Source of the DNA: an uncultured Victivallales bacterium
GTDB lineage: Bacteria; Verrucomicrobiota; Lentisphaeria; Oligosphaerales; JABHEG01
Assembly: GCA_964607765.1 (NCBI GenBank)
Contig: CAZSNT010000035.1
Location: 1,103 to 65,102 of the forward strand
Length of the DNA: 64,000 nt
Reading direction: 5' to 3'
Shown: positions 1-64,000 of the stretch, one piece after another
How positions within the stretch are numbered: position 1 is the first letter of the stretch
How the letters are laid out: every line of letters starts with the position of its first letter
Notes under the pieces: model-generated
What the model saw: the letters and a program-made list of their open reading frames with translations, nothing else
Database searches by the model: none
What the model was told of the DNA's origin: nothing
Program-made: the position numbers and the translations under genes

Positions 1-2
1 TC

Positions 3-1805
3 ATGATCGCGGGCAGCACCAAGAGCGCCGTGGACACCCCGGACCCGCATGTCGTGCCGCCATATCTCAAGGACCGCACGGCACTTTACCAGAAGCACAC
101 GGAAGCGCTGTTCAACGAGTCGTTCGAGATGATGCGCGTCGCGTATGCGACCGACACGGCGACCTTCCAGGACCTGCAGCTGCCCGAGCGCCCCAATGCG
201 AAGTTCGCAGGCTTGTGGGAGCAGTTCCTGCGCGAAACGGAACTGCCGTTCTACGCCTACATGATCGGGGAGACACACGCGCCGCGCTCGCGCGGCGTGC
301 TGCCCTTCCGCCTGCGCCAGTTCAAGGCCGAGATGGTCCAGCGCTTCGACGGTGACATCAAACGGTTCAACGAAGAAATGCAGTCGGAGTATGTGAACTG
401 GAACGCGTTCTACGTGCTGCCCGAGGAGTACCTGCTGCGCCGGAGCAAGCCGACCATGCGCCCTATGGACCAGGCATTCCGTGCGTTCAAAGCACGCCAA
501 CCGCTCTCGAGCCGGTACGTGTTCAGCGTCGAGGGGTACTACCGCATGGCGTTCCTTTACTCGAAGTTCTCCGGGGACATCGCCAAGTACAACGCCGCGC
601 ACGGCACGGAGCTGACCGGCTGGGAGCAGGTCCGCCTCACCCGCGCGTGTCCGCCAGAAAGTGCGAGCACCGTTCAGGAACGCGCAGACTGGGAACTGTT
701 CCTACGCACGCTCCTGAACCTGTACTGGATCCGTGCGGACTCCGCAGCGGCCGGCGAGTACCGCGCATTCCTGGCGGCGAAATACCAGACCATCGGCGCT
801 CTCAACCGCAGCTACTCGACCGACTACGCGTCGTGGGCGGCCATCCCACTTGTCGGCGAACCGCCTGCCGCCGGGCTCGTCCAGGCCGACTGGGCCTCCT
901 TCATCGAGGGCTGGCGCGACCCGAACACGCAGAAGACGCACCGAATTGCGCTCGAGCACCTGCGCGTACACAGCGTTGACTTCATGTTCCGCGACTGGCT
1001 GAACGAGCGATTCGGAACACCCGCAGCCATGAACGCCGAGGCCGGGACAGCGTTTGCGGACTGGGCCGAGATCCTCGGGCCTCAACAAGACATGCACGTC
1101 ATTGCTTTCACCGGGGCCGAGGCGGCGCTGCGCCGCGAGTTCACCACCCGGAACTTCGTCACGGTCATCGATTTCATCGTGCTCCACGGTCGCGGTATCC
1201 TCAACACCGTGATCTACTGCGGACTGGCGATTCTCGCCGCACTCATTGTCAACCCGCTCGCAGCGTACGCACTGAGCCGGTACAAACCGCCGTCCACGTA
1301 CAAGATCCTGCTGTTCCTCATGATGACCATGGCGTTTCCGCCCATGGTCACACAGATCCCCAACTTCCTGATGCTGCGTGAGCTCGGGTTGTTGAACAGT
1401 TTCTGGGCGCTGATTCTGCCGGGGCTCGCCAACGGCTACTCGATCTTCCTGCTCAAAGGCTTCTTCGACAGTCTGCCGCAAGAGCTCTATGAGAGTGCAG
1501 CCATCGATGGGGCGGGAGAATTCCGCATCTTCTGGCAGATCACCATGAGTCTGAGTACGCCGATTCTCGCGGTGATCGCGCTCAACGCCTTCACTGCCGC
1601 CTACTCGAACTTCATGATGGCACTGCTTATCTGTCAGGACGAGAGCATGTGGACGCTCATGCCCTGGCTTTACCAGCTTCAGATGCGCAGCGGCGAAGGC
1701 GTCGTGTTCGCGTCCCTGCTCATCGCTGCAATCCCGACGTTCTTCGTCTTCGTCACCTGTCAGAACGTGATCATGCGCGGCATCGTGGTGCCAGTGGAGA
1801 AGTAG
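3..1805 (+). CDS. Carbohydrate ABC-transporter permease (MalG / BPD_transp_1-like), 5'-partial, with a >380-aa hydrophilic segment before the membrane domain
   Basis: The ORF is open from the window edge. The last ~215 aa are hydrophobic helices carrying the EAA-type loop 'ESAAIDGAGEFRIFWQITMSLSTP', typical of binding-protein-dependent permeases. The preceding ~385 aa are hydrophilic. Confidence 0.8.
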   Translation: MIAGSTKSAVDTPDPHVVPPYLKDRTALYQKHTEALFNESFEMMRVAYATDTATFQDLQLPERPNAKFAGLWEQFLRETELPFYAYMIGETHAPRSRGVLPFRLRQFKAEMVQRFDGDIKRFNEEMQSEYVNWNAFYVLPEEYLLRRSKPTMRPMDQAFRAFKARQPLSSRYVFSVEGYYRMAFLYSKFSGDIAKYNAAHGTELTGWEQVRLTRACPPESASTVQERADWELFLRTLLNLYWIRADSAAAGEYRAFLAAKYQTIGALNRSYSTDYASWAAIPLVGEPPAAGLVQADWASFIEGWRDPNTQKTHRIALEHLRVHSVDFMFRDWLNERFGTPAAMNAEAGTAFADWAEILGPQQDMHVIAFTGAEAALRREFTTRNFVTVIDFIVLHGRGILNTVIYCGLAILAALIVNPLAAYALSRYKPPSTYKILLFLMMTMAFPPMVTQIPNFLMLRELGLLNSFWALILPGLANGYSIFLLKGFFDSLPQELYESAAIDGAGEFRIFWQITMSLSTPILAVIALNAFTAAYSNFMMALLICQDESMWTLMPWLYQLQMRSGEGVVFASLLIAAIPTFFVFVTCQNVIMRGIVVPVEK

Positions 1806-1874
1806 CCGGGGCCCGGAGAAAGCGGAATGACGCACCCACTCACCAGCCAGCAACCGGCAAGCAAGGAGCCTACC

Positions 1875-2579
1875 ATGACTCGTCCAGCAATCCTCGTCTC
1901 AATCGTCCTCCTTTCCCTCGCCGTCACGGCCCGGGGCCAGTCCGCCGCCACCCGAGTTCACTACACCTTCTCCCAGGCCGAAGCCTGGACCGCCGAGAAG
2001 CTGGCCGAGGCCTTCCAGCTCAACCAAGACGCCAAAGAGCCCAAAGCGCTCCAGACGCACGCCAAGAGGTCCGCCAACATGAACGGCTGGCTGGAACTAA
2101 CGGACGTCGGCCCGGGCATCCCACACCTGACCGTACCGTTGACCGCGCCCGCCGCGTCCGGCAGACTCGAACTGCAGCTCGGGACCAACGGCACACAAGG
2201 GCAACACGTGGGCGTCGAGCTAATGCGCGGCAAGACGATCTTGGCCGCCCTGCAACTGCATAACAACACCACCGGCGCGCTGGTCATCGGCAAAGACAAG
2301 AGCCGCACGTTCTACGACGCTGTCTCGTGGTACCGCAACGTCCGCCGCTTTGTCCTTTCCTGGGAGGGGGCCGACGCAGAGCAGGCCGGGCGCGTCTCCC
2401 TGCGCTTCGAGCCGAAGGGCGAAGATCTGACGCCCATAACATTCGAGGACGTCACGGTCGCAGCGGCCGGACGCCCCGACGCCATTCGTTTCCGGGCCGG
2501 TTTCAACACTGGCGTCACCAAGGGCCTCGTCCTCGACGAGCTCAAGCTCGACGCCCCGGCCCGAAGGAAGGCACGGTAG
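1875..2579 (+). CDS. Hypothetical secreted protein
   Basis: ATG 1875 is preceded by AAGGAG (1863-1868). 'MTRPAILVSIVLLSLAVTARGQS' looks like a Sec signal peptide. No family recognised. The ORF-track start at 1827 is an alternative. Confidence 0.55.
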   Translation: MTRPAILVSIVLLSLAVTARGQSAATRVHYTFSQAEAWTAEKLAEAFQLNQDAKEPKALQTHAKRSANMNGWLELTDVGPGIPHLTVPLTAPAASGRLELQLGTNGTQGQHVGVELMRGKTILAALQLHNNTTGALVIGKDKSRTFYDAVSWYRNVRRFVLSWEGADAEQAGRVSLRFEPKGEDLTPITFEDVTVAAAGRPDAIRFRAGFNTGVTKGLVLDELKLDAPARRKAR

Positions 2580-2583
2580 GGCC

Positions 2584-4401
2584 ATGCGCAATGGCGACCC
2601 CAATGATCCGCGAAGCGAGACCCCAGCCGCGATGACCACTGACGACAGAGGTACTGACATGCTCGGGTGGTGGCGCGAAGCGCGTTTTGGGTTGTTCATT
2701 CACTGGGGGTTGTACGCAATCCCGGCAGGTGTATGGAAAGGCGAGGAAATCCCGGGCATTGGTGAACAGATCATGCGCTTCGCCGAGATCCCGGCGTCCG
2801 AATATGCTGAGCTTGCCGGCCAGTTCAACCCGCACCGGTTCGACGCTGAGCAATGGGTGGCCATCGCCAAGTCAGCCGGCATGAAATACCTCGTGATCAC
2901 GGCAAAGCACCATGATGGGTTCGCACTCTTCAAATCAGCTCACCCGTTCAATGCCGTGGATGCAACGCCGTTTGGGCGCGACATCATCGCGGAACTGGCC
3001 GCGGCCTGCGACAAAGGCGGCATCAGGTTCTGTGTCTACTACTCGCAGAGGCAGGACTGGAGCCATCCCGACGGGACCTGGAACGAATGGCCGGACCAGT
3101 TTCCTGTACCCGTGGAGAAACGCGGCTATGACTTCAGCCGCTGCATGAACGAGAAGAGCATTCCGCAGGTGAAGGAATTGCTGACCCAGTACGGCCCGAT
3201 CGGTCTGGTCTGGTTCGACACCCCACATGACTCCACGCCGGAACAGAGCCGGACCTTCAGAGACCTGGTGCATGACTTGCAGCCTGAATGTCTTGTGTGC
3301 AGCCGTGTCGGCAACGGGTACGGCGACTATACCAGTCTCGACGACAATGGGTCCCTGTACTGCGGCAGCAGGAATCTCGATGGAGAAATCCCAGCCACGA
3401 TGAACCACACATGGGGGTACAAGAGCACTGACCACGATTGGATGAACGTTGAGGATGCGCTGCACTCATTGATCCATTCCGTTGCCAATGGATGCAATTA
3501 CCTGCTCAATGTGGGGCCCAAGGGCGACGGTCAGATCCCTGAAGAGAGCGTCGAGCGTCTCAAGGCCATGGGGGAGTGGATGCACGTCAACGGCGAGGCC
3601 GTATATGGTGCAGGTATGGCGCCGTTCCCGAACCCGTTCTCGCATGGGGTGATAACAGCAAAGGGAGACAGCCTCTACTTGATCTGCTCGGAATGGCCTG
3701 GCTCTGAGGTCGTGCTTCGGGGACTCAAGACAAAAGTCTTGAACGCTGTGTTGCTGGCGGATCCCAACCGCAGCATCGAGTGCCATCAGGAACGACACAG
3801 CGACGGCCTGGTTGTGCACGGCTTGCGGATCTCCAACCTGCCGCCGGCTCCTCCCGAAGGGCGTTTCCCGGTAATCAAACTTGAGCTTGCGGGTAAACCG
3901 GAGGCCGAACAGGTGACCGCGGCCTCAGGTGACGGCACAATTCATCTGTTTGCCGGCTGTGCAGATATTGAGAGGTCGGAAGGGAGCAAACTCACCGTTG
4001 ACGAGGCAAGCGGAGTCCCCGAAGCGTTCCACGAGAACAGCGGATCGTTGAGCTGGACGTTCGCTGTTGAACGGCCTGGGACGTACTGCCTTGAAGCCCT
4101 GACCAACCGTCGCCGAGCGCATCCGTGGATCGCCGGGGTGTTGGTAGAGATAGAGACAGACGCCGGCGTATTGAAGGCAGAGCTGAAACCGGACCGCGCA
4201 TTGGACAATCTCCAGAAGCACTACCATCCGGAGACGATCAGTGAGATCGGCGACATCGAGTTCTCGGCCGCCGGGATGCACCGGCTGTGCCTTCGCGTAG
4301 CTGATATGCCTAAGGACAAGGAAACGCTGGCATGTTTCTGGGGCAAGGAAGAGAAGCGAACCGTCAAGCTGGTCGAGCTCCGGCTATTGCCTCAACACTG
4401 A
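2584..4401 (+). CDS. Alpha-L-fucosidase, GH29
   Basis: GH29 motifs are present: 'WWREARFGLFIHWGLYAIPAG', 'KYLVITAKHHDGFALFKS' and 'YGPIGLVWFDTP'. No signal peptide. The start could be ATG 2632. Confidence 0.9.
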   Translation: MRNGDPNDPRSETPAAMTTDDRGTDMLGWWREARFGLFIHWGLYAIPAGVWKGEEIPGIGEQIMRFAEIPASEYAELAGQFNPHRFDAEQWVAIAKSAGMKYLVITAKHHDGFALFKSAHPFNAVDATPFGRDIIAELAAACDKGGIRFCVYYSQRQDWSHPDGTWNEWPDQFPVPVEKRGYDFSRCMNEKSIPQVKELLTQYGPIGLVWFDTPHDSTPEQSRTFRDLVHDLQPECLVCSRVGNGYGDYTSLDDNGSLYCGSRNLDGEIPATMNHTWGYKSTDHDWMNVEDALHSLIHSVANGCNYLLNVGPKGDGQIPEESVERLKAMGEWMHVNGEAVYGAGMAPFPNPFSHGVITAKGDSLYLICSEWPGSEVVLRGLKTKVLNAVLLADPNRSIECHQERHSDGLVVHGLRISNLPPAPPEGRFPVIKLELAGKPEAEQVTAASGDGTIHLFAGCADIERSEGSKLTVDEASGVPEAFHENSGSLSWTFAVERPGTYCLEALTNRRRAHPWIAGVLVEIETDAGVLKAELKPDRALDNLQKHYHPETISEIGDIEFSAAGMHRLCLRVADMPKDKETLACFWGKEEKRTVKLVELRLLPQH

Positions 4402-4476
4402 GTGCCCGGGATGCCAAGACGTCATCGGATCACGTGACCGTCATTCCGACGGGCGACAACCTCAGAGGGTCGTTTC

Positions 4477-7400
4477 ATGAAGCACACGGTCAGCCTTGGA
4501 ATCGCCTTACTGTTTGTCATGTCGCTACATGCGGACCAGGCCCTGATCGACAGGTCGGGCATCTCGGGCGGCCTGCTGGTGCGGATCGGCGCCCACGACG
4601 CCAGGGAACTGGCCACGCCCCAGATCACCAACAGGTTCGTCGTCCACGTGCTCGACACGGATGCGACCAAGGTCGCAGCAGCTCGTGCGGCGTGCAAGGG
4701 CGAATTGTACGGCCGGGTCAGCGCTGACACGTTCGACGGCAGATCTCTGCCGTACGCCGAGAACCTGGTGAACCTGTTCATCGCGGACACGAGAGGCGAC
4801 ATTCCCGATGCGGAGATTCGCCGCGTGCTGGCGCCGGGGGGCATCGCTTTCATAGAGGGCGACAGGCTCCTGAAACCGACGCCTTCGAACACCGACGAAT
4901 GGACCCACTATCTGCATGGGCCGGACAACAATGCGGTGGCCAGCGACGCGATGGTCGGTCCGCCGCGACACCTGCAGTGGGTGGGACCGCCGCGCTGGAC
5001 GCGCGATCATCACATCCTCAACAGCGTCAGTTCCGTCGTCACCGCCGGAGGACGCCTCTTCTTTATCCTCGACGAGGCCACCGGACGCGACCTGAACGCG
5101 CCGGGGGAATGGGCGTTGATCGCGCGGGACGCTTACAACGGCATCGATCTGTGGCGCGTGCCCATGGGGTCCTGGGCCCACCACAGGTTCCGATTCCGGT
5201 CCGGCCCGCCCCAACTCCCTCGGCTGCTGGTGGCGTCAAAGCAGCACGTGTATGCGCCGCTTGGGCTCAGCGAACCGGTGTCACAGCTCGACGCACGGTC
5301 GGGGGACGTGCTGCGCACGTTCGAGGCGACGACCGGTGCCGAGGAAATCCTGTTGCTCGACGGGACGCTCCTGGTGCTCAAGAGTGCTCCGGTAGCCACG
5401 CATGCGGCGAAGCACCCCAAGTTCAAGGGCGTCTACGCCCAGCCGCGGAACAAGGCGATTGTCTCTGTGGACACCAGGACCGGGAAGACGCAGTGGTCCA
5501 TGCCGCTTGTCGGCAGCGTCCGCGCTGAGACGCTGGCAGCCGATGACGGGAATGTGTTTGTCCAGGTCGACCAACAGGTGATCTGCCTTGATCGCGCCTC
5601 CGGCAAGGAGCGCTGGCGTCACGGCGAGGCGGCCAACGCCGCGACAGCCGTGCCGACAAAGAAGCCAAAAACGCGGAAGCCTCCAGGGCTGAGCTTCGGC
5701 ACACACGTTCTGGTCGTGTCGGATGGCGTTGTCCTGTGCCGGCTGGGCGCGGAGCTGGTCGCCATCGATGCCGAGAGGGGGGAGAGACTGTGGTCCACAA
5801 AGGGGGGACAGGGCTTTCACGCGCCCCTGGACGTGTTCGTCATTGACGGCAGCGTCTGGACCGGCAGCCACCCCTCTGATTCGACCGCACCGCCGCCGGT
5901 GGCGGATTTCAGTGTCCAGCGCGACCTGAAGACGGGCAAGGTCCTGTCGCGCAACTCCACCATGGTCGACCTGCAGAGCGCGGGGCATCATCACCGGTGT
6001 TACCGCAACAAGGCGTCGACGCATTACATCATTTCCGGAAAGCGCGGGGTCGAGATGCTCCACGTCACGGGCGACAACCACTCCCGAGACAACTGGATCC
6101 GCGGCACCTGCCAATACGGGATCATGCCGGCCAACGGTCTGGTATACGCGCCGCCGCACTCCTGCGGGTGCTACCCGGAGTCGATGGTGCGCGGCTTCCA
6201 CGCCATGGCAGCCAGGCGCAGCCGCGAGCTCGAGTACAGGTCGCGGGCCGCGGAGAGGGGGCCGGCCTACGGCAAGACCGACGGTGCGGTCGCCGCGCTG
6301 ACAGATGCGGCCTGGCCGACGCTCCGGGGAGATGCACGGCGGACCGGCACCGTGGCGACCGAGCTCCCCGGCAGCCCGTCGCAAGCCTGGACAACGTCGA
6401 TCGGCGGGCAGCTGTCCCAGCCCGTGGTCGCCGGAGACATGCTTCTGGTTTCCGCCGTCGACCGACACGCCGTGTATGCGCTCGACGCCAAGTCGGGCAA
6501 AGAGCGCTGGTCACGGACCGTCGGCGGGCGGGTCGACTCACCGCCGACCATTCACCAGGGGTTGTGCTTGTTCGGCTGTACGGATGGATACGTCTACTGC
6601 CTGCGTCTGCGCGATGGGGCGTTGGTATGGCGGTTCCTCGCCGCCCGCACGGATCGGCGCACGATTGCCTGGGGCCAACTCGAGTCGCTCTGGCCTGTGC
6701 ACGGGAGCGTCCTGATCCAGAACGGTCTCGCGTATGTGTCCGCCGGCCGCTCGACTTGGTTCGATCACGGTATCGACTTGTACGCGCTCTCACCTGAGAC
6801 CGGCGAGGTCGCACACCACACCCAGTTCGAGACGAAGCCGCCCAAGTTCGGCAAGGGGAAAAGGGACGAGCAGCTCACAGCGAGGGCGGAGGAGTTCAAG
6901 AAGTCGATCCTCGCCAAAACAGCGCGCGGCTCAAGTCGCGCGGACTATAAGACGTTTGCGCAGAGCGACCGATCAGTTTCGTTCTCCATGGCCGGCGGCA
7001 CCATCTCGGATGTCCTGGTCAGTGACGGGAGCGACGTATTCATGCACCAAGTCCGGTTCAACAGCCGGTTGGAGAGGCAGGCGGAACGGGCTCGGCACCT
7101 GATGGCCACCGGCGGGTTCCTGCACGACCCGAGTGAAGAATCGCGCCTGCACTGGGTCGTTGGCGACGGCGACTTCAGCCAGTATCCCCTGCCCTACCCT
7201 CGTTACGTTGGCACCGGCGAGAAGAACCCGGCCTGTGGCCTTATCCTCGCCTACACCGCGGACACCGCCTGGGCGATCCTGCGCGCCCGACGCTACAGCA
7301 AAGTGTTCGACTGCAACCTGGTCGCTTTCGACCTGAAGAACAACGCCCAGGCCTGGCAGGCGCCGCTCGGCAAGTTCATCGCCCGGTCCATTCTCAAGGC

Positions 7401-7587
7401 CGGCGACCGCCTGATCGTCTGCGGCATACAGAATGGCAAGAGCGTGCTGCAGCTTCACGTTGCAGCCAACGGCAAGCTCCAGGCCACCGTGCCCTTGGCG
7501 CAGCCGCCCGTGTGGGACGGCGTCGCCGCCGCCCACGGCCGCCTCTATCTCGCGATGGCCGATGGCAGGATCACCTGCCTGGAATGA
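4477..7587 (+). CDS. Secreted PQQ/BamB-like beta-propeller protein with a degenerate N-terminal SAM-methyltransferase-like module (paralog 1 of 3)
   Basis: Signal peptide '[19 protein letters not shown]'. It has '[19 protein letters not shown]', but motif I reads 'VRIGAHDA'. Propeller repeats include '[38 protein letters not shown]'. It also carries the invariant '[11 protein letters not shown]' and '[22 protein letters not shown]'. Confidence 0.75.
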
Positions 7588-7784
7588 CCGCGCCGCCGTC
7601 AACGGGGAGCCGCCGCCGGCACCGACAAGAACCCAAAGGAGCCCGTTCCGTGGAGCAGCAGAGGCCCAACATCATCTACATCCTCGCCGACGACATGGGC
7701 TATGGCGACATGGGATGCAACAACCCCGACTCCAAGATCCCGACCCCGAATAGGGCCTATGTGGGCAGGAGGGCCAAACAATGA
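7584..7784 (+). pseudogene. N-terminal remnant (~55 aa) of an S1 sulfatase
   Basis: The ATG overlaps the stop of 4477..7587 (ATGA). '[30 protein letters not shown]' is a canonical sulfatase N-terminus. Similarity ends at about 7752, before the C-x-P-x-R motif, and the frame stops at 7784. Confidence 0.7.
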
Positions 7785-9253
7785 TCAACAGGATAACACT
7801 GCTGTTTGCCGCATTGCACCTTATCTGTGCGGGAGCTGAAGCAGAATCACTCAAAGGCACGCGTCCCAATATTATTCTGGTGATGACGGATGACCAGGGA
7901 TCGGATCTGTCCTTTACCGGACACCCGATTGTGAAAACACCGAATATTGACCGGTTGGCTGAACAGTCGTTACGACTGAATGATTTTCATGTCAGCCCGA
8001 CATGTTCGCCAACGCGTGCGGCGCTGATGAGCGGAAGGCATGAATTCAAGAATGGTGTAACACATACCCATTACGAACGTGAGCTTATGGCACTCTCCAC
8101 AACGACCTTTCCGCAGATTCTGCGGCAGGCCGGTTATGAGACCGGGATTTTCGGGAAATGGCACCTCGGGGATTTTGAGGAATATCAGCCTGGCAGACGC
8201 GGGTTCTCGGAAGTCTTCATCCATGGAGGGGGAGGGATAGGACAGAAGAATCCGAGTAGCTGTGCAGACTTCCCCCCAAACCGAGGGGAAGGATGCTATT
8301 TCGATAACGTATTGCTCCACAACGGCACCGTTGTCAAGACCAAGGGATACTGCACTGATGTCTTCTTCCTGGGGGCTCTGGGATGGATCAAAGAGAAACT
8401 CACATCTCAAGAACCGTTCTTCGCCTTTATATCCACGAATGCGCCGCATGCGCCTATGATTGCACCGGAAGCATCTATCAAGCGCGTTCTTGCGCGGACG
8501 GGTGGCAAGAAGATCACCGGAGCCGTGAAACGCCTGGCCATGATAGAAAACATAGATGACAATTTCGGACTGATGATGCGGAAACTGGGAGAATGGGGCG
8601 GGTTAGATAACACTCTCATCATATTCACTAGTGACAATGGTGCTGCGCTGGGTAAGAGGAATCAAAGGAGCAAGGTGTGGAATGCCGGGTATCGGTCGGG
8701 GAAGGGAACTCCTGGAGAGGGGGGAACACATGTGCCTTGTTTTTGGTACTGGAAGGGGATTCTTCAGGCGAGGGAAGTTGGTGCGCTGACAGCCCACATT
8801 GACCTCTATAGGACGTTCTGCGACTTGGCCGGAGCAACAATTCCCGAAGGGATTCAGGAATTGGACGGTCGCAGCCTGCTGCCACTTCTGGAAAGCCCTG
8901 ATGCCGAATGGGAAGACCGTATGCTGTTTGTTCATGTAGGCCGTTGGGGGAAAGGCCGGGAACCACGGAGAAATGACTCGTATGCGGTACGTACGCAACG
9001 CTGGCGCATGGTGGGGAAAGAGCTCTACGACATTTCAAACGACCCCTACGAGAAAGAGGATGTATCCGCACAACATCCGGAAGTTCTTGATCGTCTCAAT
9101 GCTGCCTACATGGAATGGTGGAAAGAAGTTCTTCCGCTGATGGTCAACGAGAAGCGTGAATTCAAAGAAGAAGCCCCTCCCTGTTTCAAGCAGTACAACA
9201 GACAGGAAAAGACAAAGGGCATTCCGGAATGGGTTCCGCCTGAGATTGAATAA
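7781..9253 (+). CDS. S1 sulfatase, Cys-type (formylglycine)
   Basis: Motifs '[13 protein letters not shown]' and '[12 protein letters not shown]'. Signal peptide '[21 protein letters not shown]'. AGGAGG lies upstream, and the start overlaps the remnant's stop (ATGA). GC is visibly lower than the upstream DNA. Confidence 0.9.
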
Positions 9254-9367
9254 CCCGAGGACTGCGCGCATGTCGCCTGGATATAGAAGAGCTGTACTTC
9301 GGGACTGTTCAGCGATTACGGACATCCCGGATCACGGGGTGACCCTCGACACGGAGAATCAATAGCC

Positions 9368-11674
9368 ATGGACAAACTGGAAACCAGGCTATACGCAAAG
9401 CACATCCGGCCGGATACGGGGACGCGCTCGGAGTGCGATCTGTATGCCAACACATATCCCGGGCCAAGTTGGCCTTTCGGCCTGGTTCAGCCCGGGCCGG
9501 ACAACATCACGGGTGAAATTTTCGGGTGTGGCTACTCGTGTGAGCTGCGATTCATTGAGGGTTTCTCAATGATCCGCATGAGCGGGACCGGCTGGTACGG
9601 GGAGTTTGGCAACTTCCTGGTCATGCCGACCACGGGCCCATTGAACACGTATCGCGGTTCCGGAAGAGAGCTCAAACAGGATCGTCAAGTTCCGCCGAGC
9701 TGGCACTCGGAGTTCTTCCATCCCGACGAGACCATCCTGCCCGGGTACTACGGTGTGTTGCTCCATCGCTACAATATCTACTCCGAAGTTACGGCAGCGC
9801 GGCATTGCGGGATGATGCGGTTCACCTTTCCGAAGGATGAGCTCAGCCGGATTCAGATCGACCTTTCCCGGCGTATTGGCGGCACCTCCACAGAACAGGA
9901 AGTGGCTGTAGTTGACAGCAATGCCATAGAAGGTTGGATGCGCTGCGGACCGGAAGGCGGCGGCATGGGGAACGGACATCCCAAGGATCTCAAGTATACG
10001 GTCTATTTCCGCGCCGAGTTCAGTAAGCCCCTGGTGGCATTTGGCACTTGGGAGATTGATTTCCCTGAAGCGCCGAGGCGGGATCGTCTGTTCATCGAGA
10101 GCAAGGAGTACGCGGAGCTCTGCCTTAACGCAGACGTGTTCCCAGGCAGAGCTGCGGCTCACGGGCAGCATGTGGGGTTCTACACTGAATTCCAGACAGA
10201 GAAGGATGAGCAGGTGCTGCTCAAGGTCGGCATTTCCTTCGTCGACATTGAGGGGGCCCGCGCCAACCTGCGGACAGAGATTCCTCACTGGGACTTTGAT
10301 CTTGTCCGACGACAGGTTGTTGAGGCATGGGACGAGGAGCTTTCCGGCCTGGAAATTGGAGGTGCTACGGAACATGATCGCTCGGTGGCGGCCACGGCAC
10401 TCTACCATTGCTGCCTGGACCCGCGCCGGATAGATGATTGCGACGGTCGCTTTGTCGATGGCAACGGCAATGTAAGGAAGGTCGCCGAGTTCTTGCCTCG
10501 GACAGTTTTCAGCGGCTGGGATGCTTTCAGAAGCTATGTCCCGCTGATGACGTTGCTGAATCCGGAGATGGTCAATGACCAGGTAAACACCCTTCTGGAT
10601 GTGGCTGAAACGACCAACAAGGGGCTTCCAAAGTGGGAGTTAATGGGTATTGACATCGAGTGCATGGTCGGTGACCCAGCTGTCGGGACTATTGTCGATG
10701 CCTACATGAAGGGAATCCGGGATTTCGACGTTGAGTTGGCGTACCAGCTCTGCCTGGAAACAGCCTTTGGTCCCCGGACCCATCGTGATGACTGGAAACG
10801 ATACGGCGAGCTCGGCTACTGCCCGAACCGTGTATCGACGACACTTGAGAACTGCTATTTCGACTGGTGCATCTGCCAGTTTGCCAGAGCGCTGTGCCGG
10901 AGGGGCGATGTTCAGGCTTTGCTGCCGCATCAGAAGAACTATCAGAATATATACTGCCCGGAAGTTGGCCTCATGCGGGCAAGAGATGAAGAGGGAAACT
11001 GGCTTCCTTGGAAAGGCCCCACGACATTCGGCCAGGGATGCATTGAGTCGAATCCACTGCAGCAGACGTTCTTTGTTCCCCATGACCCTGTCGGATTGAT
11101 GGAGCTCATGGGCAAAGACCGTTTCTTCAATACGCTGGAAGACATGTTTGCCAAGACCCCGGCAAGCTGCTTCTGGAATCCCTACTACAATCATTCCAAC
11201 GAACCCGTACATCAGTTGATCTACATCTTCTGCTGTACCGGGCGCCCATGGCTGGCTCAGAAATGGAGCCGGTCAGTTCTCAGACATGCTTACGGACTGG
11301 GCCCGGAAGGGCTCTGCGGCATGGATGACGTCGGTCAGCTCTCTGCCTGGTATCTGCTCAGCGCCATGGGAATACACCCCTTCTGTACCGCCAGCAACAT
11401 CTACTGCATAGGCAGCCCTCTGTTCAAGGAGACCGTCTTACAGCTGAATCCAAGATTCCATGAGGGCGATGCATTACGGATTCTCGCGCACAGCAATTCG
11501 GATGACAACATCTATGTACAGAGCGCAACCATCAATGGACGGGCTCTGAACCGGGCATGGGTCACCTATGACGAACTTACCTCAGGAAGTGAGATCGAGT
11601 TTCAGATGGGACCTGAGCCGAACGAAGAGTGGGGCAGCGCACCTGAGACTTGGCCGAGTGTTCTCATAAGATGA
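9368..11674 (+). CDS. GH92 family glycosidase (alpha-mannosidase-like)
   Basis: GH92 motifs are present: 'FSGWDAFRSYVPLMTLL', 'MVGDPAVGTIVDAYMKGIRDFD', 'TLENCYFDWC', 'FVPHDPVGLMELMG', 'NHSNEPVHQLIYIF' and 'GMDDVGQLSAWYLLSAMGIHPF'. No signal peptide. Confidence 0.88.
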   Translation: MDKLETRLYAKHIRPDTGTRSECDLYANTYPGPSWPFGLVQPGPDNITGEIFGCGYSCELRFIEGFSMIRMSGTGWYGEFGNFLVMPTTGPLNTYRGSGRELKQDRQVPPSWHSEFFHPDETILPGYYGVLLHRYNIYSEVTAARHCGMMRFTFPKDELSRIQIDLSRRIGGTSTEQEVAVVDSNAIEGWMRCGPEGGGMGNGHPKDLKYTVYFRAEFSKPLVAFGTWEIDFPEAPRRDRLFIESKEYAELCLNADVFPGRAAAHGQHVGFYTEFQTEKDEQVLLKVGISFVDIEGARANLRTEIPHWDFDLVRRQVVEAWDEELSGLEIGGATEHDRSVAATALYHCCLDPRRIDDCDGRFVDGNGNVRKVAEFLPRTVFSGWDAFRSYVPLMTLLNPEMVNDQVNTLLDVAETTNKGLPKWELMGIDIECMVGDPAVGTIVDAYMKGIRDFDVELAYQLCLETAFGPRTHRDDWKRYGELGYCPNRVSTTLENCYFDWCICQFARALCRRGDVQALLPHQKNYQNIYCPEVGLMRARDEEGNWLPWKGPTTFGQGCIESNPLQQTFFVPHDPVGLMELMGKDRFFNTLEDMFAKTPASCFWNPYYNHSNEPVHQLIYIFCCTGRPWLAQKWSRSVLRHAYGLGPEGLCGMDDVGQLSAWYLLSAMGIHPFCTASNIYCIGSPLFKETVLQLNPRFHEGDALRILAHSNSDDNIYVQSATINGRALNRAWVTYDELTSGSEIEFQMGPEPNEEWGSAPETWPSVLIR

Positions 11675-11720
11675 TCGGCCAACGAGGGCGAACAATGATC
11701 CATATAAGGACATATGACCA

Positions 11721-12794
11721 ATGGCTGATCCGGTATACCTTGCTTTCATGGGAAGAGGCGAAGATCGCGTTCTGCACTGGGAGAACTTCTCCAATCCGGA
11801 CGCGGCAACGCACATTTCTGGTATTGATTATTACCAGCAGCCCAGGACCTGTATCCTGAAGGTCAATGAGATGTATCCATTTCTGCGTCTTCGGGCGCCG
11901 GCCAAAGACACGCCGATCCCCCGGCCAGAGGAACAGGAGGATACAGGAAAGGGCCGCTGGGGGGCGCACTTCCGGGACCATTGGCAGCAGGGCGAAGCAG
12001 GAAAGCGGTTTTCATCCCACGAGGAAATGCTCAAGTTCAGCCCGCTGGAACAGGGCGACTTCACAGGCTGGCACATCATGGCGGATGGCGACTATTCCAG
12101 TGAGGAGATTATCTATGAGCGACTGCGGAAGGCATACCCGCCGGAGTGGGAGGACCAGGGCCCGAAAGGGACCTTCAATTGGACTGGCTTCTACAACACC
12201 ATGTTCATGTGGCCATTGGTGCTCTTCGGCTATGAGAACTTCATGTACCTCTGCCTGGAACCCGAGTTCGAGCGCATCATGGATGAATTTGCCGAACTGA
12301 GTCGACGCGTCTTCAAGGCCATTGCCCGATTGCCCGTGAACTTCGTCTGGTGTCATGACGACATTGTCCTGGCCAACGGACCGGTGGTCTCTCCACAGTG
12401 GATGCACAAATACATCTTCCCCAGATATGAGGAGTTCTGGGGCCTCCTAAGGGCGGCGGGCAAGGAGGTCGTCTTTGTGGCGGACGGCTGTATGGATGCG
12501 TTTGCAGATGACGTTATGGCTTGCGGTGCACGTGGCATGCATACGGAGCCCTTTACTGATTTCCGCGCCATTGCCCGCAAGCACAAGGACTGTGTCCTGG
12601 CGGGCGAAGGGGATTGCCGCATTCTGATGAGCAACGACAAGCCGGCCATCCGCAAGATGGTCGAGAAGATGGTCGAGACGTCAAAGATGAGCAGGGGCTA
12701 TCTGATGGGCATTGGCAACCACATCCCCTTCAATGTGCCCCCTGAGATGGTCAAATACTACTTTGATCTGTCCGCCGAGCTGGGTCACCGGTGA
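11721..12794 (+). CDS. URO-D (uroporphyrinogen decarboxylase / MtaA-like) fold protein, subfamily A
   Basis: The C-terminal half matches the URO-D TIM-barrel pattern: 'CHDDIVLANGPVVSPQWMHKYIFPRYEEFW', 'VVFVADGCMDAFADDVMACGARGMH' and 'GYLMGIGNHIPFNVPPEMV'. The reaction cannot be inferred. Confidence 0.6.
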   Translation: MADPVYLAFMGRGEDRVLHWENFSNPDAATHISGIDYYQQPRTCILKVNEMYPFLRLRAPAKDTPIPRPEEQEDTGKGRWGAHFRDHWQQGEAGKRFSSHEEMLKFSPLEQGDFTGWHIMADGDYSSEEIIYERLRKAYPPEWEDQGPKGTFNWTGFYNTMFMWPLVLFGYENFMYLCLEPEFERIMDEFAELSRRVFKAIARLPVNFVWCHDDIVLANGPVVSPQWMHKYIFPRYEEFWGLLRAAGKEVVFVADGCMDAFADDVMACGARGMHTEPFTDFRAIARKHKDCVLAGEGDCRILMSNDKPAIRKMVEKMVETSKMSRGYLMGIGNHIPFNVPPEMVKYYFDLSAELGHR

Positions 12795-12843
12795 CAGCGG
12801 AGACGGCCGTGAAGAGAGTAGCAAAAGAGCATGAGGCCATCAT

Positions 12844-14127
12844 ATGAGCGCAATACTTGATCCGGAAAGAGACATCGCGATTGTCCAGGGGTTGGCACGA
12901 GACGTGGCCGAGATCGCCGCACTGCCGGTACAGGAAGAAAAGCGTGGGCTCTGGCGGCGCCTGAATGGCCTGCAGCCGGTCCGTCCGATGGTTACGATCA
13001 ACCAGATTTGCTGGAACGAAATGGACATTGGCGATGAACTGACTTTGCAGTGCAAGGGAAGGGAATGCCGCGGCTACGAGAGACACTTGCGGCGGATCTT
13101 GTACATGTGGCGCCATTTCCCCGTCGACATGGTAGTGGAGCCTTTCATAGATGTGCCGATGGCGGTGACCAACACGAAGTTCGGGGTTGAGCGTAAGGAC
13201 ACCACCGCCGTCTTGGATCCTACCAGTGCCGTGGTGGGGCACCTCTTTGAAAACCAGTTTCAGACGGAAGCTGATCTCGACAAAATACGTGAGCCGCGGA
13301 TCAGTCATGACAGCGCGGAAACCGAACGGCGACTTGCAGTCGCGCATGAGCTCTTTGACGGCATTCTGGATGTCAGGCGCGTCGGGTACAATCCGTACAT
13401 CGGGTTCTGGGACCCCATCGCGACCTGGATGAGCGTTCAGGATGCGCTCTATGCACTCGTCGACCGCCCCGACTTCATTCATCGCATGCTGGCCCGCATG
13501 CTTGACGGCTATCTAAGCATGCTCGATCAGCTTGAGGAGCAGGGATTGCTCTGCGGTCCGCAAGACATGATCCATTGCACCGGGGCCTATACGGATGAGT
13601 TGCCCCTGTCGGATTACAACCCGGAGAAGCCGCGGACCAAAGACATCTGGGCTTTCGGTCTGGCGCAGATGCTGGGGTCCGTGTCGTCGGCGATGTACAA
13701 GGAGTTCGAGGTCGACTACGCATCTCGGATATGCGAACGATTCGGCTTGGTTTACTACGGTTGCTGTGAGCCGTTGGACATGAAGATGGACGTGGTGCGT
13801 GAACTCCCCAATGTGCGCAAGGTGTCCATGAGCCCATGGGTGGACCAGGCGCGCGGCGCGGCTGGGATCGGCAAGGACTACGTCTACTCGCGCAAACCGA
13901 ATCCGGCGTTGCTGGCTGCCACCCGATTCGATCCCGATGCTGTGCGTCGGGACCTTGCCGAGACAATGGAGTTGTCTGCCAAATACGGCTGCCCTGTGGA
14001 GTTCATCCTGAAAGACATCAGTACGGTCTGCTACGAGCCTCAACGCCTGGAGGAGTGGGCCAAGGTTGCCATGGCGATCGTGGAGCAGGAGCAACCGGCG
14101 GAACATACCAGTGAGGTCAACACATGA
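12844..14127 (+). CDS. Distant URO-D-like TIM-barrel protein, subfamily B (paralog of 29143..30396)
   Basis: It shares 'W.RL......RP', 'YYGCCEPLD.K.D.....PN.RK.S.SPW' and 'E..LKD..TV' with 29143..30396. The URO-D fold assignment is tentative. Confidence 0.45.
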   Translation: MSAILDPERDIAIVQGLARDVAEIAALPVQEEKRGLWRRLNGLQPVRPMVTINQICWNEMDIGDELTLQCKGRECRGYERHLRRILYMWRHFPVDMVVEPFIDVPMAVTNTKFGVERKDTTAVLDPTSAVVGHLFENQFQTEADLDKIREPRISHDSAETERRLAVAHELFDGILDVRRVGYNPYIGFWDPIATWMSVQDALYALVDRPDFIHRMLARMLDGYLSMLDQLEEQGLLCGPQDMIHCTGAYTDELPLSDYNPEKPRTKDIWAFGLAQMLGSVSSAMYKEFEVDYASRICERFGLVYYGCCEPLDMKMDVVRELPNVRKVSMSPWVDQARGAAGIGKDYVYSRKPNPALLAATRFDPDAVRRDLAETMELSAKYGCPVEFILKDISTVCYEPQRLEEWAKVAMAIVEQEQPAEHTSEVNT

Positions 14128-17100
14128 GTGGATGTCCCGATGCCCTGCCCAGGACTTCCGACAGAATCCTGAGCTTTGAGACGCCGGAGGAGATGGCTCA
14201 GGTTCGAGCCACTGGGTCGACCGTCCGGCAGAGCGATACACTCGCCCGGCTCGGAACCCACAGTCTCCAGTGGGACTGGCAAGCCGGGGCGACGATCACC
14301 ATGCCGCTGTTCCACCACTATGCGAAGAAGACGAGACTATCTACCTTCCCTCAAGTCCAGTGCCTGGTAATCTGGCTCTACAATGACCGGCCGAACGCCG
14401 GCCATTTTACGCTTGAACTGGGCTCGAACGGAGCGTTCCCGATCTCCTGCAGCTTCCATCTCAACTACACCGGCTGGCGCACGGGTCACATCCCGCTGTC
14501 CCAGATGGAAGGCGGCGCGCCGCAGGCGGGGGACTACACCGAGTATGAGCATCTACGCATCTGCGTGCCCGACGACCATCCGGAATGCAGCGGCCGTCTC
14601 TTCATTGACGACGTCTACACCACGATGCTCGATGCGCGGCATCCCTCGGCCGATTACCAGGCGCCCTATGTGCGCTGCTGCTTCAACGGGGCGCCGCACG
14701 TCACTCAGTGGCTCAATCAGGCAGCCCTGCCCAGCCGGGAGGACTTGCGCATCAAGCAGATCCCGATTTCCGACGGAGATCTGCAGGCCTCCCGTCGGTT
14801 GTACGAAGCCGAACTCCAGAACCAGGTCGGCAGATTCAGCGGGGACGGGCTGAGTCCGGCGGAATGCGGAGCTGCGCTGCGGCAGCTCGAGGAACTGGGG
14901 ATTCGGGAAGTCGAGTTCGAGGACAAGACCTATCTGCAGAGCCCTTGCATCGGCCTTCGTGGGGAAGGGCTGCCGCCAAGTGTTCTCGATGCGGAAACCC
15001 GGAAGGGGCGGTTCCTGCCCGTCCATGTTTTCCAGAAGACGCTTCATGCGCTGGCCTGCTCGTACCACACCAGTACGGACGATGCTCAGCGATCTGCCTT
15101 GCGCGATGCCTTTCTCCTGGCTACACGCGCCTACCTGCAGTCCGGCTGGGCAGCCGGCAGCAACATGGGCAGCATCCACCACCTCGGATACGCCACACGA
15201 ACAGTGGCCCCCAGCTTCTTGATGATGAAACAGGAGCTCGCCGATGCCGGGCTGCTCCAGGAGGTCTCGGACAGCCTGAACTGGTACGTGGTCGCGCACG
15301 TGGTGAATGACGAGACGCACACCGACCCGGACCTCGACCTGTTCAACACCGTTCTGCAATCGCACTGCCTCGTGTCCATGCTGCGCCTGACCGAGGAGGA
15401 TTGCGCCCGACACGCCATGCTCCTGTCGCAATGGCTGTCCCGCACCGTCGCTGACGGCAGCACATGGGGCGGATTCCGGCCTGACGGCACGGCCTGGCAC
15501 CATTGGGGGCATTACCCGGCGTACACCGGAGGGGCGATTGACAGCGCCGTGAAGGTCGCCAATGCTCTGACTGGCGCAGGCTTCCCGCTCACCCCCAAAG
15601 GCCATGCTGCGCTGCAGAAGGCCGTCAAGGCGATCCTGCTCTACAGCGAGGGGAACCGGTTTCCGCGCAGTCTCTGTGGCCGCCATCCCTTGCGAGGTTC
15701 GCACAAGCGCTTCATCGAGGCCCCCTACACGGCGGCTTTCGTCGACCTGGCCCCCGTGGACGAGGAACTGCAGCGTCTGCACGCCTACCACACGGCCGAC
15801 GGCTCCATCGCGGGTCACTGGACGCTCCCCTACTCCGACCTCAGTCTCCACCGGAGAGATGACTACCTGGCCGCCGTCCGGGGCTTCGACGTCAACTGCT
15901 GGGGAGCGGAGATCTACGGGGTCGTCAACCGCTTCGGGCGCTACCAGTCCTACGGCACACTGGACATCCTGTACAAAGGAGAGCCCGCGCTTCCCTACGA
16001 AGGCTACGACTGGAACCTGAATCCAGGCACCACCATCACCTACCTGCCGCTCGAAGAGCTGGAAGCGCCCATCCCCGTCTGGATGGTCACCGCCACCACG
16101 CGCTTTGCCAACGGAGTGCACGACCGCGACCACCGCAACGGTGCCCACGGCTTTGAGCTGGACGATGCGATGTTCACCAACAAGGATCCGGGCTACGAGG
16201 AGATATCCACGAGGGAGAAGCTCACGGCCCGCAAATCCACCTTCTTCATGGACGACCTGATTCTCTGCCTCGGCACGGGCATTTCCGGGCAGCACGACGC
16301 CGCGCCGGTGTATACCGTGCTCACTCAAAGAGGGATCGACCCACCGACCGGCACGGTGGTGGTAAACGGCGAAGACGCCTCCTTTCCTTACGAACAGCAA
16401 CTCACCGGCCCTGCCACGCTCTTTGATGGCAACCGCACGGGTTTCCTGGTCATGGGCAAAGACACCCGGGTTCTGGTGAGGAAGCAGGAGCAAGTCAGCC
16501 GCGGCGATGCCGTGACGTTCATACCAGGGCGCCAGGCAAAACCCCATCGCGACAAATCCCGTGCCCCCCGCTACCTGGCGGAGACCCGCGGCAACTTCCT
16601 GTCGGCCTGCATCGATCACGGCGTACAACCCCGCGACGCCCGTTACGAGTACGTGGTGTGCCCTGGCGTGGACCGGAGCTCTTTCCAGGCCAAGGCCACA
16701 CGGCTCCAGGCGAATCCCAGGCTGTTCTACCGAATCATCTCATGGAAGAACGCGCTGCACGCCGTGCACGACGTGCGGACCGGCACGGACACCTACGTAC
16801 TCTACGAAGCTCAGGACCTGATTCCCCACGCCGCCCTGCACGCGGTGTCTGAGCCCTGCCTGCTCATGTGCAAGGAAGACGAAGCTGGCGGCTACATGCT
16901 CAGCGTCGCCCTCCCGGACCTGCACGTCACCGCCTTCTCACGAGAGCACAAACACAAGTCATTCGAGAGCCGGCCTCACGAACTGAAGCTGATCTTCGGC
17001 GGGCTCTGGACGTTGCCGGCGGACGCTCCGGATGCTGTCTGCATCGAGCAGGCAGACGGACGGACCACGGTCACCATCCGCGCCCGGCACGGGCAGTCGT

Positions 17101-17225
17101 ACCATGTCCAGCTGAACTCGGACGTGGCCCCATCGGGAAGTGTCAGGAGTTCTATGAAAAGGAAGAATCAATTCACAGGCATCCCACGGAAAAGATCAGG
17201 GCGAAGGATTGGGGCGAAGGATTAA
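14124..17225 (+). CDS. Chondroitinase-ABC-like polysaccharide lyase (PL8-type), paralog P1, no signal peptide
   Basis: Colinear with Proteus chondroitinase ABC I as I recall it. Matching segments are 'HSLQWDWQAG', 'VIWLYNDRP', 'LNYTGWR', 'GSNMGSIHHLGYATR', 'RPDGTAWHHWGHYPAY', 'CGRHPL', 'NRFGRYQSYG', 'YEGYDWNLNPGTT', 'ARKSTFFMDDLILCLGTGIS' and 'IDHGVQPRDARYEYVV'. The start overlaps the previous stop (ATGA). Confidence 0.8.
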   Translation: MSGCPDALPRTSDRILSFETPEEMAQVRATGSTVRQSDTLARLGTHSLQWDWQAGATITMPLFHHYAKKTRLSTFPQVQCLVIWLYNDRPNAGHFTLELGSNGAFPISCSFHLNYTGWRTGHIPLSQMEGGAPQAGDYTEYEHLRICVPDDHPECSGRLFIDDVYTTMLDARHPSADYQAPYVRCCFNGAPHVTQWLNQAALPSREDLRIKQIPISDGDLQASRRLYEAELQNQVGRFSGDGLSPAECGAALRQLEELGIREVEFEDKTYLQSPCIGLRGEGLPPSVLDAETRKGRFLPVHVFQKTLHALACSYHTSTDDAQRSALRDAFLLATRAYLQSGWAAGSNMGSIHHLGYATRTVAPSFLMMKQELADAGLLQEVSDSLNWYVVAHVVNDETHTDPDLDLFNTVLQSHCLVSMLRLTEEDCARHAMLLSQWLSRTVADGSTWGGFRPDGTAWHHWGHYPAYTGGAIDSAVKVANALTGAGFPLTPKGHAALQKAVKAILLYSEGNRFPRSLCGRHPLRGSHKRFIEAPYTAAFVDLAPVDEELQRLHAYHTADGSIAGHWTLPYSDLSLHRRDDYLAAVRGFDVNCWGAEIYGVVNRFGRYQSYGTLDILYKGEPALPYEGYDWNLNPGTTITYLPLEELEAPIPVWMVTATTRFANGVHDRDHRNGAHGFELDDAMFTNKDPGYEEISTREKLTARKSTFFMDDLILCLGTGISGQHDAAPVYTVLTQRGIDPPTGTVVVNGEDASFPYEQQLTGPATLFDGNRTGFLVMGKDTRVLVRKQEQVSRGDAVTFIPGRQAKPHRDKSRAPRYLAETRGNFLSACIDHGVQPRDARYEYVVCPGVDRSSFQAKATRLQANPRLFYRIISWKNALHAVHDVRTGTDTYVLYEAQDLIPHAALHAVSEPCLLMCKEDEAGGYMLSVALPDLHVTAFSREHKHKSFESRPHELKLIFGGLWTLPADAPDAVCIEQADGRTTVTIRARHGQSYHVQLNSDVAPSGSVRSSMKRKNQFTGIPRKRSGRRIGAKD

Positions 17226-17286
17226 GGGACGCGAGCGGGGCAATTGCCCTGATCTTTCGCCCTGATCTTTCGCCCTAATCTCTTCC
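17189..17286. repeat. Imperfect ~40-nt inverted repeat built from tandem 13-nt units, straddling the stop codon of P1
   Basis: The left arm is 'gatcagggcgaag gattggggcgaag gattaagggacgc'. The right arm is 'gccctgatctttc gccctgatctttc gccctaatctctt'. The arms are about 75-80% complementary by eye, with a ~18-nt loop. The stop TAA (17223-17225) lies in the left arm. Confidence 0.6.
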
Positions 17287-17421
17287 GTCGCCCCTGCGGT
17301 GCTAAGTGGGTGGCCGAAAAATGTGCAAACACGGGTCTCCGCGGCGTCCTCCGGCTTCAGGCTCACGAGGTCGCCAGAACCTACGGTTTTGAGCAGTTAT
17401 GGGATGACAGTGGAATCAATT

Positions 17422-17492
17422 GACGATTACGGACGAGGATTACGGTTGACGACCCGCCCGCTCGTGATCCGTAATCGTCGCCCGTAATCGTC
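17422..17492. promoter_or_regulatory. Near-perfect 24-nt inverted repeat (duplicated GATTACGG half-sites) about 55 nt upstream of the P2 start codon
   Basis: 'gacgattacggacgaggattacgg' is followed by 23 nt and then 'ccgtaatcgtcgcccgtaatcgtc'. 22 of 24 positions are complementary. It lies in the only long (320-nt) intergenic gap of the window. It could be an operator, a hairpin or a repeat element. Confidence 0.55.
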
Positions 17493-17545
17493 CGCCGAAT
17501 CGCGCCAGGAGAACCAATGGTCACACGGAGAGAGAGAAACTCCAG

Positions 17546-20500
17546 ATGAAGACTAGAAGCATCCTCCACTCCTCTCTGATGGTTTGCGCATCTGTCGCAT
17601 GCTGCCGGACTGCCGGCGCGGCACACGTCACCTTCGAGCATGACGATGCCCTGGCGCACTGGCACGCTGACGAGGGCTCGTCGAGATTGCTCAGCACAGA
17701 CACCTCCCGGTCCGGGAAGCGCAGCTTGGCCTGGACCTGGGCGAAAGAGCGGAGCGTCTTGACCTGGACTTCGCCGGGAAAGGGCGTCTTCGCCCAGCCA
17801 GGATCGACGTTCACGCTGTTCGTGTACAACCTCACCCCGATTAAAGAGCAGAAGCTGCAGTTCGAGATCGGGACCGCTGAGGCGACCCAGGCCTCGTTTG
17901 ACTTCGGCCTGAACTACAAGGGCTGGCGGGTGCTGCACTTCCTGTACCATGACGACCTGCCCACGCGTCCTGACGCGTCCGCCGACACCTTGCGGATCAT
18001 CAGTCCGGCATCGGTCCCGGAAGGTCGCCTCTATTTCGACATCCTGGACACCGCCTCCCGGTACGGCAGTCAGCACGCCGGCGACTACCAGATGCCCTGG
18101 GTGGCCAACGTCGCTGCCGGCAAACGCGTCAACCATTGGGTCCGCAACTACCACAACGACCAGCTTCCCTATCCATTCGAGCCGTTCACCGCGGACGACG
18201 TCACCGCCGAGATGCAGGCGGCGCTGAAGAAACTGCGAGATCACTACCTGCTCCCCTTGAAGCCGCCTGCGGCAACCGGCATCTCCGAGGAGCAGTACCA
18301 GGGCGTCCTTCGCGACGTGGCGACCTTCGAGATCAAGCGCCGTGGTCCATTCATCACCGGGCGTCCGATCTGGCGGACCGCCAACGAGTTTCTGCACCTG
18401 GTCGAGGACCCGGTCATGGTGACGTCAAGAGGCCGGGGCCGCGGCGGAGTTGGGGTTGTAAACACGATGGGGCACGTGGCCTCGCTGTATTGCGCCGCCA
18501 AAGACCCCGAGCGGAAAGCTCACCTCAGGGAGATCTTCTTCCTGCTCTGCGACTACCTGGCAGAACAGGGGTGGTGCCACGGCAGTGCGGGCGTCCCTGA
18601 AGTCCACCACTTCAATGCCGGCCCGCTGGAAAGTCCCATTGTCCTGATGGAGGACGAGCTGAAAGCGACCGGACGCTACGAGAAACTGGTCAACACCTCC
18701 AAGTGGTACAAGCACTTCGGGCTGGCTCGCGACAGGGCCCCTCAGGGCAATGCGGACCAGTACGGCGGGAACTTGACGAATCTCTGTCGGCTGGCCGCCC
18801 TGTCAGGCGACCCGGTTACGCTGGCCAACGACTTCCGGACCATATCGAGATACGTGGGGGAATCCGTCTTCAGCGTGTCCGACGCCGACGGCTCTCTCTA
18901 CCACCACAACATGGTGCATCCCGGATACACCTATTCCGCGATCCAGAACCTGGCCGCGACCGTGAACAGCTTCTCCCACACCCCCTTCCGCGTTTCAGCC
19001 AAAGGCCATGCCCGCATCAAGAAGGTTGTCTCCGTCATGACGCGCACTGCCTGGCCGGCGACGCCGCGCAGTCTGGCGCATCGCTGCATCGGGGCGAGGC
19101 CTTTCATGGCGGAGCGGACGACCCTGCGCATGGCGCTGGCGGGGACGCCGGACGGCGCCCGGCGCATCGACCCCGACATGGCAGGCCTTTACTTGAGCGT
19201 GATGGCTGCCCAGGGCAAGGAAGACGAACACACGCGCGACTTCCGCCAGCGGGGGATCGCGCCGGTCCCGCTCACCGGTCACGAGCGCCTGGCCAACGCG
19301 GTCTTTTCCAGCCACCGGCGCGACGACTGGCAGGTCGCGATCGGCGGCATGAGCAAGTACTACTTCGGTAATGAGTTCTACGGATGGGGCTGGACCCGGC
19401 ATTGCCTGGCCCGCCATCTCAACACGGGGAATATCCAGGTACTCACCGAGCGGGAGCCGCAGCTCCCCACCGACGGCTGGGACCACAATCACTGGCCCGG
19501 GACGACCGCGCCACTCCTCTCAGAGGCGGAGCTCTACACCCATTGCGCCATGGTGCGGAACACCTCGGTGCTGGCCGGCAATTCGGCTTCCTCCCGCAAT
19601 GGTGTCTGGGGGATGGAATTGAGGCTTCCAGTGCAGCCGCCGGAGGCCGTGATCATCGACGACCCCAGAGTTCCCACGCTTGTGAGCAAGACGAACCCAA
19701 GGGGGTACAAGTCCGCGTTCTTCTTTGGTGAGCACATCATTCTCCTGGGCTCCGGCCTGTCCAGCGAGGTCGAGCAACGTCTGCACACCACGGTGTTGCA
19801 GAGCAGACTGTCGGACGGGGCCGAGCCCTTTGTGGTCAACGGCCAGGACCAGCTGTTTCCTTCGTCGCAGGCCCATGCGAACTCCGCGAAGTACCTGCTC
19901 GGCGACCGCCGCATTGCCTACTACATCCCCGAGGGGAACGACACGCTGGTGATCCGGCGCGGCGAGCAGGAGACGCTCTACTTTCTGCCCTCGGAGTACA
20001 AGCCCGGCAAGGACGCCTACATGCAGAAAGTGATCAGCAACAAGGGCGGACCGGATCGAAGCCAGTTCGACATCAAGGACTTCGAGGTGACGAAGGGGAA
20101 CTACAACCTGGCCTATTTCGACCATGGGAAGAATCCCCAGGGCGCCCGGTACGAGTTCGCCATGCTGATGAACGCCACAGCGGAGAGTGCGGCGGCATTC
20201 ACCGAGAATCCTGCCTACGAGGTGCTGCAGCATGACAACACGGCGCATGTCGTACGCCACAACTCGGGCGACACCGGGTACGCCATTTTCAAGGGCGATG
20301 CGCCGCTGAATGGCGGAGTCCGCAGCGCGAACCGTCCGCTGTTCATCTTGGACGAGAACGGGGGCGGAGTCCGCGCCCTGTATATCGCCTCCAGCGAACG
20401 GGACCGGCGCGACCCCATCGTCCTGGCGGTCGAGGGGACCTTCTCCCAGGTTGAGGGTGGCCGTATCCTGGCCGCGGATGGCGCTACGACGATGATCGAA

Positions 20501-20563
20501 ATTCCATTCGTGCACAGCGTGGTCATTCCTGTACGTCTGAACAAAGGAGAGACTGCCGAATGA
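17546..20563 (+). CDS. Chondroitinase-ABC-like lyase (PL8-type), paralog P2, secreted
   Basis: Signal peptide 'MKTRSILHSSLMVCASVACCRTAGA'. Motifs 'RSLAWTWAKE', 'FTLFVYNLTP', 'LNYKGWR', 'DGSLYHHNMVHPGY', 'DGWDHNHWPGTT', 'YKSAFFFGEHIILLGSGLSS' and 'FDHGKNPQGARYEFAML'. Confidence 0.8.
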   Translation: MKTRSILHSSLMVCASVACCRTAGAAHVTFEHDDALAHWHADEGSSRLLSTDTSRSGKRSLAWTWAKERSVLTWTSPGKGVFAQPGSTFTLFVYNLTPIKEQKLQFEIGTAEATQASFDFGLNYKGWRVLHFLYHDDLPTRPDASADTLRIISPASVPEGRLYFDILDTASRYGSQHAGDYQMPWVANVAAGKRVNHWVRNYHNDQLPYPFEPFTADDVTAEMQAALKKLRDHYLLPLKPPAATGISEEQYQGVLRDVATFEIKRRGPFITGRPIWRTANEFLHLVEDPVMVTSRGRGRGGVGVVNTMGHVASLYCAAKDPERKAHLREIFFLLCDYLAEQGWCHGSAGVPEVHHFNAGPLESPIVLMEDELKATGRYEKLVNTSKWYKHFGLARDRAPQGNADQYGGNLTNLCRLAALSGDPVTLANDFRTISRYVGESVFSVSDADGSLYHHNMVHPGYTYSAIQNLAATVNSFSHTPFRVSAKGHARIKKVVSVMTRTAWPATPRSLAHRCIGARPFMAERTTLRMALAGTPDGARRIDPDMAGLYLSVMAAQGKEDEHTRDFRQRGIAPVPLTGHERLANAVFSSHRRDDWQVAIGGMSKYYFGNEFYGWGWTRHCLARHLNTGNIQVLTEREPQLPTDGWDHNHWPGTTAPLLSEAELYTHCAMVRNTSVLAGNSASSRNGVWGMELRLPVQPPEAVIIDDPRVPTLVSKTNPRGYKSAFFFGEHIILLGSGLSSEVEQRLHTTVLQSRLSDGAEPFVVNGQDQLFPSSQAHANSAKYLLGDRRIAYYIPEGNDTLVIRRGEQETLYFLPSEYKPGKDAYMQKVISNKGGPDRSQFDIKDFEVTKGNYNLAYFDHGKNPQGARYEFAMLMNATAESAAAFTENPAYEVLQHDNTAHVVRHNSGDTGYAIFKGDAPLNGGVRSANRPLFILDENGGGVRALYIASSERDRRDPIVLAVEGTFSQVEGGRILAADGATTMIEIPFVHSVVIPVRLNKGETAE
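17633..20563 (+). repeat. Copy 1 of a tandem segmental duplication (partner 22176..25043)
   Basis: The nucleotide and protein sequences are nearly identical to the partner over roughly the first 1.8 kb, then diverge progressively. The offset is 4,543 nt. Confidence 0.85.
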
Positions 20564-22041
20564 GCGGACTAGCCGGACCAGTGTTTCCGAAGACGGTTGG
20601 GGCGGGCCCCGCGGCCAGTGAGGAGCAGCAGGTGAGAAATGTGGTGCTCGTGTACGTGGACGACCTCAGGCCGGAGATCAACTGCTATGGCAGGAGCAAA
20701 CTGATCACGCCGAACCTGGACAGGCTTGCGGCGCGGTCAATCGTCTTTGACAAGGCCTACTGCCAGATCCCCGTCTGTATGCCTTCGAGGGTCAGCACGC
20801 TCAGCGGAATGTACCCACGCAGCGTGAGGCAACACCGCTTGCGCAATCTCCTCCCGGAAGGGAACCCGTCGCTTCCCGGCCACTTCAAGGCAAATGGCTA
20901 CGACACGATCTCGATCGGGAAAGTCTATCATGCCAACGACGATGATCCGGAATCATGGACGAAACGGTACACGCACACGTTCCATGAGCAGGAGCTGGTC
21001 TGTCACGGGTACTGTTCCGGGTATCAGCTGAAAGAAAACCTGGACGGCAGGAGGCTCGCGAAGACCCGCCGCAACACGTCTGCACTCACCGAGTGTGTGG
21101 ACGCTCCAGACAGCGCCTACCCGGATGCAGAGTCGGCGGACAAGGCGGTTGCCGACATTGAGGCGTACAGCAAGTCGGACACCCCTCTCTTCCTCGCGGT
21201 AGGATTCTACCGCCCGCACCTTCCGTGGGCTGTGCCCAAGAAGTACTGGGACTTGTACAAGCGCGAAGAAATCGACCTGGCGCAGAGCCAGTTCCTCCCC
21301 AAAGGAGCCATCAGCCGCAACTGTTGGGGCGACTTGATGCACTACGGCGACGAAGTCGTGAACGCCGCAGACGCGCAACGTACAGACTTGGATGCGAAGA
21401 CCTTCCCTCTTCTGCCCGAGGACAAGCAGCGTGAGCTCGTTCACGGCTACTGGGCCTCTGTCAGCTTCCTCGACGCGCAGGTCGGGCGAGTGCTCGACGC
21501 TCTGGACGAGACGGGGATGGCCGACAACACGATGGTCGTTCTGGCCAGCGACAATGGCTGGCACTTGGGAGAACACTTGCTGTGGTCGAAATGCAGCAAC
21601 TACGAGGAGTCCGCGAGGGTCCCGTTGATGATCGCAGCGCCTGGAATCGCGGGCGGGAAGAAGACTGGGGCGGTGGCTGAGTTGGTGGACCTGTATCCAA
21701 CCCTGTGTGAGTTTGCAGGCCTGCCGCTGCCCGGTCATCTCGAGGGAGTCAGCATGATGCCGCTGCTGCAGGATCCGTCGCGAGAATGGCGGAAGGCGGC
21801 ATTTCACATCTGGGGCGGAGCACGTTCCATGCGGACGGAGAGATATCGCCTCACCGTCTACGACGAGCCGATGCCGGATGGCAACGGCTTCCAGTTGCCG
21901 GGCAACGGGCGCTATGAACTGTATGACTATGAAACCGACCCGGACGGCAATGTGAATATTGCTGAAGACCCGAAGAACAGGGCGTTGCTGAGTGAGCTCA
22001 TTGAGCAGATGGACGCCGGCTGGGAAGGAGCCCGACCATGA
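20560..22041 (+). CDS. S1 sulfatase, iduronate-2-sulfatase-like, Cys-type
   Basis: 'VVLVYVDDLRPEINCYGRSKLITPNLDRLA' and 'CMPSRVSTLSGMYPRS' resemble the DDLRP...CxPSR pattern of iduronate-2-sulfatase. ATGA overlaps at both ends. Confidence 0.88.
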   Translation: MSGLAGPVFPKTVGAGPAASEEQQVRNVVLVYVDDLRPEINCYGRSKLITPNLDRLAARSIVFDKAYCQIPVCMPSRVSTLSGMYPRSVRQHRLRNLLPEGNPSLPGHFKANGYDTISIGKVYHANDDDPESWTKRYTHTFHEQELVCHGYCSGYQLKENLDGRRLAKTRRNTSALTECVDAPDSAYPDAESADKAVADIEAYSKSDTPLFLAVGFYRPHLPWAVPKKYWDLYKREEIDLAQSQFLPKGAISRNCWGDLMHYGDEVVNAADAQRTDLDAKTFPLLPEDKQRELVHGYWASVSFLDAQVGRVLDALDETGMADNTMVVLASDNGWHLGEHLLWSKCSNYEESARVPLMIAAPGIAGGKKTGAVAELVDLYPTLCEFAGLPLPGHLEGVSMMPLLQDPSREWRKAAFHIWGGARSMRTERYRLTVYDEPMPDGNGFQLPGNGRYELYDYETDPDGNVNIAEDPKNRALLSELIEQMDAGWEGARP

Positions 22042-25000
22042 GACGACTGCACTGTTTTGCCTTGTTGGCCGTAGCCGTGTTGGCAGGTTGGCAGACCAGC
22101 GCCGAGGAGAGCGTTGGCCGCGGGAAGAAGGACGCGGCGCCGACCTTGCGGCCCGTGCGACCGGGACACGAGAGCTTCGAGCATGACGACGCGCTGGCGC
22201 ACTGGCACGCTGACGAGGGCTCGTCGAGAGAGCTCAGCGCGGACACCTCCCGGTCCGGGAAGCGCAGTCTGGCCTGGACCTGGACGAAAGAGCGGAGCGT
22301 CCTGACCTGGACCTCGCCGCAGAAGGGCGTCTTCGCCCAGCCAAGATCGACGTTCACGCTGTTCGTGTACAACCTCACCCCGATCAAGGAGCAGAAGCTG
22401 CAGTTCGAGATCGGGACCGCTGAGGCGACCCAGGCCTCATTTGACTTCGGCCTCAACTACAAGGGCTGGCGGGTGCTGCACTTCCTGTACCATGGCGACC
22501 TGCCCACGCGTCCCGACGCGTCCGCCGACACCTTGCGGATCATCAGCCCGGCATCGGTCCCGGAAGGTCGCCTCTATTTCGACATCCTGGATACCACCTC
22601 CCGCTACGGCAGTCAGCACGCCGGCGATTACCAGATGCCCTGGGTGGCCAACGTCGCTGCCGGCAAACGCGTCAACCATTGGGTCCGCAACTACCACAAC
22701 GACCAGCTTCCCTATCCATTCGAGCCGTTCACCGCGGACGACGTCACCGCCGAGATGCAGGCGGCGCTGAAGAAACTGCGAGATCACTACCTGCTCCCCT
22801 TGAAGCCGCCTGCGGCAACCGGCATCTCCGAGGAGCAGTACCAGGGCGTCCTTCGCGACGTGGCGACCTTCGAGATCAAGCGCCGTGGTCCATTCATCAC
22901 CGGGCGTCCGATCTGGCGGACCGCCAACGAGTTTCTGCACCTGGTCGAGGACCCGGTCATGGTGACGTCAAGAGGCCGGGGCCGCGGCGGAGTTGGGGTC
23001 GTGAACGCGATGGGGGATGTGGCCTCGCTGTATTGCGCCGCCAAAGACCCCGAGCGGAAAGCGCACCTCAAGGAGACCTTCTTTCTGCTCTGCGACTACC
23101 TGGCAGAACAGGGGTGGTGCCACGGCAGCGCGGGCGTCCCTGAGGTCCACCACTTCAATGCCGGCCCGCTGGAAAGCCCCATCGTCCTGATGGAGGACGA
23201 GCTGAAGGCGACCGGACGCTACGAGAAGCTGGTCAACACCTCCAAGTGGTACAAGCACTTCGGGCTGGCTCGCGACGAGGCCCCCCATGGCAATGCGGAC
23301 CAGTACGGCGCGAACTTGACGAATCTCTGTCGGCTGGCGGCTTTGTCAGGCGACCCGGTCACGCTGGCCAACGACTTCCGGACCATCTCAAGATACGTGG
23401 GGGAATCCATCTTCACCGTGTCCGACGCCGACGGCTCTCTTTATCACCACAGCATGGTGCATCCCGGATACACCTACTCCGCGATCCGGAACCTGGCCGC
23501 GACCGTGAACAGCTTCTCCCACACCCCCTTCCGCGTTGCAGCCAAAGGGCATGCCCGCATCAAGAAGATCGTCTCCGTCATGACGCGCACTGCCTGGCCG
23601 GCGACGCCGCGCAGTCTGGCGCACCGCTGCATCGGCATGAAGCCCTTCATGGCCGAACAGACGACCCTGCACATGGCGCTGGCGGGGACGCCGGACGGCG
23701 CCCGGCGCATCGACCCCGACATGGCGGGGCTTTACCTGACCGTGATGGCTGCCCAAGGCAAGGAAGACGAGCACACGCGCGATTTCCGCCAGCAGGGGAT
23801 CAAGCCGGTCCCGCTCACCGGCCACGATCGCCTGGCCAACGCGGTCTTCTCCAGCCATCGGCGCGACGGCTGGCAGGTCGCGGTCGGCGGCATGAACAAG
23901 TACTTCACCGGCAACGAGTTCTACGGATGGAACTGGAGCCGCCACTGCCTTGCCCGGCATCTCAACAAGGGCAGCATCCAGGTGCTGACCGAGAGGGAGC
24001 TCCAGGTCCCCACCGACGGCTGGGACCACAATCACTGGCCCGGGACGACCGCACCGGTTCTCCCGGAAGAGAAGCTCTACAGGCAGTACGGCGCGATGAA
24101 GAGCTACAGCACGCTTGGCGGCAATACAGCTTCAGCCCGGAACGGGGTCTGGGGGATGGAATTGGACTTCCGCGAGATACCCAGCTTGCGAGTCCGGGGC
24201 CGCAAGTCCGCATTCTTCTTCGGGGAGCATGTCATTTTTCTGGGCTCCGGCCTGTCGAGCGAAGATGGGCAAGGTCTTCATACCACGATCCTGCAAAACA
24301 GGCTGTCGGACGGGGGCGAGCCGTTTTTGGTCAGCGGCGTCGGGCAGGCGTTTCCTTCTGCGCAGACCTACCCGGATGGCGCGCGCTTCCTGCTCGGCGA
24401 TCGGCGCATCGCCTATTACATCCCGGCAGGAAACGACCCGTTGACGGTACAACGCGGCGAGCAGGAGACGCTGTACTTCCTGCCCTCGGAGTACAAGCCC
24501 GGCAAAGACGCCTACATGGAGAAAGTGATCCACAACAAGCGGGGACCGGATCGAAGCCAGTTCGACGTCGAGGATTTCAATGTCACCCGCGGCAACTACA
24601 ACCTGGCCTACTTCGACCACGGAGAAAACGTCCAGGGGGGCCGGTACGAATTTGCCATGCTCATGGACGCCACTGCGGAGAGCGCAGCGGCGTTTACCCG
24701 AAGTCCTGCCTACGAGGTCCTCCAGCACGATGACGCGGCGCATATCGTGCGGCATGACTGCGGCGACACAGGCTATGCGGTGTTTGAGGGCGGTGCGCCG
24801 CTCAATGGCGAAGTCCGCAACTCGAACCGTCCGGTGTTCATTCTGGACGAAGAGCGGGGCGACTCCCGCACCCTCTACATCGCCTCCAGCGAACGGGACC
24901 GCCCCGACCCCGTCGTCCTGGACATCGCGGGGACCTTTGCCGAGATCCGCGGCGGCAAGATTCTGTCCACCCATGGCGACACGACACGGATCGAGGCGCC

Positions 25001-25043
25001 CTTCGTACACAGCGTTGTCATCCGCGTGGGGCTCAGCCGATGA
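22038..25043 (+). CDS. Chondroitinase-ABC-like lyase (PL8-type), paralog P3, secreted; recent duplicate of P2
   Basis: Signal peptide 'MRRLHCFALLAVAVLAGWQTSA'. Same motifs as P2. The N-terminal ~600 aa are almost identical to P2. Confidence 0.8.
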   Translation: MRRLHCFALLAVAVLAGWQTSAEESVGRGKKDAAPTLRPVRPGHESFEHDDALAHWHADEGSSRELSADTSRSGKRSLAWTWTKERSVLTWTSPQKGVFAQPRSTFTLFVYNLTPIKEQKLQFEIGTAEATQASFDFGLNYKGWRVLHFLYHGDLPTRPDASADTLRIISPASVPEGRLYFDILDTTSRYGSQHAGDYQMPWVANVAAGKRVNHWVRNYHNDQLPYPFEPFTADDVTAEMQAALKKLRDHYLLPLKPPAATGISEEQYQGVLRDVATFEIKRRGPFITGRPIWRTANEFLHLVEDPVMVTSRGRGRGGVGVVNAMGDVASLYCAAKDPERKAHLKETFFLLCDYLAEQGWCHGSAGVPEVHHFNAGPLESPIVLMEDELKATGRYEKLVNTSKWYKHFGLARDEAPHGNADQYGANLTNLCRLAALSGDPVTLANDFRTISRYVGESIFTVSDADGSLYHHSMVHPGYTYSAIRNLAATVNSFSHTPFRVAAKGHARIKKIVSVMTRTAWPATPRSLAHRCIGMKPFMAEQTTLHMALAGTPDGARRIDPDMAGLYLTVMAAQGKEDEHTRDFRQQGIKPVPLTGHDRLANAVFSSHRRDGWQVAVGGMNKYFTGNEFYGWNWSRHCLARHLNKGSIQVLTERELQVPTDGWDHNHWPGTTAPVLPEEKLYRQYGAMKSYSTLGGNTASARNGVWGMELDFREIPSLRVRGRKSAFFFGEHVIFLGSGLSSEDGQGLHTTILQNRLSDGGEPFLVSGVGQAFPSAQTYPDGARFLLGDRRIAYYIPAGNDPLTVQRGEQETLYFLPSEYKPGKDAYMEKVIHNKRGPDRSQFDVEDFNVTRGNYNLAYFDHGENVQGGRYEFAMLMDATAESAAAFTRSPAYEVLQHDDAAHIVRHDCGDTGYAVFEGGAPLNGEVRNSNRPVFILDEERGDSRTLYIASSERDRPDPVVLDIAGTFAEIRGGKILSTHGDTTRIEAPFVHSVVIRVGLSR
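22176..25043 (+). repeat. Copy 2 of the tandem segmental duplication (partner 17633..20563)
   Basis: See the entry for 17633..20563. Confidence 0.85.
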
Positions 25044-26839
25044 CGACCCACACCACACCCGCCGACAGACTCGCCTGGTGGCGCGAGGCCCGTTTCGGCA
25101 TGTTCATCCACTGGGGACTGTATGCGATCCCCGCCGGCGAATGGAAGGGCAAACGCATCAAGGGCCTCGGGGTATGGCTCCAGAAACAGGCGCGCATTCC
25201 CCATCCTGAGTACGCAGAGCTCGCAGGGCAGTTCAACCCCGTGGACTTCGACGCCGACTTCATCGCCAAACTCGCACACGACGCAGGCATGCGCTATCTG
25301 GTCTTCACTGCCAAGCACCATGACGGCTTTGCCATGTACCACTCCCGCGTCGATCCCTTCAACATCACGGAGGCGTCCCCGTTCGGTCGCGACCCGACCG
25401 CCGAACTGGCCGCGGCCTGCCATCGACACGGGCTCACCTTTTGCCTGTACTACTCGCAGGATCTCGACTGGGCGCATCCCGACGGCGGCGGCAACGACTG
25501 GGACTACGCCCCGGAATCCAAGTCCTTCGAGACCTACTTCAGGGACAAGTGCCTCCCGCAGGTCGAGGAGCTTCTCACCCGCTACGGTCCCATCGGCTTG
25601 ATGTGGTTCGACATGGCAACCAACATCACCCGCGAACAGAGCATCCGCCTGAGAGACCTGGTCCACCAACTCCAGCCCGATTGTCTGGTCAGCGGTCGCG
25701 TCGGTCACGGTGTGGGCGACTACGGCTCGTTGGGCGACAACCAGTTGCCGTTGGGCACGCCCGAGGGCGACTGGGAAACCCCCGCCACCCTCAACGACTC
25801 CTGGGGCTTCAAGCACTACGACCACAACTGGCGCGCGCCCGACGCGATCGTCGGCGCCATTGTGGACACTGCCGAGAAGGGCGTCAACTACCTGCTCAAC
25901 ATCGGCCCCGACGACGCCGGCGCCGTACCGCCGCCCAGCGTGGACATCCTTCGTCGCACGGCGGACTGGATGATCGTCCACGGCGAAGCGATTCACGGCA
26001 CTGCCGCGAATCCCTGGAACTGCGAGTTCTCCTGGGGGCGCGTGACCGTCAAGGGCACGAGACTGTACCTGTTCTTCCGCGACTGGCCGGGCTCCGCGTT
26101 CGAGCTCCGGGGGCTGACCACCGAGGTCGCGAGCGCGGCTGTGTTGGGCGGCACTGCAATCGGCTGTCAGCAAAGAATGGTGGGCGACACGCCCGTCCTC
26201 AGCCTGACGTTGCCTGGCACAGCCCCTGCGAAGCCCATATCGGTCGTCAGGCTGACGTGCGCCGGCCCGCCCGCGGTCATCGCCGGTTGCTGCCAGCAGA
26301 GCGACGGAACGCTGACCTTGCCGCCGCAACTTGCCACGCCCCACCTGCACAGTGCGCCGATCTCGCGCGAGGCCGTCGGCCTGGGCGGCGCGCTCGCCGC
26401 CGCGGAAGCAGCCGAAGCACAGAACGAAGTCAGGGCCGGTCCGCGCATGGGCGTCGGGCCATCCGGGGTCGTCGAGAACTGGTACAGCGAGGACGACTAC
26501 CTCACCTGGACCTGCCACATCCTCCAGCCCGGAACCCACGAGGTGTCCTTGCAGACCATGGCGCGCAAGTACCAGCCGTGGGAAGGCGGTCACGACGTGG
26601 TGGTGGAACTGGCAGGGCAACGCATTGCCGCCAGCGTCCAGGACCACGCTCGCTTGCACACCTTGCGCAATCAGCACTTCGAGGAAGCGCTCTCGCGTCT
26701 GGGCACGCTGACGATCGACGCGGTCGGGACCTACGAGCTCACCCTGCGCGCCTCCCACATCAACCCGACCATCGACCACGGCCTCTGCGTCTCACGCCTG
26801 GCTCTGTGGTCCCTGGCGCCGACATCGGAGAGACCATGA
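25040..26839 (+). CDS. Alpha-L-fucosidase, GH29
   Basis: Motifs 'WWREARFGMFIHWGLYAIPAG', 'YLVFTAKHHDGFAMYHS' and 'YGPIGLMWFDM'. It is a paralog of 2584..4401. No signal peptide. ATGA overlaps at both ends. Confidence 0.9.
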   Translation: MTTHTTPADRLAWWREARFGMFIHWGLYAIPAGEWKGKRIKGLGVWLQKQARIPHPEYAELAGQFNPVDFDADFIAKLAHDAGMRYLVFTAKHHDGFAMYHSRVDPFNITEASPFGRDPTAELAAACHRHGLTFCLYYSQDLDWAHPDGGGNDWDYAPESKSFETYFRDKCLPQVEELLTRYGPIGLMWFDMATNITREQSIRLRDLVHQLQPDCLVSGRVGHGVGDYGSLGDNQLPLGTPEGDWETPATLNDSWGFKHYDHNWRAPDAIVGAIVDTAEKGVNYLLNIGPDDAGAVPPPSVDILRRTADWMIVHGEAIHGTAANPWNCEFSWGRVTVKGTRLYLFFRDWPGSAFELRGLTTEVASAAVLGGTAIGCQQRMVGDTPVLSLTLPGTAPAKPISVVRLTCAGPPAVIAGCCQQSDGTLTLPPQLATPHLHSAPISREAVGLGGALAAAEAAEAQNEVRAGPRMGVGPSGVVENWYSEDDYLTWTCHILQPGTHEVSLQTMARKYQPWEGGHDVVVELAGQRIAASVQDHARLHTLRNQHFEEALSRLGTLTIDAVGTYELTLRASHINPTIDHGLCVSRLALWSLAPTSERP

Positions 26840-29097
26840 ACGAGGAACGACTGGAAGCGCCATCAGGCCAACTGTGCTTCGAGGCTCCGCCGCAGGAGTT
26901 TCCGAGCACCGTGTCCACCGACGCGCCGTTGCTGGGCAACGGCTCCCTGCTGGCGACGATAGGCGGCCCTCCAGAGGATCTGCAGCTCATTCTGGGCCGC
27001 AACGACTTCTGGCGCCTGGAACAGCGCCATGAACGCTGCATTCCGGTCCCGGTCGGTTGCTTCCGCATCCAATCCGAGGCGCTCAAGGGCGCCAGCTACC
27101 GCGTCCGGCAGGATCTCCGCACGGCCACGACCCGCGGCGCCTACAAGCTGCCGGGAGGAGCGGGGCTGGCCCTGGAAGCGTTCGTGGCCGCCACGGAGGA
27201 TGTTCTGGTCCTGCGACTGACGCCCGCGCAGGACGCTCTCGCAGTCAGCCTGTCTCTGACCATCGAATCCAACCTTTACACGCGCACGAACCCGGGCAGT
27301 GACGGTTGGGAATTGCGTGAGGAATACAAGAGCCATCCGCCGGTCCCCTACCAATCGGACAACAGCATGGAATGGGCGGACCCGGTCTTCCTCGGGACCC
27401 GCGCGTTCAACGAGCATGTCGGGCAACCCACGGCGGCCAGCCTGGCATGGCGGATCTTCGGTGGCCGCGACCACGCGCCCCTGCACGTCCGGAAAGACGA
27501 GAAGCGGCACGTTCGGATGGGGCAGCGACTATCCGTCCCCGCCGGCGAAACGGTCACCGTTGTACTGGCCTCGAGCAGCCTGTTCAAGTCGCCCGACTAT
27601 CGGCAGCACGCCAAGTCCCTGGTGCAGGACATGGCGTCCGCCGACGACCTGCAGGAGCTGGAACGTGCCCATCGGGAGTGGTGGGAGGCGTTCTGGGAGC
27701 GCGGCTCGACCATTGCCGTGGACGATCCGGCGCTGGAGAAGAGCTACTACCGGGCCCAATACACCATGGCGAGCGCCTCGCGGGACCCGTCCTTCCCGCC
27801 TGGCCTTTTCGGCTGGACCACGCATGACTCCCCCAAGTGGATGGGGGACTACCACATGAACTACAACCACATGGCGCCCTTCTACGGCCTTTACACGACC
27901 AACTGCCTCGACCAGGCTCGGACACACTATGCGCCCATCCTCGATTTCGTGGAGCGCGGGCGCGAGTATGCGAGGTCCATTCTCGACACGGGCGGCGTGT
28001 TCTATCCGGTCGGCATCGGCCCGCTCGGCTACACCACGGGGTACAAGCCATTCCTGCAGTGGTATGTCGAGCACGGCCTGGAGGGTGAGGACATCTTCCT
28101 GATGCAGCGCTCGAACGCTGCCTACGGGCTGGTGAACATGGCGACCGACTGGCACTACACCCGCGACCTTGCGCAGGCCGAGAGGATCTATCCGTACGCC
28201 CGTGAGGTCGTGCGCTTCTGGGAAGACTACCTCGCCTGGGAGGACAACGCGCAGGGCGGTCGCTATGTCGTCCGGAACGACGCCGTTCACGAAGGCTCCG
28301 GCACGGACACGAATTCGATCCTGAGCTTGGGCCTGGTCCGGAACAGCCTGGAACTGCTCCTCGACATGAGCGAGGCGCTCGGGAAGGACGAGGGTCAGCG
28401 TGCGCGGTGGCAGGAGATTCTCGAGACGCTCTCCCCATTCCCCACCCAGGAACGAGAGGGGAAACAGGTCTTCCGTTATACCGAGGACGGGATGGCCTGG
28501 GCCGACAGCAACACGCTGGGCATCCAGCACATCTTCCCAGGCGGGCAAGTGCATCTGGACAGCCCCGCCGGGCTTCTCCAGGTGGCGCGCAACACGATCG
28601 AGGCGATGGGACGTTGGGTGGACTTCAACGGCTCGAACAGCTTCTTCATGGCCGCGATCCGCTCCGGCTACGATCCGGAGATCATCTGGAAGCAGCTGCA
28701 CGTCTTCCATGATGCCTGCCGCGAGAACGGGTTCCTCAAAGACAATCCCCACGGCATCGAGGCATGCAGCGTCGTGCCCAATGCGGTAAACGAGATGCTC
28801 TGCATGAGCCATCGAGGCGTGATCCGGCCCTTCGCCATGTGGCCCCGGAGCTGCGCGAACGCCCGCTTCACCAACATCCGCGCCTGGGGCGCCTTCCTGG
28901 TGTCGAGCGCGCTGCGCGACGGCGAGGCGCAGTACGTGAAAATCCACAGTGAGCGTGGCAGCGACTGCACCGTGGTCAACCCCTGGCCGGGGAAACGCGT
29001 GCTCCTCACCAGCGAAGAGCGCAGCGAGATCCTGAGCGGCGCCCGCTTTACGTTCAAGACGAAGAGTGGCGAAACACTGGAGCTCAGAAAAACATGA
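26836..29097 (+). CDS. GH95-like six-hairpin glycosidase (possible alpha-L-fucosidase)
   Basis: 'PLLGNGSLLATIGG...LILGRNDFW' resembles the GH95 N-terminal domain, and 'WMGDYHMNYNHMAPFYGLYTTN' resembles the GH95 'NxNxQMNYW' region. The start is set at the ATGA overlap. The 1,218-aa ORF in the track runs upstream through an out-of-frame part of the GH29 gene. Confidence 0.55.
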   Translation: MNEERLEAPSGQLCFEAPPQEFPSTVSTDAPLLGNGSLLATIGGPPEDLQLILGRNDFWRLEQRHERCIPVPVGCFRIQSEALKGASYRVRQDLRTATTRGAYKLPGGAGLALEAFVAATEDVLVLRLTPAQDALAVSLSLTIESNLYTRTNPGSDGWELREEYKSHPPVPYQSDNSMEWADPVFLGTRAFNEHVGQPTAASLAWRIFGGRDHAPLHVRKDEKRHVRMGQRLSVPAGETVTVVLASSSLFKSPDYRQHAKSLVQDMASADDLQELERAHREWWEAFWERGSTIAVDDPALEKSYYRAQYTMASASRDPSFPPGLFGWTTHDSPKWMGDYHMNYNHMAPFYGLYTTNCLDQARTHYAPILDFVERGREYARSILDTGGVFYPVGIGPLGYTTGYKPFLQWYVEHGLEGEDIFLMQRSNAAYGLVNMATDWHYTRDLAQAERIYPYAREVVRFWEDYLAWEDNAQGGRYVVRNDAVHEGSGTDTNSILSLGLVRNSLELLLDMSEALGKDEGQRARWQEILETLSPFPTQEREGKQVFRYTEDGMAWADSNTLGIQHIFPGGQVHLDSPAGLLQVARNTIEAMGRWVDFNGSNSFFMAAIRSGYDPEIIWKQLHVFHDACRENGFLKDNPHGIEACSVVPNAVNEMLCMSHRGVIRPFAMWPRSCANARFTNIRAWGAFLVSSALRDGEAQYVKIHSERGSDCTVVNPWPGKRVLLTSEERSEILSGARFTFKTKSGETLELRKT

Positions 29098-29142
29098 GCC
29101 CCTGGAGAGAGCCATGAAGCGAGAATCCGCAGATACGATCAC

Positions 29143-30396
29143 GTGGAGAGACTAATGACAATGGCGACCGACGCACAGATCCTCCGAGACCTGGCCCAGC
29201 GCTACATGGACGCGGCGGCGAGTCAGGACAGCGAGAAGACCAAGGACCAGTGGCGCAGGCTGCACGATCGCGACATGGAACGGCCCATGGTCTGGATCTG
29301 GGTCATCCTGTTCACCGAGGAGCTCGAGGAGATCACCAGGCTCCAATGCACGCACCCGCTTTTTCGGGCGAAAGAGAAGGAGCTCCGTACCGAGCTGTAC
29401 CACCACTACATCGGCGACGACTACCTGCTCGAACCGTACCTGCCGTTGCGCGCGTCCTACGCAAGCATGGAGAACGGCGCATGGGGAGTCGCCTTCCCGC
29501 CGCCGGAGACGAAGGGACGCCGTCCGGTTGACGGGGTCGCCGCCGACGTCTATCGCGACTCGCCGTTGAAGTCCCTCGACGACCTGAGCGTAATCCGGCC
29601 CGTTGAACACCGTATCGACGAGGCCAGGACAGCCGAGAACCTGAAGCTCCTGGAGGATGCAGTCGGCGACGTCCTGCCCGTCCACGTGTCGCGCCCCCCC
29701 GTCTACTTCCGCGAGTCCTTTGCCCCGACCGTCACCCGCATGCGCGGCATGACCCAACTCATGATGGACATGATCGAGGACCCCGAAGGCTTGCACCGTC
29801 TTCTCGGCCTCATGCAGAAGACGGTGCTCACCGCCCACGAACAGGCCGAAGAACGGGGTGGGATCTGTTCTGCAGACCAGTACATACAGTCCTGTCCCTA
29901 CAGCAACTACACCGTTGACCCCACGCCCGTCGCACCCGCCCGACACCGGGACCTGTGGTGTTTTAAGGCGGCCCAGGAGTTCACCGGCATATCGCCGCAG
30001 ATGCACAAGGAATTCGCCCTTGACTACCAGAAGCCGATCATGGAGATGTTCGCGGCGAGCGCCTACGGGTGCTGCGAGGACTTGACCCACAAAATAGACA
30101 TGCTGCGCGAGGTGAAAAACCTCAAGCGCATCTCGGTGACCCCCGCGGCGGACCTGGAGGAGTGCGCGGAACAGATCGGCAGTGACTACATCATATCCTG
30201 GCGCCCCAATCCTACCGACCACGTGTGCGCCACCTTCGATCGCAACCGTGTGCGTCGGCTCATTGCGGAGGGCCGGGACGTGCTGGAGAAGTACGGTTGC
30301 CAGTATGAGATCAACCTCAAGGACGTGCTCACCGTCCAGGGCGACCGTGAGCGTCTGCGCGAGTGGGTCGAGATCGTCCGCAGCGTGATCGAGTGA
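29143..30396 (+). CDS. Distant URO-D-like TIM-barrel protein, subfamily B (paralog of 12844..14127)
   Basis: Colinear with 12844..14127: 'DQWRRLHDRDMERPMVWI', 'AYGCCEDLTHKIDMLREVKNLKRISVTPA' and 'YEINLKDVLTV'. The start is uncertain (GTG 29143, ATG 29155 or ATG 29161). Confidence 0.45.
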   Translation: MERLMTMATDAQILRDLAQRYMDAAASQDSEKTKDQWRRLHDRDMERPMVWIWVILFTEELEEITRLQCTHPLFRAKEKELRTELYHHYIGDDYLLEPYLPLRASYASMENGAWGVAFPPPETKGRRPVDGVAADVYRDSPLKSLDDLSVIRPVEHRIDEARTAENLKLLEDAVGDVLPVHVSRPPVYFRESFAPTVTRMRGMTQLMMDMIEDPEGLHRLLGLMQKTVLTAHEQAEERGGICSADQYIQSCPYSNYTVDPTPVAPARHRDLWCFKAAQEFTGISPQMHKEFALDYQKPIMEMFAASAYGCCEDLTHKIDMLREVKNLKRISVTPAADLEECAEQIGSDYIISWRPNPTDHVCATFDRNRVRRLIAEGRDVLEKYGCQYEINLKDVLTVQGDRERLREWVEIVRSVIE

Positions 30397-30490
30397 CGGA
30401 GCCCCGCGAGCTCCGGACGTCCGCGCGACGGTCCCCGGAGAGCAATACATGGCCGAAGCCAGGACCGAGGCCAACACGGACGGATAGAAG

Positions 30491-33400
30491 ATGAACAACA
30501 TGAACCGCAAGTACTTCCTCCTCTGGGCCCTTCTGGCCCTCGGCGCATTCGCCGCCGAGGACTTCGAACAGGGCGCCGCCGTGCCGGGCGGCTGGTCGGC
30601 TGCGGGCGGCGCGTCGGTTCGCATCGTCCGCGAACGCTGCAAGTCCGGCCAACAGAGCTTGCTCTGGTCCTGGTCGTCGGCAGGCGACTCCCTGGTCCAC
30701 GCCGACCCGGCGGCCTTTCGGAAGCTGACCGCAGACAATGGCCGGGGGTTTGGCAGTTGCCTGGGCATGTGGGTGTACAACGAGACGCCAACTGCCGCGC
30801 CCATGCGTTGCGAACTCCGCAACGGCGACCAGACCGTGGCCCGCTTCTGGTTCTGGATGGATTTCCGCGGCTGGCGCCCCTTGATGGTGCGCTACTCGCA
30901 GATCGGCTGGAGCAAGGGCCAAGCGGTCACGGGGTTGCGGATCATGCCTCCCGAGGGGCTCGAAAGCGGTCGGCTCTACATCGACGGGTTCGACGCGAAC
31001 TTCATCCATCGCGGCCCGGCGCGCGACTATCAGATGCCCTGGGTCGGGCATGAGAACGGCCTGGCGGACCCGGCTGCGGTCGCGCTGAGCAGCACCAACA
31101 TCGCACAGAACCGGCCGTGGTTGCCCGAACTGAAGCCGGTCGCGGCATTCACGGCGGCTGAGCGTGCGGACCTGGCGCGGCTGGCCGAGGCCTTGCCGAA
31201 ACTGCGGGAGCGTGTTCGCGTACCCGTACTCGCCAAGGAAGAGTCGTCCCCGGGCACGGACGACATGCGTCCGGCGGCTGAGCCAGTGGCCGCCATGCGG
31301 GCCAAGCTCAAGGCGTGGGGCATCGTGCGCGAGAACGGCGTGCTGCGCGGCCCCGCCATCGGCAACACCTCGCCCATGAAACCCGCGGAAGCCGTACACA
31401 TGGCCGAATACATGAAGCTCTGCGGCCAGGTGCGCAACGCGTTCCAGCGCGCCCGCGACCCCGACGACGCGGGCGACCTGGCGCGGATGTTCGTGGACCT
31501 GGCGGAGCACCTGCTGGACCAGGGCTGGGCAGAGGGCTCCGGCAACATGGGCTCGTTGGGCAACGGCTACGGCCTGCGTGACTGGCCGCCGTATTTCTAC
31601 TCCATGCGCGATGTCTTGGCAGAAGCCGGCATCTTGCGTGAGGTCGCGCTGGGCCTCAGTTGGCACATGGGCTGGGGACATTCGGCGATGAGCGAACACC
31701 CCGGCGGCAGCATGGACACGCTGAACAACTACAACCGCGCGTTGCTGCCGTGCGCGCTCATGATGCCCGACGAAGCCGAGCGTCTGCAGCGCCTACGCGT
31801 GGTCCAGCGTCACTTCAGTCTCGCCCTGACCAATCCCCGCATGCTCGGACCCGACGGCTCTGCCTACCACCACGGCATGCACCATTTTGCCTATGCGTCG
31901 TATTCCATGGGGGTGGCATTCCGCACGGCCCACCGCCTGCGGGACACCGTCTTCCGCCTCTCCCCCGAAGCCCACGAACACCTGCGCGCCCACGTCCACG
32001 CCATGACGTTCGCCACGGTCAACGGCCAGCAGCCCCCAAACATGAATGCTCGGGCGGGCGCCCCGCTCAACTGCGACATGAGCAAGTGCCGGACCATCCT
32101 GGCTGACATTGACGCTTCGGCGCCGCCAGCCGAAGAGCGCGACCGCCGCTGCCCGCAGTCTGCATCGGGCCATTGGACGATGAACGGCACGGCTGCGTCG
32201 TTGCACCGTCGGGACGACTGGCTGGTGAGCATCGTGGGCATGATCAAGTTCTGGCGCGGTCTCGAGATCTACGGCTGGACCCAAACGAACAACTACGGGG
32301 AGTATGCACGCTACGGTTCCGTGCTCGTCTGCGCCTCTGGCGACCCGGTGTCGCTGGCCGAGAGCGGCATGGTCCACGACGGCTGGGACTGGTGCAAGTG
32401 GCCGGGAACAACAGCCTTGCAGCGGCCGTCCCATGAGATCTTCCGGGGCTACGCAATGCGCGGCAACCCCACCGCTTTCGCCGGCGGCACGCGGCTGGAA
32501 GACGACGGGGTCTGGGGAATGGACTTCCAGGGCAGAGACGTGCACTTCCGCAAGTCTGTGTTCTGCTTCGACAAACGCGTCACCGTGGTCACCACCAACA
32601 TTCGCAGCGACGAGGACAGACCGGCGCTCACCACGCTCTTCCAAGCCGCGATCGACCCTCAAGCGGAGGCCCTGACCGTGAACGGCGAGAGCATTGCGCA
32701 GTTCCCCTGGGAGTCGCAGTTGCCTGCGGACAGACTCCAGTGCCTGACCGACGGCAAAGGCAACGGCTACCTCGTCCACCCGGGTGAGAGCAGCCTGCGC
32801 CTGCACCGCAAACCCCAGGAGTGGGTCTACATGACAGAGAAGTACCTGAGGGATCCTGCCGACAACCCGATTCAGGACTACCGCCGACGTCGGTACCGGC
32901 ACCGGAACGTCGTCGAAAACGAGGCGTACTTCACACCCTCGACGAACAACTTCGCAACCGCCTGGTTCGAGCACGGCGCGAAGCCGACCGACGCGGCCTG
33001 TGCCTACACCATCTTCGTGCAGTCTTCCCCCGAAGAGCTGGTCGCGGCCGCTGCCACTCCCCCATACACCGTGCTGCGCCAGGATGAACAGGCCCATATC
33101 CTACACGATCACCCGACCGGCACCACCGCCTACGTCATCTTCGACGAAACCGTCGAGCTCACCGCAGCGCCCTCCAGACTGCCCCCCATCCCCCATCAAT
33201 CCGCAGTCCGCAATCTGCAACCGAGCCAGAAGCGAGCTCGACGAGGTCAGCCTCCAATCTGCAATCTGCAATCTGCAATCTGCAATCTTCAATCTGCAAT
33301 CTGCAATCTGCAATCCGCCTCCCGTCCCTGCCTCGTCATGCTTCGCCGGCATGGCAGGAAACGCCTGACCCTCAGCGTTGCGTCGACGGACAAGGCCCTG

Positions 33401-33580
33401 ACGGAACCGATCGTCCTGGCCGTCCCGGGACGATGGCGTCTGGCAGGTCAGTTCCCCGAAGGAGTCACCGCCACGGCCGAGGAGAATCTGACCCGTGTCC
33501 ATGTCCCCTACCGGGACTACATGCCGGTTCAACTTGATCTGAGAAGACGCAGCTGGTTCGACGCCATTCTGGGACGGTAG
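30491..33580 (+). CDS. Chondroitinase-ABC-like lyase (PL8-type), paralog P4, secreted
   Basis: Signal peptide 'MNNMNRKYFLLWALLALGAFAAE'. Motifs 'QSLLWSWSSAG', 'GMWVYNETP', 'MDFRGWR', 'GSGNMGSLGNGYGLR', 'DGSAYHHGMHHFAY', 'DGWDWCKWPGTT', 'FRKSVFCFDKRVTVVTTNI' and 'FEHGAKPTDAACAYTIFV'. Confidence 0.8.
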   Translation: MNNMNRKYFLLWALLALGAFAAEDFEQGAAVPGGWSAAGGASVRIVRERCKSGQQSLLWSWSSAGDSLVHADPAAFRKLTADNGRGFGSCLGMWVYNETPTAAPMRCELRNGDQTVARFWFWMDFRGWRPLMVRYSQIGWSKGQAVTGLRIMPPEGLESGRLYIDGFDANFIHRGPARDYQMPWVGHENGLADPAAVALSSTNIAQNRPWLPELKPVAAFTAAERADLARLAEALPKLRERVRVPVLAKEESSPGTDDMRPAAEPVAAMRAKLKAWGIVRENGVLRGPAIGNTSPMKPAEAVHMAEYMKLCGQVRNAFQRARDPDDAGDLARMFVDLAEHLLDQGWAEGSGNMGSLGNGYGLRDWPPYFYSMRDVLAEAGILREVALGLSWHMGWGHSAMSEHPGGSMDTLNNYNRALLPCALMMPDEAERLQRLRVVQRHFSLALTNPRMLGPDGSAYHHGMHHFAYASYSMGVAFRTAHRLRDTVFRLSPEAHEHLRAHVHAMTFATVNGQQPPNMNARAGAPLNCDMSKCRTILADIDASAPPAEERDRRCPQSASGHWTMNGTAASLHRRDDWLVSIVGMIKFWRGLEIYGWTQTNNYGEYARYGSVLVCASGDPVSLAESGMVHDGWDWCKWPGTTALQRPSHEIFRGYAMRGNPTAFAGGTRLEDDGVWGMDFQGRDVHFRKSVFCFDKRVTVVTTNIRSDEDRPALTTLFQAAIDPQAEALTVNGESIAQFPWESQLPADRLQCLTDGKGNGYLVHPGESSLRLHRKPQEWVYMTEKYLRDPADNPIQDYRRRRYRHRNVVENEAYFTPSTNNFATAWFEHGAKPTDAACAYTIFVQSSPEELVAAAATPPYTVLRQDEQAHILHDHPTGTTAYVIFDETVELTAAPSRLPPIPHQSAVRNLQPSQKRARRGQPPICNLQSAICNLQSAICNLQSASRPCLVMLRRHGRKRLTLSVASTDKALTEPIVLAVPGRWRLAGQFPEGVTATAEENLTRVHVPYRDYMPVQLDLRRRSWFDAILGR
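33196..33316 (+). repeat. Heptanucleotide tandem array (consensus GCAATCT) inside the P4 coding sequence
   Basis: There are 9 contiguous 7-nt units at 33254-33316: ccaatct, gcaatct x4, tcaatct, gcaatct x2, gcaatcc. About 4 degenerate units lie at 33196-33223. The array is translated as 'ICNLQSAICNLQSAICNLQSA'. Confidence 0.9.
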
Positions 33581-33682
33581 CTGAAGACACCTGGATCGGC
33601 CATCCCAACGCGAATGCTTCGAGGAGTGAATCAACCGGGACCACACCGAAACCGGTCCGAGCAACTAAGAGAGTTCAACACG

Positions 33683-36025
33683 ATGAGCAGGAATAGCGAG
33701 ACCATGAACACGGCCTGCCGCACGCTTCCGGCGGCGGCAGTACGCCCGGACACCGGCATCCGCTGTGCGGGAAACATGTACGCCAGGACGTACCCGGGGC
33801 CTTGCTGGCCTTTCGGTATGGCGCAGCCTGGGCCGGACAACATCACCGGCTGGGATTTCACTAACGGCTATTCCAGCGACATGCGCTTCATCGAAGGTTT
33901 CTCGATGATGCGAATGAGCGGCACCGGGTGGTTCGGCGATTTCGGCAGCCTGCAAGTCATGCCCACCACCGGCCCCATGCAGACCTACCGTGGCAACACC
34001 CTGGCGCGGGGCGGCGAACAACGTCGGAATGGCTGGCATTCGTCCTTCCTCCAACGCGATGAGGAGATCCGTCCCGGATATTACAGCGTCCTCCTGCATG
34101 ATTACCGCATCCGCGCCGAGTTGACGGCTACTCGCCACTGCGGGATAATGCGCTTCACCTTTCCCGAGCATGACCAGAGCCGCATTCAGATCGATCTGGC
34201 CCGGCGAATTGGCGGCACCACCAGCGAGCAAGCCTTCTCCGTGGTTGGGGACCGTGCCGTGGAAGGCTGGGTGCGCTGTGGACCGGAAGGCGGCGGCATG
34301 GGCAACGGAAGGCCTGAAGACCTCAAGTACCGGGTTCACTTCCGCGCCGAGTTCAGCCGCCCCTTCGACTCGGTCGGCTGCTGGGAGGCCACCTTCCCGG
34401 AAGGCACCAAGCGCGACCTCCGCTACATCGCAACTGACGAGTACGCCGACGCGTGCCGAAACGCCGAGGTCCGCCCCGGAACGCGGCAGGCACACGGGCA
34501 GCATCTTGGCTTCTACACCGAGTTCGCAACACGGGCCGACGAGCAGGTGCTCCTCAAGCTGGGCCTCTCCTTTGTTGACATTGACGGGGCGCGGCGCAAT
34601 CTCGAGGCGGAGCTGGACCACTGGGACTTCGACCGCGTCAGACGCGAGCTCGTCGCGGCCTGGGAGCAAGAGCTCAAGAGCCTGCGAGTCGCTGCCGGCA
34701 CGCCGCGCGACGAGGCGATTGCTGCGACAGCCGTCTATCACACGCGCCTGGACCCGCGTCGAATCGATGATGTCGACGGACGCTACGTCGACGGCAACGG
34801 ACAGCCCCGGCAGATGAAGGCCTGGCGACCACGCACGGTCTTCAGCGGCTGGGACGCCTTTCGCAGCTACATCCCCCTGATGACACTGATGGCCCCGGAC
34901 CTCGTCAACGATCAGGTTAACACACTGCTCGAAGTGGCAACGACAACTGGCAAGGGCCTCCCGAAATGGGAGTTGATGGGAATCGACATCGAGTGCATGG
35001 TCGGCGACCCGGCCGTCGGCACGATTGTCGACGCCTACCTGAAAGGAATCCGGGATTACGACGTCGAGCTGGCCTACCAGCTCTGCCTGGAAACGGCTTT
35101 CGGCCCGCGCACGCATCGGGACGACTGGCAGGTCTACCGGGACCTCGGCTACTGCCCGATGCGCCGCCGCCCGGACGGTCGCTACGTGGGCGCCGGCGTG
35201 TCCACCACCTTGGAGAACTGCTATTTCGACTGGTGCGTGTACCGCTTCGCCAAAGCGCTCGGGCGCGAGGAGGACGCCGCGCGACTGCGCCCGTCCCTGA
35301 CGAACTACCGCAACATCTACTGTCCCGACGTGGGACTGATGCGGGGCCGCGAGGAGAACGGGGACTGGATTCCCTGGCAGGGCGCGACGACATTCGGCCA
35401 GGGCTGCGTCGAGTCCAACCCGCTCCAGCAGAGTTTCTTCGTTCCCCACGACCCGATCGGCCTCATGCAGCTGATGGGGGAAGACCGGTTCTTCGACACC
35501 CTCGAGGACATGTTTGCCAAAACCCCGGCAAGCTGCTTCTGGAACCCCTACTACAACCATTCCAACGAGCCCGTCCACCAGCTCGTGTACATCTTCGCCT
35601 GCACGGGACGACCGTGGCTGACACAGAAGTACGCCCGCTGGGTGCTCAAGAACGCGTACGGCCTCGGGCCCGAGGGGCTCTGCGGCAACGACGACGTGGG
35701 CCAGATGTCGGCTTGGTACCTGCTGTCCGCCATGGGGCTCCACCCGTTCTGCACCGCGTCGAACACCTACGTCATCGGCAGCCCCCTCTTCCCCGAGATC
35801 GAGCTCGACCTCGACCCGCGCTACCACGCCGGCGAGACGCTACGGATCGTCGCCCGCGACAACTCCGACACGAATGTCTACGTCCAGCATGCCGAGCTCA
35901 ACGGCAAGCCGCTGAACCGTGCATGGGTGACCTATGAGGAACTGACGTCGGGCTGCACACTCGAATTCCACATGGGCCCCAAGCCCAACATGGAATGGGG
36001 CACAGAGAACGAAGGGACAGAATGA
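33683..36025 (+). CDS. GH92 family glycosidase (alpha-mannosidase-like), high-GC paralog of 9368..11674
   Basis: Same motif set as the paralog: 'FSGWDAFRSYIPLMTLM', 'TLENCYFDWC', 'FVPHDPIGLMQLMG', 'NHSNEPVHQLVYIF' and 'GNDDVGQMSAWYLLSAMGLHPF'. The start was chosen by alignment to the paralog. ATG 33614 and ATG 33704 are alternatives. Confidence 0.88.
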   Translation: MSRNSETMNTACRTLPAAAVRPDTGIRCAGNMYARTYPGPCWPFGMAQPGPDNITGWDFTNGYSSDMRFIEGFSMMRMSGTGWFGDFGSLQVMPTTGPMQTYRGNTLARGGEQRRNGWHSSFLQRDEEIRPGYYSVLLHDYRIRAELTATRHCGIMRFTFPEHDQSRIQIDLARRIGGTTSEQAFSVVGDRAVEGWVRCGPEGGGMGNGRPEDLKYRVHFRAEFSRPFDSVGCWEATFPEGTKRDLRYIATDEYADACRNAEVRPGTRQAHGQHLGFYTEFATRADEQVLLKLGLSFVDIDGARRNLEAELDHWDFDRVRRELVAAWEQELKSLRVAAGTPRDEAIAATAVYHTRLDPRRIDDVDGRYVDGNGQPRQMKAWRPRTVFSGWDAFRSYIPLMTLMAPDLVNDQVNTLLEVATTTGKGLPKWELMGIDIECMVGDPAVGTIVDAYLKGIRDYDVELAYQLCLETAFGPRTHRDDWQVYRDLGYCPMRRRPDGRYVGAGVSTTLENCYFDWCVYRFAKALGREEDAARLRPSLTNYRNIYCPDVGLMRGREENGDWIPWQGATTFGQGCVESNPLQQSFFVPHDPIGLMQLMGEDRFFDTLEDMFAKTPASCFWNPYYNHSNEPVHQLVYIFACTGRPWLTQKYARWVLKNAYGLGPEGLCGNDDVGQMSAWYLLSAMGLHPFCTASNTYVIGSPLFPEIELDLDPRYHAGETLRIVARDNSDTNVYVQHAELNGKPLNRAWVTYEELTSGCTLEFHMGPKPNMEWGTENEGTE

Positions 36026-36068
36026 CGACGAGCCAGAGACCGCGGTGTTGTGAAAGGAGAGGAAAACG

Positions 36069-37796
36069 ATGACTAGAATGACACTGGTCCCGGTAGTGCT
36101 CGCCGCGTGCTGCTGCCTGCATGCGGAAACGCCGAACATTGTCTTGATGCTGACGGATGATCAGGGGTATGGCGACTTTGGCGCAACCGGGAACCACCTG
36201 ATCAAGACGCCGCATATCGATACTCTGGCAGCTCAGTCATTTTCGATGACCCGTCTTTACGTCAATCCGGTGTGTTCGCCGACGCGAGCTGCCTTACTGA
36301 CGGGGCGGAACAGCTATCGGACCGGCGTCACGGATACCTGGAGAGGGCGCTCGACGTTGCGGGAGCAGGAGTTCACCATTGCCGAAATGCTCAAGACGAA
36401 AGGGTACTCAACAGGACTCTTCGGCAAGTGGCACCTGGGCGACAATTACCCGCACCGACCGATGGAGCAGGGCTTTGACAAGGCGATCTACCATCAGGGC
36501 GGCGGACTTGGCCAACCGTCGGACCCGCTTGAAAACAGGAACCGATACACCGACCCGATTCTGTTCGACAACGGCAAAGCGTACCAGGCGAAAGGCTACT
36601 GCTGCGACATCTACTATGACGAGGCCATCAAGTGGCTTACGGCGGAACACAAGAAAGGCAGGCCCTTCTTTGCGTACATCGCGACGAACACGCCTCACGC
36701 GCCGTTTCACGACGTCCCAGAGAAATGGTATGAGCACTACAAGCAGATGGACCTGTCCAACAGGGATTTCAAGAATCGCAGCGGACATGCCATACCCGGC
36801 AACCCCGGCGGCGACACGACTGCCCGGATCTACGCGATGGTGTCCAACATCGACGACAACGTGGGCAAACTCACCGCGGCTCTCAAGGCGTTGGGAATCA
36901 AAAACGACACGATCATCGTCTACCTCACCGACAACGGCCCCAACGGGTATCGCTACGTCGGCGGATTTCGAGGGAAGAAGGCGATGATCACCGAGGGCGG
37001 AATTCGCAGTCCGGGCTGGTTTCACTGGCCGGCACGATTCAAGGCCGGCGGCTCGTCAGACTTGCTTACCGCTCATCTTGACCTGATGCCCACGCTGGCA
37101 GACCTGACCGGCGCCGAACTGCCGAAGGACCGAGGCATTGACGGCAGGTCGATTCTCCCGGTGTTGACAGGGCAGGACCCGACGCTGCGCTGGGACGACC
37201 GCATGATGGTTTTCCAGTGGCATCGCGGCGACCGACCACAGCGGCTGCGAAACGCGGCAGTCGTCTCACAGAACTGGAAGATTGAGGCGAGCAGCAAGGA
37301 CAAGATGTCCCTGTTCGACATGCGGGACGACCCGTATGCCATGCGCGACCTGGGGGACGGCAGGCCGGAAGTCAAACAACGCATGCTCGATTTCTACGAT
37401 CAGTGGTTGCGCGGGTTGGACAGCGAATACCCCAATATGTGGGAAACGCGACACGTCCTCCTTGGCGCGACCGACGAAGAAGTCTTCCTGACCAGGATGG
37501 AAATGATCTTCACGAGAGGCAAGTGGCACAAACCCGAGTCGCTTGGCTACTGGAACGTCAATTTCAGCAAAACCGGGAACTATGACGTTGCTTTCCAGTT
37601 GGCCACAGTAGCGAAACACGTCAAAGCAAAGTTGCTGGTCGACGGCAGCGCGACCCAGAGCAAGGAGTTTCACAACCAGCAGAGAATGCACTTCGATGCA
37701 GTCGAGATAGCGAAAGGCAAGGTCAAACTTGCGTTCGACATTACGGCAGATGGCAAGAGAATGGGCGTCTGGCACGCGTTCGTAAAGAGCGAGTGA
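36069..37796 (+). CDS. S1 sulfatase, Cys-type, secreted
   Basis: Signal peptide 'MTRMTLVPVVLAACCCLHA'. Motifs 'NIVLMLTDDQGYGD' and '[12 protein letters not shown]'. It is a paralog of 7781..9253. GC is lower than in its neighbours. Confidence 0.9.
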   Translation: MTRMTLVPVVLAACCCLHAETPNIVLMLTDDQGYGDFGATGNHLIKTPHIDTLAAQSFSMTRLYVNPVCSPTRAALLTGRNSYRTGVTDTWRGRSTLREQEFTIAEMLKTKGYSTGLFGKWHLGDNYPHRPMEQGFDKAIYHQGGGLGQPSDPLENRNRYTDPILFDNGKAYQAKGYCCDIYYDEAIKWLTAEHKKGRPFFAYIATNTPHAPFHDVPEKWYEHYKQMDLSNRDFKNRSGHAIPGNPGGDTTARIYAMVSNIDDNVGKLTAALKALGIKNDTIIVYLTDNGPNGYRYVGGFRGKKAMITEGGIRSPGWFHWPARFKAGGSSDLLTAHLDLMPTLADLTGAELPKDRGIDGRSILPVLTGQDPTLRWDDRMMVFQWHRGDRPQRLRNAAVVSQNWKIEASSKDKMSLFDMRDDPYAMRDLGDGRPEVKQRMLDFYDQWLRGLDSEYPNMWETRHVLLGATDEEVFLTRMEMIFTRGKWHKPESLGYWNVNFSKTGNYDVAFQLATVAKHVKAKLLVDGSATQSKEFHNQQRMHFDAVEIAKGKVKLAFDITADGKRMGVWHAFVKSE

Positions 37797-37855
37797 GCGG
37801 TTGACGTTCAAGACAAGTGAGAACGAGCAGGTCGAACTCAGAATGGAGCAGTAGC

Positions 37856-40800
37856 ATGAGCAGAGCAACCCATGGATTTCTAGGCCTGTGGTTACTGGTC
37901 GCCGCGGGGCAGGCAGCGGAGGGCGTTCCTCATGCCAGTGGTGGGGCCGACATCCTGGCGAAAGCAGGTTTCGCGGGCGGTTTGGTCGTGCACGTCGGCT
38001 GCGGCGACGGCCGGCTGACGGCCGAACTGCGCTCTGACACGGGGTCGCTGACCCACGGGCTCGACGCCGACCCGGCCAATGTCGCCAAGGCGCGGCAGCA
38101 CATTCATTCGACCGGGCAGCATGGGCGGATTGTCGTCAGTCACTTCGATGGCCGGTCGCTGCCCTATTGCGACAACCTGGTGAACCTGGTTGTGGCCGAC
38201 GAACTCGGCGCAGTTCCCATGGCCGAAGTGACGCGCGTGCTGGCTCCTTTGGGCGTCGCTTATGTGGGCGGAAAGAAGACAGTCAAGCCGTGGCCGAAGG
38301 AGATCGACGAGTGGACGCATTTTCTGTATGATGCGAGCGGCAATGCCGTGGGACACGACAGCGTTGTCGGGGCCCCGCATCACGTGCAATGGGAGGCGGG
38401 ACCGAAATGGGCGCGCACGCACGACCACCTCGCCAGCATCAGTGCCCTGGTTTCGGCGAACGGACGGCTCTTCTACATCATAGACGAAGGGTCCATCGCG
38501 TCGGCCGCGTTGCCGCCCAAATGGAAACTGGTCGCGAGAGATGCCTTCAACGGGATCGTGCTGTGGAAAAGGGCCATCGCCCCCTGGGAGGGGCACCTCA
38601 GGGCGTTCCGCAGCGGGCCCTCGGAAATCCCGCGGCGGCTGGTGGCGAAGGGAGATCGGGTTTACGTGACCTTGGGGTATGGGAAGCCCGTGACGGCCCT
38701 TGATGCGGCAACGGGCGAGACCCTGAGGACCTATGACGACACGGACGGGACGCATGAGATCTTGTGTGAAGACGGCGTTCTGTATCTTGCCGCAGGGGAG
38801 ATTCCAGCGCCGCAGTGGAGGAAGGCCCGAAAGCGACGCGGGGCGGTCCCCACGCCGCGCGAGAAGCGGATTCTGGCGATTGAAGCCGACACGGGCCTGC
38901 AACTGTGGAGCAAGTCGGATGAGGATACGCGCGAGTTGTTCCCGCTCTCCCTTGCTGTCGGTGGCGATCGGGTCCTTTTTCACAGCCCGAGCCACTTGAT
39001 CTGCCTGGACAAGCGGTCCGGAAAAGAGTCTTGGCGCACACCTCGGCCGGTCAACATGAGACGGCCCGGGTATTCGACCCCCACCCTGGTCGTGTGTGAC
39101 GACGTTGTCCTGGTCGCCGAGCGCAACATCCCCCCCGAGCAAACGAACACGAGTGAGACGGTGCGATGGGACGTGACGTATCGGGCAGCCATGAAGACAG
39201 GGCTGGGCCGGTTGATCGCCTATTCGGCGGCGACGGGCAAAGAGCTGTGGTCCTGCCCATCTTGCGAGGCGTACACGTCGCCGACGGACCTGTTTGTCGC
39301 CGACGGGCTCGTGTGGGTGTCCAATGTCCCGGATCGAAAAACCGCGGATTTCAGGGAGGGACGCGACCTCCGCACAGGTGAAGTGAAGAGGCGGCTTGAC
39401 ACGACAGAAGCGTTTACCGCCAATCATCATCACCGCTGTTACCGAAACAAAGCGACGGACCGCTACGTGTTTCTTGGCCGAAGCGGGACCTCGACCATCG
39501 ACCTGCAGGGCGGAGAGCACTTGCGCCATTCATGGGTACGTGGCGGTTGCCAGTTCGGGATCCTGCCCTGCAACGGGCTTCTGTACGCGCCGACACACCC
39601 CTGTGCCTGTTACATCCAGAGCAAGCTCAGCGGCTTCTTCGCGCTTGCCCCCAAACGGACTGCGGACAGCGCACGGTGGGAGCAGGACGGAGAGGCGCTG
39701 GAGCAAGGCCCTGCCTATGGCTCTCTCGACGGGCGAGAAGTCAGCGCGTCCCAGGACTGGCCCACGTACAGGGGAGACAATGCTCGCAGCGGCGTGACGA
39801 AAACAGCCGTTCCCACGAATCTGTCAAGATCATGGACCGCAAAACCGGGCGGACGACTCACGGCGCCCGTGGTCGCCGACGGACGGGCCTATGTGGCATC
39901 GGTCGACCGGCATGTGCTGCACGCGTTGAACGCGGACTCGGGAGACGTGCTTTGGACTTTCGCGGCAGGCGGCCGCATCGACTCGCCGCCCAGTGTCGCC
40001 AACGGGATGGTTGTGTTTGGCAGCCGAGACGGGACGGTCCATTGCCTCCGCGCCGACGACGGTCGGCTGATCTGGCGCTTCCGGGCAGGGCCGGCGAGAA
40101 GGCTGGTGGTCTCCTACGGGCAAGTGGAGTCTGCCTGGCCCGTCCACGGGAGCGTGCTGCTCCACGAGGGCACGGTCTATTTTGGCGCCGGGCGGTCGTC
40201 GTATCTGGACGGCGGCATGGCGGTCTACCGGCTCGACCTGGCAACCGGACGACAACTGTCGAAGACGCATCTGTACGACCGGGACCCCGTAACCGGCGCT
40301 CAGTTCAAGGACCGGACGAAGGACGACTACGACATGCCCGGCGGACTGCTGGACATCCTGTCGTGCGACGGCTCCTCCGTCTACATGGGCGAGATGCGTT
40401 TCGATCTGCGCGGCAATACTCAAGAGCCAACCGTCCCCCACCTGTTCAGTTCGGCGGGGTTTCTGGACGACACGTGGTGGCACAGAACGTATTGGCAATA
40501 CGGCATTCACATGCTTTCCGGCCCCTATGAATGGTCCATGGTAGGCAACACGCTACCAGCCGGACGCATCATGTCCGTCGACGACTCAACCATCTTCGGA
40601 TTCGGCCGAGACAAGTACGCGGCCGGTGGGCACGTCGGGCTCGGGAGCAGCGCCCTCCGGGCTTCCTATGATCGAAACAAAGGCGGGCGCTACACGCTGT
40701 TCGCCGTGGCCAAGGAGCCCTATGTCACGGCGGAGCCTTTTCAGAAGGCGAGAAAGACATTTTCCCGCAAACGCCCCAACGAGAAGACCGACTACTTGTG

Positions 40801-41083
40801 GCAACTGCAGATTCCCTTATGGGTGAGAGCCATGGTCCTCGCTGACAAGGCGCTGTTCATTGCGGGGCACCCCGACGAGCGCGACAAGGCCGACCCGTAT
40901 GCCGCCCTGGACGGCGCGAAAGGGGGCATGCTGTGGGCGGTCGCCGCAAAGGACGGAAGCACTATGTCGAAATATGCGCTGGATGCGCCTCCGGTCTTCG
41001 ACGGAGTCGCGGCCGCGGGTGGAAGACTCCATCTGTCCCTGACAGACGGCTCGCTGACGTGCATGGAAGGCGACAGGAAATGA
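37856..41083 (+). CDS. Secreted SAM-methyltransferase-like + PQQ/BamB-like beta-propeller protein (paralog 2 of 3)
   Basis: Signal peptide 'MSRATHGFLGLWLLVAAGQAAEG'. Class-I methyltransferase motif I 'LVVHVGCGDG', followed by 'HGLDAD' and '[20 protein letters not shown]'. Invariant '[11 protein letters not shown]' and 'CQFGILPCNGLLYAPTHPCACY'. Propeller repeats are present. GTG 37817 is an alternative start. Confidence 0.75.
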   Translation: MSRATHGFLGLWLLVAAGQAAEGVPHASGGADILAKAGFAGGLVVHVGCGDGRLTAELRSDTGSLTHGLDADPANVAKARQHIHSTGQHGRIVVSHFDGRSLPYCDNLVNLVVADELGAVPMAEVTRVLAPLGVAYVGGKKTVKPWPKEIDEWTHFLYDASGNAVGHDSVVGAPHHVQWEAGPKWARTHDHLASISALVSANGRLFYIIDEGSIASAALPPKWKLVARDAFNGIVLWKRAIAPWEGHLRAFRSGPSEIPRRLVAKGDRVYVTLGYGKPVTALDAATGETLRTYDDTDGTHEILCEDGVLYLAAGEIPAPQWRKARKRRGAVPTPREKRILAIEADTGLQLWSKSDEDTRELFPLSLAVGGDRVLFHSPSHLICLDKRSGKESWRTPRPVNMRRPGYSTPTLVVCDDVVLVAERNIPPEQTNTSETVRWDVTYRAAMKTGLGRLIAYSAATGKELWSCPSCEAYTSPTDLFVADGLVWVSNVPDRKTADFREGRDLRTGEVKRRLDTTEAFTANHHHRCYRNKATDRYVFLGRSGTSTIDLQGGEHLRHSWVRGGCQFGILPCNGLLYAPTHPCACYIQSKLSGFFALAPKRTADSARWEQDGEALEQGPAYGSLDGREVSASQDWPTYRGDNARSGVTKTAVPTNLSRSWTAKPGGRLTAPVVADGRAYVASVDRHVLHALNADSGDVLWTFAAGGRIDSPPSVANGMVVFGSRDGTVHCLRADDGRLIWRFRAGPARRLVVSYGQVESAWPVHGSVLLHEGTVYFGAGRSSYLDGGMAVYRLDLATGRQLSKTHLYDRDPVTGAQFKDRTKDDYDMPGGLLDILSCDGSSVYMGEMRFDLRGNTQEPTVPHLFSSAGFLDDTWWHRTYWQYGIHMLSGPYEWSMVGNTLPAGRIMSVDDSTIFGFGRDKYAAGGHVGLGSSALRASYDRNKGGRYTLFAVAKEPYVTAEPFQKARKTFSRKRPNEKTDYLWQLQIPLWVRAMVLADKALFIAGHPDERDKADPYAALDGAKGGMLWAVAAKDGSTMSKYALDAPPVFDGVAAAGGRLHLSLTDGSLTCMEGDRK

Positions 41084-41109
41084 AACCCCGAGCACATAGG
41101 AGTCCGGTC

Positions 41110-44100
41110 ATGAGAAGAAGCCTGAGTGTTCTGTGTACGATTTTCCCTTTGGCGTGGGCGACTGTCCTCCGCGCAGATCCGGGTGACGAAGTACTCACAA
41201 AGACTGGGACGACCGGCGGTCTGATCGTACACGTCGGGTGCGGTGACGGCCAGTTGACCGCCAAACTGCGCACCGCGCAGGGGGCGTTGGTGCACGGGCT
41301 CGACACCAACTGGTCGAACATCGCCAAGGCGCGCCAGCACATTCATTCGACCGGGCAGTATGGACGGGTTGCCGTCAGTCATTTCGACGGCCGATCGCTG
41401 CCGTATTGCGACAACTTGGTGAACCTGATTGTGGCCGATGAGCTCGGCGCAGTTCCCATGGCCGAGGTGACGCGCGTGCTGGCTCCGTTGGGTGTCGCCT
41501 ATGTCGGCGGCAAGAAGACGGTCAAGCCGTGGCCGAAGGAGATCGACGAGTGGACGCACTTCCTGCACGGGCCTGACAACAACGCCGTGGCGCGCGACAC
41601 GCGTGCCGGGGCTCCACGGCACATGCAGTGGTTGGCGGACCCGATGTGGAGCCGCAACCATCACAAGCTGGCCAGCATCAGTTCGGTGGTTTCGTCGGGC
41701 GGGCGTCTCTTCTACATTGTCGACGACTCAACCGGGGCAAGTATGAAGGTCCCGGGGCAGTGGTCGGTCACGGCCCGGGACGCGTTCAATGGCGTGCGCC
41801 TCTGGAAACGTTCGCTCCCCGACTGGGCCTGGACGGGACACAAGTTCCGTTCCGGCCCCGTGCAGCTGCCCAGAACCCTCGTTGCCGAAGGAGGGCGCGT
41901 CTATCTGCCGCTCCGCGGCGGCGCCCCTGTTTCGGTGCTGGACGCGGTGACGGGCGACGTGGTGCGGACGTATGACGCGACCAAGGGCGCCGAAGAGATC
42001 GTGCTGTACAACGACGTCCTGTACGTGGTGACCGGCTCGCCGACAGCGGAGCAGGCTCTGATCGGGCCGAAGAGAGGCGCGAAAATCCCCGCGAAGACTG
42101 TCGTAGCCGTTGACGCGGCGAGCGGGGATGTCCTTTGGCGGTGGTCGGATGGGGAGCGGGGCGCCCTCCTGCCCATGACCCTCGCCGTGTCAGGCGGGTC
42201 GGTCTTCCTGGCCACGGGCCAGGGCGTGGCCGCCTTGGCTGCTGACTCCGGGGCAGAACGCTGGTTTGCCGATGCAGCCTACCTGGAGGGAGCCGGCAAC
42301 CCGAAGAGAATCACCCACGACGCCCGCTACGAACGGATGCCCGAATGGATGTCGCCCCAGCCCGGCAGCGTGGGAAGCGCGCGCGGCCTCGGCTGGTCGT
42401 TGGCGACGCTGGTGGTGCGTGACGAGGTCGTCCTGTGGGCCGGCACCCACCGACTGAGAGCCCTGGCGGCAAAGGACGGCAAGAGATTGTGGGAGGCGCT
42501 CTGTCGCCCGGGTTACTGCAAGTCCCCCGTCGACGTGCTGGCGGTGGACGGCACAGTCTGGGTCGGCCCGGACTTCAACAAGGGGCGCGATCTCCGCACG
42601 GGCGAGGTCACACGCGAGAACGCAGTGTTCGAGGATCTCTGGACAGCCGGGCACCATCACCGCTGCTACCGGAACAAGGCCACCTCGCGTTACATCATGA
42701 CCGGTCACCGCGGCGTTGAGTTGATGGCGTTGCAGGGAGAGGACCACGGGCGCAACAACTGGACGCGCGGGATCTGCCAGTATGGCATCATGCCCTGCAA
42801 TGGGCTGCTCTACGTCCCCACGCACATCTGCGCCTGCTACATCGAGGCGCAGCTGAACGGCTTCTGGGCCTTCGCTTCCGAGCTGGCGTCCCCCATTCCT
42901 CCGCCCGCCGCACCCGCCCTCGACAAGGGCCCCGCCTATGCATCTCCAATTCGGCAATCGGCAATCGACATTCGGCAATCGGCGGACTGGCCGACCCATC
43001 GCGGGAACGCAGCGCGGACGGCGTGTACCGACACTGCCGTACCGCCCGGCCTGTCCCAGGCGTGGCGCACCGAGTTGACCGGGCCGCTCAGCGGCGTGAC
43101 GGTCGCCGGCCGTCGCGTGTTCGTCGCCACGGTCGACTCGCATCAGGTTCGCGCCCTCGACGCCCAGTCCGGCGAGACGCAGTGGCGTTTCACAGCGGGG
43201 GGACGTATTGACTCCCCGCCCACGATTCACGGCGGTCGGGCGTACTTCGGGTCGAATGACGGTTGGGTTTACTGCCTGCGCGCGTCGGACGGCGCGTTGG
43301 CATGGCGCTATCGCGTTGCGCCCGCGGCCCGCTATACCGTGGCCCGGGACGGCGTTGAGTCCCTCTGGCCTGTGCACGGGAGCGTCCTGATCCAGAACGA
43401 CACGGTCTATGCCGTGGCGGGACGATCGTCCTACCTGGACGGGGGACTTCGCTTCGTCGGCCTGGACCCCGAGACGGGGGCGGTCCGTCACGAGACAGTG
43501 TTCGCCAGCAAGCACCCGGACTACGCGAGCATGATGGCGGCCAAGGAAACCGCGTCGAAAGAGCACCCGCTCACGCACACCACTGCGCAGTTCGCAACCG
43601 ACTGGAAGACGTTCACCGATCCGGACAAGAGTGATTCGTTCACAATGGAAGGCGCGATCGACGACATCCTCGTGGGCGACAGCTCCCAAGTCTACATGAA
43701 GCACCTGTGTTTCGACGACGCTCTCGTCCGCCAGGAGCGAGTCGGGCGCCACCTGTTCTCAACCACCCGTCTCTTGGACGACGCCGAGCACCATCGTACG
43801 TTCATGATGCTCGGCACAGCGAACATCAAGCGCGCCCACGTCTCCTACTCGTGGATCGCCAACCGGCGGCATGGCGCGAGAGGGTACTTCTTCGACGTGC
43901 CCTACGGATTGCTCCTGGCCTGTGACGAGACCACGGCCTACGGGATCTGGAGCGGCTACCAGGTCTTTGCCGAGACGATTCGCCCGCAGCCGCAGGATGG
44001 TCCCACGCGGAGCGACATTCAGACAACCCCCGAGCGAAAAGGCAAGGCAAAGCCGGAGTTGCACACCATGCGCTGGCAGACGAAGCTGGCCTTCCGCCCG

Positions 44101-44376
44101 CGCGCCATGCTGCGCACGAAGGACGTCCTTTTCATCGGCGGCATGGACGGGACCCGCGGCCCGGAAGACCTCGTCGAGGCCTATGAAGGCAGGAAGGGCG
44201 GCGTGCTCTGCGCCGTATCTGTGGCGGACGGCAAGGTGCTGGCGGAGCACAAGATTCCGTCGCCGCCTGTGTGGGACGGCATGGCCGCCGCGCGCGGGAG
44301 ACTCTACCTGGCGACCGAGGAGGGCGCCGTTTACTGCTTTGCCGCCGCGGACGAGGCCCGTCCCGGCGGCCAGTGA
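41110..44376 (+). CDS. Secreted SAM-methyltransferase-like + PQQ/BamB-like beta-propeller protein (paralog 3 of 3)
   Basis: AGGAG lies 8 nt upstream. Signal peptide 'MRRSLSVLCTIFPLAWATVLRA'. Motifs 'LIVHVGCGDG', '[11 protein letters not shown]' and 'CQYGIMPCNGLLYVPTHICACY'. ATG 41080 (ATGA overlap with the previous stop) is an alternative start. Confidence 0.75.
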   Translation: MRRSLSVLCTIFPLAWATVLRADPGDEVLTKTGTTGGLIVHVGCGDGQLTAKLRTAQGALVHGLDTNWSNIAKARQHIHSTGQYGRVAVSHFDGRSLPYCDNLVNLIVADELGAVPMAEVTRVLAPLGVAYVGGKKTVKPWPKEIDEWTHFLHGPDNNAVARDTRAGAPRHMQWLADPMWSRNHHKLASISSVVSSGGRLFYIVDDSTGASMKVPGQWSVTARDAFNGVRLWKRSLPDWAWTGHKFRSGPVQLPRTLVAEGGRVYLPLRGGAPVSVLDAVTGDVVRTYDATKGAEEIVLYNDVLYVVTGSPTAEQALIGPKRGAKIPAKTVVAVDAASGDVLWRWSDGERGALLPMTLAVSGGSVFLATGQGVAALAADSGAERWFADAAYLEGAGNPKRITHDARYERMPEWMSPQPGSVGSARGLGWSLATLVVRDEVVLWAGTHRLRALAAKDGKRLWEALCRPGYCKSPVDVLAVDGTVWVGPDFNKGRDLRTGEVTRENAVFEDLWTAGHHHRCYRNKATSRYIMTGHRGVELMALQGEDHGRNNWTRGICQYGIMPCNGLLYVPTHICACYIEAQLNGFWAFASELASPIPPPAAPALDKGPAYASPIRQSAIDIRQSADWPTHRGNAARTACTDTAVPPGLSQAWRTELTGPLSGVTVAGRRVFVATVDSHQVRALDAQSGETQWRFTAGGRIDSPPTIHGGRAYFGSNDGWVYCLRASDGALAWRYRVAPAARYTVARDGVESLWPVHGSVLIQNDTVYAVAGRSSYLDGGLRFVGLDPETGAVRHETVFASKHPDYASMMAAKETASKEHPLTHTTAQFATDWKTFTDPDKSDSFTMEGAIDDILVGDSSQVYMKHLCFDDALVRQERVGRHLFSTTRLLDDAEHHRTFMMLGTANIKRAHVSYSWIANRRHGARGYFFDVPYGLLLACDETTAYGIWSGYQVFAETIRPQPQDGPTRSDIQTTPERKGKAKPELHTMRWQTKLAFRPRAMLRTKDVLFIGGMDGTRGPEDLVEAYEGRKGGVLCAVSVADGKVLAEHKIPSPPVWDGMAAARGRLYLATEEGAVYCFAAADEARPGGQ
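42946..42980 (+). repeat. Short heptanucleotide array (GGCAATC-like, 5 units) inside the propeller paralog 3 coding sequence
   Basis: The units are 'ccaattc ggcaatc ggcaatc gacattc ggcaatc', translated 'PIRQSAIDIRQSA'. They sit in a linker that differs among the three paralogs. Confidence 0.8.
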
Positions 44377-44462
44377 ATCGACTCCAGACGCTCGCCGGCC
44401 GTCGCTTCACGTTCGCGACCCGTCCCGGCGAAACAGTGACCCTCCGCCCTACGGAGTAGAAG

Positions 44463-45566
44463 ATGAGCGCTGAGCGGGAGACAACAGACATGGCGCCACG
44501 AGCATTCGCGCCGGACTACCGGAACATCGTCGATGCAGCGCGGAACAGGCGGCCCAAGCGGTTGCCTCTGTACGAGCATATCATCTGCCCCGAGATCATG
44601 GAGACGATCCTCGAGGTCGAATTCCTGGACCTGCACGAAGGCGACGGCGCGGACCTGCGTGCGTACTTCGCACGCTACTGCCAGTTCTTCCGTGAGATGA
44701 CCTATGACACGGTCTCGTACGAAGTCTGCGTTGGCGAAGTCCTGCCTGGCGGCGGGGCCCTGCTCCATCCGTCGCGGGGGAGCGCCATCACCTCGCGTGC
44801 GGAGTTCGACGCCTACCCGTGGGACGACCTGCCGCAGCTCTACTGGAAGCGCGCCGCGCCGCGCTTCGAAGCCCTGGCAGCCGTTTTGCCCGCGGGCATG
44901 AAGGCTGTCGGCGGCGTCGGCAACGGCATCTTCGAGATCGCCCAGGACCTGGTCGGCTACGAGAACCTCTGCTTCCTGATGATCGACGACCCCGAGCTCT
45001 TCGCCGAGTTGATGGTCAGGATCGGCGAGGTGCATGTGACGCTTTGGTCCGAGTTCCTGCCGCGGTTCGGTGACGCGTTTGCGGTCTGCCGCATCGGTGA
45101 CGACCTTGGCTTCAAGACCAGCACTCTCCTCCAGCCGGACGTCTTGCTCGCCCACGTCATCCCCCAGTATAGACGCGTCATCCAACTTGTTCACGACGCG
45201 GGGCTTCCCTATTTGCAGCACTCCTGCGGCAGGATCTTCTCGGTGATGGACGCCTGGATCGAGGCCGGCATCGACGCCAAGCACTCCAACGAAGACGCCG
45301 TCGCCCCGTACGACGAGTGGATCGAGCACTACGGCGACCGCATCGGCCTTTTCGGCGGCATCGACACCGACCGGCTGTGCCGCATGGCGCCCGACGACCT
45401 GTTCGAGTTCGTCCTCGACGCCGGCGCCCGTTTCCGCCGAGACGCCCGAGGCTACGCGCTCGGCTCCGGCAACTCCATCCCCGACTACGTCCCCGTCGAC
45501 GGCTACCTGGCCATGATCCGCGCCGGCGGCGAGATCCGGGCGCGCGAAAGCAAAGGAGCATCATGA
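44463..45566 (+). CDS. URO-D / MtaA-like fold protein, subfamily A
   Basis: 'RLPLYEHI', 'PYLQHSCGRIFSVMDAWIEAGIDAKH' (an H-x-C motif) and 'YALGSGNSIPDYVPVDGYLAM' fit the URO-D family pattern. Confidence 0.7.
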   Translation: MSAERETTDMAPRAFAPDYRNIVDAARNRRPKRLPLYEHIICPEIMETILEVEFLDLHEGDGADLRAYFARYCQFFREMTYDTVSYEVCVGEVLPGGGALLHPSRGSAITSRAEFDAYPWDDLPQLYWKRAAPRFEALAAVLPAGMKAVGGVGNGIFEIAQDLVGYENLCFLMIDDPELFAELMVRIGEVHVTLWSEFLPRFGDAFAVCRIGDDLGFKTSTLLQPDVLLAHVIPQYRRVIQLVHDAGLPYLQHSCGRIFSVMDAWIEAGIDAKHSNEDAVAPYDEWIEHYGDRIGLFGGIDTDRLCRMAPDDLFEFVLDAGARFRRDARGYALGSGNSIPDYVPVDGYLAMIRAGGEIRARESKGAS

Positions 45567-46606
45567 CTCACAAAGAACGCGTGGCCGCCGCCATCGCCCA
45601 CCGCCACCCGGACCGGACGCCGCGCGGCGAACTGGGCTACGGGAACGACATCGTGCGACGGCTCATCGGCGCCGAACGCTTCGCCTCCCTCAGCCCGAAC
45701 GAGCGCACACTGGCAGTGATTCGCGAGCTGGGCGCAGACTTGGTCGACGTCCATCAGTTCCCCATTGTCCGCGTGGGCGAGACGCCGTCCGGTTCGGTCT
45801 TCCGCAGCGTGCTCGGCGAGGAGCACGTCATCGTCAACGGCAGCTCCGCCCTGCACAAACCGGCGTTCCAGGACATCGAACAGGCCCGCGACTTCCCGGA
45901 GATCGACCCGGCCACCTGCCTGACCGACAACCTGGACTGGTTCCTCGCCAACAGCGACCTGTATGTCTTCGCCCAGGTGATGGGGCCGGTCAGCGCGTTG
46001 GACTGGATGCTGGGCACTGAGGACTTCATGATCTGGGCCATGACCGAGACCGAGGTCATCCGCGACGTCGTCGAGAAGGTCATCGCGTACGAGATCGCGC
46101 GCGCCTGCATCTTCGTCGATCACGGAGCGGAGGCGATCTTCGTTGCCGACGACATCGCCTTCAACACCGGGCTCTTCCTGCCGCCGCGGATCATGGACGC
46201 GCTCGCCTGGCCGTTCTACAAGAAGATGATCGCGGCGGTCAAGGCGCGACGCGACGTGCCGGTGTTTCTGCATACGGACGGCGACATTCGCAAAGCGCTT
46301 GCGGAGATCGCAGCTTGCGGCTTCGACGGGCTCCACTCGCTCCAGCCCAGCGCCGGCGTGGACATAGACGCGGTCAAACGCGACTACGGCGACCGGCTCT
46401 GCCTGATGGGCAACATGGACCTGAACCACCTGATGCCGTTCGGGACGCCTGCGGAGGTCGCACAAGAGGCACGGCGTCTGTGCCGGGAGATCGGCCACGA
46501 CGGCGGCCACATCCTCGCCACCTGCAACGTCATGACGGACGCCGTGCCGGCAGAGAACGCACGCGCCATGTACGCGGTACAGACCAAGAAGGACGGAGGA
46601 GCATGA
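45563..46606 (+). CDS. URO-D-like fold protein, subfamily A
   Basis: The ATG overlaps the previous stop (ATGA) and AAAGGAG lies upstream. Motifs 'MTHKERVAAAIAHRHPDRTPRGE', 'VFLHTDGDIRKALAEIAACGFDGLHSLQP', 'LMGNMD' and 'GGHILATCNVMTDAVPAENARAM'. The Arg/Pro-rich upstream extension in the ORF track was rejected. Confidence 0.7.
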   Translation: MTHKERVAAAIAHRHPDRTPRGELGYGNDIVRRLIGAERFASLSPNERTLAVIRELGADLVDVHQFPIVRVGETPSGSVFRSVLGEEHVIVNGSSALHKPAFQDIEQARDFPEIDPATCLTDNLDWFLANSDLYVFAQVMGPVSALDWMLGTEDFMIWAMTETEVIRDVVEKVIAYEIARACIFVDHGAEAIFVADDIAFNTGLFLPPRIMDALAWPFYKKMIAAVKARRDVPVFLHTDGDIRKALAEIAACGFDGLHSLQPSAGVDIDAVKRDYGDRLCLMGNMDLNHLMPFGTPAEVAQEARRLCREIGHDGGHILATCNVMTDAVPAENARAMYAVQTKKDGGA

Positions 46607-46929
46607 TTCTCGACATTTTCATCATTCTGGTCTACTTCGCCGTCGTCATGATCGGCGGGTTCTGGGCCCAGCGGCGGGCCGGCAAGAACATGGAGTCGTA
46701 CTTCCTCGGCAACCACAGGCTGCCCTGGTGGGCGCTGGCCATGTCCGGCTCGGCCTCGAACTTCTCCCTGATGGGCACCATGTGGATGTATACGGTGCTG
46801 TTCGTCATGGGCATCGAACCCTGTTCTCACCGTGCACATGCGCAGGAAGCCGAGGTCCTGACCGGGGAGCGAGTTACGCTGAGAACGGGAATGGCGGAAC
46901 ACATCCGGCTTGCCCCTGCCGGCGGTTGA
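46603..46929 (+). pseudogene. N-terminal remnant (~70 aa) of a sodium:solute symporter (SSS) family transporter
   Basis: The ATG overlaps the previous stop (ATGA) and GGAGGA lies upstream. 'MILDIFIILVYFAVVMIGGFWAQRRAGKNMESYFLGNHRLPWWALAMSGSASNFSLMGTMWMYTVLFVMG' resembles the first two SSS helices. From about 46813 the sequence is hydrophilic and unrelated, and it stops at 46929. Confidence 0.6.
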
Positions 46930-46948
46930 ACAGAGAAGCAGGGAATCG

Positions 46949-49087
46949 ATGAACAGACGATCAAGCAGCAATGTACTGTTGGGATTGTGCGCACTGGGCC
47001 TCATGACGACGGGCTCTCGCGCGTCCACAGCAGAAGGAGGGAAGATGCCGACTTACCTTAAGGGATACGAATCGCGTTGGAAGGAAGATCCCCATGCCGC
47101 CAACCTGGCCTGGTTCAAAGACGCCGGGTTCGGGATGTTCATCCATTTCTCACCAGCCAGCGGGATTGGGGCCTCTGGCTGGCGGAGGGTGGACAAGCGT
47201 TGGGCAGGCGCGCATGGCCGTAATGCAAGACTGAGCCAGGAGGACTATGACACATACCTCCTCGACAAATTCGAGCCGCAGTTGATGGACCCCGCCGCCG
47301 AGGAACGGATTCAGGCCTTCCGGGGGGAGAAGTTCGATGCGGATGCGATTGCCGATTTGGCTGTCGCCGCCAACATGAAGTACATCACCTTCACGGGGCA
47401 GCATGTCCTGGGGCGCATGTTCCTCTATGACACGAAGGCATCGGAGTTGAACAGCATACGTATGGGGCCGCAGCGCGATTTTGTCGCCGAACTGGCGGCG
47501 GCCTGCGAGAAGCGCGGTCTGGGCCTGTTCCTGTATGTGATGCCGCCCTATTCGGAGCCTGTCATCCGGGAGCGCCATAACACGATGTTGACCGACCTGT
47601 TGACGAAATACGGCCCCCTGGCCGGGGTGTGGTTCGACGGCATAGCGGAGGCTTACAAGAGGCCGGCGTCGTTTACGGATGTGTCAAAGACGTATGCGTT
47701 GGTTCGCTCGCTCCAACCGCACTGCCTGATCTCTTACAAGCAAGGCTACACCGGAGAGGAAGACTTTGTGGCTCCTGAATGGCACAAGGGCAAGCAGGGC
47801 GTGTTTGACGAACAGGGGAAACCCACACAGAGGCGCAGTGTACGCCCGGAGCATGTCCGAGCGGCCCTGCGACGCAAACACGTTGAGCGTTCGTTCACGT
47901 TGATGCACGGCAAGTGGTTTGATGAGCCGAAGGCGGGTCATCGTGATGCGGACGATGTGATGAGGGCGCATGACTTGGCTAGAGGTCTGAAGCAGAACTT
48001 CTTGCTGAATACCGGGTTGCGGTGGGACGGTTCCATTCATCCCGACGACGCACGCGTTCTGCCTGAAGTAGGGAGGCGGCTGCGCGCGCGCAGCGAGGAC
48101 TCAGCAGCATCGGGTCCTGCCGCCTGGTTTTCCGGGAAATGGGGCGTGATGCTCTGCTACTTGGCAGTCCCGGCCAGTACGGCAGGCAAGGGCAAGAGCG
48201 CGGAGGAGTGGAGTCGGCAAGTGGACGGCTTTGACGTCGAAGCTCGCGCGCGACAGCTCAAGGAAGTGGGCGCCTCCTACTTGCTCATCACCATCGGGCA
48301 GGGCTCCGGGCACTACTGCGCCCCCAATCCGGTGTACGACAAGTTGACCGGCATCGCGCCGAGCAAGTGCTCGCGCCGCGATCTCGTCGCGGACCTGGCC
48401 GATGCGCTGAATCCGCTTGGCATCAAGGTGATCGTCTACTCGGCTTCAGATGTTGGCTGGGGCGACCTGGCGGCCCGGAAAGCCCTGGGGATGACCAGTC
48501 ATCACAACGACCACCTCGTCGGCCTACGCAAGCGCGGCCAGAAGAACAGCTGGCAAGCAAACCGCGAGGGACAGGTTGAGTTCTTGCGGAACTCGATCAG
48601 GTTCCACGAGCAGTGGTCGAAGCAGTGGGGAACGAAAGTGGCGGGCTGGTGGATCGACGGCTGCTACCATCCGGAGATCCGGTTTCCGGAGGATGAGCCG
48701 CCCAATCTAGCGACCTTCAAGAAGGCCATCCTGGCGGGGAACCCGGATTCCATCGTCACGTTCAACGCGGGCGCGAAAGGCTCCTACGTGGCCACTGCGT
48801 ACGAAGACTACACGCCGGGAGAAGTCTCCCCCCGCAAGTCGTCACCCGGCCCCGCATGCCCGGGAGGCCTGGTCGAAGGCAAAGGCATCCGCTCGCGTTT
48901 CCACATCATGACGTGCTTGGGCAGGAGCTGGGGCCAAGGCGCCAAGCCGCGCTTCCCGGACGAGGTCGTGATCAAGTATACGAAGAATGTGACCTCCCAA
49001 GGAGGCTTCGTCTCGTGGGACGTGCCGCCGACCGAGAAAGGGCTGATCCCCGAAGCATTCATGAAGCAGTTGCGAGCCCTGAAGTAG
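46949..49087 (+). CDS. Secreted protein with two tandem divergent GH29-like (fucosidase-fold) domains
   Basis: Signal peptide 'MNRRSSSNVLLGLCALGLMTTGSRAS'. Domain 1 has 'AWFKDAGFGMFIHFS', 'KYITFTGQHVLGRMF' in place of KHHDGF, and 'GPLAGVWFDG'. Domain 2 has 'WFSGKWGVMLCY', 'ASYLLITIGQGSGHY' and 'VAGWWIDGCY'. Confidence 0.5.
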   Translation: MNRRSSSNVLLGLCALGLMTTGSRASTAEGGKMPTYLKGYESRWKEDPHAANLAWFKDAGFGMFIHFSPASGIGASGWRRVDKRWAGAHGRNARLSQEDYDTYLLDKFEPQLMDPAAEERIQAFRGEKFDADAIADLAVAANMKYITFTGQHVLGRMFLYDTKASELNSIRMGPQRDFVAELAAACEKRGLGLFLYVMPPYSEPVIRERHNTMLTDLLTKYGPLAGVWFDGIAEAYKRPASFTDVSKTYALVRSLQPHCLISYKQGYTGEEDFVAPEWHKGKQGVFDEQGKPTQRRSVRPEHVRAALRRKHVERSFTLMHGKWFDEPKAGHRDADDVMRAHDLARGLKQNFLLNTGLRWDGSIHPDDARVLPEVGRRLRARSEDSAASGPAAWFSGKWGVMLCYLAVPASTAGKGKSAEEWSRQVDGFDVEARARQLKEVGASYLLITIGQGSGHYCAPNPVYDKLTGIAPSKCSRRDLVADLADALNPLGIKVIVYSASDVGWGDLAARKALGMTSHHNDHLVGLRKRGQKNSWQANREGQVEFLRNSIRFHEQWSKQWGTKVAGWWIDGCYHPEIRFPEDEPPNLATFKKAILAGNPDSIVTFNAGAKGSYVATAYEDYTPGEVSPRKSSPGPACPGGLVEGKGIRSRFHIMTCLGRSWGQGAKPRFPDEVVIKYTKNVTSQGGFVSWDVPPTEKGLIPEAFMKQLRALK

Positions 49088-49130
49088 TGTCCTGGGAAAG
49101 GTGGCGGAGAACTCAACTGGAATCAAAGGA

Positions 49131-50558
49131 ATGACGATGAGTGACAGCAGCAAACCCAACGTACTCATGATCGTCGCAGATGATCAGCGCTTCGACACGA
49201 TCGCGGCGCTCAACAACCCGGACATCATCACCCCCAATCTGGACCGGTTGGTGAGATCGGGGACGGCTTTCACCAACGCCTATTTCATGGGCGGGACGAT
49301 GCCCGCGGTGTGTTGCCCGAGTCGCGGCATGATGCTGTCCGGGCGGTATCTCTACAACCTCAAGGACTCAGGGAGAGAGATCCCCGCGACCGACGTCTCG
49401 CTGCCGGAAACGCTGACCAGGGCAGGCTACGACACCATCGCCGTCGGCAAGCAACACAACGGCCAGGCGTTCGTCAGACGCGCCTTCCATGAAGCTCGGC
49501 ACGTCTTCAACAAGCCCTGGTGGGGGTACTACAACCACGGCGTCCATTTCGACATGCTCCGGGACAAGACCTGCGTGCCTCCCGAGCGCTGGTATCCGGA
49601 ATATGAGATGAAGCACACGGACGAAGCGTACACGGACGCTGCGGTATCCTACCTCTGCCGGCGCGACAAGACCAAGCCCTTCTTCATGCACCTGGCCTTC
49701 GTCCAGCCGCACGACCCCATCGAGGCGCCGGAGCGATTCCGCAACATGTATCCCCCCACGGGCGTAGACCTGCCGCCCAACTATCTCTCAGATCCCGTGT
49801 TCAACAACGGGTCGCTCTTCGTCCGCCGCATGCAGCAGTCCATTCGCGGCGAGGTCCTGGGCGAGGGAAAGATCAATGTCAACTGGCGCCCTCTTGTCGA
49901 AGAAGAAATGCGCAACCATCTGGCCACCTACTATGCCATGGTCACGCATCTTGATCATCTCGTTGGTCGGGTCCTCAAGAAGCTGGAACACGACAATGAG
50001 CTGGAGAACACGATCGTCGTCTTTGTCGGCGACAACGGCATCGGCATGGGGCAACACGGGCATCTCCACAAGCAGACCGTCTACGACCACGACGTCCATG
50101 TGCCGCTTCTCTTCTGCGGCCCCGGCATTCCCAAGGGCGAACAGCGGGATACCCTCTGCTACATCGGCAGCATCTACCCGACCCTGTGCGACCTGCTCGG
50201 CGTCGGCATCCCGGGAACGGTCGACTTTCAAAGCATTCTGCCCTCGATCCAGAATCCCGCCGAAAAGGCCCTGGAGCGTCTCTACTTTGCCCACAACGAG
50301 GTCCAACGGGCGGAGTTCGACGGTCGCTACAAACTGATCGAATACAACGTCGGCGCCGATGCGAACGCCGCAGGAGACTACCCCCCGCCTGGCCGCAAGA
50401 CCCAGTTGTTCGACCACGCAGACGACCGCTGGGAGCTCCATGATCTGTCCGCCATGCCGGAGCACGGCCAGACCATCGCCCGTCTGCGCCAACAGATGCT
50501 GGACGACAAAGCGCATTACAACGATCATCGGCCCTTCTGGGACGGCGTCGAGCTGTGA
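49131..50558 (+). CDS. S1 sulfatase, Cys-type
   Basis: AAAGGA lies upstream. Motifs 'KPNVLMIVADDQRFD' and 'CCPSRGMMLSGRY'. No signal peptide. GTG 49101 is an alternative start. Confidence 0.88.
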   Translation: MTMSDSSKPNVLMIVADDQRFDTIAALNNPDIITPNLDRLVRSGTAFTNAYFMGGTMPAVCCPSRGMMLSGRYLYNLKDSGREIPATDVSLPETLTRAGYDTIAVGKQHNGQAFVRRAFHEARHVFNKPWWGYYNHGVHFDMLRDKTCVPPERWYPEYEMKHTDEAYTDAAVSYLCRRDKTKPFFMHLAFVQPHDPIEAPERFRNMYPPTGVDLPPNYLSDPVFNNGSLFVRRMQQSIRGEVLGEGKINVNWRPLVEEEMRNHLATYYAMVTHLDHLVGRVLKKLEHDNELENTIVVFVGDNGIGMGQHGHLHKQTVYDHDVHVPLLFCGPGIPKGEQRDTLCYIGSIYPTLCDLLGVGIPGTVDFQSILPSIQNPAEKALERLYFAHNEVQRAEFDGRYKLIEYNVGADANAAGDYPPPGRKTQLFDHADDRWELHDLSAMPEHGQTIARLRQQMLDDKAHYNDHRPFWDGVEL

Positions 50559-50678
50559 GTGAAGCCCTCCCGGAGCAGGTTTCGCGGAGACCGCAATGAC
50601 GTCAACTGAGCACAACAAAAACTCCATCTGTAGGCCGCGGAACTGGTTCGTCAATCACTGAAGAAGGGCGCCGTCGCC

Positions 50679-52577
50679 ATGTGGACACGTTTGACCACCG
50701 TCGGGATTCTGATCATGCTTTCTCTATCTGACATCGCCAATGCGGAATCTGCCTCCGTTCGCATGAAATGGGACGACTTCCTCTACATCGACATGGCAGA
50801 GGAAGCCGACCCCGTCCGTTTCCCACTGCCTCCAGGCATTACGGCGGAGACCATTGAGCGGGTGGAGATTCACGAGGCAGCCCGCCCGGCGGTCCATCGC
50901 GTAGAGGGCGCCGAGTTGGTGATCGAGCCGTGCGGCGTATGGGAGAATGACCTGAACCTGATTGAACTGACCACTAGGGCTGGAGAGCGTCGCGACTTCT
51001 TCGTGTGCCGCTACCGAGGCAATGCAAACAAGGTCCACGCCGAGGATCGCGAAAGACGCATCGCTTTCGCGAGACGAGAGGCCATCCTGAAAGGGTTGCA
51101 GGAAACGGTTGACGCCGGCTACACCGAGGATCCGCGAGCTTGCGTCACATTCGAACGCGAGGCCTTTACGGCGGGCTCTGTCAACGGGATATCTGTGAAT
51201 GGCGTCGACATACCGGCGGCGCCCGTCCTCGAGCCGGGCCGACTGCGCATCACGCCGCCGGGGCAGTGGAAAGAGGGGCTGAATACCATCGTTGTGGACC
51301 TGGCTTCCGGTTCTTCCTGTACCTACTACCTGACCCACTATACCGGCATTGTGCCTGTTGTTTACGACCAGCAGACCTGCACGGTCGGCGGCGACGCGTT
51401 CTATCCCCGGGCTATCTACACCGTGGGCGAGGATCAAATAGAAGAGGTGGCCGACCTGGGAATCAACCTTGTTCACAATTACGGCCTCGCCAAGCCTGCT
51501 CCAGAAAAGACTCGGCGGTATTTCGATGCCGCTCAGCGCCATCACGTACGGGTCTTCTGCCACATTGCCTGCGACGCAATGCGGAAGGGAGACATCCACG
51601 CGTTTGTTGAGAAGATCGCGGCTTTCATGAACCATCCGGCGCTTTTCGGCTGGTACGTCTGGGATGAGCCTCACCCGGCAGACTTCTCCTCCGCCTATTG
51701 GGAGTTCTTCACGCACATCCTGCGCCGTGTCGACCCCTTTCATCCACAGATCAGTTCGCACTGGTACGTCAAGCACTATGCCGACTCCGGCGGCATGGAC
51801 ATGCGGCAGATCTATCACGGCAGCGCTTCCGCGGCTGCCGCCATGCTGCAGCGCTACGAGCGGAACATGCGGCGGTACGAGAAAATGTCCTGGGTTGCGA
51901 TCCTGAATACGCACGAGGGGTTTTGGCCCCGCGGCATGCTTCCCTATTCGGCAACATGGCTCTCGAAGACGTTCAGCGGCTCACCGCAGCCTGAAGCGGA
52001 GGTCCTTGCCTTCCGTCAGGCCCATGTGGACCTGGTCAACGCCAGCATCGAGGCCCCCCCGTTCCCGCCCCCGCCAGGCCTCCCTCTGACCCGGCATCAG
52101 ATTCGCGGCCAGGCTCTGTCGGCCATCGCCTATGGGTCCAACGGTCTCTTCTACTGGCCCTACATCGTCGGCAAACAGTCCGTCGACTATGGATGGTATA
52201 CGCTCTTCAATCAGCCGAAGTCCCGGGGCTATTTCGAGGAGTTGATGAATGACCTGAGGCGCCTCGGACCTTTCGTCTACGACCCGACCAGCAACAGTGT
52301 CACCTGGCGTACGGACGGTTTCTTCTTCCGGCAAAAACGGGTGGGCAACAATGCGATGATCATCGCGGTGAACGAGAATCCGCACGATCATCGGTTTGCC
52401 ACTCACGTGCATGCCTACGATGATTTGAGGCCGGGAGGAACGCTGCAGGTTTTCAATGAGCCCGGGATCACGGCGATTTCGCTGAAGCAACTTGCTCTGC
52501 AAGACTCCCTGCGGAAAGACGAAGCCCGAGTCTACCTGTTCAAGCCAACATCAAGTGAGGATCGTGATGGAAAGTAG
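50679..52577 (+). CDS. Secreted hypothetical protein: two repeated ~90-aa N-terminal modules plus a TIM-barrel glycosidase-like C-terminal region
   Basis: Signal peptide 'MWTRLTTVGILIMLSLSDIANA'. There is an internal repeat: 'AELVIEPCGVWENDLNLIELT..FFVCRY' versus 'GRLRITPPGQWKEGLNTIVVDL..YYLTHY'. 'DLGINLVHNYG' and 'NHPALFGWYVWDEP' resemble clan GH-A strand motifs. The family is not identified. Confidence 0.35.
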   Translation: MWTRLTTVGILIMLSLSDIANAESASVRMKWDDFLYIDMAEEADPVRFPLPPGITAETIERVEIHEAARPAVHRVEGAELVIEPCGVWENDLNLIELTTRAGERRDFFVCRYRGNANKVHAEDRERRIAFARREAILKGLQETVDAGYTEDPRACVTFEREAFTAGSVNGISVNGVDIPAAPVLEPGRLRITPPGQWKEGLNTIVVDLASGSSCTYYLTHYTGIVPVVYDQQTCTVGGDAFYPRAIYTVGEDQIEEVADLGINLVHNYGLAKPAPEKTRRYFDAAQRHHVRVFCHIACDAMRKGDIHAFVEKIAAFMNHPALFGWYVWDEPHPADFSSAYWEFFTHILRRVDPFHPQISSHWYVKHYADSGGMDMRQIYHGSASAAAAMLQRYERNMRRYEKMSWVAILNTHEGFWPRGMLPYSATWLSKTFSGSPQPEAEVLAFRQAHVDLVNASIEAPPFPPPPGLPLTRHQIRGQALSAIAYGSNGLFYWPYIVGKQSVDYGWYTLFNQPKSRGYFEELMNDLRRLGPFVYDPTSNSVTWRTDGFFFRQKRVGNNAMIIAVNENPHDHRFATHVHAYDDLRPGGTLQVFNEPGITAISLKQLALQDSLRKDEARVYLFKPTSSEDRDGK

Positions 52578-54036
52578 AAACGAGAGTAGTCGGCCTTCCC
52601 CTGAAGGGGCGTCGGGTGAAAAGCCCAACATTGTCCTCATCCTGACAGACGACCTGGGCTACGGGGATGTCCGCTGCTACCACCCCGGCTCTCTGGTCCC
52701 CACGCCGAGCATCGACCGGCTGGCCGCCGAAGGCATGTCGTTCATGAATGCCCACACGTCCTCGTCTGTCTGCACACCGACGCGCTACTCCCTGTTGACG
52801 GGCCGGTACTGCTGGCGCACCAGGCTCAAAGAAGCCGTCCTGTTCTACTACGAACAGCCGTTGATCGAGCAGGGGCGCATGACCATCGGCTCGCTCCTGA
52901 AACAGGCGGGATACCACACCGGGTATGTGGGCAAATGGCATCTTGGGCTTGACTGGGCCACGCTGGACGGCAACCCGGTCTACCCGCCGGAGCACATCCC
53001 GGGATCCAAAGCGCAAGACGCGAGCTGCGAGAAGAGGATCGATTTCGACAAGCCCATAGCCGGCGGCCCCGCGGACCTTGGCTTCGACTACTTCTTCGGT
53101 ACGTCGGACTGTTCCACGTGTCAGCCCCCCTATGCGTTCATTGAGAACCGGCAGTTCTACCAGAAACCGACAGAATACAGAGGGGGAGATTGCATCCGCC
53201 CAGGGATGATGGCCAGCGACTGGAATGACGCGGACGTCGACGTCCATTTCGCGGAGAAGTCGCGGGAGTTCCTCGACAACCACAAAGAGAGCCAACCGGA
53301 CACTCCGTTCTTCCTCACGCTCGCGACGTCTGCCGTCCACGTGCCGTTTACGCCTCCTGCCTTCATCAAGGAGAAGACAACGGACTACGGACGCATGATC
53401 TGTACAGTCGACTGGGTGGTCAACCAGGTAATGGAAGCACTGGAGGCCCATGGGTACGCCGAGAATACCATGATCATATTCACCAGTGACAACGGGCCGA
53501 TCACGACGGAATCTGCCGGCAGGTACCGAGGGACGAAATGGCGGATCTATGATGGCGGTTTCCGGGTCCCGTTCATTGTCCGCTGGCCAGGCAAGGTCAT
53601 CCCCGGGACTGTTTCCCAGCAGACGCTCTGCCTCACCGACATGCTGGCCACGTTTGCTGCATTGACGCAGCAGCCTCTCCCGCAGGACGCCGGCGAAGAC
53701 AGCTTCGACATGCTCCCGGCATTCCTCGACCCCGAGCTCGAGTCCCCCATTCGCAATCTCACGATCCATCAGTCGGTCGACGGGACCTACACCCTCAAGA
53801 GTGGCGACTGGAAGATCATCTTTGGCGACACGGATGGCAGAATCAGCGACAGGGAGCATCGGCTTTACAACGTCGTCACCGGGAATGCGGGGCAGCTGTT
53901 CAACATTGCGGCAGATCCTGAGGAGACATGCGATGTCTGGTCGGAGTACCCGGAAGTCGTCGCTCGGCTCACCCGAGAGTTCGAGGGGCATCGGGCCTCG
54001 ACGGGAACTGCCCTGACCGAGCGTGGGCGACAATGA
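52567..54036 (+). CDS. S1 sulfatase, Cys-type (arylsulfatase-like)
   Basis: GAGGA lies 6 nt upstream. Motifs 'KPNIVLILTDDLGYGD' and 'CTPTRYSLLTGRYCWR'. It overlaps the previous gene by 11 nt. No signal peptide. Confidence 0.88.
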   Translation: MESRNESSRPSPEGASGEKPNIVLILTDDLGYGDVRCYHPGSLVPTPSIDRLAAEGMSFMNAHTSSSVCTPTRYSLLTGRYCWRTRLKEAVLFYYEQPLIEQGRMTIGSLLKQAGYHTGYVGKWHLGLDWATLDGNPVYPPEHIPGSKAQDASCEKRIDFDKPIAGGPADLGFDYFFGTSDCSTCQPPYAFIENRQFYQKPTEYRGGDCIRPGMMASDWNDADVDVHFAEKSREFLDNHKESQPDTPFFLTLATSAVHVPFTPPAFIKEKTTDYGRMICTVDWVVNQVMEALEAHGYAENTMIIFTSDNGPITTESAGRYRGTKWRIYDGGFRVPFIVRWPGKVIPGTVSQQTLCLTDMLATFAALTQQPLPQDAGEDSFDMLPAFLDPELESPIRNLTIHQSVDGTYTLKSGDWKIIFGDTDGRISDREHRLYNVVTGNAGQLFNIAADPEETCDVWSEYPEVVARLTREFEGHRASTGTALTERGRQ

Positions 54037-54130
54037 CGAGGTTGATGAGATGATCTCCCAAAGGAGCTTCTGCCGGCCACGCTGGGCAGGTTTGGCCGCT
54101 GGCCTTCCGGGCGCCGATGAAGGAACGACT

Positions 54131-54208
54131 ATGAGCAGAAACGACAAGCCCCACGGACTCATGATCGCTGCGGATCATCAGCGCTTCGACACAGATCCCA
54201 ATTGCTGA
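54131..54208 (+). pseudogene. 25-aa N-terminal remnant of a sulfatase, paralogous to 49131..50558
   Basis: Compare 'MSRNDKPHGLMIAADHQRFDT' with 'MSDSSKPNVLMIVADDQRFDT'. The DNA also matches ('actcatgatcg..gc.gat.atcagcgcttcgacac'). A stop follows immediately after. Confidence 0.65.
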
Positions 54209-54226
54209 CAACTACAGGAGAGCAGT

Positions 54227-56533
54227 GTGAAGAACATCGCGTCGGTACTGATGGTGGCGGCATGTGCCCAGATCTGCCGAGGGGCGGAAGTGGAGGTGAG
54301 CGATGCGGCGGGACTGGTGCGTGCCGTCGGCCACGCCCAGCCGGGGGATCACATTGTCCTGGCAGACGGCGAGTATCGCGATGTTGTGCTGGATGTCGTG
54401 AAGCCCGGGGCCGCCGAGGCCCCGATCACGATCGCCGCGGCGAACGCAGGCAAGGCTGTCGTTGTCGGGAAGACGAGATTACGGTTTGCCTACGGAGCGG
54501 ATCACTGGATCGTCAAAGGAATCTCATTTGGCAGAACGGCGGGCGGCGAGAAAAAGACCGCGGCGCTGGAGCTCTCTTCCAGCCATGTCCGTATCTCCGA
54601 GTGTTCGTTCTTTTCAGATGGTGTGAGTCGTGGGGAAACGCTGGTCTTTCTGGAGATTCTCGGCGGGGGCATGAAAGCGCCCAGGTACATCCGGGTTGAC
54701 CATTGCAGTTTTGTCTACACGGGCGCCCCCCCCAGCGTGAAAAGGGGCGTGCAACTCATTCGGATCGAGACCCGGGAGAAGTTCCCCTATGATTTCGAGT
54801 TCACGTTGGACAAGTTCGAAGACCCCGAGGTCCTGGCGAACTTGAGAACGCCCTGCTATATCCGCTTCGATCACAATTACATCGCCCAGGCGCCTCATAG
54901 TGGCGTTACCGACATACGTCATCGCAATGACCCGGCGGACATCGAGTTCGGTCTGATTGCCAAGATCCTCGAGGTCCCCCTTGAGACGTTCCCGGCGGAC
55001 ATGAGAGGCCCGTTCTTCACCAGCGGGGCGTTGCTCTTTGACTCGAACCTATTTGAGGGCGGGTCCATCTATGAGCACTCCACCGAAAATGTCTATCTGA
55101 ACAACACCTTTCTTAACCGTCCCGGCAGGATTGGCATGGCGACGCACTTCATGCACAATTTCTGGGTGGGCGCAGAGCGGCGGAACTCGGGATTGGTCGC
55201 CTCTGGAGAAGGGGCGTATGTCGGGAACTACTTCCAGATCGGGGGGAGCCCGGAGAGTCCTGCCGGCGGGATGCGCCTTCTAGCCGGTTCGGAAGCGGAC
55301 CCGGAGAACTTCCGCCAAGTCGACCATCACGGCGGGGCGCATCATCTCCACGACGGGGTTGTGGCAAACAACGTCTTTGATGTCATTGGCGAGGTGGAGT
55401 CGATCTTCCCTTCGGATCCCATTCGCCGCAGGCCGCTCAATTCCATACGGGCGAACAAGCTGGACGACAACTACCGCAATCCGGAACTGTATACCATGCC
55501 GACACGAAACCACATCTCGGGGAACCTCGTGTACAAGAACGGCGATGTAGGGCAGGTCAGTCTCTTCGGGAGAGCCTACAAGCAGCTTTTTGCCCGGAAC
55601 ACCTGGACCAACAACTTCTGTAACGAGGTCGCGTCGGGGAGCCTGAACGAGCAAAAGGCCCGTGCCTGGGACGAAACGGACTATGGAGAAGAGCGCGTCT
55701 CAGACCGTTTCGACCTAGCCCTGGCGGGCTTCAAGAAGATCGACAGTGGGGCCCTTGAGCGCGATGAGCACGGACTGCTGAAGTTCGAGAAACTGCCGGT
55801 GGCCGCGCCGGTGCCGAACCATGTCGGTTTCCCGGTCGACATGAAGGCCTATGCGAACAAGCAGGTGAAACTGCTGCCCCCCGGAGAGCGTCCGTACGGG
55901 GCCCGGGACTTCGACCTGGGCGACCTGGGAGATACGCTTCCGCTTTCCCGTCCACTGGGGAGGAAAGACGTCGGGCCGAAGTGGCAGGATTGCGGTGCTT
56001 TGCTGGGTCAGGCCGGAACTGTCGCAGCCACGGGCTCCGAGAGAAGAGGCCGGCGGCGGAAGAAGTCCCTCAGAGGCATTCCCAGTCCCTGCGAAAAAGC
56101 TCCCATCTCCGATCAATACCTGGTGAAGTGGTTCAGCGGGGATCTCGATGCCGCTGAGTACTTCACGCATGCCAATCTCCGCTGGCAGGTCGGTCGTGGC
56201 CCTCTGGATATGAAGAACGCCGGGATTGAGGGGATCATTGTCCACTCGGTGATCTACAGGAGATTCCAGGACGCGAAGACGGAAGAAGAGAAACTGAGGT
56301 CGGCGCGGAAGCTCTTCGAGTTCAGGATGAGCCGCACCGATCTCATCAAGCTCGTGTACGACGAGTTGAGCGAAGAGGATCAACAGAAGATCATCAGGCA
56401 TTTCTGCAGCATGATCGAAGCCTATCTTGCCGGAGAAGCGGTAGAAGGGCATCCCTTCCTTGCTCCGTACAGGGCCGGCAATGCCTCTGAGCCCTCCCGC
56501 AGCGCCCCGTCCGCGAGGAGACAACGACAATGA
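54227..56533 (+). CDS. PL6-like right-handed beta-helix protein (chondroitinase B / alginate lyase family N-terminal region) with an unassigned ~200-aa C-terminal region
   Basis: GTG start with GGAGAG upstream. Signal peptide 'MKNIASVLMVAACAQICRGA'. 'VEVSDAAGLVRAVGHAQPGDHIVLADGEYRDVVLDVVKPGAAEAPITIAAANAGKAVVVG' matches the PL6 N-terminal pattern. The C-terminal ~200 aa match nothing I recognise. Confidence 0.55.
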   Translation: MKNIASVLMVAACAQICRGAEVEVSDAAGLVRAVGHAQPGDHIVLADGEYRDVVLDVVKPGAAEAPITIAAANAGKAVVVGKTRLRFAYGADHWIVKGISFGRTAGGEKKTAALELSSSHVRISECSFFSDGVSRGETLVFLEILGGGMKAPRYIRVDHCSFVYTGAPPSVKRGVQLIRIETREKFPYDFEFTLDKFEDPEVLANLRTPCYIRFDHNYIAQAPHSGVTDIRHRNDPADIEFGLIAKILEVPLETFPADMRGPFFTSGALLFDSNLFEGGSIYEHSTENVYLNNTFLNRPGRIGMATHFMHNFWVGAERRNSGLVASGEGAYVGNYFQIGGSPESPAGGMRLLAGSEADPENFRQVDHHGGAHHLHDGVVANNVFDVIGEVESIFPSDPIRRRPLNSIRANKLDDNYRNPELYTMPTRNHISGNLVYKNGDVGQVSLFGRAYKQLFARNTWTNNFCNEVASGSLNEQKARAWDETDYGEERVSDRFDLALAGFKKIDSGALERDEHGLLKFEKLPVAAPVPNHVGFPVDMKAYANKQVKLLPPGERPYGARDFDLGDLGDTLPLSRPLGRKDVGPKWQDCGALLGQAGTVAATGSERRGRRRKKSLRGIPSPCEKAPISDQYLVKWFSGDLDAAEYFTHANLRWQVGRGPLDMKNAGIEGIIVHSVIYRRFQDAKTEEEKLRSARKLFEFRMSRTDLIKLVYDELSEEDQQKIIRHFCSMIEAYLAGEAVEGHPFLAPYRAGNASEPSRSAPSARRQRQ

Positions 56534-59500
56534 GCCCCCGCCCTCCGACTCAAGCCAATTGTACTAAAGCCCTCTCGTGTTTCAGTGGGAGTCTTATCAT
56601 GTGTGTCTGCACCGCTCTGGCAGTTGGCCCGGCTCCGTTTGAGGTCCGCGCGCCGGATTTCCAGACTTACGACTTCGGCGAAACCGTGCCTGCGGAGTTC
56701 GCAGTGGACGGCAAAGTGACTCTCGCCATCGACCGCGCCGTTTTTAAGGGGCAAGGGGGGAGCCTCAAGTGGTCTTGGGCAGAGCCAGGCGCCGCGCTGA
56801 CCTTCCGGCATCCGGACGCGTTCAAGCGCCTGACCGGCCGCGCCCCCGACCCGATCGTCTACGAATGGATCACGTTCACCAGGCTCAGCACATTCTCGCT
56901 CTGGGTCTACAACGACGCCCCGATCGAGGATGTGCTCTGGTTCGAGATCGGCGACGGGGCCCGCGTCGACTGCCGGTTTTGGATGTCCCTGAACTTCGCC
57001 GGCTGGCGCCCGCTCAAGGCGATGTATGGCCGCGACATCGAGCCACTCGGCGGGTTCCCCAACCAGGACAACGCCGACACCCTCCGCATCCTCGCGCCCA
57101 AGTCTGCGGTGCAGGGCACGCTGCGATTCGACCTGTTCTGCCCGCGCAGCGAGCAGGACGTGCGTTTCGTGCGCGCCACGGACGAGGCCCCGTGGGTGCG
57201 TCCCCGTGATCGGGACGGGGCGTTCATCGATCCCGGCCAATACGTCAAAGGCCGCCACCACGACGGCCTCCCGAATCAAGCGCCCACGCTTGAGTTGGAC
57301 CTGCCGGAGACACTGTCCGCAGAGCAGACCGCCGTGATCCGGCGCCTGCGCAGCACCTACCTGGCCCGGGCCGCGGCAGCGCCGAAACCCCGCGAGGTGA
57401 CCGAGAAGACCGTGGCCGCCCTGCGCGCCAAGCACGCCGAGCACGGGTTCGTGCGCAGCCCCGACGGTACGGTGAGCGGCTCGGTCGGGCATCCCGGGCG
57501 GTTCTGGCGCGCAGCAAACGGCTTGACGGGTGTCTGGCACCAGGCCGCCGGGCAACCGGACGTTCAGGCTGAGCTGTGGAAGCTCTACCAGGATTACGTG
57601 GACTTGTGCATCCAGCAGGGCCACGGCGCCGGCTATGGTCTGCGCACGGCGTTCGTACGCCCGGTCCGACTCATGCGCGACGAGCTCGCCGCACACGGCC
57701 GCTGGCGACCGCTCCTCGACCGCCTCCGCGCAATCAACGGAATCGACGACCTCTACAACACGCGCACCCAAGCCAATGCCGACGTCTACAACACCATGCT
57801 CGCCGGGCGATTGAGTGTGGTTCTCCTCGAGTCCGACGACCGGGTTGTCCATCGCGACCTGCTCGCCCTGCGGCACTGGCTCGAACGCACGGCGCGCTAC
57901 GGCGAGATCAAGCCCGACGGCTCGCTCTTCCACCACCGCCAGACCTACAGCGGCTACAACCTCCCCGCGATCAGCCCCTGGGTCGACGCACTCCACGTCC
58001 TGCGCGACACCGAGTACTTCCCGCCGACCAGCCACCTCTATGCATATCGCACCGTCTACGCCATGCACTGGTACAGCTGCATCACCGACATGCCGCACAC
58101 CCTCAGTGGCCGCTGGCGCAACAGCGGCAGGTTCCATTGGGGCCTGGCGCAGAACTGCCGGAAACTCGCGGAGATTGCAGAATGCAGATTGCAGATTGCA
58201 GAATGCAGATTGCCGGATGGGGGGCGCGGCCTTCCGCCAGGCGACGGCGTGCCGGATCACGGATTACGCTGCTCCTCAGTCGGCCCGTCCATGGGTCTGT
58301 CCTCCCGCCCACATTCCGCATTCTGCACTCTACATTCTGAATTCTGCATTCAACATTCTGCATTCAACCAGATGGCGGCGATCTACCTCTACTATGCGCG
58401 CCATTTCGGTAAACAAGACGAGTGGACGAGGCGCTTCTCGGAGCTGGGCGTCGAGCCGGCCGACACCAACGGGCATCTGGCGCTGAACTACACCGTCGCG
58501 GCGATCCACCGGCGCGACGACTGGATGGTCTTCTTCCGCGGCCAGCGTCATCCGTTCTTCTCCACCGACATGTACCCGTTCCAGGCAGGCAACACCATCG
58601 GCCGATACATCAACTTCGGCCATATGGCGATCTACTCCGCGGGCGAGCCCACGAGCACGGTCGGCAGCGGCTGGGGCCCGCCCAAAAATGCGCTGGGCGG
58701 CTTCAATCCGAACTTCTGGCCGGGCACAACCGCGCGGGAGATCCCGCTGGATGCACTGCGCTCGCCGTTCTCCGTCGAAGAAGCCATGACCGCCGAGACC
58801 TTCGCCGTCGGCACGCACCTCGACGGCAACGGCGTATTCGGCCTCAAACTGCAGGAAGACGAAGTGCACGAGATCGACCCGAGGCGCATTGGCCCGGTCA
58901 AGTACTGGCTGGGCGAAGCCGAATACCAGCGCCGTATCAAGGCGGCCATGATCGACACCAGCTTCCGAGCGCGCAAGTCCGTGTTCTGCTTCGACAACCG
59001 CATCGTCTGTCTCGGCAGCGGGATCCGGGCCGACGACCCTGACCACCGCGTGGCGACCACCTTGTTCCAGCACCATCTGTCGGAGGATCGGAAAGGTGGG
59101 TTTCAGGTGTCAGGTGTCAGGTTTCCGGAAGGAGGTCAGGCAGCGTTTCCCTTGGAGACGCGGCTGGCCGGGGCGGAGGGCAGCTGGCTGATCGACAGCA
59201 TCGGCAACGGCTACGTACTCCCCGCCGGGCACGCGCCTCTCGAGATCGTGCGCAAACACCAGAAGCTCCCCTACCACACGCACCGGAACGACCGCCAACC
59301 CGAGTTGAACCAGGAAATCGACCCGAACGAAGGCGACACCGAGCTTGCGCTGCTCGACCACGGCCCCGCCCCCGACGGCGCCAGCTACCACTACACCGTC
59401 CTCATCCGCACGACGCCCGACGAGTGCGCGGAGCTCGCGGCAGACCTGCGAGCCGCGCAACAAGCGCCATATGCCGTGCTCCACCAGAGCGACGGCGCGC

Positions 59501-59958
59501 ACATCGTTCACCATCACGCGAGCAACAGCACCGGCTATGTTCTCTTCGAAGCCACCGCTCCGCAAGTGTCGGGCGCCACACCTCAATCTGCAATCCCCCC
59601 TCCTCAATCTGCAATCCACAATCTGCAATCTGCAATCTGCAATCTACAATCTGCAATCCTCCACGTTTCCAAGCCCTGCGTGGCGATGGTGCGCCGCGTC
59701 GATGCCAAGCGCATCCGTCTGAGTGTCTGCGACCCTGAGCTCGGCCCTGCCCCTGACGACGCCGAGCCCTTGGCCGACCCGCATGCTGACACCACCCTGA
59801 CGGTGACCCTCGCGGGCAACTGGAGGCTCGGCGTGCGCAATCCGCAAGTTGCGGAGACCGCGACCGAGCGCGGCCGGACGAGCCTGACGTTCCGCTGTCG
59901 TCACTTGCGCCCGATCGTCGTCGAGCTTGTCACGGCCGGGCAGGAGGAGGCGCCATGA
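56530..59958 (+). CDS. Chondroitinase-ABC-like lyase (PL8-type), paralog P5, carrying two repeat-element insertions
   Basis: Motifs 'GSLKWSWAEPG', 'FSLWVYNDAP', 'LNFAGWR', 'DGSLFHHRQTYSGY', 'FWPGTT', 'ARKSVFCFDNRIVCLGSGI' and 'LDHGPAPDGASYHYTVLI'. ATGA overlaps at both ends. The signal peptide is weak or uncertain. Confidence 0.75.
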   Translation: MSPRPPTQANCTKALSCFSGSLIMCVCTALAVGPAPFEVRAPDFQTYDFGETVPAEFAVDGKVTLAIDRAVFKGQGGSLKWSWAEPGAALTFRHPDAFKRLTGRAPDPIVYEWITFTRLSTFSLWVYNDAPIEDVLWFEIGDGARVDCRFWMSLNFAGWRPLKAMYGRDIEPLGGFPNQDNADTLRILAPKSAVQGTLRFDLFCPRSEQDVRFVRATDEAPWVRPRDRDGAFIDPGQYVKGRHHDGLPNQAPTLELDLPETLSAEQTAVIRRLRSTYLARAAAAPKPREVTEKTVAALRAKHAEHGFVRSPDGTVSGSVGHPGRFWRAANGLTGVWHQAAGQPDVQAELWKLYQDYVDLCIQQGHGAGYGLRTAFVRPVRLMRDELAAHGRWRPLLDRLRAINGIDDLYNTRTQANADVYNTMLAGRLSVVLLESDDRVVHRDLLALRHWLERTARYGEIKPDGSLFHHRQTYSGYNLPAISPWVDALHVLRDTEYFPPTSHLYAYRTVYAMHWYSCITDMPHTLSGRWRNSGRFHWGLAQNCRKLAEIAECRLQIAECRLPDGGRGLPPGDGVPDHGLRCSSVGPSMGLSSRPHSAFCTLHSEFCIQHSAFNQMAAIYLYYARHFGKQDEWTRRFSELGVEPADTNGHLALNYTVAAIHRRDDWMVFFRGQRHPFFSTDMYPFQAGNTIGRYINFGHMAIYSAGEPTSTVGSGWGPPKNALGGFNPNFWPGTTAREIPLDALRSPFSVEEAMTAETFAVGTHLDGNGVFGLKLQEDEVHEIDPRRIGPVKYWLGEAEYQRRIKAAMIDTSFRARKSVFCFDNRIVCLGSGIRADDPDHRVATTLFQHHLSEDRKGGFQVSGVRFPEGGQAAFPLETRLAGAEGSWLIDSIGNGYVLPAGHAPLEIVRKHQKLPYHTHRNDRQPELNQEIDPNEGDTELALLDHGPAPDGASYHYTVLIRTTPDECAELAADLRAAQQAPYAVLHQSDGAHIVHHHASNSTGYVLFEATAPQVSGATPQSAIPPPQSAIHNLQSAICNLQSAILHVSKPCVAMVRRVDAKRIRLSVCDPELGPAPDDAEPLADPHADTTLTVTLAGNWRLGVRNPQVAETATERGRTSLTFRCRHLRPIVVELVTAGQEEAP
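58173..58366. repeat. Two heptamer arrays in inverted orientation flanking a 96-nt GC-rich spacer, in frame inside P5 (MITE-like or hairpin element)
   Basis: The left array (58173-58214) has 6 units of 'agattgc/agaatgc'. The right array (58311-58366) has 8 units 'acattcc gcattct gcactct acattct gaattct gcattca acattct gcattca'. The reverse complement of gcattct is agaatgc. Translated, it gives a ~65-aa segment absent from the other paralogs. Confidence 0.8.
59583..59659 (+). repeat. Heptanucleotide tandem array (GCAATCT-type, 11 unit positions) inside the P5 coding sequence
   Basis: The units are 'tcaatct gcaatcc (cccctcc) tcaatct gcaatcc acaatct gcaatct gcaatct gcaatct acaatct gcaatcc', translated 'QSAIPPPQSAIHNLQSAICNLQSAI'. 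Confidence 0.9.
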
Positions 59959-62882
59959 GGACGGCAGTCTTACTTGCGCTCACGATTCTGCTTGGCGCCT
60001 CGTGCACGACTGTCCGCCAGCGCGTCGAGGTCCGTGGGCAGTACCCTCAACGCGCGGCAGCCAATGCGGCGCTGCTCGCCGGCGACCTGCCGCGGACGGC
60101 GACGCACGACCTGAGCGACGAGGACGCGCGACGCTTCGAGGGCAACGGGCCCGCCTACTCGGAACGACACTTCCGCAGCGGGACCAAGTCGCTCCGCTGG
60201 GCTTGGAACCAGCCGGATTCGCGGCTCGTCTGGCACGTCCCCGTGCCCTACCGTCCCAAGGGACGAGATCCCGGGGCGGCCTTCGCCCAGGTCTCCGTCT
60301 TCCGCCTCTGGGTCTACAACGAGGTCGCACAACCGAGCGGCACGCTGCGGGTGAGCTTTGGTAACCGCGCCAAAGGCAGGGAAGACTGCTCGTTTCCCTA
60401 CGGCCTGAACTTCACCGGCTGGCGGCTCATCGCCTATAAGTTCGACCAGATGGACGGCAACCCCCAAGGCGACACGAACGCGGTCACGCTCACCACCAAC
60501 CTGGCCAGCGGCATCCTCTTCTTCGACGACCTGACGCCCGCAAACCGCGAAGACGCCCGCTGGCAGTGGCCCGACTACCAGACGACGGCCCTCCTCGGCA
60601 AGGGGCGCGTCCCGACCGCGCTCCACATCAACTCGCCGGAGATGCAGGCGCTCCGCCGGCAGCCGATGACCGCTGACCAGGCGCGCGATGTCCGCATGCT
60701 CAAGCAGACTGTTCTCGACAGCCTGGCGCTGCCTGCGTATTCGCCCGGAAAGGCGGCAGCTGCCGAGGCGTTCTTCGCCAGCTACTGCATCGTGCGCGAC
60801 GGCCTGTCCATTCGCGGCAAGGCCCTCGAAATCCACGCCATCAGACCCTTTCTCACGGGCTACTACAGCCTCGCCGTGCTCTGCCGAACGGCCCCGCCCG
60901 ACCAGCAACCGCGCCTCCTGGAGACCTTCCTCGACGCCTCCGAGTTTCTCCTCGACCAGGGGGTGGCCGAGGGCAGTGCGCTCAATGCCCTCCACCACTT
61001 CGGCTACAAGTCGCGAAAGTGGGCGCCGGCCATGCTGCTGATGGAGAACGAGCTGCGCCAGGCAGGCCTGCTCGACCGGCTGACCATGGCGCTGATCTGG
61101 TGCGGACGCGACTTCACCGATTTCACCGCCCCTTACGACCGCTTGCCGCGGGACACGAAGCAGGCGTTGGCCGCTCGTCTCGCCGACTACCTCAACACCT
61201 TCGCTAACACCCACCTCTGCTCCCTGCTGCTGCTCCCCGACAGCCAGGCAAAATCCCGCTGCCTACGCCAGTACGCCGACTTGCTCAACCACCTGCTGCT
61301 CCTCCCCAACGCCTCGATCAAGCCCGACGGCTCCTTCTATCACCACCACATGCACTACGCCGGCTATGCGATCCCCGCACTCATGAGCTTCTCCGGCGTG
61401 GCGGCCACGCTCGACGGCTCTGCCTTCGAGATCTCGCCGGCGGCCTATGCGCGGCTCAGAAACGCCCTTTGGATGGCCTACATCTGGGGCTATCCCGGCT
61501 TTGCCTTCAATGCCTTTGGCCGGCACCCGCTTGGCGGCAGCGCGTTGCGCCTCCGGCACGCTCTCAAAGCGGCGGCTCGTTCCGTCCCCGGCAGCGACGC
61601 GGTCGATCCGGACCTGGCCAACGTGCTGGCGGTCATGACGGGCGAGGGCGTCGCCAGGCCACAGGGCTACTGGAGCATGAACTACCACGCCAGCGGCATC
61701 CTCAGACACGGCGACTATTCAGTCGTCGCCAAAGGCTTCCACGACCACGGCGTGCGATCTCACGAGACCTATGGCCGCGACAACCGCTACGGTCGCTACG
61801 GCAGTCACGGCAGCGTTACGGTCTTTCGCGAGGGCGCGCCCAACCACTCCGGCTACCAGCACGACGGCTGGGACTGGTCGCTCGTCCCCGGCGCCACCAC
61901 CCTCCGGCTGCCCTTCGACGTGCTCGAAGGCGGCGCCTCCTTCTACGGCTGGCGCCCCCCTCAGCAAGTCCCCTTCGCCGGCAGCTCCCATCTCGACCAC
62001 GAAGTCGGCGTCTTCGCCTTCCAAGTCGACGGAACCAGCCACGAACAGTCGCTCCAAGCGCGCAAATCCGTCTTTGCCGCCCGCGGCCTCCTCGTCTGTC
62101 TCGGCAGCAACATCCGCAACACGTCGGCCCGCTACCCCACCGTCACCGCCCTCGTCCAAAACGGCCTGAAGGGCGCATTGCGGCACCCACAGGTAGGTCG
62201 GACTTCCAAGTCCGACCCAGCCGACGCGCAGGGGGTCGGACTTGGAAGTCCAACCTACTCCCAGTGGACCATCGACGTCACCGGCGTCGGCTACCGGGTC
62301 GCGCCCGGCAACAGCCCACTCAAGACCGCGACGAACGACCAGGCATCCCGCCACAACAAGACCAAGGAGCCGACGCAAGGGCGTTTCTTCACCGCCTGGC
62401 TCGACCACGGCGCCGCCCCGCAAGACGCCGCCTACGAATACGCCATGCTCCTCGACGCAACCCCTGAGCGACTCGCCGCGGACCTGCCCTACGAAGTTCT
62501 CCACAAGACCCGCACCTGCCACGCCGTGCGCTTTCCGCAACGCCGGACCGACGCCTACGCCTTCTTCGCCGAACCCGCGAACTCCGCAGCCCAGCTGCCT
62601 GCCGCGCCGACCTACATCGCCGTCGATGCACCGGGTCTGGTCATCCTCAAGCGTACCGACTCCGGGGTGGTACTGAGCGTCTGCGACCCGGTCCCGCCGA
62701 TCAAGCGCCCCTTCGACGAGCCGGCTGCGCCCACGCGCTTCCGCGTCCAGCTCCGCGACCATTTCGGCCTCGCCCACGCCAGCCGCCCGACCCGGATCCT
62801 CTCCTCCTCCGCCGACGCGACCGTTCTCGAGGTCGAAGTCTGCGACGGCTTCCCCACCCGTGTCGAACTCAACACCCCGTAG
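59955..62882 (+). CDS. Chondroitinase-ABC-like lyase (PL8-type), paralog P6, secreted, possibly a lipoprotein
   Basis: AGGAGGAGG lies upstream and the start overlaps the previous stop (ATGA). 'MRTAVLLALTILLGASC' looks like a signal peptide followed by Cys. Motifs 'KSLRWAWNQPD', 'FRLWVYNEVA', 'LNFTGWR', 'GSALNALHHFGYKSR', 'DGSFYHHHMHYAGY', 'FGRHPLGGS', 'NRYGRYGSHG', 'HDGWDWSLVPGATT', 'ARKSVFAARGLLVCLGSNI' and 'LDHGAAPQDAAYEYAMLLDATPE'. This is the closest of the six to chondroitinase ABC I. Confidence 0.85.
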   Translation: MRTAVLLALTILLGASCTTVRQRVEVRGQYPQRAAANAALLAGDLPRTATHDLSDEDARRFEGNGPAYSERHFRSGTKSLRWAWNQPDSRLVWHVPVPYRPKGRDPGAAFAQVSVFRLWVYNEVAQPSGTLRVSFGNRAKGREDCSFPYGLNFTGWRLIAYKFDQMDGNPQGDTNAVTLTTNLASGILFFDDLTPANREDARWQWPDYQTTALLGKGRVPTALHINSPEMQALRRQPMTADQARDVRMLKQTVLDSLALPAYSPGKAAAAEAFFASYCIVRDGLSIRGKALEIHAIRPFLTGYYSLAVLCRTAPPDQQPRLLETFLDASEFLLDQGVAEGSALNALHHFGYKSRKWAPAMLLMENELRQAGLLDRLTMALIWCGRDFTDFTAPYDRLPRDTKQALAARLADYLNTFANTHLCSLLLLPDSQAKSRCLRQYADLLNHLLLLPNASIKPDGSFYHHHMHYAGYAIPALMSFSGVAATLDGSAFEISPAAYARLRNALWMAYIWGYPGFAFNAFGRHPLGGSALRLRHALKAAARSVPGSDAVDPDLANVLAVMTGEGVARPQGYWSMNYHASGILRHGDYSVVAKGFHDHGVRSHETYGRDNRYGRYGSHGSVTVFREGAPNHSGYQHDGWDWSLVPGATTLRLPFDVLEGGASFYGWRPPQQVPFAGSSHLDHEVGVFAFQVDGTSHEQSLQARKSVFAARGLLVCLGSNIRNTSARYPTVTALVQNGLKGALRHPQVGRTSKSDPADAQGVGLGSPTYSQWTIDVTGVGYRVAPGNSPLKTATNDQASRHNKTKEPTQGRFFTAWLDHGAAPQDAAYEYAMLLDATPERLAADLPYEVLHKTRTCHAVRFPQRRTDAYAFFAEPANSAAQLPAAPTYIAVDAPGLVILKRTDSGVVLSVCDPVPPIKRPFDEPAAPTRFRVQLRDHFGLAHASRPTRILSSSADATVLEVEVCDGFPTRVELNTP
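62193..62258. repeat. 66-nt REP-like palindromic element inserted in frame in P6
   Basis: 'gtaggtcggacttccaagtccgaccc' is followed by 14 nt and then 'gggtcggacttggaagtccaacctac'. 25 of 26 positions are complementary. Each arm also contains the sub-palindrome tcggactt/aagtccga. Translated 'VGRTSKSDPADAQGVGLGSPTY'. Confidence 0.85.
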
Positions 62883-62897
62883 ACAAGGAGCCAGCGC

Positions 62898-64000
62898 ATG
62901 CAAGACGCCCCAATCGCTGCGCCCCCCAACATCGTCCTCATCCTCACGGACGACCAAGGCATCGGCCAGGCGCCGTGCTTCGCCGACGGGCTGAGTGTGG
63001 ATGACCTGATCGCCACGCCAACGCCGCGCTACCGCTGCGCCCCGGGGCGGGCGTTGGCCGCCGCCCGAGACGCGATGCCGGCCCTCGGTGCGATCGCGAA
63101 CGACGGCGTCGTGTGCACCGATGCGCACGTCAGCTCGCCGGTATGCGGGCCCTCACGCTGCGCGCTGATGACCGGCCGGTACAACCAGCGATTCGGCGTG
63201 TACGGCAATGCCGATGCCAACCAGGGACTGCCGACGACCGAAACCTGTCTCGCCGCGCCGCTCCAGGCGGCGGGTTACGAGACCGCCGTGATCGGCAAGT
63301 GGCACTTGGGCAAACGCACGTGGCAGAAGGTGGATTCGGACAGCCGCGACTATCATCGCACGGCAACCGTGGGATGCATCCCCGAGCATCATCCGCTGGC
63401 GCGCGGGTTCGACTACTACTTCGGCTTCAACAGCACGGGCACGTCCTACTACGACAGTCCGAGCCTGTTCCGCAACCGGACGCGCGTCCGGGCCGAAGGG
63501 TTCCTGACCGATCAGCTCAGCGAAGAGGCCGTAGCCTTCGTCAAGCGCGCCCAACGGCCCTTCTTCCTGTATCTGCCCTACAGTGCCCCGCACATTCCCC
63601 TCGAGGACAGGGCCCCCGAGCACTACAGCAACCGCTTCGACACCGGCAACGCCGAAGCCGACAACTACTACGGGCACCTGGCCGCCGTTGATGACGGCAT
63701 TGGCCGCATCGTCAGCGCGCTCAAGGCCAAGGGCCAGTACGAGAACACGCTGGTCTTCTTCCTCAGCGACAACGGTGGCGTGGTGGATTCGCCGCAGCCG
63801 CTTAATGGGCCATTCATCGGGTTCAAAGGGCGCCAGCGACAGGGCGGCTGCCGCACCCCGCTGATCGTGTCATGGCCATGTCGGTTCCCGGCCCGAACGC
63901 GCTGTGAAGCGCTTCTCTCCAGTCTCGACGTCATGCCCACTGCCCTACGAGCTGCCGGCCTGTCCCTGCCCGAAGACCTGGACGGCATCGACCTGGTCCC
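62898..64000 (+). CDS. S1 sulfatase, Cys-type, 3'-partial (not in the supplied ORF track)
   Basis: I translated it by hand. ATG 62898 has AAGGAG 7 nt upstream, and there is no stop before the window end. Motifs 'PNIVLILTDDQGIG', 'CGPSRCALMTGRYNQR', 'VIGKWHLG', 'FFLYLPYSAPHIP' and 'LVFFLSDNGG'. Confidence 0.85.
   Translation, partial: MQDAPIAAPPNIVLILTDDQGIGQAPCFADGLSVDDLIATPTPRYRCAPGRALAAARDAMPALGAIANDGVVCTDAHVSSPVCGPSRCALMTGRYNQRFGVYGNADANQGLPTTETCLAAPLQAAGYETAVIGKWHLGKRTWQKVDSDSRDYHRTATVGCIPEHHPLARGFDYYFGFNSTGTSYYDSPSLFRNRTRVRAEGFLTDQLSEEAVAFVKRAQRPFFLYLPYSAPHIPLEDRAPEHYSNRFDTGNAEADNYYGHLAAVDDGIGRIVSALKAKGQYENTLVFFLSDNGGVVDSPQPLNGPFIGFKGRQRQGGCRTPLIVSWPCRFPARTRCEALLSSLDVMPTALRAAGLSLPEDLDGIDLV

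Follow-up and report, generated by a model that had tools for sequence, protein, structure and literature searches.

Five UroD-fold proteins in a glycan-degradation locus of a Victivallales bacterium: candidate modules of corrinoid-dependent sugar demethylation

Five genes located among the glycan-degradation genes of the analysed 64-kb stretch of DNA (hereafter referred to as the window) encode proteins of the UroD fold, designated A1, A2, A3, B1 and B2. Considering the B12 carrier and the activator present in related clusters, these proteins may be capable of demethylating sugars without oxygen. As a plausible, if tentative, reading, we propose that the five are substrate-specific modules of corrinoid-dependent methyl transfer, probably demethylating imported O-methyl sugars with the help of a carrier and an activase encoded elsewhere.

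The five genes and their glycan-degradation surroundings

The five open reading frames proposed in the first-pass annotation were all found on the plus strand (Table 1). The annotated product of B2 (P0121) is 413 aa long, which fits an in-frame ATG at 29155 and not the GTG at 29143; the ATG is probably the actual start of the gene.

Table 1. The UroD-fold genes of the window and the neighbouring genes discussed in the text
Feature	Position	Strand	Remarks
GH92 alpha-mannosidase-family gene	9368..11674	+	46 nt upstream of A1; no signal peptide
A1	11721..12794	+	357 aa, UroD-superfamily protein; no signal peptide
B1	12844..14127	+	427 aa, Pfam-less family with UroD fold; no signal peptide
PL8-type lyase (chondroitinase-ABC-like, three-domain)	14124..17225	+	overlaps B1 stop; no signal peptide
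GH95-family gene	26836..29097	+	upstream of B2
B2	29143..30396	+	417 aa; between GH95 and PL8-type lyase genes
SAM-methyltransferase-domain and PQQ-like beta-propeller protein, secreted	41080..44376	+	86 nt upstream of A2
A2	44463..45566	+	367 aa, UroD-superfamily protein
A3	45563..46606	+	347 aa; of the five, closest to MtaA

The CAZyme set of the window comprises GH29 (three genes), GH95 (one), GH92 (two), PL8-type lyases (six) and one PL6-like lyase, all encoded on the plus strand, as are six S1 sulfatases; an ABC permease gene is situated at the window start. Signal peptides are absent from A1, A2, A3, B1 and B2 and present in many of the neighbouring lyases and sulfatases; the five are cytoplasmic proteins.

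The B1 stop and the start of the downstream PL8-type lyase gene overlap by 4 nt, and so do the A2 stop and the A3 start. The other junctions are gaps of 45–303 nt, and the view that all five genes are translationally linked to CAZymes was thus overstated, while the role central to the pathway that had been ascribed to them was left without support. A promoter and terminator scan of positions 9000–17700 revealed nothing exceeding the shuffled expectation, so that co-transcription is neither backed nor opposed by it.

Fold, family membership and metal sites

The UroD/MtaA-like fold, previously suggested for all five proteins, was recovered with Pfam for A1–A3, with hhalign and structure comparison for the B family, and with Foldseek for A1; none of the profile searches assigned the five to a sugar-active family of known function. 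The Pfam URO-D model (PF01208, gathering threshold 23.9 bits) was matched above its threshold by A1 (52.4 bits, E 5.6e-14, C-terminal half only), A2 (51.7 bits, E 9e-14) and A3 (106.4 bits, E 2e-30). The earlier grouping of these proteins into a single subfamily did not hold, as they are only ~22–24% mutually identical over partial alignments; at least A1 and A2 possess orthologue sets of their own, and, judging by sequence, the supposed subfamily is three separate lineages. The AlphaFold2 model of A1 (pLDDT 88.3) had MtaA 4ay7 as its top PDB fold match (E 1.5e-9), and MetE structures appeared only as distant fold matches to this protein. No significant PDB sequence match was obtained for A1 and A2, and the best one for A3 was again MtaA 4ay7 (E 8e-11). 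The Pfam MetE models (Meth_synt_1/2) gave no match at E ≤ 0.01 for any of the five. Homologues of A1 (n = 1818; 65–71% identity among the matches listed) occur in MAGs labelled Kiritimatiellae, Lentisphaerae, Planctomycetes and Latescibacteria, and HDD, DG(C) and NH are motifs conserved in this family, which also has many invariant Trp/Asp/Glu. In the metagenome scan, relatives of A2 were encountered in 6 loci only.

The cut-offs of the NCBIfam MtaA/CmuA models (TIGR01463 / NF004889, 235 / 244 bits) were missed by A3 (96.7 / 97.4 bits) and A2 (20.6 / 32.2 bits), and A1, B1 and B2 matched neither these two models nor anything else in NCBIfam. By the NCBIfam family models, none of A1, A2 and A3 is HemE or a true MtaA. 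The complete MtaA zinc site, His-x-Cys...Cys, was found in none of the five proteins: A1 has ‘VADGC’ in place of His-x-Cys, A2 keeps His-x-Cys (‘QHSCG’) and lacks the second Cys, A3 has His-x-Asp (‘LHTDG’) together with a Cys displaced by one position from the second zinc Cys of MtaA, and in the B family GCC is aligned onto the His-x-Cys position. The five proteins may possess metal sites other than the MtaA zinc triad. The likeness to MtaA/MtbA/CmuA (PDB 4ay7) consists in the Pfam family common to A1–A3, the barrel common to B1, and the His-x-Cys position, which is retained in A2 and onto which the B-family Cys-Cys aligns, whereas the scores lying far below the family cut-offs, the zinc triad incomplete in each protein, the window devoid of a corrinoid protein, the non-methanogenic organism and the glycan-breakdown context set the five apart.

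The motif GCCE(P/D)L, by which the B proteins had been singled out, was located as YGCCE(P/D)L at residue 306 of B1 and residue 309 of B2. PF01208 did not match B1, which has no Pfam match at all, and reached a sub-threshold 16 bits with B2, so that neither protein belongs to this family as modelled; searches of PDB sequences with B1 or with the B-family profile returned noise only. B1 is paralogous to B2 (31% identity, E 4e-54), and the alignment of their family was matched to that of URO-D by hhalign (89.9% probability, E 1.7e-6, 212 columns). In a Foldseek search with the AlphaFold2 model of B1 (pLDDT 86.8, pTM 0.87) the top 23 PDB matches were all HemE or MtaA (E 2e-7 to 6e-4, TM 0.4–0.58), with HemE structures being the closest folds and MetE absent among the 50 listed matches. 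PF01208 is borne by a few relatives of B2. Taken together, the profile alignment, the predicted structure with its Foldseek matches and the PF01208-bearing relatives assign the UroD fold to the B family.

The homologues of B1 number more than 6400 (~65–73% identity) and are spread over phyla, and its orthologues are 56–70% identical across many phyla; those of B2 number 1293, and one of them bears the name ‘uroporphyrinogen decarboxylase/cobalamine-independent methionine synthase family’. At 50% identity the B family forms at least 813 clusters, and its best 150 representatives are all single-domain proteins of ~230–450 aa, most of 405–450 aa, thus offering no informative domain fusions. Tyr-Gly-Cys-Cys is invariant in the B1 family (the Cys pair being C307 and C308). 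The B family is a large, uncharacterised, separate branch of the UroD fold with an invariant Cys-Cys. Since this pair aligns on the zinc-binding His-x-Cys of MtaA, B1 and B2 are most likely metal-dependent, and by the same sequence comparison most likely methyl- or alkyl-transferases acting in the same system as the A proteins.

Corrinoid partners and genomic contexts of the relatives

The lack of a B12-binding protein in the window, noted in the first-pass annotation, was confirmed by a six-frame phmmer search with a corrinoid protein, which gave nothing at E ≤ 10, and the DxHxxG..SxL..GG motif was not found there either. The 64-kb window also contains no homologues of RACo or DUF2284 and no folate methyltransferase, and in an Rfam scan, which covered three related loci besides the window, neither a cobalamin riboswitch nor any other family came up. 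Among ~75 related loci (flanks ≤ 10 kb) a corrinoid protein was found in two only, L003 and a cluster of Subdoligranulum variabile; relatives of A1, A2, A3 and B2 are commonly located in sugar loci without it.

In L003, a 245-kb metagenome contig, co-directional genes encode an ABC permease, two URO-D proteins, a 212-aa B12-binding protein and three further URO-D proteins, followed by an orthologue of B1 (67%), D-lyxose/mannose isomerase, PfkB kinase, two GH2 proteins and SIS. The corrinoid protein lies inside the array and has canonical motifs (GDLHDIGKN / SALLTTT / MIGGAP); the second URO-D gene, directly upstream of it, is an orthologue of A2 (56% identity). A 620-aa Pfam-less protein of the same contig has no relative in the window.

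The cluster of S. variabile TSDC17.2-1.1 (L075), at the opening of which a Cys/Met-metabolism PLP enzyme is encoded, contains genes for GH88, GH2, two URO-D proteins, ROK, a further URO-D protein, GH78, a weak URO-D match, M20, a B-family protein (43% to B1) and a PocR/AraC regulator. A second group of genes, convergent with this array, encodes a RACo activase (RACo_C_ter 1e-59), DUF2284 and one more URO-D protein (8.5e-53). The same assembly contains a 763-bp contig coding for a corrinoid protein that is 57% identical to that of L003 and was the best match among 72,556 plasmid records. The last 127 nt of this contig are identical to the end of the array contig, and the same 127 nt constitute the start of another contig, which also opens with a URO-D gene. 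A corrinoid protein and RACo are thus combined in the cluster of S. variabile, partly represented in L003 (corrinoid protein only) and missing from the window. Of the three options considered earlier for the function of the five proteins, corrinoid-dependent O-demethylation gained real, if indirect, support from the corrinoid protein in the two related clusters, one of them with RACo; uronate decarboxylation gained none and was set aside, supporting context or chemistry being absent. Weaker corrinoid links were also observed, namely a CobA/BtuR-type corrinoid adenosyltransferase immediately downstream of a B2 relative and DUF2284 ~1.4 kb from an A2 relative.

UroD-like genes are repeatedly linked to sugar genes, namely in PVC bacteria, in Chloroflexota and in one gut Firmicute. 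Orthologues of A1 and A2 and relatives of B2 are located in sugar/CAZyme loci elsewhere, and therefore the association is not unique to this contig. The contexts of A1 were sugar-related in all four cases examined, the window included, the other three adjoining GH38/GH116-like/GH42 (L065), GH2/GH51-like/GDSL (L082) and PIG-L/GFO/KduI (L067) genes. Relatives of B2 were found in CAZyme loci in four of five other contexts (L059, L060, L062 and L080, and not L064), and A2 orthologues downstream of GH38 genes or sugar ABC transporters. The sugar-gene neighbours are often mannosidases: GH92 by A1 in the window, GH38 by A1 (L065) and GH38 by A2 (L071, L073), the mannose theme being continued in L003 by GH2 with mannosidase-type domains and by the mannose isomerase. 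Genes for Gfo/Idh/MocA oxidoreductases, and for TIM barrels that resemble xylose isomerase and belong to keto-sugar pathways, are also often found nearby. The CAZyme association did not in general extend to B1, the orthologues of which are mostly solitary among heterogeneous neighbours; a census of these neighbours revealed no conserved partner (156 Pfam families among 121 neighbouring ORFs), and for this reason the ideas of a conserved A1–B1 pair and of an operon of B1 with a corrinoid protein were dropped.

Possible role of the five proteins and alternative explanations

A methyl ether on a sugar hinders both glycosidases and the catabolic steps that follow; O-methyl fucose, mannose, galactose and glucuronate, for example, occur in algal, plant and invertebrate glycans. 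Sugar methyl ethers are alkyl methyl ethers, i.e., they have a harder leaving group than phenyl methyl ethers. To our knowledge, no enzyme removes sugar methyl groups without oxygen, and we know of no methylated sugar in the glycan targeted by this locus.

In the mechanism proposed here, for which we infer that the window's own proteins depend on a corrinoid and act on methyl ethers, in which direction the methyl group is transferred, and what each paralogue, B family included, contributes, the five proteins would belong to the corrinoid-methyltransferase branch of the UroD superfamily (MtaA / O-demethylase MT I type) and not to heme-pathway decarboxylases. Secreted lyases, sulfatases and glycosidases would cleave a sulfated glycan containing fucose, mannose and uronate, the fragments of which would then be imported, presumably with participation of the ABC permease. 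Each cytoplasmic UroD-like paralogue would bind one type of methylated sugar or oligosaccharide and transfer its O-methyl group to Co(I) of a small corrinoid protein; the resulting methyl-Co(III) would be unloaded by another family member or a folate methyltransferase, and the corrinoid would be kept reduced by an activase of RACo type, both carrier and activase being shared and encoded elsewhere in the genome. Once demethylated, the sugar could be processed by the intracellular enzymes encoded nearby (GH92, GH95, GH29 and lyases).

Among the members of the UroD superfamily are corrinoid methyltransferases acting in O-, S- and halogen-demethylation, e.g., OdmB and VdmB, and systems of this kind depend on a corrinoid protein together with a RACE activase (PMC10418091). 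The O-demethylases of anaerobes (OdmB/VdmB MT I) resemble the proteins considered here in their UroD-superfamily affiliation (as stated in PMC10418091), in the many substrate-specific paralogues, and in the corrinoid protein and RACo activase of the clusters related to the window's; however, their known substrates are phenyl methyl ethers, whereas the window context points to sugars, and in our case no MT II was seen and the paralogues are scattered through CAZyme operons. The type 1 mlp clusters of non-methanogenic anaerobes comprise MtaA-like proteins, a corrinoid protein and RACE without a folate methyltransferase, and were tentatively proposed to act in methyl-sulfur or selenide metabolism (Kountz & Balskus, PMC10418091). 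In gene content, i.e., in combining a number of MtaA-like proteins with RACE and a corrinoid protein, they are similar to the clusters related to ours; the window itself lacks the corrinoid protein and Ram/RACE, which define a type 1 mlp cluster together with Mlp2 and Mlp3 orthologues, and the mlp clusters, unlike the present genes, are compact, mainly confined to Firmicutes and not reported with CAZymes, with no B-family protein described. Marine Bacteroidetes possess P450 O-demethylases acting on 6-O-methyl-galactose and encoded within a polysaccharide-degradation locus (PMC6292453). The role proposed here, removal of a methyl ether that blocks sugar catabolism, is the same, but the P450 fold is unrelated and its reaction is an O2-dependent oxidation to formaldehyde, in contrast to the oxygen-free methyl transfer suggested for the UroD-like proteins. 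In the literature searched, this O2-dependent P450 was the only enzyme of carbohydrate demethylation (PMC6292453), and no paper was found on UroD/MtaA-type genes associated with glycan-degradation loci.

More broadly, and with greater reserve, anaerobic glycan degraders (PVC, Chloroflexota, gut Firmicutes and others) could possess a dispersed corrinoid system, the UroD-fold modules of which, the previously unrecognised B family included, reside in polysaccharide loci and remove sugar methyl ethers. If so, it would represent an oxygen-independent counterpart of the P450 sugar demethylases and a new auxiliary activity for polysaccharide-utilisation loci, would tie glycan turnover to B12 availability and one-carbon/methanol-type metabolism in anoxic habitats, and would provide a function for several very large ‘hypothetical’ families. 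As S. variabile is a cultured bacterium with the complete module, the idea is directly testable.

It is rather unlikely, yet worth weighing first among the alternatives, that no corrinoid is involved and that a UroD/MetE-like TIM barrel was recruited for a new carbohydrate reaction. Each paralogue would then process, on its own, what a neighbouring glycosidase releases; the reaction might be isomerisation, elimination, metal-assisted cleavage of an ether or ester, or the direct transfer of methyl to a thiol. Consistent with this are the lack of any corrinoid gene within 10 kb of most relatives, which are located in sugar loci or by sugar transporters, the zinc-site residues of MtaA not being conserved across the paralogues, the invariant positions of the A1 family, rich in Trp, Asp, Glu and His like sugar-binding sites, and the frequent Gfo/Idh/MocA and xylose-isomerase-like neighbours. 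However, the two multi-paralogue clusters with a corrinoid protein, one also with the activase, are independent of each other, dispersed and partner-less paralogues would be expected from a shared-carrier system as well, and we know of no UroD-superfamily member acting on a sugar.

Improbable, in our estimation, is the assumption that the five are corrinoid methyltransferases for non-carbohydrate donors, such as methoxylated aromatics set free from glycosides or methyl-sulfur/-selenium compounds, and that they share no more than location or regulation with the glycan genes. Among the substrates deglycosylated by GH78 rhamnosidase and GH2 enzymes are methoxylated flavonoid rutinosides, and the cluster of S. 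variabile, which encodes both enzymes, could serve methoxylated plant phenolic glycosides instead of methyl sugars; besides, clusters of multiple MtaA-like proteins were tentatively tied to methyl-sulfur/selenide metabolism (PMC10418091). Against this, the window and its PVC/Chloroflexota relatives are surrounded by sulfatases, fucosidases, mannosidases, sugar isomerases, kinases and sugar ABC transporters, a setting in which one would not expect the substrate to be an aromatic or a sulfur compound, and the clusters described in PMC10418091 are mostly from Firmicutes, the word ‘sugar’ being absent from that paper.

A still poorer candidate is a housekeeping alkyl- or methyl-transferase function of B1 (perhaps also of A1), e.g., methionine-synthase-like with homocysteine, the position in the locus being incidental. 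The orthologues of B1, conserved across many phyla and mostly solitary among unrelated genes, the fold common to MetE (seen for A1) and the PLP enzyme opening the S. variabile cluster agree with it, whereas the absence of a Pfam Meth_synt match, the precedence of HemE and MtaA over other folds for B1 in Foldseek, the 4-nt overlap of B1 with the lyase gene, the occurrence of its relatives within UroD/CAZyme arrays (L003, S. variabile) and the uniformly sugar-related contexts of A1 speak against it.

Finally, a genuine HemE of heme or corrinoid biosynthesis, with which the five proteins have in common the fold (HemE structures being nearest to B1) and the Pfam family name, was rejected as next to impossible: A3 scored 26.6 bits against the TIGR01464 equivalog cut-off of 302.95 bits and the other four gave no match, the copies are five and divergent, their neighbours are CAZymes, sulfatases and propeller proteins with no tetrapyrrole genes nearby, and the N-terminal motifs are of the MtaA type.

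Fold and relationships of the five proteins

All five open reading frames assigned to the URO-D fold in the first-pass annotation were found in the window, and the fold was corroborated in both of its subfamilies. A1, A2 and A3 passed the threshold of the Pfam URO-D model; B1 and B2, paralogues with YGCCE in common (31% identity, E 4e-54), gave no match and a sub-threshold match, respectively, and PDB sequence searches with B1 alone and with the B-family profile yielded no assignment. When a 19-sequence B alignment was compared, profile to profile, with eight URO-D proteins, the probability was 89.9% (E 1.7e-6, 212 columns), and the B motif YYGCCE fell on LHxCG, the zinc motif of the MtaA group of methylcobamide methyltransferases. 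The AlphaFold2 model of B1 (30-sequence alignment) was confident (pLDDT 86.8, pTM 0.87), its 23 best matches among PDB structures all being HemE or MtaA, and PF01208 was found in a few B2 relatives, one named UroD/MetE-family protein. Since these results agree, B1 and B2 are predicted to have the UroD fold. The A1 model (pLDDT 88.3) matched MtaA (4ay7) best, then HemE, then MetE. Judging from sequences and models, the five proteins belong to the UroD superfamily, with nearest matches among corrinoid methyltransferases and HemE, B1 and B2 being representatives of a large, uncharacterised branch. Subfamily A did not hold as one group, A1, A2 and A3 being three lineages with about 22-24% identity to each other.

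None of the five is HemE (uroporphyrinogen decarboxylase), as A3 scored 26.6 bits against the cut-off of 303 of the hemE equivalog model and the other four had no match, or a bona fide MtaA/CmuA, for which A3 reached 97 bits against cut-offs of 235-244. The MtaA zinc triad was incomplete in all five. Signal peptides, present in many of the lyases, sulfatases and propeller proteins encoded in the locus, are absent from all five, which places their action, on imported material, in the cytoplasm.

The homologues of B1 number more than 6400, and the B1+B2 profile retrieved 813 clusters at E<=1e-30 and 3451 at E<=1e-3 (50% identity level), the best 150 being all single-domain and mostly of about 405-450 aa. 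B1 orthologues in species-representative genomes (56-70% identity), all 'hypothetical' and without a Pfam family, came from MAGs labelled Planctomycetota, Lentisphaerae, Latescibacterota, Anaerolineae/Chloroflexota, Verrucomicrobia, Armatimonadota, Hydrogenedentota, Spirochaetes and Eubacteriales. A1 has 1818 homologues (65-71% identity among the matches listed) in similar phyla; for A1, B1 and B2 alike, the top named relatives came from MAGs labelled Kiritimatiellae, Lentisphaerae or Lentisphaeria, which suggests that the window derives from the PVC group. For accessory genes of a sugar locus, identity of about 65-70% across very distant phyla is unusually high; it suggests that B1 and A1 are under strong constraint, are frequently transferred horizontally, or both.

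The glycan locus in the window

Features of the window and of two related loci (L062, L063; own numbering)
Feature	Position	Strand	Length	Remarks
A1	11721-12794	+	357 aa	zinc site: neither His-x-Cys nor His-x-Asp + Cys
B1	12844-14127	+	427 aa	zinc site: Cys-Cys
B2	29143-30396	+	417 aa	zinc site: Cys-Cys; ATG at 29155 probable start
A2	44463-45566	+	367 aa	zinc site: His-x-Cys kept
A3	45563-46606	+	347 aa	zinc site: His-x-Asp + nearby Cys
ABC permease ORF	3-1805		600 aa	permease domain confined to residues 420-584; weak GH42-like stretch 327-364
Pfam-less ORF	1827-2579			signal-peptide-like N-terminus
Propeller protein	4477-7587			no methyltransferase domain
PL8-type lyase	14124-17225			no signal peptide
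S1 sulfatase	20560-22041			no signal peptide
Propeller protein	37817-41083		~1090 aa	secreted; N-terminal class-I SAM methyltransferase domain, PQQ/BamB-like beta-propeller
Propeller protein	41080-44376		~1090 aa	as preceding, in tandem
S1 sulfatase	49101-50558			no signal peptide
Pfam-less ORF	50679-52577			signal-peptide-like N-terminus
Pfam-less ORF	63113-63691			
Adenosyltransferase, L062	11272-11796			CobA/CobO/BtuR type
Adenosyltransferase, L063	5685-6209			CobA/CobO/BtuR type

All credible genes of the window (G+C about 63%) are + strand genes, separated by short gaps or overlapping by 4 nt. The five genes are surrounded by those of three GH29, one GH95 and two GH92 hydrolases, six S1 sulfatases, six three-domain PL8-type lyases and one PL6-like protein, which makes this a very large locus directed at a sulfated glycan with fucose, mannose and uronate. 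Three large PQQ-type propeller proteins and one ABC permease are also encoded. One PL8-type lyase and two S1 sulfatases lack the signal peptide of their paralogues in the locus, which suggests, from sequence, a second, cytoplasmic stage of depolymerisation and desulfation.

The permease ORF may be two genes or a fusion, or its start may be wrong. It is curious that a SAM methyltransferase domain occurs beside putative demethylase genes; a close homologue of the propeller proteins adjoins a B2 relative in L059, which comes from the same sample, and B1 orthologues of L023 and L032 have weaker homologues nearby. No relationship was found between a 632-aa Pfam-less protein of the window and a 620-aa one of L003, a 245-kb metagenome contig.

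Sugar genes and corrinoid genes in related loci

The sugar context extended beyond this contig for A1, A2, A3 and B2. Orthologues of A1 occur in the orders AraC, URO-D, URO-D, GH38, A1, GH116-like, GH42 (L065), URO-D, A1, PIG-L, GFO, KduI (L067/68) and GH2, A1, GH51-like, GDSL (L082). Those of A2 lie immediately 3' of GH38 genes (L071, L073), behind genes for a sugar regulator of the DeoR type, SBP and two permeases (L070), or among DUF6259, GFO, ThuA and two further URO-D genes (L074). A cultured Chloroflexota strain from a cold seep has an A3-like gene surrounded by genes for GFO, sugar isomerase, ROK and sugar ABC transporter proteins. Relatives of B2 accompany GH2 and propeller proteins (L059), GH63-like, DUF4838, DUF6259, GH42 and GH4 (L060), GH42-like proteins (L062), or sulfatase, GH39-like and GH123 (L080), one context being unrelated (L064). 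The generalisation failed for B1, whose neighbours in about 50 genomes were heterogeneous (156 Pfam families in 121 ORFs; the commonest, GH20, in three loci). Mannosidases are recurrent neighbours: GH92 in the window, GH38 beside UroD-like genes (L065, L071, L073) and, in L003, GH2 enzymes with domains of mannosidase type, accompanied by a mannose/lyxose isomerase.

UroD-like genes often have beside them genes for Gfo/Idh/MocA oxidoreductases and for xylose-isomerase-like 'sugar phosphate isomerase/epimerase' proteins (L067, L074 with ThuA, L080, L083), both being characteristic of keto-sugar pathways, which are oxidative and non-hydrolytic.

As the first-pass annotation had it, no B12-binding protein is encoded in the window: searching all frames revealed no corrinoid protein, and RACo (corrinoid activase), DUF2284 and riboswitches are likewise absent. 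Corrinoid parts are present in two related clusters. L003 has the order permease, URO-D, URO-D (A2 orthologue, 56%), corrinoid protein with canonical DxHxxG/SxL/GG motifs, three URO-D, B1 orthologue (67%), lyxose/mannose isomerase, PfkB, two GH2, SIS. The cluster of Subdoligranulum variabile TSDC17.2-1.1, a cultured gut Firmicute, comprises GH88, GH2, URO-D, URO-D, ROK, URO-D, GH78, URO-D-like, M20, a B-family gene (43% to B1) and PocR/AraC, with RACo, DUF2284 and URO-D genes convergent to it. A search of 72,556 plasmid records with the L003 corrinoid protein gave, as best match (57% identity), a 763-bp contig of this assembly (L079, OY725869.1) encoding a complete corrinoid protein. Its final 127 nt recur identically at the end of the cluster contig (L075) and at the start of another contig (L078), which opens with a further URO-D gene. 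Reading these identities as assembly-graph overlaps, rather than contiguous sequence, we infer that at both sites a URO-D gene is immediately preceded by the gene for a corrinoid protein; the latter gene is thus likely to occur at least twice. Of the records labelled 'plasmid' in this assembly, many resemble ordinary contigs, L079 being an assembly-graph node, and one of the two URO-D proteins at the overlaps has a C-terminal thioredoxin-like domain.

Weaker corrinoid links are an adenosyltransferase gene directly 3' of a B2-family gene, between GH42-like genes (L062, L063), and DUF2284 near one A2 relative. About 70 other related loci had no corrinoid protein within 10 kb. It occurred in two of the five loci with at least three UroD-superfamily genes (window, L003, S. 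variabile, L065, L074) and in none with one or two.

Possible function

O-demethylation, one of the guesses of the first-pass annotation, is partly and indirectly supported, the corrinoid parts of the two clusters sharpening it towards a corrinoid-dependent reaction. The distribution of these parts fits a system in which carrier and activase would be encoded once and shared, with substrate-specific methyltransferase paralogues distributed among the loci needing them. Anaerobic O-demethylase systems have many MT I paralogues, which the dispersed UroD-like paralogues proposed here would resemble. Such systems have been described (PMC10418091). Methyl ethers on sugars are the methyl donors to which the sugar context points. 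For the window, the target polymer may plausibly be a sulfated glucuronomannan from microalgae that contains fucose and methylated sugars.

New, corrinoid-independent sugar chemistry is a serious rival: the window and most related loci have no corrinoid gene nearby, while L003 and S. variabile do. In the literature searched, no corrinoid-dependent sugar methyl-ether system was described, and the sole carbohydrate demethylase found was an O2-dependent P450. The S. variabile cluster could act on methoxylated plant glycosides rather than on methylated sugars; this cultured organism makes the question testable.

Follow-up and report, generated by a model that had tools for sequence, protein, structure and literature searches.

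Six chondroitinase-ABC-type PL8 lyases in a fucosidase- and sulfatase-rich island of an uncultured Victivallales bacterium

The window, the whole 64,000-nucleotide stretch of contig CAZSNT010000035.1 that was analysed, lies in a single-strand glycosidase/sulfatase island at least 64 kb long (Table 1). Six plus-strand ORFs, P1 to P6, were recovered at exactly the start positions of the original prediction. By Pfam, three genes of the window belong to GH29, one is GH95-like and five encode sulfatases. ATGA overlaps of 4 nt chain P2, the sulfatase, P3, GH29 and the GH95-like gene, and also the PL6-like gene, P5 and P6; the start of P1 overlaps the stop of its upstream gene by 4 nt. The closest solved relatives of the sulfatase between P2 and P3 are the arylsulfatase 6hhm and human iduronate-2-sulfatase. 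The PL6-like protein is a candidate seventh lyase. The sequence occurs in seawater metagenomes, and its host is probably a marine bacterium of the PVC superphylum.

Table 1. Lyase, glycosidase and sulfatase genes of the window (positions are those of the window).
Feature	Position	Strand	Assignment	Evidence and remarks
P1	14124..17225	+	PL8 ChABC-type lyase, 1033 aa	Pfam; PDB 2q1f 5e-75
P2	17546..20563	+	PL8 ChABC-type lyase, 1005 aa	Pfam, catalytic columns
P3	22038..25043	+	PL8 ChABC-type lyase, 1001 aa	Pfam; 84% identical to P2
P4	30491..33580	+	PL8 ChABC-type lyase, 1029 aa	Pfam, catalytic columns, clade alignment
P5	56530..59958	+	PL8 ChABC-type lyase, 1142 aa	Pfam, catalytic columns, AF2 model
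P6	59955..62882	+	PL8 ChABC-type lyase, 975 aa	Pfam, catalytic columns
Sulfatase	20560..22041	+	S1 sulfatase between P2 and P3	Pfam Sulfatase; PDB 6hhm 1.9e-72, 5fql 3.6e-64
GH29	25040..26839	+	GH29 alpha-L-fucosidase	Pfam Alpha_L_fucos 2e-73; 4-nt overlap with P3 stop
GH95-like	26836..29097	+	GH95-like protein	Pfam Glyco_hydro_95_cat 1.5e-20; ATG overlaps GH29 stop by 4 nt
PL6-like	54227..56533	+	PL6/chondroitinase-B-like beta-helix protein, 768 aa	Pfam Chondroitinas_B 1e-18; PDB 1dbg 3e-15
GH29	2584..4401	+	GH29 fucosidase	Pfam
Sulfatase	7781..9253	+	S1 sulfatase	Pfam
GH92	9368..11674	+	GH92 alpha-mannosidase family	Pfam
GH92	33614..36025	+	GH92	33 nt past P4; 69% identical to first GH92
Sulfatase	36069..37796	+	S1 sulfatase	Pfam
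GH29	46910..49087	+	GH29 fucosidase	Pfam
Sulfatase	49101..50558	+	S1 sulfatase	Pfam
Sulfatase	52492..54036	+	S1 sulfatase	Pfam

Profile searches bore out the predicted chondroitinase-ABC-like (PL8) assignment. The Pfam domains Lyase_N, Lyase_catalyt and Lyase_8 were found in all six proteins, far over the gathering scores (E-values 1e-15 to 8e-49), and P6 carries Lyase_8_C in addition. Against the PDB, P1 matched Bacteroides thetaiotaomicron ChABC II (BtChABC II; 2q1f) best, followed by Proteus vulgaris ChABC I (1hn0/7eip, ~5e-68), with colinearity across residues 310-937; as had been proposed, all six align colinearly with ChABC I. An AF2 model of P5 (pLDDT 78) was searched with Foldseek and gave 2q1f (6e-59) and 1hn0 (3e-55) as best matches, at TM 0.72-0.74. 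BtChABC II and P1 to P6 share N-terminal, alpha-toroid and beta-sandwich domains, at only ~20-30% identity. Other PL8 lyases were weaker matches (1e-4 to 2e-6 for P1 in the PDB; E ~1e-19 to 1e-29 for the P5 model). Chondroitin AC, hyaluronate and xanthan lyases and the fungal mannuronate lyase 7r2x share the alpha-toroid and beta-sandwich core and the His/Tyr mechanism but, unlike the six, are without Lyase_N and the ChABC-type catalytic-domain profile. On these matches P1 to P6 were classified as genuine PL8 chondroitinase-ABC-type polysaccharide lyases, and as PL8_2-like because they resemble ChABC I and ChABC II, both of PL8_2. They are novel, uncharacterised members of an enzyme family that is already known.

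Catalytic columns were assigned using MAFFT L-INS-i and independent pairwise phmmer alignments, which agreed, and column statistics were taken over 178 family relatives. The PDB numbering of ChABC I was checked and R500, H501, Y508, R560 and H561 all verified. The equivalents of His501, Tyr508, Arg560 and Glu653 are H460, Y467, R520 and E596 in P1; H454, Y461, R513 and E610 in P2; H471, Y478, R530 and E627 in P3; H461, Y468, R521 and E592 in P4; and H464, Y471, R523 and E604 in P6. P5 has H469, Y476 and R528, with D680 at the Glu653 position. The predicted conservation of His501 and Tyr508 thus held in all six by both methods. Arg560 was found in every protein in the multiple alignment; its equivalent in P2 and P4 moves between pairwise and multiple alignments and was settled by clade conservation only, in P2 through a clade-conserved 'R-C'. 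Across the family these columns are His in 174/178, Tyr in 167/178, Arg in 167/178 and Glu in 176/178 relatives. Tyr655 of ChABC I is also conserved in the six. BtChABC II, for which His345, Tyr461 and His454 are the catalytic residues and Asp398 the neutraliser (PMC12088678), has the conserved set His454, Tyr461, Arg514, Glu628 and Asp398, again with Asp for Glu628 in P5. As judged from the alignments, the beta-elimination machinery (His501 base, Tyr508 acid, Arg560, Asp444 neutraliser and Glu653) is kept in all six, the sole exception being Asp680 of P5.

The original prediction had instead described systematically different acid/base tetrads among the six enzymes, with Glu, Asp or Gly at 'Glu653', implying altered catalytic mechanisms. 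Its motif strings are present as written (DG..[WYF]HH.....[AG]Y in the six, GRHPL in P1 and P6, GRW in P5), and E, D or G does precede GW(D/N) in the six sequences. The column scored was, however, the wrong one: PDB numbering places Glu653 in 'NVWSS-E-IYNK', and the Glu of 'QQ-E-GWDWN' is Glu686. Position 686 varies freely across the 178 family members (D 57, E 50, N 17, A 11, K 10), and Glu686 does not figure in the ligand contacts reported for ChABC I complexes (PMC8684500). At the true Glu653 column, Glu is present in P1, P2, P3, P4 and P6. The reported catalytic variation is mostly an artefact, because Glu653 had been misplaced onto a naturally variable position; the proposal of altered mechanisms was rejected and is considered very improbable.

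Differences of another kind were found around the active site. A second catalytic His (BtChABC II His345, ChABC I His389) enables ChABC enzymes to take the other uronate epimer as well, as PMC12088678 relates from Shaya 2008. Of the BtChABC II pair His344/His345, both are kept in P1 (H352/H353), P2 (H354/H355), P3 (H371/H372) and P6 (H347/H348). The pair is lost in P4 (L/G-G/N, with Asn358 at the His345 position), and this loss is clade-wide in an alignment of 17 homologues. P5 has lost the second His (H365-G366) and has a 10-residue loop deletion common to its clade; nearly all of this clade shows the loss of the His. Since about half of the 178 relatives are without it, the second His is no requirement for membership of the PL8 ChABC type. 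P4 and P5, the two of the six searched against the full protein database, each have homologues in other metagenomes, and the homologues in both clades retain the same features.

The ChABC I residues that contact sulfate and GalNAc (listed in PMC8684500) also vary. Arg500, which in ChABC I contacts the carboxylate and the 4-sulfate, is replaced by His in each of the six and in 173/178 relatives; BtChABC II His453 is likewise His in all six. His561, Asn564, Asp490 and Asp658 are variable, and most paralogues carry other residues in place of the GalNAc-sulfate binders Arg500, His561, Asn564 and Asp658. Variation among the paralogues extends to the C-terminal beta-sandwich half, where P2 and P3 differ as well. 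P1 is without a signal peptide, which its orthologues all carry; P2 has a hydrophobic N-terminus, and that of P6 resembles a signal peptide or lipoprotein signal. P4 contains an in-frame (CAATCTG)n tract (33255-33315). The differences among paralogues plausibly change specificity.

P5 had been singled out as suspect on the ground of a Gly at 'EGWDW'. That ground fell away, but the suspicion itself survives through Asp680 (codon GAC, 58567-58569), the only Asp at the Glu653 column among the 178 relatives, with an identical codon in three independent metagenome assemblies. In ChABC I, E653D had no detectable activity (PMC8684500, supplementary Table SII). Two in-frame heptamer-repeat insertions, absent from all P5 homologues, were also found, and model confidence is low around Asp680 (pLDDT < 50 for residues 678-689). 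P5 may be catalytically weakened. That it is dead or decaying and no working lyase, having become a binding protein or begun to turn into a pseudogene, is conceivable but doubtful: the ORF is intact and has a signal peptide, its junctions with both neighbours are 4-nt coupled, and it retains His, Tyr, Arg and the neutralising Asp. The insertions, moreover, keep the reading frame and lie in model segments of low confidence, presumably loops, and Glu to Asp is a conservative change for which local compensation could occur.

Pairwise identities among the six are 84% for P2/P3 and 24-28% for all remaining pairs. Since the latter are so low, the set is read as five ancient lineages and one recent duplicate; the six-fold expansion first described overstates the case, and the six did not expand recently as a set. 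The resemblance of P2 and P3 is a mosaic: identity is 93-100% (dS 0-0.17) over residues ~81-480 and 56-82% (dS 0.44-0.76) in the C-terminal half, with omega 0.1-0.4 over the whole length. A neighbour-joining tree places P1 and P6 in the half of the family that contains ChABC I, and P2 to P5 in the other. Orthologues of P1 (51-65% identity) were found in Pontiella, Lentimonas, Pontiellaceae and Dysgonomonadaceae; in a Lentimonas MAG and a Pontiellaceae genome, such orthologues have relatives of P6 (36-40% identity) beside them. Similar clusters of PL8, sulfatase and GH29 genes are present in Lentimonas, Pontiellaceae, a Verrucomicrobia MAG and Lentisphaera. Two homologue contexts (L010 and L011) have sulfatases in common with the window, but not GH29 and GH92.

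PL8 substrates span GAGs, xanthan side chains and alginate, and family membership therefore does not fix the substrate. The gene neighbourhood, taken by itself, suggests as substrate a marine glycan that is fucosylated and sulfated and contains uronate, because P2 and P3 are joined to a sulfatase, GH29 and a GH95-like gene, with GH92, further sulfatases and a PL6-like gene nearby. Clustered GH29/GH95 genes with many S1 sulfatases, a trait of PVC fucoidan-type degradation islands, are present here by Pfam assignment. Endo-fucanases GH107 and GH168 were not detected in the window, with Pfam coverage of both families uncertain. Among the ~30 plus-strand ORFs scanned there, no Pfam match to GH88, GH105 or hexosaminidase was obtained and no GalNAc-processing genes were found; with no GH88/GH105, the downstream unsaturated-uronyl step is missing within the window.

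These gene contents bear on whether the six are classical GAG lyases of a locus degrading CS/DS, hyaluronan or sea-cucumber fucosylated CS, covering endo and exo modes and variants of sulfation in the manner of the CS loci of Bacteroides. ChABC I and II are the closest solved relatives, P1, P2, P3 and P6 carry the composite His pair for both uronate epimers, and an iduronate-2-sulfatase-like sulfatase sits between P2 and P3. Chondroitin sulfate supports growth of Pontiella (PMC7356697), in which the orthologue closest to P1 is found, and fucosidases are compatible with fucosylated chondroitin sulfate. We nevertheless regard such a role as unlikely. The GH88 and hexosamine genes that stand beside the lyases in Bacteroides-type GAG loci were not found in the window; unlike in the gut Bacteroides CS locus, P1 to P6 are surrounded by fucosidases, two GH92 mannosidase-family genes and many sulfatases. 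The low identity to characterised enzymes and the replaced GalNAc-sulfate binders also argue against it.

The locus as a whole is probably best explained by five old PL8 lineages and a duplicate that divide the work on one or more marine glycans bearing fucose and sulfate. The six enzymes would split cleavage of 4-linked uronate among differing linkage, epimer or sulfation contexts of these glycans. Weighing against this reading are the absence of GH88/GH105 matches in the window and the lack of GH29 and GH92 in the L010 and L011 contexts. Their partners would be the translationally coupled iduronate-2-sulfatase-like sulfatase and the GH29 and GH95-like fucosidases, together with the nearby GH92 and PL6-like enzymes. 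Fucoglucuronomannan ('fucoidan') lyases act by beta-elimination at GlcA of a glycan that contains mannose and is fucosylated and sulfated (PMC9410043; bioRxiv 10.64898/2026.05.19.726164), and a literature search found no PL8 enzyme with this activity. PL43 FdlA-type and PL40 saccorhizan lyases are unrelated to the six in fold and family. If the substrate suggested by context is correct, the six would perform the same chemistry as these PL43 and PL40 lyases.

All six open reading frames (P1 to P6) were present with starts exactly as originally predicted, in a GC-rich window (GC ~0.55-0.67) in which all plausible genes lie on the + strand. Each matched PF09092 (Lyase_N), PF09093 (Lyase_catalyt) and PF02278 (Lyase_8) far over the Pfam gathering scores, and the expected placement in PL8 was thus upheld for six of six by profile search. 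Matches to NCBIfam were weak and sub-threshold, to chondroitinase AC and hyaluronate lyase models only, so none of the six is an equivalog of a named enzyme. Searched against PDB sequences, P1 was colinear with Bacteroides thetaiotaomicron chondroitinase ABC II (2q1f, 5e-75) and Proteus vulgaris chondroitinase ABC I (ChABC I; 1hn0/7eip, ~5e-68). AlphaFold models were used for fold assignment only. The P5 model (pLDDT 78) gave 2q1f, 1hn0 and 7eip as top folds (E 6e-59 to 5e-55, TM 0.72-0.74), above xanthan, chondroitin AC and hyaluronate lyases. With the Pfam domains, the P1 matches and the P5 fold, assignment to PL8, ChABC type, is secure. The family is a known, ordinary and well-conserved one, to which the six add new, uncharacterised members; their setting is a typical sulfated-glycan island of PVC bacteria.

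Coordinates of features in the window
Feature	Coordinates	Strand	Remarks
P1	14124-17225	+	Lyase_N, Lyase_catalyt, Lyase_8
P2	17546-20563	+	Lyase_N, Lyase_catalyt, Lyase_8
P3	22038-25043	+	Lyase_N, Lyase_catalyt, Lyase_8
P4	30491-33580	+	Lyase_N, Lyase_catalyt, Lyase_8
P5	56530-59958	+	Lyase_N, Lyase_catalyt, Lyase_8, Lyase_8_C
P6	59955-62882	+	Lyase_N, Lyase_catalyt, Lyase_8, Lyase_8_C
Coupled sulfatase	20560-22041		between P2 and P3
PL6-like protein	54227-56533		768 aa
URO-D-fold protein (model)	12844-14127		directly upstream of P1 (4-nt overlap)
URO-D-fold protein (model)	29143-30396		upstream of P4 (94-nt gap)
URO-D/MtaA-like gene	11721-12794		
URO-D/MtaA-like gene	44463-45566		
URO-D/MtaA-like gene	45317-46606		
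PQQ/BamB-like propeller	4477-7587		
PQQ/BamB-like propeller	37817-41083		
PQQ/BamB-like propeller	40933-44376		
ORF	1827-2579		no Pfam or NCBIfam match
ORF	50679-52577		no Pfam, NCBIfam or PDB match
ORF	63113-63691		no Pfam or NCBIfam match
Heptamer tract in P4	33197-33315		
Heptamer tract in P5	58172-58213		
Heptamer tract in P5	58311-58368		
Heptamer tract in P5	59581-59659		

HMMER output was used to reconstruct ChABC I over residues 346-966 and 2q1f over three stretches. The resulting ChABC I numbering reproduces R500, H501, Y508, R560 and H561, and that of 2q1f is consistent (H344/H345, H454, Y461, R514, and E628 in 'WAA-E-HY'). The catalytic or neutralising residues of 2q1f are His345, Tyr461, His454 and Asp398 (PMC12088678). 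Equivalents in P1 to P6 were taken from L-INS-i alignments and from independent pairwise phmmer alignments.

Equivalents of ChABC I residues in the six lyases
ChABC I residue	P1	P2	P3	P4	P5	P6
His501	H460	H454	H471	H461	H469	H464
Tyr508	Y467	Y461	Y478	Y468	Y476	Y471
Arg560	R520	R513	R530	R521	R528	R523
Glu653	E596	E610	E627	E592	D680	E604
Asp444 (2q1f D398)	D405	D404	D421	D409	D418	D411
Arg500	His	His	His	His	His	His
His561	H	gap	gap	gap	W	H

Both kinds of alignment bear out the predicted conservation of His501 and Tyr508 in all six, and Tyr655 is likewise kept in six of six. The Arg560 region had been called only loosely alignable in P2, P3 and P4; the equivalent does shift in pairwise alignments of P2 and P4, but a conserved Arg shows in the alignments of both clades ('..NxxGR-A' for that of P4, '..R-C' for that of P2/P3). 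The original prediction placed Glu653 in the 'EGWDW' motif and there read Glu, Asp or Gly, depending on the paralogue. That motif is Glu686. Glu653 of ChABC I lies in 'NVWSS-E-IYNK', and its true column is Glu in P1-P4 and P6 and Asp in P5. Among 178 relatives, the catalytic columns were His in 174 (H501), Tyr in 167 (Y508), Arg in 167 (R560), and Glu in 176 with one Gln and one Asp, the Asp being P5 (E653). The E686 column was mixed (D57, E50, N17, A11, K10, others), and position 686 is absent from the ligand contacts in ChABC I disaccharide complexes (PMC8684500). The proposed systematic active-site variation is therefore real as sequence variation, but it falls at a non-catalytic, naturally variable site. 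Diversification of the six also stands; the account of differing acid/base constellations was built on the mis-registered residue. In a sub-clade of the family, outside the window (P0029, P0030, P0268, P0294, P0205, P0225), the active site is a variant in which Tyr ('PGY-T') replaces Arg560, with His501, Tyr508 and Glu653 retained.

The Asp of P5 is encoded by GAC (58567-58569), a codon found identical in contigs of three independent seawater metagenomes, and the position is Glu in all P5-clade homologues. For ChABC I, PMC8684500 (supplementary Table SII) gives no detectable activity for E653A and E653D and ~4% of kcat for E653Q. In the P5 model, the segment 678-689 is poorly defined. The change from Glu to Asp in P5 amounts to one clean natural experiment.

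The six differ further. The second catalytic His (2q1f His345, ChABC I His389) is kept in P1 (His353), P2 (His355), P3 (His372) and P6 (His348). P4 has Asn358 in its place, and P5 has Gly366 together with the deletion of 10 loop residues. Its loss extends to the whole P4 clade and nearly all of the P5 clade, and about half of the wider family is also without it. PMC12088678 describes this residue as part of a 'composite active site' for both uronate epimers. By alignment column, the residues that contact carboxylate, sulfate or N-acetyl groups in ChABC I differ among the six: Asn564, Asp490 and Asp658 each vary, and Arg395 and Asn447 are replaced in P2 and P3. Signal peptides were judged heuristically. 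P2-P6 have hydrophobic N-termini, and P1, whose start codon overlaps the upstream stop codon, has no signal peptide and begins directly at the conserved domain (14124-14180). Its four closest orthologues (loci L002, L003, L005 and L006; Pontiella, Lentimonas, Pontiellaceae, Dysgonomonadaceae) all carry a hydrophobic signal peptide, so P1 may be cytoplasmic or mis-localised in this organism.

The six-fold expansion that had been proposed is not a recent one. P2 and P3 alone are close (84% identity), every remaining pair being at 24-28%. Recent amplification in situ was rejected for the copies other than P2/P3, given these identities and their separate clades with homologues of their own. A six-protein profile found 974 clusters (50% identity) at E <= 1e-30 among 1.84 billion representatives, so the family is large. 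A neighbour-joining tree (179 sequences) put P1 and P6 on the ChABC I side; P2/P3, P4 and P5 lie in the other half, with separate nearest relatives for each. Nearest-relative identities in this set were 63% (P1), 41% (P2/P3), 54% (P4), 59% (P5) and 47% (P6). Homologues in other metagenomes numbered 13 proteins for P5 and 17 for P4. The P2/P3 pair is a mosaic. Residues ~81-480 (N-terminal and catalytic domains) are 93-100% identical with dS 0-0.17, including one 100-codon window with zero differences; the C-terminal beta-sandwich half is 56-82% identical with dS 0.44-0.76. Omega of 0.1-0.4 along the whole length indicates purifying selection. The N-terminal half was probably homogenised by gene conversion, or arose by partial recent duplication, around the intervening sulfatase.

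P4 and P5 also carry in-frame insertions of (CAATCTG)n and its reverse complement, giving the peptide 'QSAICNL...', which are missing from all P4 and P5 homologues. The unit is stop-free in all six frames. One site is common to both genes, in the same loop of the C-terminal beta-sandwich, and the second P5 insertion is an inverted pair of ~200 nt with a folding energy of -93 kcal/mol (z = -5.1). Copies of the repeat are scattered through the source metagenomes (depth 60-170 versus 5-10 in the flanks), and short-read contigs break at the P4 copy. An assembly chimera was rejected, since the sequence downstream of each repeat still matches that paralogue's own clade. The repeat also occurs in other metagenome contigs, at least 120 of them (mean GC 0.61), with some tracts in frame inside NRPS and dehydrogenase genes. 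Tracts there usually form inverted hairpin pairs: of 62 adjacent pairs, 51 are oriented '(CAGATTG)n spacer (CAATCTG)n'. The heptamer as a word was not found in the literature searched. It looks like a palindromic element colonising coding sequence, comparable to the Rickettsia palindromic elements. With a unit of 7 nt, which is not divisible by 3, slippage in copy number would cause a frameshift.

ATGA overlaps of 4 nt link P2, the sulfatase, P3, a GH29 and a GH95-like gene in one set, and the PL6-like gene, P5 and P6 in another, which suggests co-translation. By PDB search, the sulfatase lying between P2 and P3 most resembles arylsulfatase 6hhm and human iduronate-2-sulfatase. Also in the window are two more GH29 genes, two GH92 genes and four more sulfatases, besides the chondroitinase-B/PL6-like protein, three large proteins with PQQ propellers and five with a URO-D fold; a Pfam scan of roughly 30 + strand ORFs gave no GH88/GH105 or hexosaminidase. 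The window sequence was found in seawater metagenomes; among RNA runs, none contained the region of the PL6-like gene, P5 and P6. An exact-match search for P1 returned just one contig (Logan, 10.5 kb). Related loci were sought with P1 alone as query. Pontiella sulfatireligans, a Lentimonas MAG, a Pontiellaceae genome and Dysgonomonadaceae MAGs carry P1 orthologues (51-65% identity). Two PL8 genes clustered with sulfatases were found in the Lentimonas MAG, the Pontiellaceae genome, a Verrucomicrobia MAG (also with GH29 and a PL6-like protein) and Lentisphaera marina. Adjacent sulfatases were the sole shared neighbours in two homologue contexts (L010, L011).

The PL6-like protein, translationally coupled to P5, matches chondroitinase B and PL6 lyases over its N-terminal third and may be a seventh lyase of the locus; a similar protein precedes a PL8 gene in the Verrucomicrobia MAG (L007). 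The PQQ/BamB-like paralogues (~1,040-1,150 aa) are 36-43% identical, with an N-terminal SAM-methyltransferase-like domain in two of three and a signal-peptide-like N-terminus in at least two. The proteins upstream of P1 and P4 are paralogues (31% identical) with no Pfam, NCBIfam or PDB sequence match. Their family is very large and highly conserved, with more than 6,400 homologues, the best 120 at ~67-73% identity; the few named ones come from Lentisphaerae, Planctomycetota, Hydrogenedentes and Latescibacterota. An AF2 model (pLDDT 80) predicts a uroporphyrinogen-decarboxylase fold (Foldseek E 2e-7). None of the five URO-D-superfamily proteins of the island has a signal peptide, and O-demethylation of methylated sugars would be a guess at their role. 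Adjacency of the upstream family to PL8 was not conserved around the P1 orthologues.

P1-P6 are inferred to be functional beta-eliminases that act on 4-linked uronates of marine glycans bearing fucose and sulfate, the work being shared out according to linkage, epimer or sulfation context and according to the compartment of the cell. The glycan may be GAG-like, fucosylated chondroitin sulfate being one example, or algal (GlcA-bearing fucoidan, fucoglucuronomannan). The corrected residue map points to the likely determinants of specificity: the second His, the positions that contact sulfate, and the beta-sandwich half. As leads, the unique Asp of P5, the absence of the second His from two clades, and the operon with coupled fucosidase and sulfatase genes are the most useful.

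It is conceivable, though we favour it less than its opposite, that the PL8_2-like clades of P2-P5 are not GAG lyases and act on non-GAG marine sulfated glycans in which fucose, and perhaps mannose, surrounds 4-linked glucuronate; examples would be fucoidans of the fucoglucuronomannan type or the fucose-containing sulfated polysaccharides of diatoms. The P4 and P5 clades, having lost the His345-type base, would then be epimer-specific, and the unique Asp of P5 would mark a tuned or disabled catalytic centre. In the fucoidan literature searched, PL8 was unmentioned or given only as an annotated chondroitin lyase. Known fucoglucuronomannan lyases belong to PL43 and PL40 (PMC9410043; bioRxiv 10.64898/2026.05.19.726164). 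Action on non-GAG glycans, if true, would be a new PL8 specificity. Degradation of sulfated algal glycans with fucose and uronate is slow, and these glycans are important for carbon storage in the sea. If some PL8-like clades cleave such glycans, a missing enzyme class would be added to fucoidan-type degradation, and new tools for structural analysis would be gained.

Follow-up and report, generated by a model that had tools for sequence, protein, structure and literature searches.

Contingency tracts are typically long, perfect and polymorphic both between and within closely related strains, as in the 7-bp promoter repeats of H. influenzae hmw and the intragenic tetra- and pentanucleotide tracts of Neisseria and Haemophilus. 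Among dispersed heptamer repeats, the GGGAATC-type repeats of Xanthomonas are mostly four units long, mainly intergenic, sometimes inverted and different in length among related species (PMC4692102), and TAACTGA, whose means of transfer is not known, is common to Beggiatoaceae, Cyanobacteria and Bacteroidetes, its scrambled versions being rare (PMC4679880). Other repeat elements enter or resemble coding sequence: RPEs, in the summary of Ogata et al. (2000, 2002) given in PMC10969869, are palindromes that lie in frame in unrelated genes at fold-compatible sites and are translated, and PARCEL elements combine dyad-symmetric repeat DNA with amphipathic peptide repeats and a punctate cross-lineage distribution suggesting horizontal spread (PMC2996958). 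For the REP super-families, PMC3733652 gives a GTAG or CGTC head as a feature. The GCAATCT arrays described here resemble STRR (Calothrix, Nostoc), Xanthomonas GGGAATC, Nostoc GGGGA(T/C)T and Beggiatoaceae TAACTGA in being short 7-nt tandem arrays at dispersed loci. The motif had been thought undescribed, and text searches of the literature agree; families of heptamer repeats in general are, however, already known.

Heptamer arrays in two PL8 lyases

The window, by which we mean the whole 64,000-nt stretch of DNA analysed here, encodes six paralogs (P1–P6), all PL8 lyases with the Pfam domains Lyase_N, Lyase_catalyt and Lyase_8. GCAATCT-type arrays lie in P4 (30491..33580, + strand), a chondroitinase-ABC-like PL8 lyase of 1029 aa, and in P5 (56530..59958, + strand), a PL8 lyase of 1142 aa with three heptamer arrays in two insertions. 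In the public protein collection P4 starts at the second ATG, 30500, giving 1026 aa. The PL8 architecture and fold, in which Lyase_N is joined by the alpha/alpha toroid of Lyase_catalyt, the super-sandwich of Lyase_8 and a C-terminal sandwich, were found in the host genes by Pfam, by a phmmer match to 1HN0 and by Foldseek, which matched P4 to 7EIP, 1HN0 and 2Q1F at ~1e-55, and by these domains and folds P4 and P5 can be assigned as PL8 chondroitinase-ABC-type lyases with predicted catalysis. The AlphaFold2 model of P4 (pLDDT 86.3) is confident apart from two long internal stretches of low confidence, one of which is the insertion; that of P5 (pLDDT 73) is weaker overall, and both of its insertions are of low confidence.

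The main P4 array (33254..33316, + strand) comprises nine heptamer units, in the order CCAATCT, four GCAATCT, TCAATCT, two GCAATCT and GCAATCC, and reads as (ICNLQSA)x3. One unit, TCAATCT, interrupts it, and perfect periodicity extends over at most 34 nt (~4.9 units). On its 5′ side and in the same orientation lie the degenerate units CAATCCG, CAGTCCG, CAATCTG and CAACCG (33197..33223, + strand; read as QSAVRNLQP), separated from the main array by a 30-bp non-repeat spacer (33224..33253, + strand) that encodes SQKRARRGQP within the 57-aa loop insertion. The AlphaFold2 model places a weak helix over the main array (923–934, numbered from the 30500 start; block-mean pLDDT ~50), flanked by strands 875–880 and 944–951, and the degenerate units fall in segment 891–922, with pLDDT < 50. 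The hairpin potential of the P4 repeat-region DNA was not significant (z = -1.5).

The C-terminal array of P5 (59583..59659, + strand) has eleven unit positions, giving PQSAIPPPQSAIHNLQSAICNLQSAIL, and lies in the beta-hairpin loop that also holds the array of P4. Just three perfect units run uninterrupted in it, and it has a 21-nt higher-order pattern; Tandem Repeats Finder scored it at 87-95 and the P4 array at 115. In the AlphaFold2 model, residues 1016-1027 have pLDDT < 50 and are followed by a helix (1028-1038), with strands 1000-1005 and 1043-1046 on either side. P5 also carries a mid-gene inverted element (58172-58368), a pair of heptamer arrays around a 97-bp spacer that is read in frame throughout. 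Its left arm, (AGATTGC/AGAATGC)x6 (58172..58213, - strand), carries the GCAATCT unit as its reverse complement, reads AEIAECRLQIAECRL on the + strand and has a predicted helix at 538-558; its right arm (58311..58368, + strand), about eight GCATTCT-type units complementary to AGAATGC, reads HSAFCTLHSEFCIQHSAFN, pairs with the left arm and has a predicted helix at 601-625. The spacer, or loop, between them (58214..58310, + strand) is translated in frame, residues 562-608 having pLDDT < 50. Folded as single-stranded DNA, positions 58160-58380 gave -48.6 kcal/mol (z = -3.5), which was equalled by 0 of 200 shuffles.

Across the window, GCAATCTGCAATCT with at most two mismatches was matched 26 times, compared with 0.4 expected from shuffles. 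A variant array of ~4.7 GCAATCG-type units (42951..42983, + strand) is read in frame as SPIRQSAIDIRQSAD in the linker of a methyltransferase + PQQ-propeller protein (gene 40933-44376), where the segment holding it is only 2-3 aa longer than in two paralogs; this variant unit is also present in 4 fetched loci. The 64-kb window holds four elements, every one inside a gene; PL8 lyases carry three, two of these in one loop. Because the window is nearly all coding and lyases account for ~28%, the excess in lyases is weak (rough p ~0.07). The original prediction had read the two C-terminal arrays correctly, with nine units plus degenerate units upstream in P4, eleven positions in P5 and both in frame as (ICNLQSA)n, but its inventory overlooked the 58172-58368 element, the 42951-42983 array and the interruptions.

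It is extremely improbable that the arrays arose as errors of assembly or sequencing, for example through collapse or chimerism of repeats. The Logan assembly of run SRR8146442 does break within the P4 array, a break explained by its k-mer size, but contig L121 of that assembly contains P5 with all three arrays at 0 mismatches over 8,989 bp, and contig L138 reproduces the 3′ half of the P4 array with the T-interrupted unit included; the recovery of both in an independent assembly argues that assembly did not create the arrays. Every array moreover leaves intact the frame and the conserved strands that follow it, and the element type recurs across many separate sequencing projects, isolates and metagenome bins.

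In chondroitinase ABC I (1HN0), the loop from TGYAFYQ (ending at 926) to KPAIVMT (starting at 938) has 11 residues, compared with 57 in P4, and this comparison confirms the earlier placement of both arrays at one surface loop, a beta-hairpin loop of the C-terminal sandwich. As also predicted, P1, P2, P3 and P6 have no repeat in this loop, which makes the P4 and P5 arrays insertions in the paralog alignment, and among 17 homologs (30-51% identity) none had an insertion of this kind at the loop and none had the repeat peptide. The absence of the insertion from the four paralogs and the 17 homologs supports recent insertion over ancestry, and the strong divergence noted around the arrays is likewise real: the P4 and P5 proteins are 25.7% identical, and the only DNA they share is the heptamers.

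Near-identical units at one loop of two such diverged paralogs, 26 kb apart, might mean that the two C-terminal arrays are linked, one lyase having gained an array that ectopic gene conversion or recombination then copied into the other. We regard this as quite improbable, since no flanking DNA similarity supports conversion, the P5 array stops ~4 aa before that of P4 when measured from the conserved S(R/K)PC strand, and the layouts differ (a 30-bp spacer and nine units in P4 vs a 21-nt higher-order pattern in P5). Unit identity is already accounted for by membership of a single dispersed repeat family and reflects nothing peculiar to the lyases. Copying between the lyases would be compatible with either a passenger or a switch role for the arrays. 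We infer that the common loop is a permissive site that was struck twice, which would account for the coincidence in part.

A dispersed GCAATCT repeat family

At least 119 stretches of GTDB species representatives match (GCAATCT)3 exactly. Judged by record titles, the matches listed come from 14 phyla, most often from Chloroflexota (55) and Acidobacteriota (29), and the genomes of Oscillochloris sp. ZM17-4 and Ca. Viridilinea each have numerous loci. In viral contigs the unit was found in 13 stretches, compared with 0, 2 and 1 for three permuted control heptamers that were composition-matched and stop-free. As to period, the fetched loci contain 232 perfect arrays of at least 3 units at period 7 and 1-11 at periods 5, 6, 8 and 9. 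Within these loci, positions 3-6 of the unit are >=98% conserved and the core AATC is almost invariant, figures that are inflated by the choice of loci for >=3 perfect units. Array length ranges from 3 to 18 units, with four units commonest (89 of 192); at nine units the P4 array is longer than ~94% of family arrays and is therefore more slippage-prone than the usual copy. The GCAATCT arrays are a dispersed heptanucleotide repeat family with a specific unit, and they are not restricted to lyases.

This family shares with that of Xanthomonas a commonest length of four units, with STRR-type families a mostly intergenic location, under-representation in coding sequence, inverted pairs and lengths that differ between species, and with TAACTGA the rarity of scrambled controls. 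The G-quadruplex account of the four-unit preference is inapplicable here because GCAATCT cannot form G-quadruplexes. It differs from STRR-type families in its unit, in the far wider range of 14 phyla and in the strict handedness of its pairs (42 vs 0, described below). TAACTGA has stop codons, whereas GCAATCT has none in any of six frames, and it is for this reason that the family can be translated in conserved domains.

Translated copies and the question of a switch

By ORF and GC3 heuristics, 13 of 138 elements elsewhere are translated in frame, GC3 clearly exceeding GC2 on either flank, and ~118 of the 138 are not in a credible ORF; the in-frame tally comprises these 13, the three GCAATCT-type arrays in the window and the variant 42951 array. 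Some copies lie in operon intercistronic spacers or overlap gene 3′ ends. Ten of the in-frame proteins were scanned with Pfam, and in seven a Pfam domain spans the element, the domains including Pkinase (L079), HATPase_c (L078), the HAD domain of a P-type ATPase (L077), Penicil_amidase (L082), PDDEXK_1 (L094), PMT_2 (L049, at one of three arrays) and an AAA_19 match (the L094 helicase); the elements of L001 and L018 fall between a pair of matched domains, and L007 had no Pfam match. The protein domains within which GCAATCT copies are translated in frame are unrelated to one another and well characterised. The AlphaFold2 models place the lyase copies between secondary-structure elements, as extrusions predicted to be poorly ordered or weakly helical. 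No convincing frameshifted gene was found: the seven candidates were five genes ending inside an element, one instance of adjacent genes and L040, which has no clear assignment. Translation in frame is a likeness to RPEs, seen in the elements of L077, L078 and L079 and in the P5 mid-gene element; RPEs, however, are ~150 bp long, have a family consensus and occur only in Rickettsia, whereas the elements described here have heptamer-array arms, unrelated loops, variable size, no core and a range of many phyla.

We think it likely that the lyase arrays are tolerated, translated insertions of the dispersed heptamer family. The family takes two forms, single short arrays, usually of four units, and single-handed inverted pairs. 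With a unit that has no stop codon over six frames, and with three units making up 21 nt, any + frame reads (AICNLQS)n and any - frame (RLQIADC)n. Copies may enter genes either by landing there or by expanding inside them, and a gene-borne copy would survive if its total length is a multiple of three and the loop tolerates the insertion. Array length would then drift by replication slippage on evolutionary time scales, and given such slippage rare frameshift alleles must arise, with no sign of regulatory use. On this basis the lyase arrays would be tolerated passengers with no dedicated switch, and because the family is genome-wide, pan-phylum and mostly outside reading frames, they need no switch function.

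The arrays had originally been proposed to act as a phase-variation switch. In such contingency loci, frequent slipped-strand mispairing would change the number of units by 1-2, shift the frame and so switch individual lyases off and on in the population, each frameshift removing the C-terminal beta-sandwich strands formed by the final 86-103 residues. The arithmetic behind this proposal is sound, since 7 nt is indivisible by three and in simulation the gain or loss of one unit gave P4 products of 956 or 1017 aa with an out-of-frame tail of 26 or 82 aa, and P5 products of 1061-1071 aa; a three-unit change gains or loses one ICNLQSA, as claimed. The 34-nt perfectly periodic run in P4 would suit a switch, as would the fact that unit number evolves, arrays ranging from 3 to 18 units and an orthologous array in a cyanobacterial species pair (87-90% identity) having 5 vs 8 units, a difference of 21 bp. 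This last comparison suggests that slippage occurs over evolutionary time. Phase variation driven by heptamer repeats is reported for the Haemophilus hmw promoters (PMC12721329), and the signal-peptide-like N-termini of the lyases and their multi-paralog locus make individual switching conceivable.

The switch itself gained no support, and we judge it distinctly unlikely. Among the matches listed the family is mostly non-coding in its 14 phyla, and its coding copies are in frame, with no frameshifted ones. Unit number is constant at >=98.6% identity: five arrays had the same number of units in contig pairs 98.6-100% identical, these being separately numbered IMG/VR contigs with 3-4-unit arrays from other organisms. 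The lyase arrays are interrupted, P5 retaining three perfect units only, and a gene with three freely switching arrays, as P5 would be, should be mostly 'off'. For this species the comparison covered single sequences: P1, P5 and P6 each stand alone among 15 billion proteins, the only cluster mate of P4 is its own 80-aa Logan fragment, and a metagenome scan found no alternative P4 alleles. The lyase tracts resemble contingency loci in lying inside an ORF with a unit that is not a multiple of three, whose gain or loss shifts the frame, and differ from them in being interrupted, in belonging to a genome-wide family and in showing no on/off polymorphism in the comparisons made. Phase variation of the lyases is mechanically possible and unsupported.

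Tolerated insertions could also have acquired a use at the protein level, the repeat peptides being co-opted for oligomerisation, surface attachment or disulfide stapling of the secreted lyases. ICNLQSA is a canonical heptad, with I at a and L at d; translation of the inverted elements gives helix-loop-helix modules in which cysteines recur at regular spacing; the repeats are modelled as helices by AlphaFold2 (P4 923-934; P5 538-558, 601-625 and 1028-1038); and two paralogs are occupied at one loop. PARCEL, with its palindromic amphipathic repeat coding elements, offers a precedent (PMC2996958), and GCAATCT shares with it repeat DNA with dyad symmetry, amphipathic peptides and a punctate cross-lineage distribution. 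The PARCEL repeats, however, are 25 residues long and form dedicated repeat proteins that are often membrane-targeted, whereas here a 7-nt unit and 7-residue repeats make small inserts in ordinary enzymes. The amphipathic pattern is also an automatic product of the DNA unit, confidence in the helices is low (pLDDT ~50), and the insertion is dispensable in 17 of 17 homologs. Identical peptides occur in unrelated cytoplasmic enzymes and kinases, which argues for tolerance and not for a common function, and we consider co-option in the lyases improbable.

Inverted pairs and the spread of the family

The inverted form of the element, seen in the middle of P5, recurs with a single handedness. Among genome loci we observed 42 close inverted pairs in the order (AGATTGC)n-loop-(GCAATCT)m and 0 in the opposite order, and with viral contigs added the pairs number 45, still of one handedness, the phage contigs being arranged alike. 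The loops of these pairs are 0-120 bp long and unrelated among copies even inside one genome, so that the heptamer arms alone are shared; the pairs have neither a conserved body of ~100-150 bp nor terminal inverted repeats around a conserved core. Elements end in complete units or in partial ones (ATTGC... / ...GCAAT). Across the 45 pairs, 2-bp flanking repeats were found twice, against a chance expectation of 2.8, and no pair had flanking repeats of >=3 bp, giving no indication of target-site duplication. In at least one pair, that of L115, the arms enclose pre-existing local sequence, a terminator hairpin.

These elements are like REPs in being short, hairpin-forming multicopy repeats with no target-site duplication and with some intercistronic or gene-3′-end sites. 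They are unlike the REP/RAYT system in that the GTAG or CGTC head is absent from their ends, and unlike MITEs in that no conserved body is bounded by terminal inverted repeats and no target site is duplicated. In the 8-kb loci no transposase-like or RAYT-like neighbour recurs near them, and the one Y1_Tnp gene seen, in a related Verrucomicrobia genome, has flanking inverted repeats that are unrelated, with no heptamer arrays close by.

The occurrence in 14 phyla and in phage contigs, the 42 vs 0 handedness, the lack of target-site duplications, the unrelated loops and the arrangement in L115 would permit a further reading, in which the GCAATCT arrays and hairpins are the trace of an undescribed repeat-writing or repeat-mobilising mechanism that crosses lineages. 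Two routes would account for these features: (AGATTGC)n might be added from a template to the 3′ ends flanking a DNA break, which is then joined, or a hairpin element might be carried by an HUH- or Y1-type enzyme. We hold such a mechanism to be unlikely, as a speculation that the pattern of pairs allows. If it were true, it would hand proteins ready helix or helix-loop-helix inserts, of which the lyase insertions would be examples; it could do so since the unit lacks stop codons in six frames and its peptides are heptad-like and amphipathic. A dedicated mechanism underlying the family would be a genome-writing activity of a new kind.

For the lyases themselves, read as carrying tolerated insertions, the sequence alone gives no ground for a phase-variable or pseudogene label in annotation. 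For the family, one heptamer occurs as arrays and as single-handed hairpins in 14 phyla and in phages, and inside kinases, ATPases, penicillin-binding proteins and lyases. It widens the unexplained excess of bacterial heptamers represented by STRR, Xanthomonas GGGAATC and Beggiatoaceae TAACTGA, and shows the four-unit preference to be independent of G-quadruplex formation. Its copies are natural in-frame loop insertions that mark permissive sites of well-studied folds.

Heptamer arrays in the lyase genes

Two of the six chondroitinase-ABC-like PL8 lyase paralogs in the window (P1 to P6) carry arrays of the heptamer GCAATCT. The main array of P4 (ORF 30491-33580) consists of nine contiguous units (33254-33316), with degenerate units in the same orientation at 33197-33223, and the C-terminal array of P5 (ORF 56530-59958) spans eleven unit positions (59583-59659). 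Both were reported by Tandem Repeats Finder and translate in frame as (ICNLQSA)n, as the original prediction had described, and a search pattern of two units, allowing at most 2 mismatches, matched the window 26 times, against 0.4 matches expected from shuffles. No inverted partner of the P4 array was found. An alignment of the six lyases displays the arrays as insertions relative to P1, P2, P3 and P6, in the loop between the TGYAFYQ and KPAIVMT motifs to which they had been assigned; this loop counts 11 residues in 1HN0 vs 57 in P4. The observation that the units are alike while their flanks have diverged also held, with P4 and P5 only 25.7% identical and sharing nothing at the DNA level except the heptamers. 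Recent, non-ancestral acquisition, as had been proposed, is supported by 17 P4 homologs (30-51% identity), none of which shows, at this loop, an array-type insertion or the repeat peptide; in two of them it contains unrelated extras of 4-7 aa. Two other short period-7 duplications occur nearby, (CCCCCAT)x2 directly upstream of the P4 repeat region (33183-33196) and (GGTGTCA)x3.4 inside P5 (59099-59122).

The arrays are genuine and not assembly artefacts, a possibility that the original prediction had raised. Logan, an independent assembly of sequencing run SRR8146442, has 0 mismatches to the window across 8,989 bp that include all P5 arrays, and the P4 array is reproduced in its 3′ half. One Logan contig ends within the 34-nt perfectly periodic run of P4, which we considered and rejected as a sign of heterogeneity, since this run exceeds the Logan k-mer size of 31 and the break is therefore uninformative.

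Further members of the family lie in the same window. Between the catalytic and super-sandwich domains of P5, an inverted element (58172-58368) comprises six AGATTGC/AGAATGC units, a 97-bp spacer and about eight GCATTCT-type units, is translated in frame over its whole length and, as single-stranded DNA, would fold into a long hairpin (z = -3.5). A GCAATCG-type array of about 4.7 units (42951-42983) encodes SPIRQSAIDIRQSAD in frame within the linker of a methyltransferase and PQQ-propeller protein (40933-44376). Because the linker segment exceeds its two paralogs by just 2-3 aa, this array looks more like a linker replacement than a pure insertion. The window encodes three large PQQ-propeller proteins, at 4477, 37817 and 40933, that are 36-43% identical, and those at 37817 and 40933 also contain a methyltransferase domain.

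The P4 structure model was confident overall (pLDDT 86.3, pTM 0.84), and its best structural matches were chondroitinase ABC structures. Two long internal stretches of this model have low confidence; the insertion, which forms one of them, is extruded between strands 875-880 and 944-951, with residues 891-922 below pLDDT 50 followed by a weak helix across the ICNLQSA repeats. The P5 model was weaker (pLDDT 73, numerous low-confidence segments); it places a helix (1028-1038) at the C-terminal array between strands 1000-1005 and 1043-1046, and the mid-gene element is predicted to form a helix (538-558), a disordered loop (low-confidence spacer, 562-608) and a second helix (601-625).

The genes of the window lie nearly all on the + strand, in a co-directional locus for the degradation of sulfated, fucose-rich glycans that encodes, besides the six PL8 lyases (Pfam), one PL6 lyase, four GH29 fucosidases, two GH92 enzymes, at least six sulfatases and two URO-D-like genes. 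Between them the GH92 genes share 69% identity; the best named relative of one, at 73% identity, is from a Verrucomicrobia genome bin, and by this match the source is probably a member of Verrucomicrobiota. The lyases P2 and P3 (17546-25043) share 84% identity, and a further gene follows each of them (a sulfatase in the case of P2), so a recent tandem duplication inside the locus is indicated; the remaining lyase pairs reach only 24-28% identity.

Distribution and architecture of the GCAATCT family

The original prediction had pointed to a pattern search beyond the window, and an exact (GCAATCT)3 scan of one genome per GTDB species revealed at least 119 stretches, from 14 phyla by record title among the matches listed. 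Among these, Chloroflexota account for 55 stretches, Acidobacteriota for 29, Planctomycetota for 8, Bacteroidota for 7, Pseudomonadota for 6, and Verrucomicrobiota and Cyanobacteriota for 3 each, with one stretch each in seven further phyla and one unclassified record. Viral contigs contain 13 stretches of the true unit vs 0, 2 and 1 for three permuted heptamers that were composition-matched and stop-free, these control counts being small. In the loci fetched from other genomes, which were picked by at least three perfect units and to which the following unit and length statistics apply, perfect arrays of three or more units numbered 232 at period 7 vs 1-11 at periods 5, 6, 8 and 9. Most of their non-canonical units differ from GCAATCT at a single base; conservation is at least 98% at positions 3-6 (AATC), and position 1 is variable. 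Arrays of four units are the commonest (89 of 192 arrays), and the family spans lengths of 3 to 18 units.

Arrays of opposite orientation lying within 200 bp of each other follow a strict order, with 42 pairs arranged as 5′-(AGATTGC)n-loop-(GCAATCT)m-3′ and 0 in the reversed order, an arrangement that also occurs in phage contigs. Since independent expansion would give equal orders, an inverted pair must be produced, or else selected, as a whole. The loops, between 0 and 120 bp long, bear no relation to one another, even inside one genome. No target-site duplications were found around 45 inverted pairs, and ORF clustering across 119 loci detected no recurrent transposase-like neighbor gene; the only recurrent neighbors were hybrid histidine kinases and ABC transporters, presumed to be abundant families in these taxa. 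An Rfam search at gathering thresholds, run on the window plus seven loci with elements, returned no match. We also rejected an intrinsic-terminator role for the elements, as their right flanks lack T-runs.

Individual loci illustrate how the elements are embedded. In Flavobacterium aquicola DSM 100880 (L115:3631-3840), (AGATTGC)x13 and (GCAATCT)x3 enclose a typical intrinsic-terminator hairpin together with a run of other heptamers (TTCTTCT/GCCTTCT), so that the arms flank pre-existing local sequence and not a conserved core. The 120-bp loop of an Oscillochloris sp. ZM17-4 element (L108:3538-3713) contains a second, unrelated palindrome (gtcaccctgagcgaagcgaaggg ... cttcgcttcgctcagaatgac), which looks like one repeat element nested in another. 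Two elements occupy intercistronic spacers of ribosomal-protein operons, between L23 and L2 (L028:5618-5645) and between S3 and L16 (L072:4825-4852), and are presumably transcribed, because such operons are normally strongly expressed. These two loci and L009 were considered as orthologous and rejected as such, their elements lying in different spacers of ribosomal-protein operons.

Coding copies and the question of a phase-variation switch

We classed 138 elements in other genomes by read-through ORFs and codon-position GC, the coding calls beyond the Pfam-scanned set being heuristic. The pattern is mostly non-coding: no credible gene reads through about 118 of these elements, and clean in-frame read-through occurs in 13, so that coding copies are a general but minority outcome. 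Several elements overlap the 3′ end of a gene and supply its final codons from the left arm (e.g., ...CRLQIADC*); in four loci (L003, L022, L067 and L118) genes end in the left arm of the hairpin, with the stop codon in or near the loop. When ten in-frame copies were scanned with Pfam, the domain match spanned the element in seven. The element lies between HRDLKPANILL and KITDFG of a Gemmataceae Ser/Thr kinase, right after DKTGT in the HAD domain of a copper ATPase, and within the matched domains of an Oscillochloris histidine-kinase ATPase, a penicillin amidase, a PMT-type glycosyltransferase and an AddB-type nuclease, a protein in which a helicase-associated AAA_19 match also spans the element. 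In a class A penicillin-binding protein and in an FAD flavoprotein it falls between two matched domains, and the L007 protein had no Pfam match. A search of 5.8 billion proteins with (AICNLQS)x6, a query that says little on short insertions, found only 20 short hypothetical ORFs overlying long arrays.

The sequence of the unit itself explains why copies are tolerated within genes. No cyclic triplet of the heptamer is a stop codon, whichever strand is read, and seven codons correspond to three units. Each frame therefore gives (AICNLQS)n or (RLQIADC)n, and just the total length and location matter.

The arrays of P4 and P5 had been proposed to act as slipped-strand phase-variation switches, and the mechanical part of this proposal stands: gain or loss of one unit shifts the frame and truncates or alters both products (956 or 1017 aa for P4, 1061-1071 aa for P5), whereas a three-unit change stays in frame. 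Slippage does operate over longer times, as an orthologous array directly after a stop codon in two cyanobacteria (L054:5140-5400 and L063:5040-5390, 87-90% identical) differs in length by 21 bp, with 5 units in one species vs 8 in the other; L063 has an additional 69-nt insertion with (GCTTCTT)x3.6. The range of array lengths across the family points the same way, and the nine-unit array of P4 is among the longest 6%, which makes a raised frameshift rate plausible. However, no convincing frameshifted gene was found among the 138 classified elements, the coding copies being in frame throughout, and unit numbers were identical in five arrays compared between contig pairs (98.6% and 100% identical, with separate IMG/VR identifiers), these being short arrays in other organisms. 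A metagenome scan anchored on unique flanks, with a gap of +/-2 units, returned 0 matches to P4 alleles of other unit number, and the same design returned 0 for an Akkermansia intergenic array. In a cluster look-up for length variants among 15 billion proteins, P1, P5 and P6 were singletons and P4 appeared only as its source record and its own 80-aa C-terminal Logan fragment. The family members elsewhere argue indirectly against hypervariability, and the idea that the arrays evolved as a switch of the lyases is unsupported and, in our view, improbable. The best explanation of the arrays, and in our judgment probably the right one, is that they represent tolerated, translated insertions of a dispersed heptamer repeat family.

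Relation to known repeat families

Heptamer repeats are over-represented in bacterial genomes and include several named families. In Xanthomonas, the GGGAATC family comprises about 185 copies, mostly of four units, mostly intergenic and sometimes in inverted pairs; GGGGA(T/C)T arrays in Nostoc and STRR arrays in Calothrix belong to this type as well (PMC4692102). GCAATCT shares the four-unit preference and, rotated to TGCAATC, has G-AATC in common with the Xanthomonas unit, but it cannot form the G-quadruplex to which that preference was attributed (PMC4692102). The Beggiatoaceae TAACTGA family also occurs in Cyanobacteria and Bacteroidetes, by a transfer mechanism that is not known (PMC4679880). 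The defining trait of Rickettsia palindromic elements is that palindromic repeats insert in frame into genes unrelated to one another (PMC10969869), and the GCAATCT family combines this behavior with that of the heptamer families.

Unlike classical MITEs, GCAATCT elements have neither a conserved body nor target-site duplications, and they lack the GTAG or CGTC head of REP/RAYT systems; no Y1 gene associated with the elements was found in the fetched loci. A RAYT lead, a gene with a weak Y1_Tnp match near the GH92 ortholog of the Verrucomicrobia genome bin, was rejected, as it has its own unrelated inverted repeats. Its 347-aa product (L139:5920-6963, GCA_018648805.1), accompanied by the inverted repeats GGGGTCAGCCCTTAAGTAATAAGT, may be RAYT-like with a different cognate repeat and is not related to the heptamer family; the 22 kb around this gene and the GH92 gene contain no period-7 arrays.

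Text searches of the literature, both for the 14-mers and for rotations of the heptamer alone, returned nothing relevant, in line with the original remark that no description of the motif in this setting was known. The GCAATCT family differs from the named families in its unit sequence and phylum breadth, and further in the strict handedness of its inverted pairs and the absence of stop codons from each of its six frames. As such it appears not to have been described before, yet it is of a known kind.
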